IMG/VR virus record: IMGVR_UViG_3300027969_000039
Coordinates: 239,058-303,057 of that record
DNA length: 64,000 bases
Strand: one strand, 5' to 3'
This document shows positions 1-64,000 of the stretch, piece by piece. The stretch's first letter is position 1, and the number at the start of each line of letters is the position of its first letter. The position numbers and the translations under genes were made by a program. The notes beneath the pieces are model-generated. The model was given only the letters and a program-made list of their open reading frames with translations, was not told the origin of the DNA and did not search any database.

Positions 1-2919
1 TTTGCTAATGCTGCTAATACTTTAAGTGGCAGCGCAAACTTTGTATTCGATGCTACATCAAATACATTGTCCGTTGATAATGCAAATCTAACAGGCACTT
101 TAAATGGCAACATTGCTAACTTCATTGGGAACTTAACATCATTAAATGCTAACTTAGGTAACTTAGCAACTGCTAACTATGTAAACATAGCAACACAACT
201 TAATGGTAATGTTGGTAATTTCAGTGGTAATGTTACTGCTGCTAACTTTATTACAAGTGGTTCAGGTGGTAACATCAGCGGTGCTAATGTTGTAAGTGCT
301 AATAGTTTCTTAGCTATCGGTGGTACAGCAAACTTCAGTAATACAAGTAATGTTGCATTAGGTAGTGTAAGTAATTTACATATCACAGGCGGAAGTAATG
401 GTTATGTATTGACTACTGACGGCACTGGCAATGTAGCGTGGGAAGAAACTGCTCAATCAAATCAAATTTTTAATGGCAATAGTAATGTAACTATTGCTGA
501 TCCAAATGGTAATGTAACTATTACTGCAAATGCAGGTTCTGCTTACACCTGGACATTTGCTAATACAAATGGTTCATTCAATGCACCGGGCGACGGTAGT
601 TTTGTTGGTGTTATTGGCGCTAATGCTATAACAGCTAACGGTAATATAACTGCAAATGGTAATGTTTATGCAAATTCAGGCGGCGGTGATGGTTATGTTT
701 ATGCTAACTTTGCAAATATTTCTACTGATTTATTTGTTGGTGCTAATGCCAATATCGTTGACACATTAACTGCTAATACTGCTAACATCACTAATCTTAA
801 TGTAGCGAATATCAGTACTACTGGCAATATCACAGCAAATAACGCAACAATTAATTTAGAATTAGCTGGTAATACTGCTAACTTCAGTGGTAACGTTAAA
901 TTTAATGGTGCTGAAGCTAATATAGCTAATGCTTTATATGTTGGTACAAATGCTAACATAGGTGGCAACTTGAATGTAGTTGGTAATATTGCTAATGTTA
1001 ATAACATCAGTGTAACAACTAATATTACTTCTAATAGTGCAAACTTCACTGGTTTCTTACAAGGTGCAAATGCTAACTTTACAGGTAATGTAAATGCTGT
1101 AAACTTCATCGGTAACCTTGCTAATGGTGCAAGTAATGTACAAATTGATAATGGTGGTAATATCAGATTCAGCCCAGGTACTGGATATGCAAATGCTGTA
1201 ATTTTTAGTTCAGGTGGTGTTGATACAATTGGTTATGTAACTGCTAATGGTAATATCACATCAAATACTGGATTTGTTTCTAATACTGTAACAGCATTTG
1301 CTAATACTGCTCTAACTCTTAATGCAGGTACAGCAACTGGTGCAGCTAACATAAATGTTGTTCTTGTACCATCAGGTAATGGTACTGTTGATGTCTCTAG
1401 TAAGAGAATCACAAGTGTAGCAGCTCCAACAAGTGACTCTGATGCTGCTAATAAAGCATATGTTGATAGCGTAGCACAAGGGTTGAATATTAAGGCATCA
1501 GTTCGTGTTGCTACATATGCTGCACTTCCAGCGTATACTTATAACAATGGTACAGCTGGTGTAGGCGCAACTATTACTGCTAATGCATTTGGTGCATTAG
1601 TTGTTGATGGTCAAACAATTTCAACAATAGGCACTCGTGTCTTAGTCAAGAATGAAACTGCTGGCAATGCTCCTTATAACGGTATATACACACTAACAAC
1701 AGCAGGCGGCGTTGCTGATTATTTCGTATTGACTCGTTCATTGGATATGAATGTAGCAATAGAATTTGATGGTGCATTCACTTTCGTTTCTGTTGGTACT
1801 GAAAATGCAGATACTGGTTGGGTACAAACAGGGGAAATTGTTACAGTTGGTACAACTCCTGTAGTTTGGACACAGTTCTCTGGTGCTGGTCAATATACTG
1901 CAAATACTAGTGCTGGTTTAGCATTAAACGGCACAGTATTCAGTGCTAAGGTTGATGGTAACACTAACCCAACAACTGCGTTTGACGGTAACGGTAATAT
2001 TTATGTTCCAGCTGGAGCAGCGTTCACGACACCAAATATTGGTGCTGCAACTGGTACAAGTATTGACTTATCTGGTAATGTATTAGCGGCTAATATTAAT
2101 TCTAACGCAATGATTACGACTGCTAATCTTGAAGTTAGTGCTAATATCTTAACTAATAATATTACTGCTAATGCTAGTGCTAACATTGTTGGTAACTTAA
2201 GTGCTAATAATGCTACTGTTACTAACTTATTAACAGTTAGTGGAAATGCCAATGTTGCTTTAACATTAAATGGTAATGTTGCTAACTTTACTGGTAACTT
2301 AACCGCTGCTAATGCTAACTTAGGTAACTTAGCAACAGCTAATTATGTAAATGTAGCAACACAGATTAATGGTAATGTTGCTAACTTCAGCGGTAACTTA
2401 ACTGCACTTAATGCTAACTTAGGTAACTTAGCTACTGCTAACTATGTAAATGTAGCTAATGACTTGAATGTTGTTGGTACTGCTAATATTGCTAATGTTT
2501 CTATAACAGGTAATATCACTGCTAATAATATTACTTCTAATAACATTATAGCAATGCAACAAGCCAATATTGGCAACACATTGATTAAATGGGCAAACAC
2601 TACAACAACTAGTACTGGTGCTAATCAAACTATTGCATATTACACTATATCAAGTACTGATATCGTTGGTGTAGAGTTCTTAGTAAAAAGTTATGATTCC
2701 ACTCCCGGCGACACTAAATACAGTGTAGCAACAGTGCAAGCAGTTACTAATGGAACGGCTGCAGATTATGCTGTATTTGGAACAGTTAGATTAGGTAATA
2801 CTACTGGTATGCTAGCAGTTAATATGAGTATTGTTGGACCAACAGCAAATATTAACTTGCAAGTTACCCCAGCTAGCAGCAACACTACAGTATGGACTAC
2901 ACAGTATAGATTGATTTAA
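1..2919 (+). CDS. Asn/Gly/Ala-rich virion fibre/structural protein, 5'-truncated by the window
   Basis: Frame is open from base 1 (FANAANTLSGSANFVFDATSN...), so the TTG at 67 is not the real start. Contains GNLT.LNANLGNLATANYVN repeats and a DAANKAYVD..AQGL...RVLVKN...NGIY...WTQFSGAG segment typical of phage fibre proteins. Confidence 0.75.
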   Translation, partial: FANAANTLSGSANFVFDATSNTLSVDNANLTGTLNGNIANFIGNLTSLNANLGNLATANYVNIATQLNGNVGNFSGNVTAANFITSGSGGNISGANVVSANSFLAIGGTANFSNTSNVALGSVSNLHITGGSNGYVLTTDGTGNVAWEETAQSNQIFNGNSNVTIADPNGNVTITANAGSAYTWTFANTNGSFNAPGDGSFVGVIGANAITANGNITANGNVYANSGGGDGYVYANFANISTDLFVGANANIVDTLTANTANITNLNVANISTTGNITANNATINLELAGNTANFSGNVKFNGAEANIANALYVGTNANIGGNLNVVGNIANVNNISVTTNITSNSANFTGFLQGANANFTGNVNAVNFIGNLANGASNVQIDNGGNIRFSPGTGYANAVIFSSGGVDTIGYVTANGNITSNTGFVSNTVTAFANTALTLNAGTATGAANINVVLVPSGNGTVDVSSKRITSVAAPTSDSDAANKAYVDSVAQGLNIKASVRVATYAALPAYTYNNGTAGVGATITANAFGALVVDGQTISTIGTRVLVKNETAGNAPYNGIYTLTTAGGVADYFVLTRSLDMNVAIEFDGAFTFVSVGTENADTGWVQTGEIVTVGTTPVVWTQFSGAGQYTANTSAGLALNGTVFSAKVDGNTNPTTAFDGNGNIYVPAGAAFTTPNIGAATGTSIDLSGNVLAANINSNAMITTANLEVSANILTNNITANASANIVGNLSANNATVTNLLTVSGNANVALTLNGNVANFTGNLTAANANLGNLATANYVNVATQINGNVANFSGNLTALNANLGNLATANYVNVANDLNVVGTANIANVSITGNITANNITSNNIIAMQQANIGNTLIKWANTTTTSTGANQTIAYYTISSTDIVGVEFLVKSYDSTPGDTKYSVATVQAVTNGTAADYAVFGTVRLGNTTGMLAVNMSIVGPTANINLQVTPASSNTTVWTTQYRLI

Positions 2920-2922
2920 TAA

Positions 2923-5250
2923 ATGGCAACTCAAGCATTCAACGCGGATACCGGGGTTAGCGTTGGAAGCAGTGCTAGTCTTGTAATTGATGCTAACAGA
3001 AACGCAAATTTTGCGAATGTTAGCGCCAACCTTGGAAATTTTTCTGGCAATGTTTCTACCAATAGCTTCTTTGTAGGAGACGGTGGTTATTTAACCAATA
3101 TAAGTTCCGGCGGCTCTAGCTTAAATGTAAGTCAATACACGACTGGAACAATTAGTAATACAGTAACAAGTGTAGCTAATTTATTATTTGACACCACAAC
3201 AGGTTTTAGTGTAACTAATTTAGGTAATGGCAATGCATTAATTCAATTAGGTAGTTCATTCAAAACTTGGGAAGTTGCAGGTCAAACCAGTCTTGTTGCG
3301 GTAGGTGAAGATACTGTACAGTTCATAGCCGGCTCTGGTATAGATATCACAACTAATGCCTTAGCATACCCACAACAAATCACATTCTCTGCTAATTTAG
3401 GAAACATCTCAGACAATGAGATTAGCAATGGAACTAGTAATGTTTCTATCCCAACAGCAAATGGTAATGTTTTCATATCAGTCAATGGTAACGCAAATGT
3501 AGCAGTGGTTACTAGCACTGGTGCCAATATCAATGGAACATTAACTGTAAGCAATACAGTAACTATCTCAAATACAGCAGGTGGAGCAACGAACATTGCA
3601 TTAGGTAGTCCTAGTCAAGGAAATCTAGTAAGCAATGCAATATCTTTTACCACGGACTCAACAGTGTCAAACGCCATCGCCCAATTAAATACAGTATTAG
3701 GGAAATTAGTTCCCCCGTCTCCCCCTAATTTCCCTGCCAGTCAATCAATAACTATTAATAGCTTGTCATCATATCGTATGGCAAACTATGTTCAAACTGA
3801 TAATACTCCTGGCGCAAACAAATCAGTAGCAGGTGGAACAACGGTATCAACCGTAACCAGAGTAGCAACATACACTACAAGCAATATAGCTAACGCTGGC
3901 CCGGGTGATAGTGGAACAATTACTGCATTTCTGAATGGCGCCAATGCAGGAAGTAGAATACTTACTACTAGTTTAAATGGAAACGGTGTTTATAGTAATT
4001 TAGTTATATTCAATAATGCTGACTATAATACAGTCAATGCAAATATTACTGCCGGGTTTTGGAGTGTGTTTTCTTCAAGAGCCTCAGGTACAGTAACTCA
4101 AGGTTGGAATGAAGTATACATAAGAGATTCAGCTACTAGTAACACTAATACTGCAAATTGGTTCTATGATTCAAGTTCACCCGGCACTCCCACATTCAGT
4201 TCACTATCAATAACTGCGCCCGGGTCACCTACTTATACATACTCAAGTACTGTTCCACATTATGCTAATACTAATAATTTTACCATTGGATTTAACTGTA
4301 CAAAATTAAGTGGAAACATGTATCCAGTGAGTGATGCGTTTGTAACAGGAACAGCAGGTGGCGCATTTGCTGCACCAACATCAGTAACATACGCTACGGC
4401 AGGCGTTACTACACCACTAGCACAAAATTTATATGTAAGTTCTGGTTCGCAAGCAGTATCAACTACTAGTAGTATAATATCAGGATTTGGTGCAAGTACA
4501 ACTGGACCAAGTGTTAATGTACTAAACAGTTATGCTACTGGAACACAGTCATTCACTACTACATTAGGTGCCAATGTATTATATAAAACAGGAACAGTAA
4601 GTTCATTGAGTGTTATACAAGAAGCTAATATTTATATTGGTTCAACGATAGGGGTTGGATCTGGATTAGCATTTAGAATATTAAACCCAGGTGCAAGTAA
4701 TACTCCATACTTTACAGGATATGAAACTGCATTTGATAGTCAGTCAAGTTTATTAAGAGTATACGATGCAACCGTAGTAGCAAATGTATTAAAACATGAT
4801 CAAACAAATTACTCAACGGGTTATTTACCAGTTGGCCCTGATTTAAGCACTGGTAGAAGTGGTACACAGTATTTTACTTTTAAAGTTGTTAGAACATCTG
4901 TATCTAAATTTGATGTAGGATGGTCAGGGAACATAGCTGGATTATGGGTAGCTTTGCCTGGAAGTACCATTGATAACACTTCAACTGCAAATGGTTGGTT
5001 AGATATGACAGTTTCGTATGCTGGAGCAGGAGTTCCGGGTGCGAATGTAGCTGCTGGTGGTAATGGAAGTGACGGTTCTGCATTGGGAGGAACAGCTCCG
5101 ATAAATATAGTACAGACAAATAAATTCATTACTGCGACCTTTGGAACTGTAAGTAGTTCTAGTACAGCACAAAATGAAATTTATTTAAGGGTAGGATTAA
5201 CAAGCGGACAAACTGTTACAGCATTATCATTGAGAGCGGCAAGCAACTAA
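2923..5250 (+). CDS. Ser/Thr/Gly-rich phage virion structural protein
   Basis: 775-aa ORF 3 nt after the upstream stop; beta-rich composition; shares the ISNG.SNV.IP.ANGNV module with neighbours. Confidence 0.65.
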   Translation: MATQAFNADTGVSVGSSASLVIDANRNANFANVSANLGNFSGNVSTNSFFVGDGGYLTNISSGGSSLNVSQYTTGTISNTVTSVANLLFDTTTGFSVTNLGNGNALIQLGSSFKTWEVAGQTSLVAVGEDTVQFIAGSGIDITTNALAYPQQITFSANLGNISDNEISNGTSNVSIPTANGNVFISVNGNANVAVVTSTGANINGTLTVSNTVTISNTAGGATNIALGSPSQGNLVSNAISFTTDSTVSNAIAQLNTVLGKLVPPSPPNFPASQSITINSLSSYRMANYVQTDNTPGANKSVAGGTTVSTVTRVATYTTSNIANAGPGDSGTITAFLNGANAGSRILTTSLNGNGVYSNLVIFNNADYNTVNANITAGFWSVFSSRASGTVTQGWNEVYIRDSATSNTNTANWFYDSSSPGTPTFSSLSITAPGSPTYTYSSTVPHYANTNNFTIGFNCTKLSGNMYPVSDAFVTGTAGGAFAAPTSVTYATAGVTTPLAQNLYVSSGSQAVSTTSSIISGFGASTTGPSVNVLNSYATGTQSFTTTLGANVLYKTGTVSSLSVIQEANIYIGSTIGVGSGLAFRILNPGASNTPYFTGYETAFDSQSSLLRVYDATVVANVLKHDQTNYSTGYLPVGPDLSTGRSGTQYFTFKVVRTSVSKFDVGWSGNIAGLWVALPGSTIDNTSTANGWLDMTVSYAGAGVPGANVAAGGNGSDGSALGGTAPINIVQTNKFITATFGTVSSSSTAQNEIYLRVGLTSGQTVTALSLRAASN

Positions 5251-5257
5251 CTAAATC

Positions 5258-14287
<9,030 letters not shown>

Positions 14288-14340
14288 AATGAAACTAGAT
14301 AATGGTAACGGATAAATACTTACTGAAAGATAATTAAAGA

Positions 14341-15237
14341 ATGCCATACGGAACATTAGCGATAGATTCAATAACACCCTCAGCGAACGCACTATCTGTC
14401 ACGGGTAGCGTGTCATCGGTAAATACTTTTGGGTTCAAAAATCGTATCATCAATGGTGGACTATCAATTGATCAAAGAAATAGTGGCGCAGCACAAACTA
14501 TAACAGCGGCTGCGGCTATTGCTTATACTGTAGACAGATGGTATGCATATTGTACTGGTGCAAATGTCACTGGTCAACAGATAGCTGGAACATATCTATC
14601 ATCACAATATCGCTATCAATTCACAGGTGCAGCGAGTGTTACTGCGATTGGGTTTGGTCAACGCATTGAGCAACTTAATTGTTATGATTTAGCAAACTCA
14701 ACTGCTACCCTTAGTTGTTATATCTCTAATTCATTACTAACAACTGTTACATGGACAGCTTATTACGCTAATACAGCAAACACATTTGGTTCATTAGCAA
14801 GTCCGACAGTGACACAGATAGCTACGGGAACATTCACAGTCACATCATCTAGGGCGCAATATTCAGCGCAGATAGCTATACCATCAGCGGCTACTACTGG
14901 AATTCAAATAGTATTCACAGTGGGCGCACAGACGAGCGGTACATGGGTAATTGATACTATTCAACTTGAAGAAGGAACTCAAGCTACATCGTTTGATTAT
15001 CGTTCAATAATTACAGAATTACAATTTTGTCAGAGATATTATGAAATTGGTGGTGGCGTAAGTAATGCTGATTATGCAATGCAATATTATAAAGTCACTA
15101 AACGAGTAACTGGTGCAGTAACCACAGCAGGGGTAACTGGATCAGTCACAGTTGGTCCACTCATAAGCACAGATAATTTTTATGCGAAATTTAGTAACGT
15201 AACTGGATTCAGTTGGATAGCCAATGCGGAGTTATAA
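14341..15237 (+). CDS. Phage tail-fibre-associated protein, possible carbohydrate-binding fold
   Basis: Motifs GFKNRIINGG..IDQR, YTVDRW, IQLEEG..AT.FDYR...EL..CQRYY, characteristic of phage fibre domains. Confidence 0.7.
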   Translation: MPYGTLAIDSITPSANALSVTGSVSSVNTFGFKNRIINGGLSIDQRNSGAAQTITAAAAIAYTVDRWYAYCTGANVTGQQIAGTYLSSQYRYQFTGAASVTAIGFGQRIEQLNCYDLANSTATLSCYISNSLLTTVTWTAYYANTANTFGSLASPTVTQIATGTFTVTSSRAQYSAQIAIPSAATTGIQIVFTVGAQTSGTWVIDTIQLEEGTQATSFDYRSIITELQFCQRYYEIGGGVSNADYAMQYYKVTKRVTGAVTTAGVTGSVTVGPLISTDNFYAKFSNVTGFSWIANAEL

Positions 15238-15240
15238 CAT

Positions 15241-15918
15241 ATGGCAACTATAATAAATGCAGATAACGGTGTAGTCAGCGGTGTTCCGGGACTGAAGTAT
15301 GTCTCAGACTCTACTGGTAATCTTCAACTACAGACTAATGGTACTAACGCATTATTGGTAGACACTAGTCAATATCCATCCGCAACGGTGAATGGATTAG
15401 GTACTGGTCGTATTCCAGCAGAACAGTTCTATAGATTGAATAGTGATTTGGTTGGTGCGAATGTGAATACAGCACAAAGCATATTAGGGGTTGGGGTTAC
15501 ATTGATCGGTAGTACGGTATATCAGTTTGAAGCTGTTTACGCATTAAGCAAAACAGCCGGGACAACATCTCATGCGTACGGGCTTGGATTTGGAGGAACA
15601 GCTACTATAAACAATATTGGATATGATGTACAAGGGTTGTTTAAAACAGGAGCTTTTGCTGGAGGCGCCCCTGATATGGCGTTGTATATACAAACAGCTA
15701 CAAATACTGCTGTAACTGGCCCTTTGGCCCTTGCTGGTCTTCAGTTTTTTTGTCTAATAAAAGGTACAGTTTCTGTTAACGCCGGCGGTACATTTATTCC
15801 GCAATATACACTAAGCGCAGCGCCAGGTGGCGCATACACTACAGCTATTGGCAGCTATTTCAAAATCTCTCCACTAGGTGCTAGTGGATCGAATACAAGT
15901 ATAGGAACATGGAGTTAA
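15241..15918 (+). CDS. Small tail-fibre-like structural protein
   Basis: 225 aa; N-terminal MATIINADNG...DSTGNLQLQTNG; beta-rich; operonic spacing. Confidence 0.6.
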   Translation: MATIINADNGVVSGVPGLKYVSDSTGNLQLQTNGTNALLVDTSQYPSATVNGLGTGRIPAEQFYRLNSDLVGANVNTAQSILGVGVTLIGSTVYQFEAVYALSKTAGTTSHAYGLGFGGTATINNIGYDVQGLFKTGAFAGGAPDMALYIQTATNTAVTGPLALAGLQFFCLIKGTVSVNAGGTFIPQYTLSAAPGGAYTTAIGSYFKISPLGASGSNTSIGTWS

Positions 15919-15919
15919 T

Positions 15920-16534
15920 ATGGCAGCGATAATAAACGGTGATACGGGAATCACATTTCCAGCTGGTGGTGTTGGAAATCCTACAAGTGCTGTCGTTGGT
16001 ACGACTGACACACAAACATTAACGAACAAAACGATTTTAGGCGGAGCAATTAGTTCAGGTACTTCTGTAACTGCTAGTGGCACAAGCGTAGGATTTCCCA
16101 ATATCCCAAGTTGGGCAAAAAGAATCACATTGCAATTGTTTGCAGTATCAACAAACGGCACATCTGGAAATTTAACTGCCCAGCTTGGAACAGGTGGCAC
16201 GCCGACATACGTTGCATCTGGGTATGCTGGTACATCTTCAATTATTAGAGGCTCAACATCAACTGCAAGCGCAGGCGCTATTAGTACTGGTTTTGATTTG
16301 TTAAGGGCATTGGCTACTACGGCATTTACATCTGGAACATTTGTTTTTACTCTTGTAGATGCGGCAACAAATAAATGGGTTTGTTCTGCAATAATGGGAA
16401 GAAGCGATGAAGCAACTACAATTTTTACCGCAGGTTACATTGAGTTGGGTAGTGCCTTAACTGCCGTTAGGTTAACAACTACTACCGGTGTAGATAGTTT
16501 TGACGCAGGTACTGTAAATATTCTGTACGAATAA
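15920..16534 (+). CDS. Small tail-fibre-like structural protein
   Basis: VGTTDTQTLTNKT, F.NIPSWAKRIT and FDAGTVNILYE motifs; 1 nt after the upstream stop. Confidence 0.65.
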   Translation: MAAIINGDTGITFPAGGVGNPTSAVVGTTDTQTLTNKTILGGAISSGTSVTASGTSVGFPNIPSWAKRITLQLFAVSTNGTSGNLTAQLGTGGTPTYVASGYAGTSSIIRGSTSTASAGAISTGFDLLRALATTAFTSGTFVFTLVDAATNKWVCSAIMGRSDEATTIFTAGYIELGSALTAVRLTTTTGVDSFDAGTVNILYE

Positions 16535-16594
16535 ATCATACCAACTAGATATTCACTTTCAAAAGACGCATAAATATAAGAACAAGGAACATAG

Positions 16595-19500
16595 ATGGCA
16601 GTTTTAACGATACAACCGGTAGCAATTGACTCAGCGAATAACTTCACATTCGCTAGTACAACCAGCAACTCAGTAACCGTCTCGGGAAACGCTACAGGTA
16701 ATGTTAATATCGCCACTGTAACTGCAAACTTAGGTTTCCGTGGTGTTTTTGCTACATATACAGATAATTCTGCTGCATCATCAGCGACAGTAGCTAATGC
16801 AGCTATACACGCATTTGCTGCACCAAACTTAGCAGCGGCGAACACAGGTGTCACGTTCACAAACGCAGCTACTTTCTATATCGCAGGTGGACCAGTAGCT
16901 AATACAAATGCTACGATAACTAACTCATATTCATTATTAGCAGGGGGAAACGCACGTTTCACTGGTAATATCATAGGTACACTAGCGAATGGCAATAGTA
17001 ATATCTATATCGCTACCGCAAACGGCAATGTGACTGTAGCTGCTGCTGGTAACACAACACTAACAATCACTGGTACTGGGGTGAATGTAGCTGGTACAGG
17101 AAATTTTAGTGCTAACGTTGCTGCTGCATATTTCATAGGTAATGGTAGTCAATTGACAGGACTTCCAAGTAGTAGCGGTGCAACAGGCGCTACTGGATAT
17201 ACAGGTAGTACTGGAGCAACGGGTGCTACAGGAGCAACAGGCAATTCAGGTAGCACAGGTGCAACTGGTTTAGGTAGTACAGGTGCAACTGGTGCAACTG
17301 GTAATCAAGGTAGCACAGGAGCAACTGGCTTAGGTAGTACTGGCGCTACTGGTAATGATGGAGCCACAGGAGCAACTGGCTTAGGTAGTACTGGTGCAAC
17401 TGGTGCAACTGGTGCAACAGGTAATCAAGGTAGCACAGGAGCAACTGGATTAGGTAGTACAGGTGCCACAGGTGCAACTGGTTTAGGCAGTACGGGTGCT
17501 ACAGGAGCCACTGGTTTAGGTGCTACGGGCGCCACTGGTGCAACTGGCTTTAATGGCGCAACCGGAGCAACAGGACCAGTTGCAGGCAGTAATACTCAAA
17601 TTGTATTCAATGACGCCGGCACTGCGAATGGTAGTGCTAATTTAACATTCAATAAAACAACTAATGTATTAGCAGTAGTTGGTAATGTAACCGCAAGTAA
17701 TTTTGTAGGTGCATTAGCGAATGGGAATAGCAACGTATACATAGCAACAGCTAATGGAAACGTAACTATAGCAGCAGTAGGCAACACAACATTGACTGTT
17801 ACTGGTACTGGCGCTAATATCACTGGTACAGCAAACATCTCTGGTAATTTAACTATAGGATCAGCCACTGGTGGTAACTTAACTGGTGCTAATGTTATTA
17901 GTGCTAACACAGGTAATTTTACTGCTAATGTAACAGCAGCATACTTTATTGGCAATGGTAGTCAATTGACTGGACTTACTAGTTTTACAGGTTCAACTGG
18001 TGCTACTGGTGCTACTGGATATAATGGTGCCACTGGCGCAACTGGTTTAGGTAGTACAGGTGCTACTGGTGCAACTGGTTTAGGTAGTACAGGTGCTACA
18101 GGTGCAACTGGTTTAGGTAGTACAGGTGCAACAGGTGCAGCAGGCAATGACGGTGCAACTGGTGCAACTGGTCCGATTGCCGGAAGTAATACTCAAGTTG
18201 TATTCAATGACGCAGGTGTTGCGAATGGTAGTGCTAATCTAACTTTTAACAAAACAACCAACGTGTTAGCAGTAACTGGTAATGTTAGTGCTACTTACTA
18301 TATTGGCAATGGTAGTCAATTAACTGGTATTGCAACTGGTACTCCTGCTAGCATCAGCAATGGAAATAGTAATGTAAACATTCCTGCTGCGAACGGTAAC
18401 ATTACTATGAGTGCTGTGGGTAATAGTAACGTAGTAATTATCACTGGTACCGGCATGAATGTTGCAGGAACTGCAAATATCTCTGGTAATTTAACAATAG
18501 GTTCAGCTACAGGTGGTAATTTAACTGGTGCTAATGTAATATTTGCAAATGTGTTTACCTCGAATGTAACAACAGGTACTGCTCCGTTTATTGTTAGTTC
18601 AAATACAGTAGTAGCAAACTTGAATGCTGATTTACTTGATGGATATACTACAGCAACAGCAAATACGGCAAATACAGTTGCAGTAAGAGATGCAAGTGGC
18701 AATTTAAGTGCTAATTATTTTATCGGTAATGGTAGTCAATTGACAGGTGTAGGTAGTGCCGGTTCATTGTCAAATGGTAATAGTAATGTAAATATTCCAG
18801 TGGCCAATGGTAATATAACTATTAGTGCTGTTGGTAACGCTAATGTAGTGATAGTAACTGGTACTGGTATGAATGTTGCAGGTACAACAAATATCTCTGG
18901 TAATTTAACAATAGGTTCAGCTACAGGTGGTAATTTAACTGGTGCAAATGTATTAAGTGCAAATACAGGTAATTTCAGTGCTAATGTAACAGCATCATAT
19001 TTCTTAGGTAATGGTAGTCAATTGACCGGTCTTTCAAGTAGCAGCGGCGCCACTGGTGCTACAGGTGCAGGTGCGACTGGTGCAACTGGAGCTACTGGTT
19101 TAGGTAGTACTGGTGCGACAGGTGCAACTGGTGTAGGTAGTACTGGTGCAACTGGTGTAGGTAGTACTGGTGCAACTGGTGTAGGTAGTACTGGTGCAAT
19201 TGGAGCGACGGGCGCTACTGGATTAGGTAGCACGGGTGCTACAGGTGCAGCAGGCAATGACGGTGCAACTGGTGCAACTGGCTTAGGTAGTACTGGTGCA
19301 ACTGGTGCAACTGGTGCAACAGGCAATTTAGGTAGCACAGGTGCAACTGGCGCCCAAGGTGCAACAGGTGCAACTGGTTTAGGTAGTACAGGTGCAACTG
19401 GTGCCCAAGGTGCAACAGGTGATCAAGGTGCAACAGGTGCAACTGGTTTAGGTAGTACAGGTGCAACTGGTGCCCAAGGTGCAACAGGTACAGCAGGTAA

Positions 19501-22500
19501 TGACGGTGCAACTGGTGCTACTGGTTTAGGTAGTACAGGTGCAACAGGTGCTCAGGGTGCTACTGGTTTAGGTAGCACTGGTGCAACAGGTGCAGCGGGT
19601 AATAACGGAGCAACTGGCGCTACAGGTCCGATTGCAGGATCTAATACACAAATCATATTCAATGATGCAGGTACAGCAAATGGTAGTGCTAACTTAACAT
19701 TTGATAAGACATCTAGCGTATTAACAATCACTGGTAACATAATAACTGGTGCAGGCACTGGCGGCAATATCACCGGAGCTAATGTTTTAAGTGCTAATTC
19801 TGGTAACTTTGCTACTACTTTGAATGTTGTAGGTAATGCTAATGTAGGTAATTTAGGATTTGGTAGTGGTATAATCACTGGTACAGGTAATGTAACTGCC
19901 GGATACTTCTTGGGAAATGGTAGTCAATTGACCGGTATATCTACAAGTAGTAATACTATATTTAATGGCAATAGCAATGTAAGCATCCCGTCAGCAAATG
20001 GTAACATCAACTTAAGTGCTGTAGGCAACGCTAATGTTGTAATAGTTACTGGTACTGGTATGAATGTTGCAGGTACAGCGAATATCACTGGTAACATCAT
20101 AACGGGTGCAGGCACAGGTGGAAACATCAGTGGGGCTAATGTTATAAGTGCAAACACAGGTAATTTTACTGCTAATGTAACCGCATCATATTTCTTAGGT
20201 AATGGTAGTCAATTGACCGGTATTACTAGCAGCGGGGGTGCTACAGGTGCTACAGGTGCAGGTGCAACGGGTGCTACTGGTTTAGGTAGTACAGGTGCAA
20301 CTGGTGCTACTGGATATGATGGTGCTACTGGTGCAACAGGATTAGGTAGTACAGGTGCAACGGGTGCTACTGGTTTAGGTAGTACAGGTGCAACTGGTGC
20401 TACTGGATATGATGGTGCTACTGGCGCTACAGGTCCGATTGCAGGATCTAATACACAAATCATATTCAATGATGCAGGTGTTGCTAATGGTAGTGCTAAC
20501 TTAACATTCGATAAAACTTCCAGTTTATTAACAGTTACTGGAAATATAGTAACGGGTGCAGGCACAGGTGGAAACATCAGTGGGGCTAATGTTATAAGTG
20601 CAAACACAGGTAATTTTACTGCTAACGTAACAGCAGCGTACTTCTTAGGCAATGGTAGTCAATTGACTGGACTAACTAGTTTTTCAGGCGCTACAGGCGC
20701 TACTGGATTAGGTAGTACTGGCGCGACGGGAGCAGTAGGTAGTACAGGTGCTACTGGTTTAGGTAGTACAGGCGCAACAGGTGCAACAGGCAATGACGGA
20801 GCAACTGGTGCTACTGGTATAGGTAGTACAGGTGCTACTGGCGCTACTGGTTATAACGGAGCGACTGGTGCAACAGGACCAGTCGCTGGTAGTAACACAC
20901 AAATTATATTCAATGACGCTAGCACTGCAAATGGTAGTGCTAATCTAACATTTGATAAAACAACCAATCAACTTACAGTAACCGGAAATCTTCAAGTAAC
21001 AAATACCTCAAATTTAGGTTCTGTGAGTAATGTAAAAATTACAGGTGGTTCTAGCACATATGTACTAAGTACAGACGGTGCCGGTAACTTAAGTTGGGTA
21101 GCACAATCAGGGGGAGGCGGCGGTGGTGCAAGTATCAGTAATGGAAACAGTAATGTAAATATAGCTACTGCAAACGGCAATATCACTATGAGTGCTACTG
21201 GTGTTTCAAATGTAATGGTAGTAAGTAACACCGGCGTAGTTACATCTGCCTTAACAGTGGGCGGCGGTGTCGGCGGTAATGTTACAGGTGCTAATGTGAT
21301 TTCAGCTAATACAGGTACCTTTGGTGCAAATGTAACAGCAGCATTCTTCATAGGCAATGGTAGTCAGTTGACCGGTATCAGTGTAAGTGCTGGCACATTT
21401 GTGTCAAATGGCAATAGTAATGTAAATATTCCAGCAGCAAACGGGAACGTTAATATATCAGCAGTAGGTAATGCTAATATATTGGTAGTGACTGGAACTG
21501 GCGCTAATATCACAGGTACAGCTAACATTGCCGGTAATGCAAACGTAGGTAATTTAGGTACAGCAGGACAGATTATATCTACTGTCGCAACAGGTACTGC
21601 TCCATTAATAGTTACTTCGACCACAGTTGTAGCAAACTTAAATGCTAACGCATTGCAAGGTAATACACCTACATCTGCAAACACAGCAAATACAATTGCT
21701 CAGAGAGATGCTAACGGTAACTTGAGTGCTAACTTCTTCACAGGTAACGGTGCATTCTTAACTGGTCTTACTTTTACTACATTCAGTAATGGTAACAGTA
21801 ATATAAATATACCAGCAGCAAACGGAAACGTAACTGTAGCTGCGGTTGGTAACACAACATTGACAATCACTGGTACTGGCGTGAACGTAGCAGGTACTGG
21901 AAACTTCAGTGGTAATGTAAGTGTCACTGGTAATTTAAGTGCAGCTAACCTATTGGGGTCTCACGCAAATGGTAACAGTAATGTAAACATACCAGCAGCA
22001 AACGGAAACGTTAATATATCATCAGCAGGTAATGCTAACATATTAGTAGTAACTGGAACTGGCGCTAATATCAATGGCACATTGAACACTGGTAGTGGGA
22101 ATATTAATACTACGGGTAACGTAAGTGGAGCATTCTTCATAGGCAATGGTAGTCTATTGACTGGCATTTTTCCAACAACATCAAGTATAGCTAATGGAAA
22201 TAGTAATGTAAACGTAGTAGCAAATTCAAATGTCACTATCTCGGTAACAAGTGTACCAAACGTTGTAGTTGTAACATCAACTGGCGTTAACGTAGCCGGC
22301 ACATTGAATACAGGCAGTGGTAATATTAATACAACCGGTAATGTCAGTGGAGCATTCTTCATAGGTAATGGTAGTCAATTGACTGGTCTTACTATCAGTG
22401 CTGGCACTTCTTTAATAAATGGTAATAGCAATGTGACAGTCATAGCAAATGGTAACATTACTATGAGTGCCACTGGTACTGCTAATGTATTAGTTGTTTC

Positions 22501-24418
22501 TAATACCGGTGCAAACGTCACTGGAAACGGATTTTATTCTAATACAGTTACTGCACCCTTCTTTGCAGGTAATGGTTCACTATTAACTGGTATAGCTACC
22601 AGTGGTGCATTGATTAGTAATGGTAGCAGTAATGTAAATATACCAGTTGCTAACGGAAATGTTAATATATCATCAGCAGGTAATGCAAACGTATTAATAG
22701 TTACTGACATTGGTGTTAATGTACCGGGTAATTTAACAGCTGGTAATTTAATTGGAATTTTTGCAAATGGAAATACTGATTTTAGTATTCCAGTAGCAAA
22801 TGGTAATATACTTACTGATGTTGGTGGTGTAGCAAATGTTATGATAATAGCTAATACTGGTGTTCTAGTACAAGCTGCAAACACTTCATTTATTGCTAAT
22901 ACAATTACTGCTAACGGCGTTGCGTACGGTAATATGAATTTTAGTACCACTATACCAGTCGCTAATAACGTTGGTATAAGAGCAACTCAAGCTACATATA
23001 CAGATACTATTAGTTTGGCTTCAACTTCTATCACACTAGCAGGCGCACATGGATTTGATATACCAACTATGGCAGCGTCAAATCTTCTTGTTACGTATGG
23101 TAACGCAGCAACGATGGCAATATTAGGTGCACCAACTGCTGGCAGTAATGTAACAATAACTAATAGATATGCATTGTGGGTTGGTGGTGCATCAACACCG
23201 GCTAACTCATACTTTAACGGTAACGTTACTATTTCTGCTAACTTGACAGTTGGTAACTTAATTGGTGGTATTGCGAATGGTAATAGTAACATAAATATCC
23301 CATCAGCAAACGGAAATGTTAATATATCAGTAACTGGTACAGCTAACGTATTAGTAATATCTAACACGGGTGCTAATATATCTGGTACTGCCAACATTAC
23401 TGGTAACTTAAATGCAGCTAACTTAACTGGTATATATGCAAATGGCAATAGTAACGTAAGTATCCCATCAGCTGCCGGCAATATTACTCTATCCGTCGGT
23501 GGTACTAGTAATGTAGCAGTATTTTCTAATACCGGTGCTAATATATCTGGTACTGCAAACATCACTGGTAATCTTACAGTTCAAGGCACAAACGTAACTA
23601 TTGGTTCTGGTACCGGTGGCAACATATCTGGTGCAAATGCTATAACTTCTAATAGTTATACAGCAAACGGTGCAGTTACTGGTAATGCTAACGTGAGTAC
23701 AGTCACCGGTGTTATGGGTATTAGAAGTATATCTTCAACTTATACGGACAATTCAGCAGCGGCATCCGGTACATTGTCAGTTGCAGCAGCACATGCGATT
23801 GCTACCCCAACTTATGCAGCAGCAAATACTACAGTAACAGCAACCAATGCGGCTACTTTCTATATTCAAGCACAGCCAACTGCTGGTACGAATATGACAA
23901 TAACTAACCCATATGCACTATATGTTGCAGCAGGTAACAGCTTCTTTGGTGGTAACATCATTGGTACATTAGCAAACGGAAATAGTAATATAAATATTCC
24001 TGCAGCTAATGGAAATATAAACTTCAGTTCAGCAGGTAATGCCAATGTAGTAGTTATTACTGGAACAGGGTTACGTGTAAACGGTGCAGGTGGATTAGGA
24101 TATAACAGCACTATTGGTGCTAATACTCAAACAGCTAATCGTAATAATTCGGTTACTATCAGTAACATTACTGGTGCTATTACATTGTTCAGTACAATTA
24201 CTACAGCAAATACAACCAATGTGTTTACTGTTACTAATACTACAGTAGCAGCAACTGATGTAATTATATTGAGCCAACGATCTGGTACTGTTGGTAGCTA
24301 TATACTCAATGTTGCTAATGTAGCAGCAGGATCGTTTGCTGTACAAATTTATAATGTAGTATCGCCTGCTGTTGCCGAAGCACCAATCATTAACTTTGCA
24401 GTAATCAAGACAGCATAA
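16595..24418 (+). CDS. Giant Asn-rich repeat fibre protein with interrupted G-A-T collagen-like tracts
   Basis: 2607 aa; many [26 protein letters not shown] and [21 protein letters not shown] repeats; AAGGA RBS and upstream TAAATA. Confidence 0.8.
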
Positions 24419-24441
24419 ATATTTTTATAAAAGGAAACAAT

Positions 24442-24765
24442 ATGTCAATATCATATACATGGACAATAGAAAATATGGCTTCTCAAGTGCAATTAGATGG
24501 TTATACAGATGTAGTCGTACAAGTAGCCTGGAGTTGCACTGGAATTGACGGTGCTTATTCAGCAACTATACCAGGATTAACTAGAATCACATTTGGCGGT
24601 GGACCAGATTTTACCCCATATAGTGATTTAACAGAAGAAGAAGTATTAACTTGGGTATATAGTTCTGGAGTAGATCAAGCTAGTGTTCAAGCACAGATTG
24701 ATAATCAAATAGAATTACAGATAAATCCCCCTATCGTAATGTTACCTTTACCTTGGACTAATTAA
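24442..24765 (+). CDS. Conserved phage fibre-associated small acidic protein
   Basis: YTWTI..M...DVVVQVAW.C...FTPYSDLTEEEVL.WV; AAGGA RBS. Confidence 0.65.
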   Translation: MSISYTWTIENMASQVQLDGYTDVVVQVAWSCTGIDGAYSATIPGLTRITFGGGPDFTPYSDLTEEEVLTWVYSSGVDQASVQAQIDNQIELQINPPIVMLPLPWTN

Positions 24766-24767
24766 AA

Positions 24768-25676
24768 ATGATTTTATTTGGAATGACCCTTACCGGCGGA
24801 TTTACTATATCTAAACCGGACTTGAGTTCTGTTGAATATCTAGTAGTCGCCGGCGGCGGCTCTGGTGGTGGTGGACCAGGTGGCGGCGGTGGAGGTGCAG
24901 GAGGCGTATTATCTAGTAGTAGTTTTTCTATATCATTAGGCACTCCATATACGGTTACAGTTGGTGGTGGTGGCGCAGGTGTTAGTTATGGCGCATATGG
25001 TAACTACGGAAACGCCAGTGTGTTTAGTTCTGTCACTGCCACAGCGGGGGGACGAGGGGCAGTTGGTGGTATAGGCACAAACGTAGGTGGCAACGGTGGT
25101 TCTGGGGGCGGTGGCGGTTCTGGCCCAAACAGTGGTGTGTTAGGAAGCGCAGGCGGTACCGGGGTATCAGGTCCACCTATTCAAGGATATGCCGGCGGCT
25201 ACGGTACACAGGTCAGTGGAGCACATCAACAAGGTGGCGGCGGTGGTGGTGGAACAAGCATTGGTGGAAATTCATCTACGTCTGGATCCGGTCCGGCAGG
25301 TGACGGCGGTACAGCCGTGTATAGTACTATCTCTGGTGCAAATGTTTCATATGCCGGTGGAGGCGGTGGCGGTGGACACTATACTGGCACGACACGCGGT
25401 GGTTATGGTGGCGGAACAAATCCTGCAACAGGCGGCGGAGGTAATGGTGCAAATCAAGATACCAATGGAACCGCAGGCAGTGCTAACACCGGTGGCGGTG
25501 GAGGTGGTGGTGGTAATGGACCAACATCAGGTCAAGCAGGCGGCTCTGGTGTTGTTATTGTCCGTTATCCAGATAGTTTTGCAGCAGCATCAAGTACTAC
25601 AGGTAGCCCAACTATCACTGTTACCGGCGGATACAGAATATACATCTGGACTAGTTCAGGTTCAATAACTTTCTAA
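24768..25676 (+). CDS. Glycine-rich domain protein (putative adhesin), paralogue 1
   Basis: VEYLVVAGGG...poly-Gly...GGSGVVIVRYPDS...WTSSGSITF. Confidence 0.75.
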   Translation: MILFGMTLTGGFTISKPDLSSVEYLVVAGGGSGGGGPGGGGGGAGGVLSSSSFSISLGTPYTVTVGGGGAGVSYGAYGNYGNASVFSSVTATAGGRGAVGGIGTNVGGNGGSGGGGGSGPNSGVLGSAGGTGVSGPPIQGYAGGYGTQVSGAHQQGGGGGGGTSIGGNSSTSGSGPAGDGGTAVYSTISGANVSYAGGGGGGGHYTGTTRGGYGGGTNPATGGGGNGANQDTNGTAGSANTGGGGGGGGNGPTSGQAGGSGVVIVRYPDSFAAASSTTGSPTITVTGGYRIYIWTSSGSITF

Positions 25677-25683
25677 AGCAAAT

Positions 25684-26670
25684 ATGATCATAGGTAATTT
25701 ATCTGTTGCAGCTGGGGGTGTTGATTTTTCATTCCCGACCATTTCATCTATCGACTACTTAGCAGTAGGTGGCGGCGGTGGCGGTGGTGTGGGTACTGCT
25801 TGGGATACTGACTCGGGAGGCGGTGGTGGCGGTGGTGGAGGATTCATTGAAAGAACAAATATTTCAATCACCCCTGCTACACTTTATACTATTACCGTAG
25901 GCGCAGGGGGCGCCGGTGGATTAGTAACTAATGGCAGCGGTATTGGCGCTACAGTAGCAGCAGCTACCAACGGGAACACATCATCTATAACAACTTTAGT
26001 TAATGCACGTGGAGGTGGAAGTGGCGGATATTATACTCCAACAAATGGCCGTACTGATGGCGACGTCGGCGGGTCTGGGGGCGGGGCAGGTTCAGGTGGT
26101 GGTGGTCAAGATCAATTTGGAGGAGCTGGTAATGTACCGGCAGCAACTCCACCTCAAGGTTATGCTGGTGGAAGAAATTACACAAGTGATGTACAAGGGG
26201 CTGCCGGTGGAGGCGGAGGCGCTGGGGCTGCCGGGGCAAACGGAACCGCAGCAAGGGGAGGAAATGGTGGTATTGGGGCAATCACTACATTTATTAGTAC
26301 TACATTAGCTACTAGTTTAAGTGTAGGGCAAGTAAGCGGGGGTTCTGTGTATTTTGCAGGCGGTGGAGGCGGATCTACAGGATCCACAATTAATCAAGGA
26401 CTTGGTGGTCTTGGTGGAGGTGGTAACGCAAGATATAATGCTAATGTAGTATCAAGTCTACCTAACACAGGTGGAGGTGGAGGTGGATTAGGATTTGGTG
26501 CAAATAACATGACCGGGGGAACTGGTGGTTCGGGTATTGTAATCATACGAGTCACAGATTCAGTTTACAACAACTCATCAAACATCATTGTTACCGGCAC
26601 TGTATCGAATACGGTGATAGATGGGTATAAATTATTCATTTTTACCGGTAGCGGAACAATAACTTTTTAA
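25684..26670 (+). CDS. Glycine-rich domain protein (putative adhesin), paralogue 2
   Basis: IDYLAVGGGGGGG...GGSGIVIIR...FTGSGTITF. Confidence 0.75.
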   Translation: MIIGNLSVAAGGVDFSFPTISSIDYLAVGGGGGGGVGTAWDTDSGGGGGGGGGFIERTNISITPATLYTITVGAGGAGGLVTNGSGIGATVAAATNGNTSSITTLVNARGGGSGGYYTPTNGRTDGDVGGSGGGAGSGGGGQDQFGGAGNVPAATPPQGYAGGRNYTSDVQGAAGGGGGAGAAGANGTAARGGNGGIGAITTFISTTLATSLSVGQVSGGSVYFAGGGGGSTGSTINQGLGGLGGGGNARYNANVVSSLPNTGGGGGGLGFGANNMTGGTGGSGIVIIRVTDSVYNNSSNIIVTGTVSNTVIDGYKLFIFTGSGTITF

Positions 26671-26680
26671 GGATATATAA

Positions 26681-27604
26681 ATGTTAATAACTTCAGGAGT
26701 GACTATTGGATTAGGTGTAACGATTATACCCCCTATCCCTACACCATCAACAGTAGAATATCTAGTAGTTGCCGGTGGAGGTGGTGGCGGTACCATTGGT
26801 GGTGGCGGCGGTGGCGGCTACTTAGCCGCAAGTGGCTTTGCAGTTCCTACAGGTTCAGCAATTACAGTAACTGTAGGTGCTGGCGGCGCGGTACCAGTGG
26901 GAAGTTACCGTATCGGTGGCAACGGTGCTAATTCTTCTATAACTGGAACAGCAGTATCCGTTGTTTCCGTTGGTGGGGGAGGCGGCGGCGCTTACTACTA
27001 TAACTATGGGGAGATGGACGGGGCTAATGGTGGCTCAGGTGGCGGCGCTGGCGTTACATATGGCGGTGATAGTCATGCAAATGGAAATCCGGGTACAGGT
27101 GTTGTTGGGCAAGGTAATAACGGAGGAACAGTTTCAGCTACTGCTGGGGGTGGTGCAGGCGGCGGCGGCGGAGCAGGTGCGGTTGGTGGTGCCGGCTCAG
27201 GTAGTACAGGTGGTGCCGGCGGTATCGGTGTCTTAAATGCTATCACTGGTACTAGTTATTATTGGGCAGGCGGTGGCGGTGGCGGTTGGTCGCCAGCTGG
27301 TGCAGGCGGTAACGGTGGCGGACAAGGCGGCGCTGGGCCAGGATCGTCTGGGGCTATGGGGAGCGGACTTAATTCTGCTACCATATATGGTGCAGGACAA
27401 AATACAGGTGGTGGCGGTGGTGGGAATTACCCATTTTCCGCCGGGCCTGCTGGGTTTACTAATACAGGTGGTTCTGGAATCGTTGTTATTCGTTATCCAG
27501 ATAGTTATCTAGCAGCAACAAGCACTACAGGTAGCCCAACTATTACAACTACCGGTGGATATAGAATATATACTTGGACTAGTTCAGGATCGATAACTTT
27601 TTAA
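26681..27604 (+). CDS. Glycine-rich domain protein (putative adhesin), paralogue 3
   Basis: VEYLVVAGGGGGG...GGSGIVVIRYPDS...WTSSGSITF. Confidence 0.75.
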   Translation: MLITSGVTIGLGVTIIPPIPTPSTVEYLVVAGGGGGGTIGGGGGGGYLAASGFAVPTGSAITVTVGAGGAVPVGSYRIGGNGANSSITGTAVSVVSVGGGGGGAYYYNYGEMDGANGGSGGGAGVTYGGDSHANGNPGTGVVGQGNNGGTVSATAGGGAGGGGGAGAVGGAGSGSTGGAGGIGVLNAITGTSYYWAGGGGGGWSPAGAGGNGGGQGGAGPGSSGAMGSGLNSATIYGAGQNTGGGGGGNYPFSAGPAGFTNTGGSGIVVIRYPDSYLAATSTTGSPTITTTGGYRIYTWTSSGSITF

Positions 27605-27649
27605 TTAACATAGTTTAATTAATAAATATATATTATAAAGGAGACATAA

Positions 27650-28000
27650 ATGAGTCATTTTGCAAAAGTAGAAAACGGAATAGTCACTTCAGTGATTGTT
27701 ATAGAACAAGATGTATTAAATACTGGTTTGTGGGGAGACCCAGCATCTTGGGTACAAACAAGCTATAACACATACGGTGGAGAGCATCGTCTAGGTGGGA
27801 CCCCAATGCGTAAAAATTACGCAGGACTTGGATACACATATGATAGTGAACGAGATGCATTCTATGCACCTCAACCTTACCCAAGCTGGACATTGAATGA
27901 TGATACATGCCAATGGGAACCACCTACCCCAATGCCAACTGATGATAAACAGTACAGTTGGGATGAAGAAACTGTTTCATGGAAAGAAATCACAGTCTAA
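27650..28000 (+). CDS. Conserved phage protein accompanying glycine-rich adhesins (possible chaperone)
   Basis: MSHFAKV...WVQTSYNT...RKNYAG.GYTYD..RDAF..PQPYPSW; AAGGAG RBS. Confidence 0.65.
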   Translation: MSHFAKVENGIVTSVIVIEQDVLNTGLWGDPASWVQTSYNTYGGEHRLGGTPMRKNYAGLGYTYDSERDAFYAPQPYPSWTLNDDTCQWEPPTPMPTDDKQYSWDEETVSWKEITV

Positions 28001-28018
28001 CAAAATGATAAGTAGAAT

Positions 28019-28453
28019 GTGAATGTATTTCAATTAAACTATGAAACAAGACTTAAGAGTTGGTACGACTTAAGAAAATCCCTAGAAAACAGTGATATAG
28101 AAACCGTTTGTCTAGCAATAGACAAATGGTGGCAATATGCACCTCTATTAAACCATCATCTACACCCAGATGATGTAGATAACTGGCCCGGACCATGGGA
28201 ATTACTAGTAGAAAATAACTACTGTCAACTCAGTAGAGGATTAGGAATGGTATACACACTGCAATTAGTGGGCATCAAAGACATTGACTTTTGCCTAGCA
28301 ATAGACGATAATAGTGAAGAATGTGCCTTAGTCATGGTCGATAACGCAAAATATATACTGAATTACTACCCTAACACGGTAATAAGTAATAGTCTACAAG
28401 ATTTTAAGTTGGGCAATCCAGTGAATATGGATATAATAAATAAAAAAATATAG
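28019..28453 (+). CDS. Hypothetical phage protein
   Basis: 144-aa ORF filling the gap before nrdA; WW.YAP...WPGPWELL.EN.YC. Confidence 0.6.
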   Translation: MNVFQLNYETRLKSWYDLRKSLENSDIETVCLAIDKWWQYAPLLNHHLHPDDVDNWPGPWELLVENNYCQLSRGLGMVYTLQLVGIKDIDFCLAIDDNSEECALVMVDNAKYILNYYPNTVISNSLQDFKLGNPVNMDIINKKI

Positions 28454-28460
28454 GTGATGA

Positions 28461-30776
28461 ATGATTAATGTTTTAAAACGCAATGGCAAAAAAGAGCCAT
28501 TAATGTTAGAGAAATGGCAAGCACAAGTAGCAAAAGTATGTACAGGAATCGCTGATGTAAGCCCGAGTATGGTTGAGATCAAAAGTCAACTACACTTTTA
28601 CGATGGAATCACTACAAGTCAGATAGATAGTATAACATTACGAGCAATCGTTGATTTGATTGACGTAGAAAGTAACCCTGAAGTTGGACATACGAATTAT
28701 CAGTATGTAGCAGGAAAGCAGCGTATGAGTATGCTGCGTAAGGATGTATATGGTCAATATGAGGTTCCGCACCTCTACGATATTGTGAAAAAGAATGTAG
28801 CTACAGGATTGTATACAAGTGAATTACTAGAATGGTATACTGAGGAAGATTGGAACAAAATGAATGATATTATAGATCATTCTAAAGATGAGACTTATAG
28901 TTATGCCGCTATTGAGCAACTTATCGAAAAGTATCTAGTAAAAAATCGCAGCACTAAGGAAATATATGAAACTCCGCAAATTCGCTACATGGTTGCAGCA
29001 GCTACCGTCTTCCATAGTGAAGAACCAAACACAGCAAGACTCAGATACATCAAAGAATACTACAATGCTGCTAGTGATGGTCTTTTTACATTGGCTACCC
29101 CTGTGCTTGCTGGCCTGGGAACTCCAACTAAGCAATTCAGTAGTTGTGTGCTTATTCGCAGTGACGATGATCTGGACAGTATCTTTGCTTCGGGAGAGAT
29201 GATGGCCAAGTATGCTAGCAAACGTGCTGGCATTGGTCTAGAAATTGGAAGATTGCGTCCGTTAGGCAGTCCCATCCGTGGTGGAGAGATCATGCACACC
29301 GGCATGATACCTTTTCTAAAGAAGTGGTTCGGTGATCTACGTTCATGTAGTCAAGGAGGTATCCGTAATGCTAGTGCTACTGTTTTTTATCCTATTTGGC
29401 ATCATCAGTTTGATGATCTTATTGTTCTCAAGAACAATCAAGGCACAGAAGAAACCCGTGTGCGACACATGGACTATGGTGTGGTTCTATCCGCATTTTT
29501 CTGGAAGAGATTCAAGAACAAAGAGAACATAACATTCTTTGACCCTAACGAAGTACCTGACTTGTATGAAGCATTTTATAAAGATACTAATCTGTTTGAA
29601 GAACTTTACTGCAAATATGAAAAGCAGAAAACCCTGCGTAAGAAAACGATGGCTGCGGAGGAAGTTTTCAAGAGTGGTATTCTCAAGGAACGAACAGACA
29701 CTGGACGTATATATCTAGTGTTCATTGACAATGTGATGAAGCAGGGTCCATTTGATCCCGAGTATCATACAATTTACCAGAGTAACTTATGCTGTGAAAT
29801 ACTTTTACCCACTAGATCCTTTAAGCGTCTTGATGATCCTGATGGTCGCATTGCCCTTTGCACTTTGGGCTCAATCAACTGGGGAGCCTTCAGAAATCCG
29901 GAAGACATGCGTCGGGCTTGCCGTATTCTACATAGGAGTCTTAACAATATATTGGATTACCAGGACTTCTTAAGTATTCAATCTAAACTTAGTAACGATG
30001 AGATACGCCCATTAGGCATTGGTGTAACTAATTTAGCATACTGGCATGCTAAACGCAGTCTTAAGTACGGCGAGAAAGATGCATTGGCTGAAGTCAAAAT
30101 TTGGGCAGAACATCTAGCATTCTATCTAACAGAAGCAAGTGTAGAACTTGCTAAAGAAAGAGGTAAGTGTGAAGGTAGCGACAAGACAAGATATGGTCAA
30201 GGAACATTTCCGTGGGAACTAAGAGCCAAAGGTGTTAATCAACTAACTGACTTTAACCCAGAATTAGATTGGGAAACACTACGCACAAATATGAAAGAAC
30301 ACGGTGTACGTAATGCTACGCAAATGGCTATCGCTCCTGTAGAATCAAGTAGTGTAGTTATTAACAGTACAAATGGTATTGAAATGCCAATGAGTTTGAT
30401 ATCTGTAAAAGAAAGTAAAGCAGGTAGCTTCACTCAAGTAGTTCCAGAATATCACAAATTAAAGAACAAGTATCAGTTGATGTGGGAGCAGAAAGACTGT
30501 GATGGTTACTTAAAGACCGCAGCAGTACTAGCAGCATACATCGACCAGAGCATAAGTACTAACACATTTTATAATCCTGCTCATTTTGAGGGTCGTAAAG
30601 TTCCAACTACATTGATTGCAAAGAATCTGATGCAAGCACATATGTGGGGACTTAAGACTTTCTATTATAGCTTGATTAACAAACAGGGTAGTAAAGCACC
30701 CGATGAGATAGCCCCAACAATGTTGGAACCAATCGACTTTGATAATGAAGAAGATTGTATTGCATGTAAATTATAA
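28461..30776 (+). CDS. nrdA: Ribonucleotide reductase class Ia alpha subunit
   Basis: N-terminal ATP cone (V.KRNGKKEP), QFSSCVL, SNLCCEI, ALCTLGSIN, TFYY, C-terminal CIAC. Confidence 0.97.
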   Translation: MINVLKRNGKKEPLMLEKWQAQVAKVCTGIADVSPSMVEIKSQLHFYDGITTSQIDSITLRAIVDLIDVESNPEVGHTNYQYVAGKQRMSMLRKDVYGQYEVPHLYDIVKKNVATGLYTSELLEWYTEEDWNKMNDIIDHSKDETYSYAAIEQLIEKYLVKNRSTKEIYETPQIRYMVAAATVFHSEEPNTARLRYIKEYYNAASDGLFTLATPVLAGLGTPTKQFSSCVLIRSDDDLDSIFASGEMMAKYASKRAGIGLEIGRLRPLGSPIRGGEIMHTGMIPFLKKWFGDLRSCSQGGIRNASATVFYPIWHHQFDDLIVLKNNQGTEETRVRHMDYGVVLSAFFWKRFKNKENITFFDPNEVPDLYEAFYKDTNLFEELYCKYEKQKTLRKKTMAAEEVFKSGILKERTDTGRIYLVFIDNVMKQGPFDPEYHTIYQSNLCCEILLPTRSFKRLDDPDGRIALCTLGSINWGAFRNPEDMRRACRILHRSLNNILDYQDFLSIQSKLSNDEIRPLGIGVTNLAYWHAKRSLKYGEKDALAEVKIWAEHLAFYLTEASVELAKERGKCEGSDKTRYGQGTFPWELRAKGVNQLTDFNPELDWETLRTNMKEHGVRNATQMAIAPVESSSVVINSTNGIEMPMSLISVKESKAGSFTQVVPEYHKLKNKYQLMWEQKDCDGYLKTAAVLAAYIDQSISTNTFYNPAHFEGRKVPTTLIAKNLMQAHMWGLKTFYYSLINKQGSKAPDEIAPTMLEPIDFDNEEDCIACKL

Positions 30777-30785
30777 AGGAAAAAC

Positions 30786-31700
30786 ATGAAAAAATTATTA
30801 GTTATATTAACTGTATTAGTATTAGCAGCTTGTAGTAAAACAACAACTGCTCCTACAGCAACCGTAACAACATTCACCCCTTCTTTTGTAGTAGACTACA
30901 ATGGATGTGGAACTGATCCAGTAATATCAGGTAACTCTGTTACATTCGGTTCAGGAACAAATTGTCAAGCAGGTAGACTTGTATCACAACAAGGATATGT
31001 GAATATCACACAAGTCAAAGCAACGATTGATCTGTCAAAACTATCACAGAACTATGTTAACGCTAGTTTCTACATGGTATCAAACCCAGTACAACCTAGT
31101 GTTCAACCAAAAGGCACTAACTACTGTGATGCAGGTGGTAGCCAGAACCAATGGAACTGCCAAGAGATTGATATCATAGAAACAAATGGTAACAAAATCA
31201 CACAATCTACATTACATCTAGGTACAGGTGGTTCTAGTGCTCCACAACGATATGAGTATTCATTCGCATCTACAGCGAATAACAGTTGTTTCAACTATTC
31301 ATCAATGACTAGTTCACCTACTGCTACTAACGGATTACACAGTATGGTCAATGTCATTGACATGAGCAAACCATTTGATATGGTGACTGATTTCACATAC
31401 GGAACAACTCCTACAATGAAAGTAACATATTCACAGAATGGTAATTTTGTGATAGTATATGATAGTAGTATTGGTACAGGTGCAGAAGGTAGTGGTAGTG
31501 TAGATATGACTTCATTGATAACTAGCATGAAGAATGGTTACTGGTTGAATCTATCATTCTGGCAAGGCTTTAGCCCGACTGGCCCCGGTAGTGCTCCGTG
31601 GTGGAACAACAGTTGTTCATGGGGCGCATTGTGCAATAATACAAGTGGATACTGGAGTATCAGCAACATACAAGTAACTGCTGATAGCGTAATAAAATGA
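30786..31700 (+). CDS. Lipoprotein with clan-B glycoside hydrolase (GH7/GH16-like) domain
   Basis: Lipobox LAAC after MKK and a hydrophobic stretch; Thr/Pro linker; YCDA...CQEIDIIETN (E-x-D-x-x-E). Confidence 0.65.
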   Translation: MKKLLVILTVLVLAACSKTTTAPTATVTTFTPSFVVDYNGCGTDPVISGNSVTFGSGTNCQAGRLVSQQGYVNITQVKATIDLSKLSQNYVNASFYMVSNPVQPSVQPKGTNYCDAGGSQNQWNCQEIDIIETNGNKITQSTLHLGTGGSSAPQRYEYSFASTANNSCFNYSSMTSSPTATNGLHSMVNVIDMSKPFDMVTDFTYGTTPTMKVTYSQNGNFVIVYDSSIGTGAEGSGSVDMTSLITSMKNGYWLNLSFWQGFSPTGPGSAPWWNNSCSWGALCNNTSGYWSISNIQVTADSVIK

Positions 31701-32800
31701 GTCAAGCACAATACGATTTACACACAAAGACAGATTACTTAAATCGTAAGATGTTTCTAGATCCGTTGGGTCCAGTTACTATCCAACGTTTTGAAGAAGT
31801 TAAATATAAGAAGATCGCAGACTTTGATAGTACTGCTAGGGGATTCTTTTGGCAACCAGAAGAAATCAGTTTAACTAAAGATGCCAATGACTTCAAAGAA
31901 GCCAGTGATGCAGTTAAACATATCTTCACTAGTAACTTACTACGACAGACAGCATTGGATAGTTTGCAAGGACGTGGACCAACACAAGTGTTTACCCCTG
32001 TATGTAGCATCCCTGAACTAGAAGCATTGATGTACAACTGGGGCTTCTTTGAGACAAATATTCACAGCAAGAGTTATAGCCATATCATTCGCAATATCTA
32101 TAATGTGCCAAAAGATATATTCAATACTATACACGATACACAAGAGATTGTGGATATGGCTGCAAGTATTGGCAAGTACTATGACAAACTACACGAGTTA
32201 AACTGTTTCAAAGAAATCAGTCCAAAGACAGTAAGTGAAGAAACTCATATTAAAGCAATATGGTTAGCATTGAACGCAAGCTATGCATTAGAAGCATTTA
32301 GATTTATGGTATCATTTGCTACTAGTTTAGCAATGGTAGAGAACAAAATCTTTATTGGTAATGGTAATATTATTGGATTGATTTTACAAGATGAATTACT
32401 ACACAAAGCATGGACTGCATACATCATCAATCAAGTAGTCAAAGAAGATGAAAGATTTGCTAAAGCAAAACAAGAGTGTGAAGGTGAAGTATATCAATTG
32501 TACTTAGATGTAATCCGTGAAGAAAAACAATGGGCAGACTATTTGTTCAACAAAGGACCTGTAATTGGATTGAATGCTAATGTATTGAAAGACTTTGTTG
32601 ATTATACAGCAGTAGGTGCATTGAAAGAGATCGGTATTAAATATCAAGGTAATGCGCCAAAGAGTACGCCTATACCTTGGTTCAACAAACATAGTGATAC
32701 AAGCAAGAAGCAGACCGCACTACAAGAAAACGAATCAACAAATTATGTAATCGGTATTATGAGTGAATCACTTGATTACGACCAATTGCCAAATTTATAA
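31697..32800 (+). CDS. nrdB: Ribonucleotide reductase class Ia beta subunit
   Basis: FFWQPEEI, LDSLQGR, ETNIHSKSY (radical Tyr), LEAFRF, DELLH. Confidence 0.96.
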   Translation: MSQAQYDLHTKTDYLNRKMFLDPLGPVTIQRFEEVKYKKIADFDSTARGFFWQPEEISLTKDANDFKEASDAVKHIFTSNLLRQTALDSLQGRGPTQVFTPVCSIPELEALMYNWGFFETNIHSKSYSHIIRNIYNVPKDIFNTIHDTQEIVDMAASIGKYYDKLHELNCFKEISPKTVSEETHIKAIWLALNASYALEAFRFMVSFATSLAMVENKIFIGNGNIIGLILQDELLHKAWTAYIINQVVKEDERFAKAKQECEGEVYQLYLDVIREEKQWADYLFNKGPVIGLNANVLKDFVDYTAVGALKEIGIKYQGNAPKSTPIPWFNKHSDTSKKQTALQENESTNYVIGIMSESLDYDQLPNL

Positions 32801-32811
32801 AAGGAAATAAG

Positions 32812-33042
32812 ATGAAAGCCATAGTATGGAGTAAGTACGACTGCCCTTATTGCGACCAAGCAAAAGCCTTACTAAAAAGTAAAGGGATACAGTTTGAAGA
32901 AAAGAAAATTGGTGATGGATACACCAAAGAAGATTTATTAGAAGCAGTACCAACTGCCAGATCAGTTCCGCAGATTTTCCTAGACGGAGAACTTGTGGGT
33001 GGGTTCACAGAACTCAGAAAAAAATTAACAGAAAGCGTATAA
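32812..33042 (+). CDS. Glutaredoxin
   Basis: CPYC active site, SVPQIF, GGF. Confidence 0.92.
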   Translation: MKAIVWSKYDCPYCDQAKALLKSKGIQFEEKKIGDGYTKEDLLEAVPTARSVPQIFLDGELVGGFTELRKKLTESV

Positions 33043-33335
33043 TGGAAATTGGAAAAGTATTTACAATTAAATTGAATTCAGGTGAAGAATTGATTACTAA
33101 GGTAGTTGACATTACTAGAGATAACATCATTATTGAAGAACCAGTGAGCATTGCACCAGGGCAACAAGGTATGCAAATGATACCTAGTATGTTTACTGCA
33201 AATCCTAAGGGTAAATTTACACTAAATAATACTAGTATTAGTCTTTATGCAGAGACAGATGACAATATTAGAATGAAATATTTAGAAGCAACCACTGGAA
33301 TTAAAGTACCGGATAAGAAAATCGTATTAGGATAA
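33042..33335 (+). CDS. Conserved phage protein, Sm-like beta fold
   Basis: IKLNSGEELI...Y..ATTGI motif; translationally coupled to glutaredoxin. Confidence 0.6.
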   Translation: MEIGKVFTIKLNSGEELITKVVDITRDNIIIEEPVSIAPGQQGMQMIPSMFTANPKGKFTLNNTSISLYAETDDNIRMKYLEATTGIKVPDKKIVLG

Positions 33336-33336
33336 T

Positions 33337-33609
33337 ATGGCAAAAGTAAGCAGATTGGGTGACACAAATCAAGAAGGCGGTAGAATATTACGCGGCGCCA
33401 AGACGGTTTATGTTAATGGAATCCCAATCGGTTTACATGTTAGTAGATTATCGGGGCATGGCGAAGATGAACACAGTGAGAATGTTGCGTATACTACAGA
33501 AGCTAGTCCAACAGTATTCGCTGAAGGTGTTGCTGTACTAAGAGTTGGGTCGGGTAATAGCTGCGGACATCGTATTGTTAAAGGCAGCGAGGATGTGTTT
33601 GTACCATGA
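33337..33609 (+). CDS. PAAR-domain spike tip protein
   Basis: SRLGD, TVYVNGIPI, TVFAEG...RVG...SCGH.I..GS.DVFV. Confidence 0.85.
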   Translation: MAKVSRLGDTNQEGGRILRGAKTVYVNGIPIGLHVSRLSGHGEDEHSENVAYTTEASPTVFAEGVAVLRVGSGNSCGHRIVKGSEDVFVP

Positions 33610-35747
33610 GTGATTCAGGAAAACAAAGTCCTTTGGGCGTTAACGTACTAAGCGGGTTATTGCAAAATACTGGCATAGGAATTAATTCTACCTCTGCTTC
33701 TTATATGGGTTCCAGTACTAGTATTAGCACTTATACCTACGGTACAATAATCTCTAATACTGTACTTAATAACTTAACAAATGCAATAAGACAAGGATGG
33801 GTAAGATATAATGCCGGTGATATATCATTGTCAACCTATACTAATTTATTAGCAATAGGTAGTACAACTATCCCTGCACTAGGCAATAGCCCACCAAGTA
33901 CATACTCGGGTAGTCAAAGTTACAACTTTGCTTACACTGGACAAAATGCTAGCTATGGATATTACAGATTATTCGCTTGGCAAGCATATAACGAATACAA
34001 TTATAATTCTAGTTTACCAAGCTATATAGATTTTTTGGGTTCTTTCCAACAAGCTGGATCATATATAAGCCAATCAAATCAATCTATAATGACTTTACAA
34101 AATTCTCTAGAATTTTTGACAGGCACTTATAGTAATATGAATGACTTGACTACAGCAGATATAACTGGTGTAAGTTTATCAACTACTAATTTTGGTCAAG
34201 ATTTAATTAATTTAGGTAAAGCACTAGACTTAAAAACTATCGCTACATTTGGACTACCTTCTAATCTATTAGCTACTATAAAGAATGTTAATGGGTTAAC
34301 AACATCATTGCGTATAGCATTACTCGCAAGTGGATTGTCAGTATCTGATGTAGATAGAGCAACTAGCAATAATAATGTAACAGCAAATCAACAACAAATG
34401 ATTTATGGTGCATTCTTGATAATAGCAGGTGTTGACTTAGATGAAATATTGATTTCGTTAAATTGCAAGACAACAGGATTGGACACTTTAGCAGATTTAT
34501 TGAACCCAAGTAAAATGTTTCCTAATAGCTATCTGACACTAACGGTTCCGGTATACAATGTAGGACAAACACAATCTACAAACAGCAAGACTTACTATCC
34601 TATATATACTAGTAGTGGAAGTTTGAATTCAGGTTTAACTGCACCAGCTATAAAAGCACAAATAGGGTCAACATCACCGTCTGGTACTGCACAAGTATCA
34701 TATACTGGATATAGTAGTATTAACAATGTACAAGTTATACCACAAGGATTTGGGTCTTATTTACAAGATTTAATACCAGCAGATATAGCAGTTGCAGCGG
34801 GCGCATTCAGTATGTCAATGCAGCAGATAAAAAACATCACTAATGTTCCTATAGAAAAGTTTGCTCAAGTAGCAGCAAACTTAGAAACTACTCAAGGATT
34901 AAATTTAGTCAATGGAACAACTGTTCCAACTGACACAATCAATGCACAGATAGCATTGACTTCAATAGCATTGGGTAGTGGAGCAAGTAATACATATACA
35001 TATAGTGATTTCTTTGGTTCAATGTCTGGATTACCTTATCCATGGGAATTGATGCAAACACTAATACTATCTATTCAAACACCAACATTAGCAACTATAT
35101 ACGCAACTTTATATACTGCTACGCAAGGTGCTACTCTTGGATTAGATGCAGCAGTACAAGCACAAATTGATTTGGCAAATGCTGAGATATCAACAATAAT
35201 GAATTTATCTTCAATTCAAGCAACACAACTTAATAGTTTATATAGTAAAACTGCAACACAATTAAACATAGAACAACGTGCTAGGTATAACGGAATTAGT
35301 ACTGTAGTATACAAGACACCAACTGTATATAGTTTTGTAGATAGTATACCTAATTATGCATTAGATACTCAACCTAATATGGCTGCACAAACATTAGAAG
35401 CTATTAGTAATTTAACTAATGTAACTGGACAAAGTATAGTGGGTATGATGCGTGAGAATAGAAATCAAACTAGATTGAATTTAGTTGGAATTCCATTAGA
35501 TAACAATATACCAGATAATGTTCCATTAAATGCACCAGATGCTGCACCAGCATATCCTGCTGATACAAGTATTATAACAGCACCTGACCCAATAGTAATA
35601 CCCGGAAGTTTAGCAGAACCTGTGAATATCATTCCAATTCCGCTAAATACTATAGACAATTCTTCGGTACTGTTACCTTCAGTACCTTCAATAGCGCAAG
35701 CTATCAATGATGTAATCACATGTAATTGTGATTGCTGGGTTCAATAA
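33606..35747 (+). CDS. Large hypothetical protein, probably virion/baseplate
   Basis: 713 aa, ATGA overlap with PAAR; Ser/Thr/Asn-rich; C-terminal CNCDCW. Confidence 0.55.
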   Translation: MSDSGKQSPLGVNVLSGLLQNTGIGINSTSASYMGSSTSISTYTYGTIISNTVLNNLTNAIRQGWVRYNAGDISLSTYTNLLAIGSTTIPALGNSPPSTYSGSQSYNFAYTGQNASYGYYRLFAWQAYNEYNYNSSLPSYIDFLGSFQQAGSYISQSNQSIMTLQNSLEFLTGTYSNMNDLTTADITGVSLSTTNFGQDLINLGKALDLKTIATFGLPSNLLATIKNVNGLTTSLRIALLASGLSVSDVDRATSNNNVTANQQQMIYGAFLIIAGVDLDEILISLNCKTTGLDTLADLLNPSKMFPNSYLTLTVPVYNVGQTQSTNSKTYYPIYTSSGSLNSGLTAPAIKAQIGSTSPSGTAQVSYTGYSSINNVQVIPQGFGSYLQDLIPADIAVAAGAFSMSMQQIKNITNVPIEKFAQVAANLETTQGLNLVNGTTVPTDTINAQIALTSIALGSGASNTYTYSDFFGSMSGLPYPWELMQTLILSIQTPTLATIYATLYTATQGATLGLDAAVQAQIDLANAEISTIMNLSSIQATQLNSLYSKTATQLNIEQRARYNGISTVVYKTPTVYSFVDSIPNYALDTQPNMAAQTLEAISNLTNVTGQSIVGMMRENRNQTRLNLVGIPLDNNIPDNVPLNAPDAAPAYPADTSIITAPDPIVIPGSLAEPVNIIPIPLNTIDNSSVLLPSVPSIAQAINDVITCNCDCWVQ

Positions 35748-35756
35748 CCAAAACAT

Positions 35757-35789
35757 TTGGTTATTAATCAAAACTGTAGTATACTACAG
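35757..35789 (+). promoter_or_regulatory. Weak sigma70-like promoter overlapped by a 16-bp perfect palindrome (CTGT-N8-ACAG)
   Basis: TTGGTT(35757)-17 nt-TATACT(35780); CTGTAGTATACTACAG at 35774-35789. Confidence 0.4.
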
Positions 35790-35801
35790 AAAAGGAAAAT
35801 T

Positions 35802-36344
35802 ATGTTTTTATCATTAAAAAATAAAATAGTATTACTGTCCATGATGTTTTTATCATTCATGGTTATTCCTTTGCCAACACAATCATTGTACAATTTACCA
35901 GAGATTAGTATACCTACTCTGAAGAAAATTGACATGAAACAACTTGCGTGTATGGCAAAAAATATATATTATGAAGCGGGCGCTGAGATAATGCCTGGTC
36001 AAGCCGCTGTCGCCAGAGTAGTAATGAATCGTGTTAATCATGGGTTCGCCGAGACTCCATGCAAAGTAATCTATCAAAAGACTACAATCAATGAAAATGT
36101 TGTATGTCAGTTTAGCTGGGTTTGCGAGGGCAAAGGTGATCCTAACCCTGCAAGCGCAAGATACAAGCAAGCAGAAATGATTGCGTACCAAGTAATGACA
36201 GGCATGTATAAAGATGTTGTTCCAAAGACAACATTGTTCTTTCATTCGATACATGTTGATCCATCGTGGCCATACAAGCAAGTAGCAAAGATAGGTAATC
36301 ACATTTTCTATAGCAAGCAAAGAGTCAAAAAAACTGATGATTGA
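35802..36344 (+). CDS. Cell wall hydrolase, SleB/Hydrolase_2 family, with N-terminal membrane anchor
   Basis: C.AKNIYYEA..E...GQ.AVA.VVMNRV, CQFSW, IGNHIFY; AAGGA RBS supports the ATG at 35802. Confidence 0.88.
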   Translation: MFLSLKNKIVLLSMMFLSFMVIPLPTQSLYNLPEISIPTLKKIDMKQLACMAKNIYYEAGAEIMPGQAAVARVVMNRVNHGFAETPCKVIYQKTTINENVVCQFSWVCEGKGDPNPASARYKQAEMIAYQVMTGMYKDVVPKTTLFFHSIHVDPSWPYKQVAKIGNHIFYSKQRVKKTDD

Positions 36345-36813
36345 TGATAGTAAGCTAGATTGGAATTGGGAAAAGTATCTATCATCAAAAGAAGATGGCA
36401 TACTGATTCCTAAACAAGATAACTTAGAATATGATTTACTTACTACTGAGTGGATCATAGAAAAAGTTAAAAGTGATAAAGTCTATGCCCAACATCTATA
36501 TGCGGCAATGTGCAACAATGACTTTATGCGTAATGATGTATGGCCTATACTAACTGAGAAAAAATGGAGTTGCAGTTGGAGACATGCAGGTGGAGTCATT
36601 TCTGAAATACGCGGTGAAGGTGATTATTTGGATTGGTACTGTAGTGGTATAGTTGATGCGGACGAAGATCAGTGGGGTATTTTAAGTGAAGATTCAAAGA
36701 AAAGACTACTTGAGACTAAAGCGCATGTAGCTGAAAGTGTTGTTACCGATGAAATACGCAAAGATTTGTTTAAATTAAATTGGATTGTAGTAGAAGATAA
36801 ATCGTCCGACTAA
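36337..36813 (+). CDS. Conserved hypothetical phage protein
   Basis: NLEYDL...YAQHLYAAMCNN.F...WSCSWR.AGG...GDYLDWYCSG. Confidence 0.7.
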   Translation: MIDDSKLDWNWEKYLSSKEDGILIPKQDNLEYDLLTTEWIIEKVKSDKVYAQHLYAAMCNNDFMRNDVWPILTEKKWSCSWRHAGGVISEIRGEGDYLDWYCSGIVDADEDQWGILSEDSKKRLLETKAHVAESVVTDEIRKDLFKLNWIVVEDKSSD

Positions 36814-36834
36814 ATACAACACAGGAGATATATT

Positions 36835-36957
36835 ATGTTAGAAACTTTGTTATATTTATTGTTAGGTGCATTCGTCGGATGGAACTTCCCTCAACCACAA
36901 TTTGCTAAAAACATTCAAGCAAAAGTTTTATCAATGTTTAATAAAGAGGCTAAATAA
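36835..36957 (+). CDS. 40-aa small membrane protein (not in ORF track)
   Basis: MLETLLYLLLGAFVGWNFPQPQFAKNIQAKVLSMFNKEAK; AGGAG RBS; stop overlaps the iscU ATG. Confidence 0.7.
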   Translation: MLETLLYLLLGAFVGWNFPQPQFAKNIQAKVLSMFNKEAK

Positions 36958-37337
36958 TGGCATATTCTCAACAAGTTGTAGATCACTATGAGAACCCACG
37001 TAACGTGGGTAGTTTTAGTAAAGAAGATGAAGATGTGGGTACAGGAATGGTCGGTGCCCCAGCTTGCGGTGACGTAATGAAACTGCAAATTAAAGTAGAT
37101 AAAGAAACGGGGTTAATAACAGATGCCAAATTTAAGACATATGGGTGTGGGTCGGCAATTGCTTCTTCAAGTCTTGTCACAGAGTGGGTCAAGGGTAAAA
37201 CACTGGATGAAGCTGGAGCCCTCAAAAACTCACTCATCGCCGAACACCTCGCCCTCCCACCAGTCAAAATCCATTGTAGTATCCTCGCCGAGGACGCCAT
37301 CAAAGCCGCAGTAGCAGATTACCGTAACAGGCACTAA
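36957..37337 (+). CDS. iscU: Fe-S cluster scaffold IscU
   Basis: YS..V.DHYENPRNVG, APACGDVMKLQI, KTYGCGSAIASSS, LPPVKIHCS. Confidence 0.96.
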   Translation: MAYSQQVVDHYENPRNVGSFSKEDEDVGTGMVGAPACGDVMKLQIKVDKETGLITDAKFKTYGCGSAIASSSLVTEWVKGKTLDEAGALKNSLIAEHLALPPVKIHCSILAEDAIKAAVADYRNRH

Positions 37338-37338
37338 C

Positions 37339-37635
37339 ATGAGTACAGAAGAAGATAAAATTAAGCACAGTAAACGCTTGCTTAAGGACGACAATGCCAT
37401 CACCAAACAATTGCAAATCGCTAAGGAGATGGGTCATGCAGGTCATGACAAATTCATCAAAGAACCACATCGTCTAGCAAAACATCATGCATTGGATTGT
37501 GGTAATCCAAAATGTCTGTTATGTCATAGTGAGAAAGTATTTGGTCACAAGACTATTCAAGAACAACGCTTTGACCAAGATGTAGAACATCCTAGAGGAA
37601 AACATAGTAATGGTTTGACAATAAAAGAAGATTGA
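37339..37635 (+). CDS. Hypothetical protein with Cys/His motif
   Basis: PHRLAKHHALDCGNPKCLLC. Confidence 0.6.
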   Translation: MSTEEDKIKHSKRLLKDDNAITKQLQIAKEMGHAGHDKFIKEPHRLAKHHALDCGNPKCLLCHSEKVFGHKTIQEQRFDQDVEHPRGKHSNGLTIKED

Positions 37636-37680
37636 CTGTTTGTGACCAGATAAATACTGTTAGACACACTAGGAGGATTT

Positions 37681-38142
37681 ATGTCACAAACAATGCAAAA
37701 CTTAGCCGACGCTTTTGCTGGCGAATCACAAGCACACACTAAGTATCGTTACTTTGCTAAAATTGCCCGAGAAGAAGGTAATGAAGAAATAGCAAAACAT
37801 TTTGAACACACCGCAGATCAAGAGATTCTACATGCATGGGGACATCTAGAGTTAATGATCAAGAAGCCAACTACTGAAGAATGCTTACAAATGGCAATTG
37901 ACGGGGAGACTTATGAATTTGAACATATGTATCCTGAATTCAAAGAAACGGCTGAATTTGAAGGTAATATGGTTTTTGCTAATGAAGCGAATATGCAAAT
38001 TCAAGAATCAAAAGAACATGCGGAGCAATTCAAAGCATTGCTAACCAAAGCTGAAAAACGCTTTGGTGCATTAGCTAAGATTGAAAAGCGTCATGCTGAG
38101 GCATATCAAAAACATCTAACAACATATAAGGAGGCAGTATAA
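37681..38142 (+). CDS. Rubrerythrin (di-iron ferritin-like domain)
   Basis: NL.DAFAGESQA..KY.YFA..AREEG, E..HA, GETYE...MYP, E.EHA; AGGAGG RBS. Confidence 0.9.
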   Translation: MSQTMQNLADAFAGESQAHTKYRYFAKIAREEGNEEIAKHFEHTADQEILHAWGHLELMIKKPTTEECLQMAIDGETYEFEHMYPEFKETAEFEGNMVFANEANMQIQESKEHAEQFKALLTKAEKRFGALAKIEKRHAEAYQKHLTTYKEAV

Positions 38143-38270
38143 TGGAACATATATGCGTAGTATGCGGCCATGTCCACGATGAAACAATTGAAGGTAAATG
38201 GGAACAACTTCCTGACGACCATGTTTGCCCTGAGTGCGGATGCGGCAAAGAAGATTATGAATTGCTATAA
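38142..38270 (+). CDS. Rubredoxin (42 aa, not in ORF track)
   Basis: MEHICVVCGHVHDETIEGKWEQLPDDHVCPECGCGKEDYELL: CxxCG...W..LPDD..CP.CG; AAGGAGG RBS. Confidence 0.88.
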   Translation: MEHICVVCGHVHDETIEGKWEQLPDDHVCPECGCGKEDYELL

Positions 38271-38486
38271 GTGATAGAAACCCATAAAAGAACTATACTT
38301 AGAATGATCACCTATCGCTTAACTGCATGGGTGTTTACCATAGTATGGACATATTTGTTTACTGGGAATTTAAGTAGTGCAGCTGGATTTGCTACTGCTT
38401 TACACATTTTATTAAGCATCGACTATTACATACATGAACGTATATGGTTAAAAATAAAATGGGGAATAAGTGATGACAAAACTTAA
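38271..38486 (+). CDS. DUF2061-like small membrane protein
   Basis: ETHKRT..R.ITYR...YYIHERIW.KIKWG. Confidence 0.75.
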   Translation: MIETHKRTILRMITYRLTAWVFTIVWTYLFTGNLSSAAGFATALHILLSIDYYIHERIWLKIKWGISDDKT

Positions 38487-39138
38487 AATTCTTATAACAG
38501 GTAACCCTGACAAAGATATATCAAAAGAAATTGTCAATATTTATCCAGAAGCACATACTGTTTCAAGATCAGATAATTCAACATATCAAATGGATTTAAC
38601 TATTGATACTAATGTTTTTGAATTAGCTAAAATAAGCAAAGACTATGATATAGTAATCAATTCTGCTTTGATACCAAATTTTGGGCAAACACGCATATTG
38701 CAAGCAGTATGGACCGAATGGAAAGTAGAAAAACATCAAGGGCATATAATTAGTTTTGGTTCAGCAGTTGATTATTTTTATAGACCAGACAATAGATTAT
38801 ATCCTATTGAAAAACGTGCGCTTAGAGATTTAAATAGGTCTTTGTCCAAACATGTTACTTGGTACAATTCAAAAATAAAATGTACATATTTTAGCTTTGG
38901 TGGAGTATCAACAGAAAAAACACTCAATCAATGGGGACATTTTTCACACTTTGATACGGTCGAGATTGCAAATTATACTAAATGGATAATTGAATCTCCT
39001 TCAACTGCTAATATAGATGAATTGCATATAACACCTATTCAAACTGCAACGAAAGAAGAATTAAAAAAACTAAATAAGAACAATCCTATCAAATGGGATT
39101 CCGGTGACACCCGTTCTTTTCTTATATCAGCCGAATAA
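38470..39138 (+). CDS. Short-chain dehydrogenase/reductase-like protein
   Basis: ILITG, DIVINSA, IISFGS, YPIEK (YxxxK). Confidence 0.65.
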   Translation: MMTKLKILITGNPDKDISKEIVNIYPEAHTVSRSDNSTYQMDLTIDTNVFELAKISKDYDIVINSALIPNFGQTRILQAVWTEWKVEKHQGHIISFGSAVDYFYRPDNRLYPIEKRALRDLNRSLSKHVTWYNSKIKCTYFSFGGVSTEKTLNQWGHFSHFDTVEIANYTKWIIESPSTANIDELHITPIQTATKEELKKLNKNNPIKWDSGDTRSFLISAE

Positions 39139-39139
39139 T

Positions 39140-39865
39140 ATGAAAAATCTTTGGAAGAAAAAAATTATAGATTTAGCAGCAATGCAACTTGATTTTCCTG
39201 TGACGGATGAAGATATCTTGATTATGGCTAAGGAAATAGATAATATCCCTGACAAATACTGGTATTGGTGTACATTCAGGGAGTCTTATCTACTATGTCT
39301 ATATGGCAACGAAGATGTAAATAATAAAAAAGATATGTATTGGTTGTCATTTGCTAACAATTGCACAAAGATAAAAGAGTTATGTAATAATTTTATTTTT
39401 CCAATGACAGATATTAGACCTAGAATAATTATTATTAGAACAATGCCTGGGATGAAGATGAGGTTGCACACAGATTGTTATGCAGATCAAATGGAAAAAT
39501 TAGAACCAAAACTTAGACTAGTACTTAAAGGTAGAAACAACACCTTGTATTATGTCAACGATAAAAAAGAACAGATACACATTCCTAATTCTTGGAGAGG
39601 ATACTTAATGTCCGGTGCTGCACTACATGGCATGGACAATGAAACTGAAGAAAAATATACATTATGTTGGGGTGATCCATGGACCGGTGATGAATTAAAT
39701 AATGATAAATTTTTTGAGTATATAACATCACAATATACCAAATATAGCAGTGATGCTATTCGTGTATCATCTTTAGGTAAAGTTGATCATGCTATCGGAA
39801 TAAAAGACCCTAACAAAGAAAAAATATATAGCTGGGATGATTGGCATGAACGTAAAAATAGTTGA
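39140..39865 (+). CDS. Fe(II)/2OG-type oxygenase-like protein (Asp/Asn beta-hydroxylase-like)
   Basis: PGMKMRLHTD (HxD) and distal LHGMDN. Confidence 0.5.
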   Translation: MKNLWKKKIIDLAAMQLDFPVTDEDILIMAKEIDNIPDKYWYWCTFRESYLLCLYGNEDVNNKKDMYWLSFANNCTKIKELCNNFIFPMTDIRPRIIIIRTMPGMKMRLHTDCYADQMEKLEPKLRLVLKGRNNTLYYVNDKKEQIHIPNSWRGYLMSGAALHGMDNETEEKYTLCWGDPWTGDELNNDKFFEYITSQYTKYSSDAIRVSSLGKVDHAIGIKDPNKEKIYSWDDWHERKNS

Positions 39866-40469
39866 TGCAAATAGTATAGATGTTTATAACTTTAGAAAAG
39901 AAATTATCTGCGTAGATGAAAAATCAATTGAAGATTATCTAACAGACGATATCAAATACAATAAAAATATACCTGAAGAAGTTTGGAAATTTAGCAAACT
40001 TAAATGGGAATCTCTTGGGTTTGATGCATTATATGCAGTATATGTAAATGACGAGATTGCTGCCATTAGTGGCGCAAAGTTATACGGAAGATTTCTTAGG
40101 GTCGGAATGATGTATTATGTTCTTAAAAGGTTTAGAAAATCCGTTAGGAGTACATTATGGGCTAATGATGGAATGTTAACAACGGCTGTTAATGATTTTG
40201 CTAAACAAATAGATTACAGTTTTGTTTCTATATATGCACATAATACACGATTAGAAGCATGGTGCCGCGCTTTAATTCGCGGGAAACGGTACGGTCAGAT
40301 AGGAAACGGGACAGAGCATATTGATTTACTTAAAAGTTATACGATGGATAACGATCTAATCATGTTTAATAATGTTCCTCAGTATATTTTGTATAGAAAA
40401 GAAACAACAAATGACATTGATCCTGATATATTCTTAGAAAAGTTATCAACGCTAATAAATACAACATGA
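39837..40469 (+). CDS. Hypothetical protein, possibly GNAT-fold
   Basis: V..DEIAAISG...LRVG..YYVLK.FR pattern; weak. Confidence 0.4.
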   Translation: MIGMNVKIVDANSIDVYNFRKEIICVDEKSIEDYLTDDIKYNKNIPEEVWKFSKLKWESLGFDALYAVYVNDEIAAISGAKLYGRFLRVGMMYYVLKRFRKSVRSTLWANDGMLTTAVNDFAKQIDYSFVSIYAHNTRLEAWCRALIRGKRYGQIGNGTEHIDLLKSYTMDNDLIMFNNVPQYILYRKETTNDIDPDIFLEKLSTLINTT

Positions 40470-41266
40470 AACAACTATTCACCCCTACTCACACTAAAGT
40501 TAAAAATTTACAATGGGCATTGCACCTATTCATCATTCCTGCTATCTATTTTGGAGACATGTATTATTGGTTAACTACCTTAATAGTATTTTGGTTGATG
40601 CATGGATTAGGTTCAGGTATAGGCGCACATAGATTCTATACACACAAGACTTTTACTACTAGTAAAGTGTGGGAAATAATAATGTCATTTTGTTTTACTG
40701 TCAGTTGCACAGGTTCGACTGTTGGATATACTTTGATGCATCTCAAACATCATGGATTTAGCGATCAAGATAAAGATCCGCATAATCCAGAACCTAACTT
40801 TTGGAAAACATGGTGGGGAATTTATGATGAGACTAAGTTAGTATTTGGTCCCAAAGTGTATGCTAGATTGATGTCTAATCCAATAATGAATTTTTTCCAT
40901 AGGAACTATTTCCTTATAATCATATCATATGTATTATTATTAGCATTGATAAATCCCATGCTGATTATTTTTGCTTTTGCTATTCCCGCTGTAATGCAAT
41001 TTCAAACTAATGCGATTTTGATAGCACTAGTACATTCCCCAAAGAGCAAATTTGTCGGAGGATATCGTAACTTTGAAACTACTGACCGTTCAGTTAATAT
41101 ATGGTGGTTAAAGCCGTTATTGCTTGGAGAAGAATTGCACAACAATCATCACGGGATGCCAAGTAGTATAACAATGAATTCAGGTAGAGGATGGAAAGAC
41201 TTTGATCCATTGTACTATGTAATCAAGTATGTTATTTGCGGAAAGGAAACTGTTCGTGAAGTATAA
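40466..41266 (+). CDS. Membrane fatty-acid desaturase (delta-9-like)
   Basis: His boxes HRFYTH, HLKHH, GEELHNNHH; SD...DPH.P; transmembrane segments. Confidence 0.9.
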   Translation: MKQLFTPTHTKVKNLQWALHLFIIPAIYFGDMYYWLTTLIVFWLMHGLGSGIGAHRFYTHKTFTTSKVWEIIMSFCFTVSCTGSTVGYTLMHLKHHGFSDQDKDPHNPEPNFWKTWWGIYDETKLVFGPKVYARLMSNPIMNFFHRNYFLIIISYVLLLALINPMLIIFAFAIPAVMQFQTNAILIALVHSPKSKFVGGYRNFETTDRSVNIWWLKPLLLGEELHNNHHGMPSSITMNSGRGWKDFDPLYYVIKYVICGKETVREV

Positions 41267-42092
41267 AATACTAGATGCTAATGCAGTAGAGGTCTATGAT
41301 GTTGACTATAAGAATTTATCTACGGATGAAGTTAATCAGATAGCAGAGTTGTATTTCAAACATCTTGTTGTGATAGCCAGGGATCAACACTTATCTCCAG
41401 AAGATATGATCAAGGTAGCAAATCAGTTTGGCGTTCCTGAATATTTTGATCCAGAAACACAACGACAAAGAGCCGCTGAGAATGTCAATGGAGTACAAAG
41501 AGTTTGCAAAGGATTCAATGACGATGGTACTCCTAAAGGATTGTTTGGGCATGATGAAGAATTGAATTGGCATGCTAATCGACCATCAGCAGAGAACGAA
41601 CGCAAACCTATCATATTCCTAGTAGCAGCACATGATACTAAAGGATCAAAGATAAGCTGGGCCAATATGGCATTAGCCTACGATGATCTAGACCAATCGA
41701 CTAAAGATTTCTTAGAAGATAAGAAAGGTATATATGGATTTGAGCCGGACACATATACTAAGTCATTCAACATATGGAAACCACATCGCAATAAAGATGG
41801 ACAGAATTTTATCAGAACGAATCCAGTAGGGATAAAAGGAATGTTTTTTCCTTATTATCAATTTTTTGGATTTAAAGATGTTGATGAGAAAACTAATCAA
41901 TATTATAAAGAACTTCTATTCAATCATTCTTATCAAGACAAATATTGCTATCACCATGAGTATGAAGATGGCGATGTTATATTTGGAGATCAGTGGTTAA
42001 CTGTTCACAAACGATGGGCTTGTGAATTAGGTAATAGAATGATCTATAGAGTTTCTATGGATTGGTCTAAATGTCTAACTATCTCATTGTAG
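41229..42092 (+). CDS. TauD/TfdA-family dioxygenase (start may be GTG at 41256)
   Basis: LVVIARDQ.LS, WHAN, G...WANM..AYDDL, Y.H....GDVI..DQ..TVHKR. Confidence 0.8.
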   Translation: MLFAERKLFVKYKILDANAVEVYDVDYKNLSTDEVNQIAELYFKHLVVIARDQHLSPEDMIKVANQFGVPEYFDPETQRQRAAENVNGVQRVCKGFNDDGTPKGLFGHDEELNWHANRPSAENERKPIIFLVAAHDTKGSKISWANMALAYDDLDQSTKDFLEDKKGIYGFEPDTYTKSFNIWKPHRNKDGQNFIRTNPVGIKGMFFPYYQFFGFKDVDEKTNQYYKELLFNHSYQDKYCYHHEYEDGDVIFGDQWLTVHKRWACELGNRMIYRVSMDWSKCLTISL

Positions 42093-42799
42093 TAGGTATT
42101 TAAAATAGTATTACAGTACTCAATTTTTTCTATTCTGAATGAGTCACCTATCATACTTTGTAGAAAATCGATAATATCTACAAATCTTCTATCAACTAGC
42201 ATAGTACATAAATCTATTGAATTTTGTGTAGGTTTGGTATTAAATTTATTTAACACCAATTTATTACTGTTTTCTTCTGTCCCGGGGTAACATGCGACAT
42301 TTCTATCAAATTGATATTTCAACCCTCTTTCAGTCGTTGGAATAATAGATAGTTGTTTTATATTATATCCTAAACTAATCATTTCATCGTACGGTATAAT
42401 ATTGCTCCAGGTATGCATACCATATATCAATCTCATATCTTTTATATCAACATCATTATTACTATAAAACTTAATATCATTTGTTTGATGTTTCCATTTT
42501 TGCTGTTGAGCAATCAAATGAGTTGCTAAATTTTCAAAAAAATAAACATAATCAATAGTAGATGAAGGGTCACACTTGTCTAAAAACCAATTCACTATTC
42601 TTTTTGGAATTAATATATCGTAATCAATTTCTCTTGAAGCTGCATTCTGATTTATTGTTGTAGCGGATAATATTCTTGAATTCTCATAGTGTAATTTACT
42701 ATCTAGTTCAGCCCATAATCTTAATAACAGCTGGCCAGATGAACCAGGCATATAATCTATTAAAATTAATTCATTGTTTTCTAGTATTGAAAATTTCAT
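42044..42799 (-). CDS. Hypothetical protein with N-terminal Y.PGS.G loop (sulfotransferase-like?)
   Basis: IDYMPGSSGQLLLRLW; last gene of the minus-strand run. Confidence 0.45.
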   Translation of the reverse strand: MKFSILENNELILIDYMPGSSGQLLLRLWAELDSKLHYENSRILSATTINQNAASREIDYDILIPKRIVNWFLDKCDPSSTIDYVYFFENLATHLIAQQQKWKHQTNDIKFYSNNDVDIKDMRLIYGMHTWSNIIPYDEMISLGYNIKQLSIIPTTERGLKYQFDRNVACYPGTEENSNKLVLNKFNTKPTQNSIDLCTMLVDRRFVDIIDFLQSMIGDSFRIEKIEYCNTILNTYYNEIVRHLDQSIETL

Positions 42800-42800
42800 G

Positions 42801-43370
42801 TCACACTAAATCAAGTAGAATATTATTTAGATTAGGATCTATTTTTGACACCCAAGTGTTTATTGAATAAATTTCTAGTTCTCTTTTATCTTCACCTCTT
42901 TCAATAGAATATTTAAAATCAAACACTTTTATTTTACCATTCTTATGTGTCATATTGGCCATTGCATTATTAATTTTGTAAATATTATTTTCTTTGAAGA
43001 ACTTAAAAATTTCAACTATTTGTTCTGATGCGTCAGGTATAATGTGATTTAATCTAGTACTTTCATGCTCGTACCAAGTCAACAAATCTGGATTTGTCCA
43101 CTCTTGTATTAAATAAAAACCCGGCTCGTCTTTTAATTCACCATGCTCGTATAATTCAATTACCATATCAGATTTTAATTTAGTTGACCAATGTATTTCA
43201 GTATTAAAAAGTGAGGTTATTCTTTCCATAGATGTCTCAAACGGTTTTTTGCCGGTTATAGTAATACTATCTGGTTTATAAAATTTTTTACAAAGACCTG
43301 CATCCTTGTCTACCCAAACTTCAGCGGCCGACCCGCGGGACCCATTATCTTTTTGAAATAATTTAAACAT
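42801..43370 (-). CDS. Atypical kinase-fold protein
   Basis: RGSAAEVW, CKKFY, E-helix, LIQEW, DLL, N..N, KVFDFK. Confidence 0.55.
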   Translation of the reverse strand: MFKLFQKDNGSRGSAAEVWVDKDAGLCKKFYKPDSITITGKKPFETSMERITSLFNTEIHWSTKLKSDMVIELYEHGELKDEPGFYLIQEWTNPDLLTWYEHESTRLNHIIPDASEQIVEIFKFFKENNIYKINNAMANMTHKNGKIKVFDFKYSIERGEDKRELEIYSINTWVSKIDPNLNNILLDLV

Positions 43371-43379
43371 TTAATCTAA

Positions 43380-43961
43380 TCAACGATTACTTAATATTAC
43401 TGCTACTAAATGAACTCTTGAACCTTTACTCCCATTAAATGCGGTATGTCTTTTTGTAGTATCTGCTATATGCCATTTGTTTAATGGTAAAGTCATAACT
43501 TCATCTTCTATTACTAAAAAACATCCTTCTTGTGATACAATTGGATAATGTAACCTAGGAGTATCATCAACATGCCAACTCAAACATGTTTTTGGTTTCA
43601 AATTCATCAATCTGATCCTACCTAATATATATCTTTCATTTAACATATTAAAAACTGTTTCAAAAGTTGTTCCTTTAAATTGACTGCACATGACCGTAAA
43701 GTCAGATTCATTTAACTGTTCTGTTTTTATAAAAAGATTACTAATATTATCAATACCGTTAACTGAATCTATTTTAGAATTATTCCAATCAAACATTAAA
43801 CTTCCTGCACCTTTGTGAAAATCATGTTCAAAATTTGGTATAGAATTTAAACAAATTTGATTTTGTTCTCCCCAGCTTAACACCTTTGAACTTATTAATT
43901 GATCAAGTTCTATGGATAGTGTTTCGAATGTTGGTAAATTTACTTCAGTAAAATATTTCAT
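43380..43961 (-). CDS. Aspartyl/asparaginyl beta-hydroxylase-like Fe(II)/2OG oxygenase
   Basis: GRIRLM.L.P..CLSWHVD...RLHYPI...DT...HTAFN.....RVHLV. Confidence 0.75.
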   Translation of the reverse strand: MKYFTEVNLPTFETLSIELDQLISSKVLSWGEQNQICLNSIPNFEHDFHKGAGSLMFDWNNSKIDSVNGIDNISNLFIKTEQLNESDFTVMCSQFKGTTFETVFNMLNERYILGRIRLMNLKPKTCLSWHVDDTPRLHYPIVSQEGCFLVIEDEVMTLPLNKWHIADTTKRHTAFNGSKGSRVHLVAVILSNR

Positions 43962-43981
43962 TTGATATTATATTAATAATG

Positions 43982-44506
43982 TTATGGTCTAATTAAGCAT
44001 TCAGTAACTCTATATTTAATTCCCCAATTAATCTGTTCTATTATATATTTTGCAGCATCGCTAACTTCTATATATGATTCAGGGTTACAATCTCTTAATA
44101 CCCGTTGAGTACCTACCCAGCCAAATTTAATATTAATTACTTTGCATGGATCGTCTAAATGACTTAATTGCTCAGAGGCTTTGTCTAATGCAATTTTGTG
44201 TGCTGTATACATGTGGGGAAAATTTTTGATTCCGCAAGTAGTGGATGAACCTATATTAACTATTATTTTGTTGGAACCTTGCCAAACTTTAAATAACTCG
44301 TATAACAAAGTTACCTGATTAAAATCAGCGTATGCATTATTGATGAATACATCACACTCAATAGACTGTAATATTATAGATTCTCTGTTTTCTTTAACTG
44401 TAATATCATATCCATTACTCTTAGAGAACCCTATATAATTTGATTCTAATAAATTAGTCAATGCTAATCCTATCCCTTGAGTATGACCTGTAATTGCGTA
44501 CTTCAT
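43982..44506 (-). CDS. Short-chain dehydrogenase/reductase-like protein
   Basis: AITGHTQGIG, DVFINNA, NIGS, YTAHK; ATGA overlap places the start at 44506. Confidence 0.75.
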   Translation of the reverse strand: MKYAITGHTQGIGLALTNLLESNYIGFSKSNGYDITVKENRESIILQSIECDVFINNAYADFNQVTLLYELFKVWQGSNKIIVNIGSSTTCGIKNFPHMYTAHKIALDKASEQLSHLDDPCKVINIKFGWVGTQRVLRDCNPESYIEVSDAAKYIIEQINWGIKYRVTECLIRP

Positions 44507-45138
44507 ACAAACCTTTTGAATCCCCAAAGTCTTTCTTTGCACCACCAGCAGTTATTACAGTGTCCTAAAAAATCAGCCGGAGGATTTTCTATTTCGCAGC
44601 TTCTAGTTAATGGAAATAACGTTTCTGTTAAGTTTAAAGAGTGGTACATTTCAGCTATTTTTATTTTATCAATATTAAAAAATGGAAAACAAAAATTATC
44701 ATAAATTATAGATTTTACTATTAACGGGTCTCTCTCCACATGTTCAGTATTGTCAATTGGTGTCAAAAAATTATCTGCTATGTCTTTAGGAGGATTAGCT
44801 GTTAATCCTGCATATAATTTAGTTATTTTTTTATTTTCTAACATTTCATTGGGCAATCTAAGTAATTTTTCATTATTTTGTACATCAAGATATACTACAT
44901 GATGATTTATATTATTGTTTTTGGTTAACTCTACGCACTTGTCAATTACATTAGCTGCAACTTTTGCCGGTAATCTTCCCTTAAGGTCTGGTGCTAATGT
45001 AAATACTTCAAGTGTTTCTTTTTTATTTAATAGTAAAATATACAATAAAAGGCTACTATCGGTTCCACCGGAGAAATTTATTCCTACGTTCCCATCAAAT
45101 AATGGAATTTCTACATTTTCTATTATTATATTTTTCAT
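44503..45138 (-). CDS. QueC-like PP-loop (adenine nucleotide alpha-hydrolase) protein
   Basis: SGGTDS, PF..IDK, LTRSC...HC..CWWC.ER.WGF. Confidence 0.75.
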   Translation of the reverse strand: MKNIIIENVEIPLFDGNVGINFSGGTDSSLLLYILLLNKKETLEVFTLAPDLKGRLPAKVAANVIDKCVELTKNNNINHHVVYLDVQNNEKLLRLPNEMLENKKITKLYAGLTANPPKDIADNFLTPIDNTEHVERDPLIVKSIIYDNFCFPFFNIDKIKIAEMYHSLNLTETLFPLTRSCEIENPPADFLGHCNNCWWCKERLWGFKRFV

Positions 45139-46244
45139 ATCGTCCTCTTTGGCAATTTACTATCGGCACTACTTACACATGAATTACTTATACAAATCAT
45201 AGGCTTATCGAATAATTTGAATCCAGTCTCTATGTTTCCCAGTGGAGTATCAGTGCAACTATAACTACGCTTGATACTACCATCTGGTTCTCTGATGATT
45301 ATGCCTTGAAATCCACTATTACATTCCCAACCTTTAAAATTGTTGAACCCGAACGCATTGAATCGTTCTGCTTGATCCATGTACCATTTCTTACCGTATT
45401 TATCAGTGAATTCTACTTGCATGTGTGCAGGCACACTACTATCATTTTCTCCTGCCATGTGAGGAGGAACTTCAAATTTAGCTTTTGGTCTATCATTCCA
45501 TACACGCTTCTTTTCAGTATAAGCACGTTGCGGCATACCATTATGTAACTGTTTCATCTGTTCTTCAGTATACCCACTGACTACAAAATTAGCAGTAGGA
45601 TCGCTCTGCGGTTTCAACGTGACATTGATTCCTTGATTGTGGAAGAACAATGCATTCTCGTAGTCTTTATCAAACCATGCGGGAACCATTACCATGTTGA
45701 TGGTTATCTGTACATCATGTTCTTGACAGAATATCAGTTTATCTGCAAAGTCTTGCATCTTCTCAATCGTGTCAAGATGCTCTGTGTGTAGACTCGCCGT
45801 GATGCTAGCACGATGAAATTTCTTAGCATGTTCTACATATGTCTCAAACCATTTCATATTCCTAGAACAGTTACTGGTCATATGTATGCTAGTGTAATTA
45901 GTATTGTCTACATCATTCGCTAGATACTTTAGTATGTCTAGATATCCAGGATGAAACGTAGGTTCACCACCACTTAGACTAAAATGAAAACTATTAAATC
46001 CATTAAGTCTAGCTTGAGATTTTATCTCATCTATAGTACTTAAGCATAACTCTGTAGGTCTATGGTCTTTCGTATCACTACGGGCATAAGGCCAGCAATA
46101 GCTACATTTGTAGTTACAAAATCTACCTAGCAACCAACTGACGGTGAATAGGTCACGATACAATAAAGTTCGTTGGCCTACTTGCACTATATCTTTAAAT
46201 GGGATTTTAGTGAAATCATAATCACTGTATTTTAAATCAGTCAT
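45135..46244 (-). CDS. Radical SAM protein with C-terminal SPASM/twitch region
   Basis: CNYKCSYC, SGGEPT, WEC.SG...SC...LGNI...C...C.S..D. Confidence 0.9.
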   Translation of the reverse strand: MTDLKYSDYDFTKIPFKDIVQVGQRTLLYRDLFTVSWLLGRFCNYKCSYCWPYARSDTKDHRPTELCLSTIDEIKSQARLNGFNSFHFSLSGGEPTFHPGYLDILKYLANDVDNTNYTSIHMTSNCSRNMKWFETYVEHAKKFHRASITASLHTEHLDTIEKMQDFADKLIFCQEHDVQITINMVMVPAWFDKDYENALFFHNQGINVTLKPQSDPTANFVVSGYTEEQMKQLHNGMPQRAYTEKKRVWNDRPKAKFEVPPHMAGENDSSVPAHMQVEFTDKYGKKWYMDQAERFNAFGFNNFKGWECNSGFQGIIIREPDGSIKRSYSCTDTPLGNIETGFKLFDKPMICISNSCVSSADSKLPKRTI

Positions 46245-47197
46245 AATATATATGGGGCCACATTAAATCCATGTTTGGACAATAACGACAAATTCTTTTT
46301 GTGCCAAACAATCAATTCATCATTAAATGATGAATCATAGTCAATATCAAATATTTCTTCTAAATATCCTTTAATAAAGATTTTAGAATAATCAATAATA
46401 GTAACTCCTCTTTCTTTTAATGCTGGGATTTGAAAATTTGAATAGGCTTCAAAATTTCCCATTATTTTATAAAAATACTTATTATATAAATCAAACGGAG
46501 TTGAATTAAAAATTTCATTAAAGGTAATGTTTTTATCATATTTCATATATGCAATTACGTCTAACTGCATTCCGTACATAATCGTTATGTTATTTTTTAT
46601 AACCCAATCTAGTCCATTGTTTAACAAGCTAGACAATTCAGCGTCATTTATATACCTACTACGGTCATGCTCAAAAAATTTAATTTTATCATTCTCTTTA
46701 AGGCAGATATGTTTAACTGCTAAATCTTTTATAAATAATAAACTTCCTGCATAAGTATACCATTTTTCATTATCAGCACATATCAAATAAGTATTTTCTT
46801 TAGTAAAGTATGAATTTGATAAAATATTGCATCTAAACAAAGGTGGCTTGTGATCTTGTTTTAAATAAACAATAGCCTCATTTACTTTGTCTTTTATGTT
46901 ATACCCTAAAAAATCATTTTTAGTTTTTATGACATTGATTAAATCAGTAATTGATGAATTGTAAGTAAGGTTGCAATGATATACTAAATGAAAAAAATAT
47001 GGCAATCTGACTAAAGTTCTATTTTCTGAAGTTACAATAACTTGAGTAGAAACATTATTCCTAAATTTTTTAGTATGTGTCGAGATTAAATTAGTTAAAA
47101 ATTCACCACCTGCCCCTCCACCATACATGAGATAGTATATTGGATAATTGCATAATGCTTCTAAAATTAGTTCATCATCATTCATATATAGCTCCAT
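46241..47197 (-). CDS. Hypothetical protein with N-terminal YGGGAGGEFL loop (start may be 47185)
   Basis: Glycine loop similar to that of 42044-42799; very AT-rich. Confidence 0.5.
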   Translation of the reverse strand: MELYMNDDELILEALCNYPIYYLMYGGGAGGEFLTNLISTHTKKFRNNVSTQVIVTSENRTLVRLPYFFHLVYHCNLTYNSSITDLINVIKTKNDFLGYNIKDKVNEAIVYLKQDHKPPLFRCNILSNSYFTKENTYLICADNEKWYTYAGSLLFIKDLAVKHICLKENDKIKFFEHDRSRYINDAELSSLLNNGLDWVIKNNITIMYGMQLDVIAYMKYDKNITFNEIFNSTPFDLYNKYFYKIMGNFEAYSNFQIPALKERGVTIIDYSKIFIKGYLEEIFDIDYDSSFNDELIVWHKKNLSLLSKHGFNVAPYIL

Positions 47198-48471
47198 GTT
47201 TTTATTAAAGTAGAAACAAATGGAAAAATATTAATCCAATCTTGTTTTTGATTTATAGCTAACCGATTAAATACTCCTACTAATTGTTTTCGTGTTTCAT
47301 TGAGCAACGATTCAGACATTATCATACGAGATGAGGTACAATACTTCTCATAAGAATCAAGTTTTTTTAATATTTTTTTGTCCCCGTTAGCTTTGTTTTT
47401 TACAATATCAAATATAGTATTCTGTTGCCGTTCATCAAGTAAATTGATATTGAAAAATGCTGGGTTATATACTAAATGACTAGTACCAGGATTTTCTATG
47501 TCTCTGTTTATCTTCTTATAGTTTTGCTTCTTTATCCATATCATTAAGTCAGAGTAATGTTCCAGTGTTAATATACTTACTGTAGTAGAAGTGAACACAG
47601 TAATGTTTTCCGCAGATTCATCCAACATTTTTAAATTTTGTTCAATAGTTTCCCATTTTGAAGGGTAACGAACAGCATCGTTAGCAATTCCATACGCATC
47701 TACACTAGCGCAAATTCTAATCACTTTGAATTTTTTCCACATGTCAAACAACAACGGAGGGAATACAGTTAAGTTCACGCTATATTCTAACTCAATGTTT
47801 TTTGCGTAACCTTCTTCTATCAACCTATTCAATAGATAATGATGGTACTTAATTATTAATGGTTCACCGCCACCGAACTTAATCTTGTTTAAATATTTTG
47901 AATTTTCGATTAATGCATCTATCTTATCTTTGTCATTGGCCCAATCAAAGTCGCTATCAGCTAATTTCAGATTGTAAATCTTGTCATCTACAATAAAATG
48001 ATCATGTCCAGTTATCTCTTGATAATCTTTATACCATAAGGTAGATTCACCGGGAAAACACATTACACATCGTAGATTACATTGATTTCCTATCCTAAGG
48101 TCTAGTGAAACTAACTTTGAATTAGTTATCGTACCGTCGACGGTCGTGCTGTTGATAGCATCATCAATAGTAAATGTATCTAAATGTCTTTTAGTTTCCC
48201 AATCGTTTCTGCTGTTACTTCCCGTACTAGTATCAACCTCACACCGCTTGCATTGTTCTGGCCACACCCCATTTAATATATCTTTGCGTACTTGCTTAAG
48301 TGTGTCACAATTTAATACATTGTCTATGTTAGCTAAACTATCTGCTTTCAATGTCACTTTATCTTTGGACAGCACGGTATTTTCATTACTACCACTTTGA
48401 CTATGGGAACACATACGGAGTGTTCCGTTATTTTTAATTGCGACATGAGTCCAAGGTAAAGGGCACCACAT
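47182..48471 (-). CDS. Radical SAM protein with N-terminal twitch/SPASM domain
   Basis: CPLPW...C, C.RC, DLRIGNQCNLRCVMC, GGEPL, RYPSKW. Confidence 0.9.
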   Translation of the reverse strand: MWCPLPWTHVAIKNNGTLRMCSHSQSGSNENTVLSKDKVTLKADSLANIDNVLNCDTLKQVRKDILNGVWPEQCKRCEVDTSTGSNSRNDWETKRHLDTFTIDDAINSTTVDGTITNSKLVSLDLRIGNQCNLRCVMCFPGESTLWYKDYQEITGHDHFIVDDKIYNLKLADSDFDWANDKDKIDALIENSKYLNKIKFGGGEPLIIKYHHYLLNRLIEEGYAKNIELEYSVNLTVFPPLLFDMWKKFKVIRICASVDAYGIANDAVRYPSKWETIEQNLKMLDESAENITVFTSTTVSILTLEHYSDLMIWIKKQNYKKINRDIENPGTSHLVYNPAFFNINLLDERQQNTIFDIVKNKANGDKKILKKLDSYEKYCTSSRMIMSESLLNETRKQLVGVFNRLAINQKQDWINIFPFVSTLIKTWSYI

Positions 48472-48491
48472 ATATTCTTATTTGTTATTGA

Positions 48492-48510
48492 TATTTATAC
48501 AGTATAAATA
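48492..48510. promoter_or_regulatory. Back-to-back T4-type late promoters (TATAAATA on both strands)
   Basis: Perfect inverted repeat TATTTATAC-A-GTATAAATA between divergent genes. Confidence 0.7.
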
Positions 48511-48527
48511 CGCTGGGAACAATACTT

Positions 48528-49373
48528 ATGCGTGATTCGGAGAATAGACAATATACAAGTGAATGGCTACAACATGAACGCCCTCAACCCATGTACGATT
48601 CATCTATCAACAAACTATATGAATCAGTTTTCTACACCAATCCGGCATACAATGATGATATAGCTAATGAATTCAAAATAGAATTCATACATTTTCTTAA
48701 CAATCATTCACTCAGTAAATTATCAGGTATTGATATGTTCCCTCATACTGATATATGTGTGGGGTGTACCCAATTTATTGATGATATCTATCAGCGTGTA
48801 GGTACCAATGATGTTATGATATTTGAAAATGATTACAAATATCACTGGAGATTGAACAATGACATTGAATATGTTACATTAGATACGCTTGTTCCAAATA
48901 AAGAATTGATAATCTCTATGCCTTTCCCTGCACACGGAGATGTGCATCCATTAATGCATACTATATTAGACCGTTGCGAACAACTAGATATACCCGTGCA
49001 TTTAGACGGTGCATGGATAACTTGTAGTAGAGATATAACATTCAACTTTGATCACCCTGCTATCAAAACTTTTGCTGTAAGTCTAAGCAAAGGTGGAATG
49101 GGCAATGATAGAATAGGTGTACGATTTTCACGCACTAGACCATGTGGAGCGATAACCATAATGAATGACTTTAATATGAATTGCAAAAGCCTGTTACATA
49201 CTGGATTGAAGTTTATGCAAGAGTTAGGTTCTGAATATTTCTGGAAAAAATATGAGACTAGATACTATAAAGTATGTGAAGATTTCAATCTAATACCCAC
49301 TAAATCTATACATGTAGCTAAAACAATGCAAGGAAAAATCGTAGGTATCAGACCTTTGTTGAGATGTTTATAA
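48528..49373 (+). CDS. PLP-dependent enzyme-like protein (fold type I)
   Basis: VHLDGAW and FAVSLSKG (candidate Schiff-base Lys), R.G.R. Confidence 0.65.
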   Translation: MRDSENRQYTSEWLQHERPQPMYDSSINKLYESVFYTNPAYNDDIANEFKIEFIHFLNNHSLSKLSGIDMFPHTDICVGCTQFIDDIYQRVGTNDVMIFENDYKYHWRLNNDIEYVTLDTLVPNKELIISMPFPAHGDVHPLMHTILDRCEQLDIPVHLDGAWITCSRDITFNFDHPAIKTFAVSLSKGGMGNDRIGVRFSRTRPCGAITIMNDFNMNCKSLLHTGLKFMQELGSEYFWKKYETRYYKVCEDFNLIPTKSIHVAKTMQGKIVGIRPLLRCL

Positions 49374-50687
49374 GAAGTATTTCTCTAATGATGGAATTAT
49401 ATCAACTATATCTTGATTACGTTCTTTATCTAAAAACTTAGTATAATTTACAAACTCTGAAAATTGAGTTTCGTGCAGGTCTTCTTGATTCATGTATGTA
49501 AGAATTCCAGTGTATATATCATTTGCACGTTCAATTAACGCACTGTCAATTTCAGATTCATTTAATTTAATCATAGATTCTTTGTATCTAGTTTCTATCT
49601 GAGTTTTTATCTCAGGTGGCAGTACCCTAACATTTAATGACAATGGACGATGTGCTACATGATGTGATATTATAGGACGATTTGACCTTATACTATCTAG
49701 ACCACTTTCAAATATTTTCCATTCAACAAAATCAGCTATATGTAAAGCATTATATGCGGTAACTGTAACGGTCAACCAGCATTTTATATTTGTTTGAGTC
49801 TCTACTAACTTATTTAATTTTTGTAGATTGGGGTATAGTTGACTCCATTTAACAGGCCATCTTTGATATTCGACTACCTTACCAAATCCATCTATACTTA
49901 CTCCTAACTCTACTTGCTTGAATTTTTTCCATAATTCTAATGCTCTTTTGGGTAATGTGGTTCCGTTAGTATTATATTCTAATTTTATATTTTTGGCAAC
50001 ATCCTTGTCTATGCATTTTTGTAAGAACTCGTAGTGCCTCTCTATCATTAATGGTTCGCCTCCTGCCATATAAACATGCCGTATGTTAGCCAAGTTACTC
50101 TCAATTTGTGTCCAAAAATTCTCTGAGTCATGCCAATCATAATCATTAGTAGCAAGTCTGCCTACGCTGTTTCTAATAAGCTGAACTTTTCCGTGTGTAT
50201 CATTAAAGCTATCTTTTCCAGTGTAAGAAGCCCATTGCTCATACCAACTATGACTATCAGTGGGACCGCACATTCTGCAAACTAGATTACATAGATTTCC
50301 AAACCTCATGTCATAAGATATAACCGGAAATTTCTCAATATCAATAGTTCCATCATCACTAGTATCATTTATTACATCATCTAATGACATTTCCCAATCA
50401 GCAATAGCATAATGTCTGTTGCTGGTCAATCCATTGTTTTCTTCTACTGTGCATCTTTTACATTCAGGACTCCATTCACCTACAATCATGTTCTTTCTAA
50501 GACGCTTCATTAACTCTGAATTACGTGATTCATCTAAATTGGCTGTTGCAGCATTAAATGTAGTGCCATCATCTCTGATAAGGATTCCCCTATTAGGACT
50601 TTGATTTGCTTGACAGCAAACGCGAACATCTCCGTTGTTACGGAATGCTTGGTAAACCCAAGGCAAAGGACAAAACGTATCAGACAT
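49368..50687 (-). CDS. Radical SAM protein with N-terminal twitch/SPASM domain
   Basis: CPLPW..VRVCC, CKRC, DMRFGNLCNLVCRMC, GGEPL, YNTN. Confidence 0.9.
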   Translation of the reverse strand: MSDTFCPLPWVYQAFRNNGDVRVCCQANQSPNRGILIRDDGTTFNAATANLDESRNSELMKRLRKNMIVGEWSPECKRCTVEENNGLTSNRHYAIADWEMSLDDVINDTSDDGTIDIEKFPVISYDMRFGNLCNLVCRMCGPTDSHSWYEQWASYTGKDSFNDTHGKVQLIRNSVGRLATNDYDWHDSENFWTQIESNLANIRHVYMAGGEPLMIERHYEFLQKCIDKDVAKNIKLEYNTNGTTLPKRALELWKKFKQVELGVSIDGFGKVVEYQRWPVKWSQLYPNLQKLNKLVETQTNIKCWLTVTVTAYNALHIADFVEWKIFESGLDSIRSNRPIISHHVAHRPLSLNVRVLPPEIKTQIETRYKESMIKLNESEIDSALIERANDIYTGILTYMNQEDLHETQFSEFVNYTKFLDKERNQDIVDIIPSLEKYFL

Positions 50688-50690
50688 AAT

Positions 50691-52016
50691 TTAAGTGCTC
50701 ATTTCTTTTAATAATTTATATGTAATTGGACTAACAATCTCTAATGATTGATCTCTCATTTGATCTAATTTATTAGTTATCTCAAAAAAATTAGTAAGTT
50801 CATGTGACAAATCTTCAGAGTTCATAAATTTTACTGCCCTATCTAGCTCCTTACAAAAAAACTTGTAATTAATTTCTTGTGTTTTTGTATTCATAATTCT
50901 TTCTTTATATGTTACCTTGCATTCTTCAAAATAGTTACTTATAAAAAGTTTACTAGTTAATGGAAAAATTTTAATATTATAACGTGCAGGTCCGTGTAAT
51001 AAATGTGAATCAAATTTTGTATCAGGGAAATTTTCAAATTTCCATAACATTAACTCTGGTAGCTGTAACAGGTTAAAAACCATAATGGTAGGAGATATAA
51101 CTGTTCTAAAATTTCCTTTTGCAGTAGTTAATTTAGACAAGTTATTTTCAATCTGTTTCCATTTACTTGGATATCGTATATAATCATTTAATTCTCCGAC
51201 TCCATCAATACTAGGAGCAATTTGAATCAGTTTAAAATGTTCCCATAGCCCCCATGCTTTTTTAGGTATGTTAGTGAGATTAGTCATTACTTCAATATAA
51301 ATTTGATTAGCATAACCCAATGAAATGCATTTTTCTAAAAAGCTATAATGATTGTCTATTAACAATGGCTCTCCGCCTATAATAAAAATATGCTTAAGAT
51401 TAGGTATATGCTTTTCTAAATTTTTCCAAAATAGTTCTTGTTCATGCCAATTATAAATATCTGTCTCTAGTTTTGCTTTTTCAGTTAAGTTTGTTATAAT
51501 TTTTAATTGATTACCCGATTGATCAGTAAAATAATTATTATTAAATAAAGTAACATGGTCATCATACCAAGCACTGGAATCAGTTGGGCCGCACATTCTA
51601 CATTTAAGATTGCATAGATTACCAAATCTTAAATCTGCATATTTAATGGGTACACTAGTTTCATCTATAGAACCATCTTCATTCGTTCTAGTTACTGCAT
51701 CATTTAATGAAAATTCTTTATTCCAATTCTCAATCATCTGTATTCTATTACTTCTATATCCAGTAGATTCTTCTTTCACGCACCTACTACACATTTTTGG
51801 AGACTCGTTAGCTAGTATAGTTTTTCTTACTTCTTTTAGAATTTTGGAATTTCTAAACGTTTCTAATCCATCTTTGGCTATATTAAAGTTTTCACCGTTG
51901 TCTTTTGTTATTGAACCTTTAGTAATAGAGGAATCTGCTTGACAACAAACTCGTAAATCACCGGTACTCCTAGTGCTTACTCCTATCCACGGCAACGGAC
52001 AATATGTATTAGACAT
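50691..52016 (-). CDS. Radical SAM protein with N-terminal twitch/SPASM domain
   Basis: CPLPW..LRVCC, CSRC, DLRFGNLCNLKCRMC, GGEPL. Confidence 0.9.
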   Translation of the reverse strand: MSNTYCPLPWIGVSTRSTGDLRVCCQADSSITKGSITKDNGENFNIAKDGLETFRNSKILKEVRKTILANESPKMCSRCVKEESTGYRSNRIQMIENWNKEFSLNDAVTRTNEDGSIDETSVPIKYADLRFGNLCNLKCRMCGPTDSSAWYDDHVTLFNNNYFTDQSGNQLKIITNLTEKAKLETDIYNWHEQELFWKNLEKHIPNLKHIFIIGGEPLLIDNHYSFLEKCISLGYANQIYIEVMTNLTNIPKKAWGLWEHFKLIQIAPSIDGVGELNDYIRYPSKWKQIENNLSKLTTAKGNFRTVISPTIMVFNLLQLPELMLWKFENFPDTKFDSHLLHGPARYNIKIFPLTSKLFISNYFEECKVTYKERIMNTKTQEINYKFFCKELDRAVKFMNSEDLSHELTNFFEITNKLDQMRDQSLEIVSPITYKLLKEMST

Positions 52017-52935
52017 AATTAGGAGACCATTTCTCAACTAAAGCATCTTGCTTACAATGACATTCATGTTTATATGTGCAAGTTATGGGTTCTGTTGGTA
52101 AAGTATATCCAGAATAAACATTGCCTATTTTTCCACCTACTCTTGGCCAGCATCTAGATATATCACCATTTGGATCAATTACAAAACGGTCTATTCCTGC
52201 ATTGCATTTCCAATCTGTAAAAATGTTTTTTTGATTCACTACTAAACTGTTCCAATTTGCTTGAACTCCGTTTAAAAAAATATTCTTTGGATATAAATCT
52301 AACCATGTTGGAAAACTAATAATAGAAGTTTTTTTAGGATATGATCGAATGTACTCTAATTGACTTTCAGTATATGGATATAACTCATCGCATATTAAAC
52401 TTTTTCTTACGGGTTTAATATCAATTAATATATCTAATTTTTCAAATTCCTTAATAGCAGTTAACCCTTTTTCCCAATAATCAGGCGTTATCAATAATGA
52501 AACCATTGGGAAACATTTATCTTTCATTATTTTAACAACCTGTACCAAATGCTCAGTGTCCACTTCTTTTGAGTGCCATGAAAACAAAAACATTGAATTG
52601 CTAGACTTAAACTGTTCCCAATATCTGAGAGTCCTAGATCCATTGGTGTTTATTTCAATCACAAGATTTTCATGTGAAACGCTATCCATAAATGCTTGTA
52701 ATTGCGGCCATTGTGTGGGTTCCCCACCTATTATCTCTAAACACACATGTGAGTTTTTTTGTCGTACTTTGTTAATAAAGTTAGCTACAGCTATATAATT
52801 TATATTCCATCTTTCAGAACCATCATTACTATTTGGGTGACAATAATCACATGTATAATTACACACATTATGTGGTTTAAACGATATCATTGCTATGTTT
52901 TTTGGACCAGAATTAGTTAAGTGAATAGGTATCAT
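52009..52935 (-). CDS. Radical SAM protein with C-terminal SPASM/twitch region
   Basis: CNYTCDYC, GGEPT, TNGSR, WKCNAG...RC...IGN...C....C.C..D. Confidence 0.9.
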   Translation of the reverse strand: MIPIHLTNSGPKNIAMISFKPHNVCNYTCDYCHPNSNDGSERWNINYIAVANFINKVRQKNSHVCLEIIGGEPTQWPQLQAFMDSVSHENLVIEINTNGSRTLRYWEQFKSSNSMFLFSWHSKEVDTEHLVQVVKIMKDKCFPMVSLLITPDYWEKGLTAIKEFEKLDILIDIKPVRKSLICDELYPYTESQLEYIRSYPKKTSIISFPTWLDLYPKNIFLNGVQANWNSLVVNQKNIFTDWKCNAGIDRFVIDPNGDISRCWPRVGGKIGNVYSGYTLPTEPITCTYKHECHCKQDALVEKWSPNYV

Positions 52936-54320
52936 TTAAATATATCTTTCATTTCTGGAAAAGTGTCATAAAAATTAGTACCGCGATATCTATCAACCTT
53001 CTCGAGGTAGTCTTTAGTTTCTGGTAATCTCACGCTCCAATCATCGCTTTTCATAAAGCTAATCATACCGCGCAGTCTATCAATACCATAAGACGCAACT
53101 TTCCAATCTTCTTTGGTTACTTTACCTTTGTGCCATGATGGAATACCTAACTCCCAATTTTCTTCCCACCACGGTATGAATTCTTCATACTTGCGTTCGC
53201 ACTCATCTTTGAACCATTTAGGCAATATCTTCACGTTCAAAAATGCAGGCCAATAGACAAAGTGATAGTTGATGCCACCCGCACCGAATGGCCACATATT
53301 TATTTTCTTGAAGTTCTGCTCTAACTTCCATTTTACAAAGTCTGGAATGTAATAAATGTTCAATGCGTTGACTGCACATGCAACAGTTATCTCTACATTG
53401 TCGCTAGTCTGTGTATCTAGTATATGAAATACTTCTTCTGTACGACTCCATTTGCTTGGATAACGTATGTAATCGTTCATCTCATGTATACTGTCTACAC
53501 TATAGTGAAAACGAACAATCTTGAAATGTTTCCATAATTCAAATAAATCTTCACGCCATTCTACTCCGTTACTGTTATAGCGTATCTCCATATCTTTAGC
53601 ATATCCTTGACGGATGCATTCTTCTAAGATATCATAGTGTTCTTCAATGATGAGACTCTCGCCACCTGCAAAATACAATTGCTTCATGTTTGGAATCTGT
53701 TCATAGAACTGTTTCCAAAATACTGGATTATTCTTGTGCCAATTATAGCTGCTTCCGTTTGTACTTCCTTTATTATCCCATTGCCATATCTCTTTTACAT
53801 TCTTATTTTCAATGGTAGGATAGATATTTTGCCATTCTTTAATCCAACCTGAACTGTCATGCGGGCTGCACATGATGCAAGCCAACTGACATTTAGTTCC
53901 AAATCTTAAATCAATATATGCTAATTGAGGTGGTACTTCGCCGTCACTTGTTGTCTCAGCTAATAACTTATCTAAGTCAACTCTTTCTTTCCAATACTTA
54001 GTTTCCCACATGCGTTTGCTGTTATGTCCTGCTCGTTCCTCTTCATAACACTTGCGACAGCTTGGTGGTTCTTCACCGTTCAACATCTGCTTACGCACGT
54101 TCCTCATGTAAGTACTATTCCAACTAGAGACAAAATCACTCACGTTCAGATTATTAGGACGACCTTCTTCATCTTTTAATATGCCTACATTACCACCACC
54201 AATTTTGTCATTAGTGATGCCTACACTACTAGCGTTGGCAGTACAGCATACACGCATCTGCCCATCTGGACGAGTGCTGAGATGTACCCAAGGTAAAATA
54301 CAGAATGTTTTAGAAGTCAT
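52932..54320 (-). CDS. Radical SAM protein with N-terminal twitch/SPASM domain
   Basis: CILPW..MRVCC, CRKC, DLRFGTKCQLACIMC, AGGE.L. Confidence 0.9.
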   Translation of the reverse strand: MTSKTFCILPWVHLSTRPDGQMRVCCTANASSVGITNDKIGGGNVGILKDEEGRPNNLNVSDFVSSWNSTYMRNVRKQMLNGEEPPSCRKCYEEERAGHNSKRMWETKYWKERVDLDKLLAETTSDGEVPPQLAYIDLRFGTKCQLACIMCSPHDSSGWIKEWQNIYPTIENKNVKEIWQWDNKGSTNGSSYNWHKNNPVFWKQFYEQIPNMKQLYFAGGESLIIEEHYDILEECIRQGYAKDMEIRYNSNGVEWREDLFELWKHFKIVRFHYSVDSIHEMNDYIRYPSKWSRTEEVFHILDTQTSDNVEITVACAVNALNIYYIPDFVKWKLEQNFKKINMWPFGAGGINYHFVYWPAFLNVKILPKWFKDECERKYEEFIPWWEENWELGIPSWHKGKVTKEDWKVASYGIDRLRGMISFMKSDDWSVRLPETKDYLEKVDRYRGTNFYDTFPEMKDIFK

Positions 54321-55503
54321 TTAATTTTATCAGTTCAGGGATAGTTTCCCAAGTGTTTTCATTTCTAAGTTTATCTATTTGTTTAGTTGTTTTGATGAAT
54401 AAATTTAAGTCTTTGAAATTAGAAGGTTTTGATAATTCTGCTAAAGTTTGTTTAAATTCTGAAATTATATTTGTTGAGTATTTATTGTCATATATATTTG
54501 CAAAAGATATAAGGTTATCGGTAATTGTTTTTTTAAATTCATCTGGAAGTACGCTTACGTTGTAATATGCAGGAGCTTCGATTAAATTAATATAAAAATT
54601 ATTCTTTTTAATTATCTTTGAATCAGTTAGATATGTAATAATATTAGGCAATCTACTAACATTTAATACTCCTACTGTTATTCCAATGCCAAATTTAATA
54701 AAATCAAAATTAGATAATTGTTTTAAATTAGATTCAACACTTTTCCATACTGTTCCGTAACGAACTAATTCAGCACGATCTCCAATCTCATCAATACTTG
54801 CCCATACACTTATCTTTTCAGAATTCCACTTGCGCCAATAATCTAGTATGTCTTTTTTTCCATATGTTAACGTAGAACAGTTTGTATTGTATCGTATACG
54901 TACATCAAATTTTTTATGTTCTACTAACATATCTAATATTTGCCAATGTTCAGGCATCAATAAAGGTTCTCCGCCTGCAAAATATATTTCTTCAACATTA
55001 TCAATTTGACTTTCTAAAAAATTAAAATCAATAGGAGTGTTTAATACTTTGTTTTGTTCAGATAACCATTTTAAATTAATTGCATCTTGTGTCCATGCGC
55101 TACTAAATGCAGGTCCGCAACTACGACATTTAAAATTACATAGATTGCTAAATCTAAAATCCCAATACTTCAAATGCATCGTAGAACAAGTTCCGTCAGA
55201 ATTTGTTATATTAGGTATATTTTTTAAAACATCTAAATAAGATTCATTGCGAGAATAACGATTACTTTTTCCGGTAACATCTTCTTTATCAAAACATGAA
55301 CTACATACAGTTGGACGAATGTTATTCATCATCTCACTTCGTAATTTCTTCATATTATCACTGTTCCATATTTCATTGATAGGTTGTGTATTAAGATCAC
55401 CGGCATGGTAATGCGGTTTAATCAAACAACACGGAACTACTTTACCATTTGGTTGAAAGTTTAAATGCACCCACGGAACAACACACAATGTTTTAGAAGT
55501 CAT
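54310..55503 (-). CDS. Radical SAM protein with N-terminal twitch/SPASM domain
   Basis: CVVPW..VPCC, CSSC, DFRFSNLCNFKCRSC, AGGEPL. Confidence 0.9.
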   Translation of the reverse strand: MTSKTLCVVPWVHLNFQPNGKVVPCCLIKPHYHAGDLNTQPINEIWNSDNMKKLRSEMMNNIRPTVCSSCFDKEDVTGKSNRYSRNESYLDVLKNIPNITNSDGTCSTMHLKYWDFRFSNLCNFKCRSCGPAFSSAWTQDAINLKWLSEQNKVLNTPIDFNFLESQIDNVEEIYFAGGEPLLMPEHWQILDMLVEHKKFDVRIRYNTNCSTLTYGKKDILDYWRKWNSEKISVWASIDEIGDRAELVRYGTVWKSVESNLKQLSNFDFIKFGIGITVGVLNVSRLPNIITYLTDSKIIKKNNFYINLIEAPAYYNVSVLPDEFKKTITDNLISFANIYDNKYSTNIISEFKQTLAELSKPSNFKDLNLFIKTTKQIDKLRNENTWETIPELIKLNDF

Positions 55504-55828
55504 TTTTTATTTCTTTAAATGAAATGTTTATACTATCATCTCTTACATCAGACTTATCTATGTTGTCATTTATTTTGTCACTACAAAATTTAGAACAAAC
55601 TGATTTTTCATTTTTCCAACTTTCTTCTATTTTTTTCATAGCTTGACTATTTTTCATTTCAGCTAAAGAATATTTTTTACCATCTAGCTGTTCATATAAA
55701 GGTCCTAAAAATTCTGTCACTTTATTAATATATGGTTCATTTGCTATCCAGCAACATGGAAAATAGAAGCCATGAGCAGAAATATAGTCTGATGTTAATC
55801 CTTTTTTACATCTAGGATAAATTAACAT
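55493..55828 (-). CDS. Stand-alone SPASM/twitch Fe-S domain
   Basis: PRC...ISAHG.YFPCCW...IEESW....VCSKFC; GAGG RBS. Confidence 0.7.
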   Translation of the reverse strand: MLIYPRCKKGLTSDYISAHGFYFPCCWIANEPYINKVTEFLGPLYEQLDGKKYSLAEMKNSQAMKKIEESWKNEKSVCSKFCSDKINDNIDKSDVRDDSINISFKEIKNDF

Positions 55829-56456
55829 AGCGCCTCTGTACTTCTTGCCAATCTATCGTTGGTGTTAATGGATCTTCACTTTCATATCTTACACTTTTTA
55901 CAATGCTAAATTCATGGAATCCTAATTTTCTTGCTAAGTATATACCTTCGTCAATATTGTATTGATTATACTTAAATAAAATCCATTTCCAAATTATTTT
56001 AATATTAGGATTATATTCTACTAAAGTCTTAATACCGTTTTCAATAGTTTCCCACTTGCTATTAACTCTATATAAATGATTGTTGTTTGGTAATCCATCT
56101 ATTGAAAATACAATGTTGTCACGATGGTCAAGTATGCTTGCTGTTTCTTTCCACCAATCGATACTTCTAAATGCACCATTAGTATGCATACCTATACTCA
56201 TGTGGGGATGTGCTGTTCGTATACTAGATATTAATTCGTGAAATTTAGGGTGATATATAGGATCACCGTGATTGCCACACATGACAAACTTCTTTTTTCC
56301 CTCAGCTAATTTTACGGTAGTGTCAATATCACAATCTTCTAATTTAATATTATCAATTGACAATGTTCGCGGGCAATGCGGACATGCTAACGTACACCTA
56401 CTAGTAGGTTCTATGTGTAGTACTCTGTCATCTATCCAAATATCTTCATTATTCAT
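55812..56456 (-). CDS. Radical SAM core domain (lacks auxiliary domain)
   Basis: HIEPTSRCTLACPHCPR, CGNHGDPI, HTNG, FSIDG, YR. Confidence 0.88.
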   Translation of the reverse strand: MNNEDIWIDDRVLHIEPTSRCTLACPHCPRTLSIDNIKLEDCDIDTTVKLAEGKKKFVMCGNHGDPIYHPKFHELISSIRTAHPHMSIGMHTNGAFRSIDWWKETASILDHRDNIVFSIDGLPNNNHLYRVNSKWETIENGIKTLVEYNPNIKIIWKWILFKYNQYNIDEGIYLARKLGFHEFSIVKSVRYESEDPLTPTIDWQEVQRRYVNLS

Positions 56457-56461
56457 GCTAT

Positions 56462-57730
56462 TTAAATAACAAATTCATCTAACCATGGAAATAAAGGTTT
56501 CCAATTTAAATTTCTTCTTCTATCTATATCATCTAGTTGAATTTTTAGTTCTTTTACTAATTCAGGGCAATAAGGTTGATTATTAATAGTATCACGATAT
56601 CCACTAAGTTTTTCTTTGAGATATTCAGATGGTGCAACTGCAATCATCCTGTCAAAATCTTCATCAAAAAACCCATTAGGAAATATATCGGCTCGCAAAT
56701 AAGTCATATAGTCAGCAAAACTAAAAGAAATTTCAATTAGCGAAAGATCATTTGTTGTTCTGATATTGTTATAATAATTAATTTTTTCAATTAATTCTGG
56801 ATATGTTTTTATAGTTAAGTTGCACATAGTAGAATGTACTACTAATTTTATTTTAGGGTATTCTGCTATTAACGTTTTAAAATTTTCTTCCCATTGAATT
56901 AAATCTAAACCATGTCTAACATATTCTTCTTGTGGTCCCCATGCATCAATGCTACAAAATATTCTAAAAGATTTTATATGATTTTTAGTAACTAAATTTT
57001 CTACTTTATCTAATATTTTTCTAAATTTAGTATTTGATACTTTTAAATTTGAAAAAATACTAAAAATTAATTCAGGGCATGGATTTGTTTCAAAAAATTC
57101 TATATTTTGTTCAAACTCAGGTTGAAAAAATGGCTCACCACCTAACAAATTATATTCTCTTATAGACAATGCATTTTTTTCCAACCAAGCCCAATATTTT
57201 TTTACTAATATGGGATAGTCTTTTTTTCTGTCAATATGTTTATCTAACTCTTTTTGTGATTTTAAATTAAATTTAATATCTTCATTTTCCCATACCGTGC
57301 TATATTCTGAATTGCAATAAAGGCAAGCCATGTTACATAAATTATTGAAATATACTTCAACAATAGTTGGCGATACTTTAATAGCTTTATTATTATTTAA
57401 CAATTCAACAGCAGGTTTTACATAGTGTTTGCTAGTAGGATGCACGTTTAAATTTACACTCATCCTATCACTAATGCCACCACTCTTTTCAATTTTTTCG
57501 CAATATTCACATCCTTTGCCGGGCCAACGGCCATCTAACATATCTTTCCTGGTACTTAATTTTAAAGGAGTATTGTGAAAATCTTCAATGTTTTCAACTG
57601 TTATTTCATCGGGGTTTACTCTATGACAACTGTTTGTTTTTTTAGCATATATATTTATTGAACTCCATGAAAATTTCCACACACAAGCCGGTTCCGGCAT
57701 TCCATATATATCTTTAAAATTATTTTTCAT
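56462..57730 (-). CDS. Radical SAM protein with N-terminal twitch domain
   Basis: C.WK..WS...SCHRV, CEYC, EVYFNNLCNMACLYC, GGEPF; ATGA overlap places the start at 57730. Confidence 0.9.
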   Translation of the reverse strand: MKNNFKDIYGMPEPACVWKFSWSSINIYAKKTNSCHRVNPDEITVENIEDFHNTPLKLSTRKDMLDGRWPGKGCEYCEKIEKSGGISDRMSVNLNVHPTSKHYVKPAVELLNNNKAIKVSPTIVEVYFNNLCNMACLYCNSEYSTVWENEDIKFNLKSQKELDKHIDRKKDYPILVKKYWAWLEKNALSIREYNLLGGEPFFQPEFEQNIEFFETNPCPELIFSIFSNLKVSNTKFRKILDKVENLVTKNHIKSFRIFCSIDAWGPQEEYVRHGLDLIQWEENFKTLIAEYPKIKLVVHSTMCNLTIKTYPELIEKINYYNNIRTTNDLSLIEISFSFADYMTYLRADIFPNGFFDEDFDRMIAVAPSEYLKEKLSGYRDTINNQPYCPELVKELKIQLDDIDRRRNLNWKPLFPWLDEFVI

Positions 57731-58395
57731 ATGAGTCTTCCAAATCCCCATTTTCTTTCATGGCACCACCAGCAAGTTTCACAATGTGGTGTTGACCAAT
57801 CATAAGTCTTAGCTTCGCAACTTTTAGTGATTGGAAATAATGTATCCATCAAGTTAAAATGATTATATAATTCTGCTATTCCTTTTTTATCTAAATTAGC
57901 AAAAGGTCTATAACATCTAGGTCCCGGCATAACTGATTTTATTTCTTCTGTGCGGTCTCTCCTAAAATCTCTCTCGTCTATCACAGCTTCATTAAATGAA
58001 TTGCACACTTCAGGTGGTGGATTGCAATTAATACCAGTGACATGGCAATCAATAATTTCATTTTTATACGCTCCTTCAGTCAGTATATCTTGTGCATCTT
58101 GTAATTCGGGTCCTTCCATTACAGGATCACAATGTAAATGTTCACTAAATTTGATATCAAATTCTTTCTCACAAAATTCTATTACTCTTTTACTAAAAAT
58201 AAATTGATAAGGTTTTAAAATATTGACCGCAGTTATAGGATGTATACTGATTTCTGGTCTTTCAGTTACTTTATACTTCGATAGTATATAGCAGATCATG
58301 GCGCTATCTGCGCCGCCTGAGATTTTAATTCCCACTTTATTGAATTGTGGATCTATAGTAAAATCTATATCCTGTTGAGAATTTTTGATAAACAT
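57727..58395 (-). CDS. QueC-like PP-loop protein (second copy)
   Basis: SGGADS, NPP, RPF.NLDK, TKSC...HC..CWWC.ER.WGF. Confidence 0.75.
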   Translation of the reverse strand: MFIKNSQQDIDFTIDPQFNKVGIKISGGADSAMICYILSKYKVTERPEISIHPITAVNILKPYQFIFSKRVIEFCEKEFDIKFSEHLHCDPVMEGPELQDAQDILTEGAYKNEIIDCHVTGINCNPPPEVCNSFNEAVIDERDFRRDRTEEIKSVMPGPRCYRPFANLDKKGIAELYNHFNLMDTLFPITKSCEAKTYDWSTPHCETCWWCHERKWGFGRLI

Positions 58396-58397
58396 GA

Positions 58398-59483
58398 TTA
58401 CTTAAATTGTTCTGTGAATACATCAAACTCTGTGCCGCATTTTTGTGAACACACTTCTAATTTCCCTGCTGCTACACTAGATAATTTCCAACTTGATTCT
58501 ATTTTTGAAAATAATTTACTATTGTCAATAACATCACTCAAATCGTTGTTGATAACATCGATGCCTTTTTTACCGCCTGTATTATCAATTATGTGCCAAA
58601 TTTGTTCTATTCTGTAATCTTCATGCCACCATTTATACATTCTACCTGCTGTCCAGCAGCAAGGCATAAGCAGTCCTTCGGCAGTGATAAAAATATTACC
58701 TTCTTTAACAACCTTACAATCTATTTTACAACTGTCATAGTATTTAGTCATGCTCCCGTGTTGAGCAATTAATTCTTGTTCTTTGGATAAAACACGATTT
58801 TGAAATTCTTCTTTAGGTTTTTTAAGCAATATAGTTTCCGTGCCTTTCCGATTTTGTGCTTGATGTTCTTCTTTTCCTTGATTTCTTGCAGTGCTAAAAA
58901 ATCTAGCAGTTTTCTTTTTAGTAAATTTTTCACATCCCCACTCATTTGCTAACTTTTCGGCTTCTTCCACTTGATGTTGATTGTGTTCAAATATGATATA
59001 ATCCCATCTTGCTCTGCCACCTGCATTGATAAAACTACGCATACTGTTTTCTACTATACTCCATTTAACATTTTGGCGATATAGATGATTAGTATCTACT
59101 AACCCATCCACAGAGAATATTACAGCACCTTTGTTGTTGTATATCTTGGCTAATTCTGTCCACCAATCAGTATCTCTAGCCCCTGCGTTAGTATTCATAC
59201 TGAGCCACATGTTTGCATTATGTTCTCTAAAATATCGAAATACTTCTAGTGTATCTCTAGCAACTATTGGATCACCTAAATTACCGCACATGTACATTGT
59301 GTCTAGCTGACTAATAAATTTTGTGGAGAATATCTTTTTGCAATCATCTAAAGATAGTTCAGCATTGGTGATGTGTTTATTATCTTTGCCACCGTTCTCG
59401 TTGCGGTCACACATTGGACATGCTGCTTGACATAACTGTGTTATCTCTAAATGAACTTTCTTTATATCTTTTGATTTATACAT
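58398..59483 (-). CDS. Radical SAM protein with C-terminal twitch domain
   Basis: HLEITQLCQAACPMC, CGNLGDP, FSVDG, C...FITAEG..PCCW...C...C. Confidence 0.9.
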   Translation of the reverse strand: MYKSKDIKKVHLEITQLCQAACPMCDRNENGGKDNKHITNAELSLDDCKKIFSTKFISQLDTMYMCGNLGDPIVARDTLEVFRYFREHNANMWLSMNTNAGARDTDWWTELAKIYNNKGAVIFSVDGLVDTNHLYRQNVKWSIVENSMRSFINAGGRARWDYIIFEHNQHQVEEAEKLANEWGCEKFTKKKTARFFSTARNQGKEEHQAQNRKGTETILLKKPKEEFQNRVLSKEQELIAQHGSMTKYYDSCKIDCKVVKEGNIFITAEGLLMPCCWTAGRMYKWWHEDYRIEQIWHIIDNTGGKKGIDVINNDLSDVIDNSKLFSKIESSWKLSSVAAGKLEVCSQKCGTEFDVFTEQFK

Positions 59484-60175
59484 TATTTTATGCCGATACG
59501 CATATATCGTGTGTACTTATCAAGCGCCAATTCACCTTCATATAGCATAGTAGACATTGGAGATTGTATTCTAAATTCTTCTAAGCTATTAGAACAATTT
59601 ATATGATCTTCAATCTCAACGTAGTTATTGGTTTGAAGTATAACTATCTTATTATTAGGTATGTTATTGTACCAAACATCAAAATTATGTATATGTTCAC
59701 AGCTAGTATTGATGATGGTGTTTGCAGAATCAGTTAATTCTAATTTACTTCTATCATATCTATGAGTTTCATATTTAAAATTTTCATAAATTAGATTATG
59801 TATATCTACTGTAGCTGCTTTAAATTGCCAATTATTTTTTACTTTTTCTCTGTTTATAGTTTCTGCTACTCGTTCACACAACGGATCAATGTCAAAGCTA
59901 CGAATTTTATCTATTATGCAACTACTCTCAAATAACATTGGTGCTAATGTAGCATACCAACCAGCACATAAAAATATGATACCTAAATCTAAGTTTAATT
60001 TTTCTAATTCAGATACTAACCATCGTTTACTTTTTAGTTGTCCCCAGCTTAACGCATCAGACAAGTCAGCACCCTCATTATCAACTGCATTGCATAATTG
60101 ACTAAACAATTTGTTTTGAGTTAAAACAAACATTCTTCCAAACGTATCTTTATCATCTGTCCAATTAATTGTCAT
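59483..60175 (-). CDS. SAM-dependent methyltransferase-like protein
   Basis: GQLKSK.WL, LCAGWYA, SFDIDP, INTSCEH, RYMRIG. Confidence 0.6.
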   Translation of the reverse strand: MTINWTDDKDTFGRMFVLTQNKLFSQLCNAVDNEGADLSDALSWGQLKSKRWLVSELEKLNLDLGIIFLCAGWYATLAPMLFESSCIIDKIRSFDIDPLCERVAETINREKVKNNWQFKAATVDIHNLIYENFKYETHRYDRSKLELTDSANTIINTSCEHIHNFDVWYNNIPNNKIVILQTNNYVEIEDHINCSNSLEEFRIQSPMSTMLYEGELALDKYTRYMRIGIK

Positions 60176-61751
60176 CAAATTTCTCCTTTAACCAATCAAA
60201 GTTATTAATCTTTGATAGTGCTAGTAAATGGCCTTTATTTAATGTTCCGTATGATCTGCCTTGAATTGCACCAGCAATCGCATATTTACCATATGGTCTA
60301 TCAGCACCCACTGTACACCATGTTTCCAATCTATTAAATGTTTCCTCATCGTTCTGTCTGTCAATGACTTTACTTGCTAGTTTGCAACATTCTCTAAATG
60401 CACTACGCCAAGCACTAAATGCGTCAGTATTGAAATTTGTTATGTTGCTAACTTCAAATACGGGCTTGTACTTAGTGCTGATACTGGTGGTCATGTCAGG
60501 CTTACTCAAGTCCATGTTGATTGTTAACTCTCTAGGGAATAACTTGATGCCACCAAATCCATACTCTAAGTCATTGACTGGATTCTTACTGCGCCAAACA
60601 TAAACCCAGTCCATCTTGTCTGGATGAACGATATAGTCAAAATTAAAATTCTTGTTTATTACGGCATCACCATCTACTATCCAAACCATCTTAGTGTTGG
60701 CTAACTTAGCAGCAGTAATATGTGCATTATGTATACCTTTAACACCGTCAACTCTTTTTGCTCTTGGGAATCTACGCTTAAGATTAGTCCAATTCTCCTC
60801 AGCATTAGGTTCATTGTATGTTACCATAATAATATCATATTCATACTCATTAATAGTATCAACTGAGTGTATCGTTTTGGGTTGTCTATCGGGGTTGAAT
60901 TCTAAAGTTTTAATGAATTTGCTTTGTTCACTAGTAAATGGTTCACATATTGGGATAATGCTACCTAAAGTTTTGCATTCGTTTACTGCATCTAACACTG
61001 ACATTTTTTCTACCGTAGATTTATACAAATCATTTAAATAATCAAAATCTCTTACTTGAGTAAAATCCCAATTTGTATATTGTGTTTTATAACATCCTTG
61101 TCTAGCACCTAATATAGCCCATATGCCATTATTAACCTCTATTCCAGTAGTCATCCAAATTTTTAGTCTATTTAAATTACCTATGTTTAAGTCTGCTAAT
61201 TCATCGACTTTAATTCCGTTATGCAAGCACATCTTTACCCCTTCACGGAATCCAGCACGCCATGCTTGCAACTGGCTAGTATTATTGTGTATTATAGAAT
61301 ATGACTTATCTATTGCCATATAATTTAATGCCCAACAAAAATCTACTTGAGTCATGGGATCATTTAGATCCGCTGCCTCATGTGTTTTCATATCAAGCAT
61401 TGCTTGTACAGGCCAACATTTGATTCCCCCGTTGCCGTACAATAAACCGTTGATGATATTCTTACTGGGCCAACTAAAGACTGTTTTACTGTCATCGATT
61501 GAATCATCTAACACTAGTGTCTGATGTAGATATTTGTGGTCAATAACCGCATCGCCGTCAATGACTGATACTCGTGGGGTAGTTGCTAATTTTGCAACCG
61601 CTTTGTGTGCAGCGTCACTACCTTTAACTCCATGAACCCTTTTGGCATAAGGAATTTTTGTTAACAAATCTTCCCAATTTGCTTGTGCATTTGGCTCATC
61701 ATAGCTAAGATAGACAACATCGTATTCGTAGATTTTAAATTCTTTACTCAT
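60165..61751 (-). CDS. Protein with two tandem GT-A glycosyltransferase-like domains
   Basis: Two copies of YD....Y.EPNA..NW..L...P.AKRV.GVKG...AH...A.......DGD ... N..N.L.YG.GGIK ... AWR..FRE..K. Confidence 0.65.
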   Translation of the reverse strand: MSKEFKIYEYDVVYLSYDEPNAQANWEDLLTKIPYAKRVHGVKGSDAAHKAVAKLATTPRVSVIDGDAVIDHKYLHQTLVLDDSIDDSKTVFSWPSKNIINGLLYGNGGIKCWPVQAMLDMKTHEAADLNDPMTQVDFCWALNYMAIDKSYSIIHNNTSQLQAWRAGFREGVKMCLHNGIKVDELADLNIGNLNRLKIWMTTGIEVNNGIWAILGARQGCYKTQYTNWDFTQVRDFDYLNDLYKSTVEKMSVLDAVNECKTLGSIIPICEPFTSEQSKFIKTLEFNPDRQPKTIHSVDTINEYEYDIIMVTYNEPNAEENWTNLKRRFPRAKRVDGVKGIHNAHITAAKLANTKMVWIVDGDAVINKNFNFDYIVHPDKMDWVYVWRSKNPVNDLEYGFGGIKLFPRELTINMDLSKPDMTTSISTKYKPVFEVSNITNFNTDAFSAWRSAFRECCKLASKVIDRQNDEETFNRLETWCTVGADRPYGKYAIAGAIQGRSYGTLNKGHLLALSKINNFDWLKEKFDDN

Positions 61752-61810
61752 ACGAATATTTAATATAAATAAAGGATGATGCGTAATTTGTGTTTTGGGT
61801 AAATTGAAGG

Positions 61811-61839
61811 TTGACTTCTATTCAGAACTACTATATAAT
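61811..61839 (+). promoter_or_regulatory. Sigma70-type promoter
   Basis: TTGACT(61811-16)-17 nt-TATAAT(61834-39). Confidence 0.75.
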
Positions 61840-61906
61840 ACACACATAAACGCAAAAAACACTATGTAATTTGCAGTTATTTTTAACCAGGACTAAATAG
61901 AATACT

Positions 61907-62041
61907 ATGATGAATAAAACTTGTTACATGCCGAAACATACGGGGCTATGGTCTATAGAGACCTTAGCGGCCTTTGCGGTATCATATCCTACAAGTATTC
62001 GCGGGAATGATAACCAAAGAGGAGCCCGGGGAGAGGAATAA
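61907..62041 (+). CDS. 44-aa putative leader peptide (not in ORF track)
   Basis: MMNKTCYMPKHTGLWSIETLAAFAVSYPTSIRGNDNQRGARGEE*; lies between promoter elements and a terminator; TAAATA 7 nt upstream of the ATG. Confidence 0.55.
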   Translation: MMNKTCYMPKHTGLWSIETLAAFAVSYPTSIRGNDNQRGARGEE

Positions 62042-62068
62042 CTAGTTACATCATAACAAAATTTATTC

Positions 62069-62103
62069 AACCCCTGGGAAACTAAAAAGTCTCAGGGGTT
62101 TTT
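62069..62103 (+). terminator. Intrinsic terminator / attenuator hairpin
   Basis: AACCCCTGGGA-10 nt loop-TCTCAGGGGTT (11 bp, one G-U) running into a T tract. Confidence 0.8.
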
Positions 62104-62128
62104 CGTTGTATAAAAACAACAAACAGAG

Positions 62129-62157
62129 TTTACAGTAAATGGATACTCTGATATACT
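62129..62157 (+). promoter_or_regulatory. Sigma70-type promoter with extended -10, upstream of the tRNA array
   Basis: TTTACA(62129-34)-17 nt-TATACT(62152-57), preceded by TG. Confidence 0.65.
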
Positions 62158-62204
62158 AAGGGTTAATTAAGAAGCAACTACAAAGTTGCGTAGTGGAGAG
62201 TTAG

Positions 62205-62399
62205 ATAGTGTGTATAGGTAACGAGGACCTAGTCTGCACTTAAAACATGGACGAACGGGCGGCCTAGAGGATGAAGTCTCTTTTGTGAGATGAAAAATTC
62301 TAGCGTATTGAAACATATTAAAACACGCCCCTAGTAGCAGTAGCGAATCAAGGGTGTAATGTTGAGTGTGTTTCAATACACACATTCGCAAGAGTGTGT
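62205..62399 (+). ncRNA. Candidate structured RNA(s) at the head of the tRNA array
   Basis: Several stems, including the 15-bp GTATTGAAACATATT/AGTGTGTTTCAATAC helix and a GCAA-tetraloop hairpin. Confidence 0.4.
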
Positions 62400-62411
62400 T
62401 AACAAACATGT

Positions 62412-62487
62412 TGGGGTGTCGCCTAGTGGCCTAAGGCAACGGTCTTTGAAATCGTCATCATGGGTTCGAATCCCATCTCCCCTGCCA
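62412..62487 (+). tRNA. tRNA-Gln(TTG)
   Basis: Cloverleaf; ACGGT-CT TTG AA-ATCGT; TTCGAAT; CCA. Confidence 0.9.
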
Positions 62488-62494
62488 AATTTAT

Positions 62495-62573
62495 TCCGTA
62501 GAATCCGAGCATGGTGCACGGACTTGACTGTTAATCAATGACTAGCTGGGATCATTACCCAGATACGGAGCCA
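62495..62573 (+). tRNA. tRNA-Asn(GTT)
   Basis: TTGA-CT GTT AA-TCAA; variant T-loop ATCATTA; GCCA end. Confidence 0.8.
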
Positions 62574-62579
62574 ATTTTA

Positions 62580-62653
62580 GCCCTTTTCGTATAACGGTAT
62601 TACGCCTGTTTTGTAATCAGGATACGGCAGTTCAATTCTGTCATGGGGCACCA
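62580..62653 (+). tRNA. tRNA-Thr(TGT)
   Basis: CCTGT-TT TGT AA-TCAGG; TTCAATT; ACCA. Confidence 0.8.
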
Positions 62654-62658
62654 GTTTT

Positions 62659-62717
62659 AGGATAGCAACAGCAAATCAAAAAAACTTTCAACGTTTATGA
62701 AAAAAAATGCTATCCTG
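62659..62717 (+). ncRNA. Mini RNA: AGGATAG...CTATCCTG stem enclosing an anticodon-arm-sized hairpin
   Basis: 9-bp AGGATAGCA/TGCTATCCT stem, CAGCAA motif, TTTCA-ACGTTTA-TGAAA. Confidence 0.55.
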
Positions 62718-62726
62718 TTTTATTAT

Positions 62727-62800
62727 GCGTGGTTAGTTTAACGGAAAAATCAGTGGTTGCCAACTACTAGTCAAGGGTTCGACTCCCTTACCCCGCACCA
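62727..62800 (+). tRNA. tRNA-Gly(GCC)
   Basis: AGTGG-TT GCC AA-CTACT; TTCGACT; ACCA. Confidence 0.88.
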
Positions 62801-62807
62801 ATTTTAT

Positions 62808-62882
62808 GCCTGGTTAGTTCAGCGGAAGAACGTCTGCCCGATTAGCGGAATGTCGTAGGTTCGACTCCTACACTAGGTACCA
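62808..62882 (+). tRNA. tRNA-Ile(GAT) with non-canonical loop (C33, U37)
   Basis: TCTGC-CC GAT TA-GCGGA; otherwise a complete cloverleaf with CCA. Confidence 0.75.
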
Positions 62883-62887
62883 GTTTA

Positions 62888-62999
62888 AGGATAGGTTCAG
62901 CAAATAATTTAACTACTACTCTGTAAAAGTAAAGGAACGGTTCGACTCCGTAGCCGCAAGGTTTGGTGTAACGGTAGCACTATGTTAAAAACTATCCTG
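62888..62999 (+). ncRNA. Circularly permuted tRNA-mimic RNA (YrlA/Y-RNA-like) with Tyr(GTA) anticodon arm
   Basis: Inside an AGGATAG/CTATCCT stem the order is anticodon arm, T arm, GCAA-capped acceptor, D arm. Confidence 0.7.
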
Positions 63000-63008
63000 T
63001 TATTTTAT

Positions 63009-63083
63009 ATTCCGTGAGGCAGCTGGCGTGGCCGATAGTCCTTCAAACTATTGAGATGGGATCAAAACCCATACGGAATACCA
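63009..63083 (+). tRNA. tRNA with loop CCTTCAA: Glu(TTC) with C33, or TCA opal-suppressor register
   Basis: ATTCCGT/ACGGAAT acceptor; ATAGT/ACTAT anticodon stem; T-loop ATCAAAA; ACCA. Confidence 0.65.
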
Positions 63084-63089
63084 ATCAAT

Positions 63090-63166
63090 GCGACCGTAAC
63101 TCAGCTGGATAGAGTACTAGGCTACGAACTTAGGAGTCGGGAGTTCGAATCTCTCCGGTCGCACCA
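63090..63166 (+). tRNA. tRNA-Arg(ACG)
   Basis: CTAGG-CT ACG AA-CTTAG; canonical. Confidence 0.93.
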
Positions 63167-63170
63167 ATTT

Positions 63171-63244
63171 GCTCTTTTAGTATAAAGGTATTATAATACA
63201 TTGGTAATGTATAGACGCTGGATCGTTACCAGCAAGGAGCACCA
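63171..63244 (+). tRNA. tRNA-Thr(GGT)
   Basis: ATACA-TT GGT AA-TGTAT; T-loop ATCGTTA; ACCA. Confidence 0.85.
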
Positions 63245-63338
63245 TATAAGAACACACTGCTTGCCTGACTGCAAAAGTCGTGGTAAACTACAAGAGAAAG
63301 GGGTTCAAATCCCCGGGACTGGTAGTGTGTTTCTATAT
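63245..63338 (+). ncRNA. Long-stem RNA carrying a T-arm-like hairpin
   Basis: TATAAGAACACACTGC/GTAGTGTGTTTCTATA stem enclosing GACT-GCAAA-AGTC, GTGGTAAAC and GGGG-TTCAAAT-CCCC. Confidence 0.5.
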
Positions 63339-63414
63339 GGTAATATAGCATAGTGGCTAATGCAACTGCTTCATACGCAGTCTATCGTTGGTTCGAGTCC
63401 AACTATTACCACCA
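63339..63414 (+). tRNA. tRNA-Met or Ile2 (CAT)
   Basis: ACTGC-TT CAT AC-GCAGT; ACCA; G1-C72 pair, so not an initiator. Confidence 0.88.
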
Positions 63415-63423
63415 AACAATTTT

Positions 63424-63499
63424 GCCTCTATAACTCAGTTGGTAGAGTATCGTGTTGATAACGCGGAAGTCCTTGGTTCAAGTCCAAGTGGAGGCACCA
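63424..63499 (+). tRNA. tRNA-Ile(GAT), canonical loop
   Basis: TCGTG-TT GAT AA-CGCGG; ACCA. Confidence 0.9.
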
Positions 63500-63505
63500 A
63501 AATTT

Positions 63506-63579
63506 GGGCTGCTAGTATAATGGGATTACACTGGCCTTGCAAGTCAGTTATTGGGGTTCGATTCCCCAGCGGTCCACCA
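63506..63579 (+). tRNA. tRNA-Ala(TGC)
   Basis: CTGGC-CT TGC AA-GTCAG; G3-U70; ACCA. Confidence 0.92.
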
Positions 63580-63588
63580 AGTTTTTAT

Positions 63589-63697
63589 GGGTTGTCAAGG
63601 TTGGTCTCATGCACGGTGAATAGCCGTAGGAGCATTATCGAGTGTGCGCCACCGCACTCTTGGTCTGACAAGGGTTCAAGTCCCTTACAATCCACCA
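63589..63697 (+). ncRNA. 109-nt tmRNA-like / D-armless alanine-identity RNA
   Basis: GGGTTGT/ACAATCC-A-CCA with G3-U70; GAC-AAGGG-TTCAAGT-CCCTT; interior of non-tRNA hairpins. Confidence 0.6.
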
Positions 63698-63705
63698 AGT
63701 TTTAT

Positions 63706-63784
63706 CTGTGTGTGAGAAAGTCCGGTCTAATCTACTCGCCTTGGAAGTGAGAAATCGTAGGTTCAAATCCTACCGCACAGACCA
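63706..63784 (+). tRNA. tRNA-Pro(TGG)
   Basis: CTCGC-CT TGG AA-GTGAG; C1-G72, A73. Confidence 0.9.
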
Positions 63785-63793
63785 ATTATTTAC

Positions 63794-63870
63794 GGTGACC
63801 ATAGTGTAAAGGTTTAGCACCTCGCTCTGTGAAAGCGATAGAATGGGATCGTTCCCCATTGGTTACCCCA
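63794..63870 (+). tRNA. tRNA-His(GTG) with encoded G-1
   Basis: TCGCT-CT GTG AA-AGCGA; G-1:C73; CCA. Confidence 0.9.
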
Positions 63871-63875
63871 ATCAT

Positions 63876-63952
63876 GCCCTGGTAGCGCAATTGGTAGAGG
63901 CAATGGTCTAAGAAGCCATCAAGTGCGAGTTCGAATCTCGCCTAGGGCACCA
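63876..63952 (+). tRNA. tRNA-Leu(AAG), short variable loop
   Basis: ATGGT-CT AAG AA-GCCAT; 5-nt variable region; ACCA. Confidence 0.82.
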
Positions 63953-63963
63953 AACAAATTTAC

Positions 63964-64000
63964 GCCCCGCTGGACAAATCTGGCAAAGTCGCTTCTCTCA
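63964..64000 (+). tRNA. Partial tRNA (probably Leu, anticodon CAN), truncated by the window end
   Basis: GCCCCGC-TG-GAC...TGGCAAA-GTC-G-CTTCT-CT-CA... Confidence 0.6.

What the first reader, a model, noticed from the sequence alone, without database searches (positions are those of the whole stretch)
63589..63697. 109-nt mini-tmRNA-like RNA with alanine identity but no D arm, anticodon or tag frame
Seen: 7-bp acceptor GGGTTGT/ACAATCC with G3-U70, A73 and CCA, and a perfect T arm preceded by GAC. The 3' end (GAC-N5-TTCAAGT-N5...TCCACCA) has tmRNA form. The interior holds ATGC[ACGGT-GAATA-GCCGT]GCAT and GAGTGTG-CGCCAC-CGCACTC hairpins. Established: G3-U70 specifies AlaRS charging; one-piece tmRNAs are roughly three times longer and carry a tag reading frame. 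Inference: an alanylated tRNA-like domain that might rescue ribosomes without tagging, or titrate SmpB/EF-Tu.
Basis: partly seen in the sequence, partly recalled or inferred. Interest (0 to 1): 0.75.

Follow-up and report, generated by a model that had tools for sequence, protein, structure and literature searches.

The report
Anticodon-less alanine-type tRNA-like phage RNA
A 109-base RNA gene in the tRNA array of an uncultured freshwater jumbo phage has a tRNA's alanine-accepting end but no anticodon; it is better conserved than the phage's tRNAs or tmRNA, so it is functional, and it looks like a tmRNA head without being a recognisable member of that family.

Summary
Window 63589-63697 (+) carries a 7-bp acceptor stem with G3·U70, A73, an encoded CCA and a canonical T arm. 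It has no D stem, no 7-nt anticodon loop, and two interior hairpins. It is a real gene. There are 14 sequence variants in 18 different tRNA-array contexts of lake-water phage contigs, always 109 nt, with sharp conservation edges at G1 and A109. Variants are 91-99% identical, while same-anticodon tRNAs are mostly 55-77% identical and the phages' own two-piece tmRNAs 75-77%. All stem changes but two keep pairing; two pairs are compensated. No copy was found in 185,579 prokaryote species genomes or in GenBank phages.

The "mini-tmRNA" reading is only partly supported. TLD-only mini-tmRNAs are a known kind (mycobacteriophage DS6A), and I found 93 canonical ones in IMG/VR. A covariance model built from them scores DS6A at 57.6 bits but this element at 24 bits, the same as ordinary tRNAs. 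It also lacks the UUCGAC hallmark and helix 2.

Best reading: a new family of tRNA-like RNA, processed like a tRNA and probably alanylated, that cannot decode. It probably acts on tRNA/tmRNA-handling machinery. The function is inferred, not shown.

The parts
63589..63595 (+). Acceptor stem, 5' strand GGGUUGU (positions 1-7); G3 forms the G3·U70 wobble
   Evidence: 7/7 pairs, invariant in 14 variants.
63596..63608 (+). 13-nt unpaired 'D-analogue' CAAGGUUGGUCUC (positions 8-20). It has no D stem. G11G12 and G15G16 are invariant; positions 13, 14, 19 and 20 vary. It contains the first copy of the direct repeat UUGGUCU (13-19).
   Evidence: tmRNA D-analogues are also 13-14 nt with GG at the same offset but end in UUCGAC.
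63609..63635 (+). Hairpin 1 (positions 21-47): 4 bp, then 5 bp, an AGGA bulge on the 3' side and loop GAAUA. The loop holds UGA and UAG in two frames.
   Evidence: The 27/37 pair shows a compensated G-C to A-U change in L009.
63636..63636 (+). Single-nucleotide linker U48 (A in one variant)
63637..63664 (+). Hairpin 2 (positions 49-76): 11 bp with a U·U mismatch and loop CCAC. The alternative register is the 7-bp stem 52-58/65-71 with loop CGCCAC. It overlaps the second UUGGUCU repeat (72-78).
   Evidence: One-sided changes at 53 and 71 keep pairing in both registers. The changes at 57 and 66 break a pair in this register, and only 57 does in the alternative.
63665..63669 (+). 5-nt linker CUGAC (positions 77-81) before the T arm. 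U78 changes to A together with U19 in three variants. G79-C81 could pair with G16-C18.
63670..63686 (+). T arm AAGGG-UUCAAGU-CCCUU (positions 82-98)
   Evidence: The 83/97 pair shows a compensated A-U to U-A change in two variants; 85/95 changes G-C to G·U in one variant.
63687..63697 (+). Acceptor stem 3' strand ACAAUCC (99-105), discriminator A (106 = A73) and encoded CCA (107-109)
   Evidence: Conservation stops exactly after A109.
63506..63579 (+). Upstream neighbour tRNA-Ala(UGC), 9 nt away; part of the same + strand tRNA array (62412-63952 and beyond the window end)
63706..63784 (+). Downstream neighbour tRNA-Pro(UGG), 8 nt away
61811..62157 (+). Two sigma-70-like promoter matches upstream of the array: 61811-61839 (11/12) and 62129-62157 (10/12 with TG). 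No + strand terminator match lies inside the array.
   Evidence: consensus matches only.

Best explanation
This is the gene of a previously undescribed family of tRNA-like small RNAs carried in the large tRNA arrays of freshwater jumbo phages.

Shown:
- It is a discrete 109-nt unit that is shuffled among arrays like a tRNA gene.
- It folds as acceptor stem / unpaired 13-nt D-analogue / hairpin 1 / hairpin 2 / 5-nt linker / T arm / A-CCA.
- It is under much stronger purifying selection than the surrounding tRNAs and the phage's own tmRNA.

Inferred:
- It is co-transcribed with the array and trimmed at G1 and A109 by the host tRNA-processing enzymes.
- It is charged with alanine by host AlaRS through G3·U70 and A73.
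- Having no anticodon, it cannot decode. It acts as a non-decoding alanyl-tRNA mimic on machinery that handles the upper half of tRNAs or tmRNA (SmpB, EF-Tu, the stalled ribosome).
- It thereby modulates ribosome rescue, either by tag-less rescue or by competition, alongside the phage's tagging two-piece tmRNA.
- The two invariant hairpins supply a function that canonical TLD-only mini-tmRNAs lack.
For: - Anatomy.
- Family size: 14 variants in 18 contexts, all 109 nt, with edges of conservation at G1 and A109.
- Conservation: 91-99% identity against 55-77% for most same-anticodon tRNAs and 75-77% for the two-piece tmRNA.
- Pairing: 99.6-99.8% of cells are paired, with compensated changes at 27/37 and 83/97.
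- Alanine identity: in these arrays G3·U70 occurs in 12 of 13 tRNA-Ala and in only about 2 genuine cases among 192 other tRNAs. Its presence with A73 and CCA is therefore specific.
- TLD-like traits: an unpaired 13-nt D-analogue with GG at the tmRNA offset, GAC before the T arm, and 3' similarity to a crAss-like phage tmRNA. tmRNA is the best-scoring model of the tRNA clan.
- Precedent: the DS6A TLD-only RNA, and the cited inhibition of tmRNA by such a molecule (PMC4131195; PMC11915505). Canonical TLD-only RNAs are common in phages.
- Transcription: contigs from metatranscriptome libraries contain the element.
Against: - It does not score as a TLD: RF00023 gives 8.1 bits, and my TLD-only model gives 24.1 bits, the same as ordinary tRNAs, while DS6A scores 57.6.
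- The 5' UUCGAC motif and helix 2 are missing. A P2a-like pairing of 12-16 with 77-81 is contradicted by uncompensated changes at 13, 14 and 78.
- Hairpin 1 emerges where SmpB would sit on a TLD, so SmpB binding may be hindered.
- No SmpB, AlaRS, RF/ArfB, Pth or CCA-adding enzyme gene is found in this contig. SmpB is also absent from five related contigs.
- The same phages keep a full tagging tmRNA, so plain titration of SmpB would hurt their own tmRNA.
- RNA evidence is only assembled contigs from RNA libraries that may contain DNA.
- High identity could owe something to recent exchange between arrays, since some tRNAs are also 100% identical.
Confidence: 0.4

Rival explanations
1. It is a stable regulatory or effector RNA whose functional part is the two invariant hairpins and the single-stranded segments. 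The acceptor/T minihelix is only a tRNA-like handle for RNase P / 3' processing and for stability, as in T4 species 1 RNA or mascRNA. It is not aminoacylated in any meaningful way.
For: - The loops, the AGGA bulge and the linkers are as invariant as the stems, which suggests sequence-specific partners.
- The direct repeat UUGGUCU occurs at 13-19 and 72-78. The same U-to-A change is found at both copies in three variants, as expected for two copies of one binding site.
- T4 keeps two non-tRNA stable RNAs in its tRNA cluster, one of them with a T-arm-like 3' domain.
- The element scores no better than tRNAs on TLD models.
Against: - A pure handle needs pairing, not a G·U at exactly 3:70 with A73 and an encoded CCA. 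That combination is almost confined to tRNA-Ala in these arrays.
- My model R1 finds no relative in the T4 tRNA region.
- No candidate target or partner was identified. Short complementarities in the genome are at chance level.
Confidence: 0.3
2. It is a decoy or sponge for host factors that attack or modify the upper half of tRNAs. Candidates are acceptor-stem or 3'-end directed toxins, tRNA-directed defence nucleases or transferases, and RNase R-type nucleases. It would protect the phage's and host's real tRNAs during infection.
For: - It sits among up to 41 phage tRNA genes in arrays, of a kind described in the literature as a putative anti-defence system (abstract of PMC12803027).
- These arrays hold several other non-canonical tRNA-like genes.
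- Structured t(m)RNA fragments have been reported to act in anti-defence (PMC11662646).
Against: - Most known tRNA-directed defence nucleases cut anticodon loops (established knowledge), and this RNA lacks one.
- Nothing in the sequence points to a particular toxin.
- A decoy would not obviously need two invariant extra hairpins.
Confidence: 0.15
3. It is a true, highly reduced tmRNA with an ultra-short reading frame. After alanine transfer, translation resumes at GCA (23-25) and stops at UGA (29-31) in the hairpin-1 loop, which would act like tmRNA helix 5. Ribosomes would be released properly without a degradation tag.
For: - Stop codons in two frames lie in the hairpin-1 loop.
- GCA is the usual resume codon, as in this phage's own tmRNA.
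- Tags of 2 amino acids are reported in some bacteria (PMC11915505).
- 13 of 14 variants keep GCA-NNN-UGA.
Against: - One variant (L023) loses the UGA and has no later in-frame stop.
- The resume codon would lie only 15 nt after the acceptor stem and inside a stable stem.
- There is no helix 2 or pseudoknot.
- It fails both tmRNA models.
- The frame was found post hoc.
Confidence: 0.08
4. It is a decaying pseudo-tRNA, or a tRNA gene disrupted by a small insertion, with the UUGGUCU repeats as a target-site duplication and no function of its own.
For: - A 7-nt direct repeat flanks the 52-nt interior.
- The arrays contain rearranged tRNA fragments.
Against: - Removing the repeat-flanked segment leaves a 50-nt minihelix, not a tRNA (read directly).
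- ARAGORN with introns finds nothing sensible.
- The element is the best-conserved gene of the arrays, with a fixed length of 109 nt in 18 contexts.
- The two repeat copies co-vary.
Confidence: 0.03

Closest known systems
TLD-only ('CDS-less') mini-tmRNA: mycobacteriophage DS6A (JN698994 28478-28560), with similar forms in jakobid mitochondria and some plastids (PMC4131195, PMC11915505). 93 canonical viral examples were found here (L064 onward).
   Same: - Phage-encoded and short.
- 7-bp acceptor stem with G3·U70, discriminator A, T arm, and an unpaired D-analogue of 13-14 nt with GG.
- No anticodon and no real tag.
- 27 of the 93 lie within 300 nt of a tRNA gene.
   Different: - Canonical forms are 66-90 nt. 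They carry GGNUUCGAC at the 5' side and GGAC before the T arm. A single helix 2 closes the interior.
- This element is 109 nt. It has GGUCUC and UGAC instead, no closing helix, and two local hairpins.
- Model R2 scores DS6A at 57.6 bits and this element at 24.1 bits. R1 does not find DS6A.
Full-length tmRNA, including this phage's own two-piece beta-type tmRNA (G000:C1 about 162912-163282, minus strand; RF01850 155.6 bits)
   Same: - Alanine identity set, T arm and a D-loop without a stem.
- 3' end of the form GAC-T arm-NNNNUCC-A-CCA.
   Different: - No helix 2, no pseudoknots and no tag ORF with an LAA-type degron.
- RF00023 scores 8.1 bits against a threshold of 47.
- It evolves far more slowly than the tmRNA of the same phages.
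tRNA-Ala
   Same: - G3·U70, A73, CCA and the T arm.
- It sits in the array with tRNA-like spacing, next to tRNA-Ala(UGC).
- The 5-nt linker NNGNC before the T arm resembles a tRNA variable loop.
   Different: - No D stem and no 7-nt anticodon loop.
- About 33 nt longer.
- Not detected by ARAGORN or RF00005.
- 13 nt rather than 2 nt lie between the acceptor stem and the first helix.
Phage T4 species 1 and 2 stable RNAs (rnaC, rnaD)
   Same: - Non-tRNA small stable RNAs encoded inside a phage tRNA cluster.
- rnaC has a T-arm-like hairpin near its 3' end.
- Their function is unknown.
   Different: - No detectable similarity (R1 gave no hit in L046).
- rnaC lacks a clean 7-bp acceptor stem with G3·U70 and an encoded CCA.
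tRNA-like processing handles (mascRNA; the YrlA tRNA-like module)
   Same: - An acceptor/T-arm mimic without decoding function.
- The mascRNA model matches the T arm only (13.4 bits).
   Different: - Those RNAs lack alanine identity elements or a free CCA end (from my own knowledge).
- No Ro/TROVE gene is present in the phage contig.
- No Rfam match.

Membership tests
tmRNA / tRNA-like domain (TLD) | 7-bp acceptor stem with G3·U70, discriminator A and 3' CCA | tested here: met
   all 7 pairs, G3·U70, A73 and CCA are invariant in 14 variants.
tmRNA / tRNA-like domain (TLD) | tRNA-like T stem-loop | tested here: met
   5-bp stem and loop UUCAAGU; the 83/97 pair is compensated.
tmRNA / tRNA-like domain (TLD) | Reduced D-loop without a stem (PMC3968760) | tested here: met
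   positions 8-20 are unpaired, 13 nt, with GG at 11-12 as in the tmRNAs.
tmRNA / tRNA-like domain (TLD) | Conserved 5' ...GGNUUCGAC and 3' GGAC flanking helix 2 | tested here: not met
   the element has GGUCUC at the 5' side; at the 3' side only GAC is kept (UGAC).
tmRNA / tRNA-like domain (TLD) | Helix 2: the 5' segment after the D-loop pairs with the 3' segment before the T arm and closes the rest of the molecule | tested here: not met
   the interior forms two local hairpins. Pairing of 12-16 with 77-81 is contradicted by uncompensated changes. Only a 3-bp 16-18/79-81 pairing is possible, and it never varies, so it is uninformative.
tmRNA / tRNA-like domain (TLD) | Tag reading frame with a resume codon and an in-frame stop | tested here: inconclusive
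   only GCA-CGG-UGA (lost in 1 of 14 variants) and AUG-CAC-GGU-GAA-UAG. There is no degron-like tag.
tmRNA / tRNA-like domain (TLD) | Scores as a member with family covariance models | tested here: not met
   RF00023 gives 8.1 bits against a threshold of 47, with DS6A at 43.2. The TLD-only model R2 gives 24.1 bits against DS6A at 57.6, while tRNAs of the same arrays reach up to about 32-33 bits.
tmRNA / tRNA-like domain (TLD) | Alanylation by AlaRS; binding of SmpB and EF-Tu; entry into stalled ribosomes | not testable with these tools
No wet-lab data exist.
Canonical tRNA (RF00005) | Cloverleaf with a D arm and a 7-nt anticodon loop, with or without an intron | tested here: not met
T4-type stable RNAs of tRNA clusters (rnaC/rnaD) | Sequence or structure similarity to T4 species 1 or 2 RNA | tested here: not met
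   R1 found nothing in the T4 tRNA region L046 at E <= 10; the folds differ. Only the genomic setting is shared.
Y RNA-like (YrlA) tRNA mimic | Ro/Rsr partner gene and a Ro-binding terminal stem instead of a free CCA end | tested here: not met
   No TROVE domain in the contig. The element ends in a free A-CCA. No Rfam match.

The most novel reading that the evidence does not exclude
The RNA is a self-contained, all-RNA alanyl-tRNA mimic. Hairpin 1 (9 bp, about the length of the stacked D and anticodon stems) would replace the anticodon arm that SmpB supplies to tmRNA. Hairpin 2 would play the part of the long variable arm / helix 2. It would either enter empty A sites and end translation without a protein adaptor and without a degron, possibly using the two stop codons in the hairpin-1 loop. 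Or it would donate alanine to a non-ribosomal acceptor. Either way it would be a phage-invented third kind of alanine acceptor besides tRNA-Ala and tmRNA.
Probability: 0.12. Interest if true: 0.85.

Novelty: new variant of a known kind. Interest (0 to 1): 0.6.

Why it matters
- Phage tRNA arrays are usually read as codon-supply or anti-defence cargo. Here the most conserved gene of such arrays is not a decoder at all. It is an anticodon-less RNA with alanine identity, kept alongside a complete phage tmRNA.
- If it is charged and engages SmpB, EF-Tu or the ribosome, it shows that phages tune ribosome rescue with more than one RNA. It would also give a compact natural probe of what the minimal alanine-accepting ribosome ligand needs.
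- If it is not charged, it is a new structured phage RNA that borrows the tRNA processing route.
- The by-product finding has practical value. Canonical TLD-only mini-tmRNAs are common in viral contigs and ARAGORN misses nearly all of them. This matters for phage annotation and for the question of how often phages interfere with trans-translation.

Tried and rejected
- **Intron-containing or refolded tRNA.** ARAGORN with introns and lowered thresholds gives only a mis-registered 'tRNA-Asp' with a broken acceptor stem. Rejected.
- **tmRNA-style P2a pairing of 12-16 with 77-81.** It is energetically possible, but positions 13, 14 and 78 change without compensation. Rejected.
- **Insertion with target-site duplication.** Removing the segment does not restore a tRNA. 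Rejected.
- **Small ORFs behind the AGGAG bulge** (GUG at 54-56, 8 codons to UGA 78-80). The stop is lost in three variants. Rejected.
- **Derivation from the phage's own tmRNA, or a second copy.** blastn-short against the 303-kb contig shows a single copy and only chance-level matches. The best is a T-arm similarity to the neighbouring tRNA-Gly.
- **GenBank phages.** There is no homologue. The only hit is a weak 37-nt match to a crAss-like phage tmRNA 3' end.
- **185,579 prokaryote species genomes.** Only the 3' parts of normal tmRNAs match the loose pattern.
- **Partner genes in the phage contig** (SmpB, TROVE, CCA-adding enzyme, AlaRS, RF-1/ArfB, Pth). None found. SmpB is also absent from five related contigs.
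- **Neighbouring genes.** They are radical-SAM/SPASM, QueC-like and glycosyltransferase-like genes on the other strand, with no evident link.
- **Complex prediction with E. coli SmpB plus the RNA.** The job was not folded and gave no verdict. It is no evidence either way.
- **Mis-specified pattern.** One IMG/VR scan was wasted on it.
- **Read laying.** It could use only assembled contigs of RNA libraries. The element is present in a lake metatranscriptome contig with flanks, but transcription and processing are not shown.
- **Mao et al. 2009** (the DS6A experiment) is not in the paper library. I cite it only as quoted by PMC4131195.

Full report
**Where it lies.** The window is the last 64 kb of a 303,057-bp IMG/VR virus contig (G000:C1:239058-303057, CheckV completeness 86%). 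Its end holds a + strand tRNA array that runs off the contig. ARAGORN tRNAs and Rfam 12. Three more tRNAs appear at a lower ARAGORN threshold. The finding lies between tRNA-Ala(UGC), 9 nt upstream, and tRNA-Pro(UGG), 8 nt downstream. Two sigma-70-like promoter matches precede the array, and no + strand terminator match lies inside it. Co-transcription with the tRNAs is therefore the simplest reading; this is an inference.

**The observation.** Element position n corresponds to window 63588+n.
- GGGUUGU (1-7) pairs with ACAAUCC (99-105), including G3·U70.
- A106 is the discriminator and CCA is encoded.
- The T arm is AAGGG-UUCAAGU-CCCUU (82-98), preceded by GAC.

No detector calls it a tRNA or a tmRNA. 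With introns allowed and thresholds lowered, ARAGORN produces only a mis-registered model. In a permissive Rfam search the best model of the tRNA clan is tmRNA RF00023. It aligns end to end but uses only the two termini, at 8.1 bits against a gathering score of 47.

I leave the register open. RNAalifold, unconstrained, returns the same four-helix fold.

**It is a conserved gene.** Exact and degenerate pattern scans found the element in 9 further IMG/VR contigs and in 21 of 32 metagenome hits. The other 11 metagenome hits are 3' parts of ordinary tmRNAs or chance matches.
- There are 14 distinct sequences, all exactly 109 nt, with a mean column identity of 97%.
- They sit in 18 different sequence contexts. 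Column identity is 0.975 inside the element, about 0.7 in the 10-nt spacers, and 0.46-0.55 beyond. The drop falls exactly at G1 and A109.
- In arrays whose same-anticodon tRNAs are mostly 55-77% identical to those of the window, the element is 91-99% identical.
- The two-piece tmRNAs of the same phages are 75-77% identical, where the element is 99% (G004) and 93% (G003).
- Some tRNAs are also 100% identical between otherwise different arrays. Exchange of array cassettes therefore happens and may contribute to the identity. Even so, the element is the one cassette present and near-identical everywhere.
- All substitutions in stems keep pairing except at 57 and 66 in hairpin 2 (only 57 in the alternative register). 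Two pairs are compensated: 27/37 G-C to A-U, and 83/97 A-U to U-A.
- Variation concentrates at 13, 14, 19, 20, the two loops, 48 and 78.
- The model R1 built from the family finds one copy per locus at 130-137 bits. The next hits are ordinary tRNAs below 29 bits.
- The element is single-copy in the contig. It is absent from GenBank phages and from one genome each of 185,579 prokaryote species.

**Alanine identity.** Among 205 distinct tRNAs predicted in these arrays, 12 of 13 tRNA-Ala have G3·U70. Among 192 others there are only about two genuine cases. G3·U70 as the main AlaRS determinant, sufficient even in minihelices, is established knowledge. Its presence here with A73 and an encoded CCA is unlikely to be incidental. 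I put alanylation at about 0.7, but it is not shown.

**Is it a mini-tmRNA?** The kind exists. The tmRNA database papers list mycobacteriophage DS6A as 'TLD only'. They state that a similar molecule, chargeable or not, strongly inhibits tmRNA, perhaps by titrating SmpB (PMC4131195; PMC11915505). CDS-less forms are reported in jakobid mitochondria and some plastids.

I located the DS6A element (JN698994 28478-28560; RF00023 43.2 bits). A pattern encoding the canonical hallmarks within a short span then hit 93 IMG/VR loci. They give 82 distinct matched sequences of 66-90 nt, some of them overlapping registers of the same RNA, and all with G3·U70. At least 62 have 6 or more of 7 acceptor pairs. 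27 lie within 300 nt of a tRNA. ARAGORN calls a tmRNA on only 5.

A model R2 built from 23 of them scores DS6A, which was not in the training set, at 57.6 bits (E = 8e-12). It scores the present element at 24.1 bits (20.5-27.3 in relatives). That is the range of ordinary tRNAs in the same arrays: tRNA-Ala 24.4, tRNA-Arg 23.9, the best about 32-33.

Compared with 11 tmRNAs and DS6A, the element shares the following:
- the length of the unpaired D-analogue (13 nt);
- the GG at positions 11-12;
- GAC before the T arm.

It has GGUCUC where all the others have (U)UCGAC or a near variant, and it has no helix 2. Architecturally it resembles a TLD. By every membership test I could run, it is not a recognisable tmRNA derivative. 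It may equally descend from a tRNA-Ala; its T arm is most like that of the neighbouring tRNA-Gly.

**Context bearing on function.**
- The contig encodes a bona fide two-piece, betaproteobacterial-type tmRNA with tag ANDELYSLAA (ARAGORN; RF01850 155.6 bits). This hints at a betaproteobacterial host (inference).
- Four related contigs also carry a two-piece tmRNA. In G003 and G004 the acceptor piece has an unusual T loop, GGCAGUG.
- No SmpB, TROVE, CCA-adding enzyme, AlaRS, RF-1/ArfB or Pth gene was found in the contig. No SmpB was found in five relatives either. All of these contigs are incomplete.
- The phages thus keep a tagging tmRNA and this RNA side by side. That argues against redundancy and against simple sabotage of trans-translation.
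- Topologically, hairpin 2 lies where helix 2, or a long variable arm, leaves the T-arm side. Hairpin 1 (9 bp) lies where the D and anticodon stems, or SmpB on a TLD, would be (PMC3968760). The RNA could therefore either clash with SmpB or dispense with it.
- The hairpin-1 loop contains UGA and UAG in two frames, closing GCA-CGG-UGA and AUG-CAC-GGU-GAA-UAG. One variant loses the UGA. I treat an ultra-short tag as a low-probability option.
- A 7-nt direct repeat UUGGUCU (13-19 and 72-78) changes its last base U to A at both copies in three variants. This may be a single evolutionary event. It could reflect a U·U/A·A contact next to a possible G16-C18/G79-C81 pairing, or two copies of one protein site. 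It is unexplained.

**Expression.** Several lake and freshwater RNA libraries hold the sequence. In one metatranscriptome, a 214-nt assembled contig covers 63584-63703 with one change (A32G, a known variant). On both sides it runs on into sequence unlike the window, and the downstream sequence matches that of relative L007. In another library labelled RNA but probably DNA, a 96-nt contig covers 63584-63679 at high depth. These are contigs, DNA carry-over cannot be excluded, and no ends could be mapped. This is consistent with transcription but is not evidence of processing.

**Verdict.** The element is a real, strongly constrained, phage-specific tRNA-like RNA gene of a family not in Rfam. The 'mini-tmRNA' reading is partly supported. 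It has the alanine-acceptor half and the D-stem-less design of a TLD, and phage TLD-only RNAs are a known kind that I show to be common. But it fails the family's sequence and structure tests and carries two extra invariant hairpins.

My best explanation is a processed, alanylated, non-decoding tRNA mimic acting on tRNA/tmRNA-handling machinery (confidence 0.4). The main rivals are:
- a stable RNA that uses the minihelix only as a processing handle (0.3);
- a decoy for tRNA-directed host factors (0.15).

Novelty: a new variant of a known kind. Interest: 0.6.

Noticed in passing
L064-L15x (IMG/VR loci); alignments A3, A4; model R2: Canonical TLD-only mini-tmRNAs are widespread in viral contigs. 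They are 66-90 nt with GGGG...GGNUUCGAC, one capped helix 2, then GGAC, a T arm and CCACCA. There are 93 loci and 82 distinct matched sequences (some of them overlapping registers of the same RNA), all with G3·U70. 27 lie beside tRNA genes. ARAGORN calls only 5 of them. The literature I found names only phage DS6A and organelles.
   Followed up: partly
Outside the window: G000:C1 about 162912-163282 (-) = L012 1413-1783: The phage encodes a complete permuted (two-piece) betaproteobacterial-type tmRNA: RF01850 155.6 bits, tag ANDELYSLAA. This hints at the host lineage.
   Followed up: partly
L052 (G004) and L053 (G003), acceptor piece of the two-piece tmRNA: In two related phages the tmRNA acceptor piece has a non-canonical T loop, GGCAGUG, in place of UUCGACU. 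The tag frame is kept (ANDELYSIAA; ANDSQFALAA read by eye).
   Followed up: no
L010 7912-7989; L026 717-794; L036 2558-2635: A 78-nt tRNA-like gene with acceptor stem GGGCGAU/AUCGUCC (G3·U70, A73, CCA), a normal D arm and T arm, but apparently only a 5-nt 'anticodon' loop. ARAGORN calls it tRNA-Val(aac). In L010 it lies directly upstream of the 109-nt element. It is a second possible non-decoding alanine acceptor.
   Followed up: no
window 63245-63338: A 94-nt spacer between tRNA-Thr and tRNA-Met holds a T-arm-like hairpin GGGGUUCAAAUCCCC inside a long terminal stem (AGAACACACU / AGUGUGUUUCU). It has no CCA and no Rfam match at E <= 1. It may be another structured RNA.
   Followed up: partly
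window 62659-62720 and 62883-63007: Two spacers are bounded by AGGATAG...CTATCCTGTT inverted repeats. The second contains a T arm plus 3' acceptor-like piece followed by a D-arm-like piece, which looks like a rearranged or permuted tRNA fragment.
   Followed up: no
window 62495-62573, 62580-62653, 63009-63083: Three tRNAs, Asn(GUU), Thr(UGU) and Glu(UUC), are missed by ARAGORN at default settings. The Asn and Glu genes have unusual T loops or position 33.
   Followed up: partly
window about 47182-59483 (-): A block of 31-33% GC DNA encodes at least eight radical-SAM-domain proteins (Pfam or PHROG hits, several below Pfam's own cut-off), one of them with a SPASM domain. It also holds a weak QueC-like match. 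A weak glycosyltransferase-like match lies just beyond it at 60165-61751. This may be a modification or peptide-maturation cluster.
   Followed up: partly
window 5258-14287 (+) and 16595-24418 (+): Two giant ORFs of 3009 and 2607 aa. A class I ribonucleotide reductase large subunit lies at 28461-30776.
   Followed up: no
L016 12972-13056 and other related arrays: ARAGORN labels several array members tRNA-SeC, tRNA-Pyl or tRNA-Stop, that is, with stop-codon-reading anticodons. L020 6681-6768 is an 88-nt tRNA-like gene with no callable anticodon arm. These arrays are rich in non-canonical tRNA-like genes.
   Followed up: no
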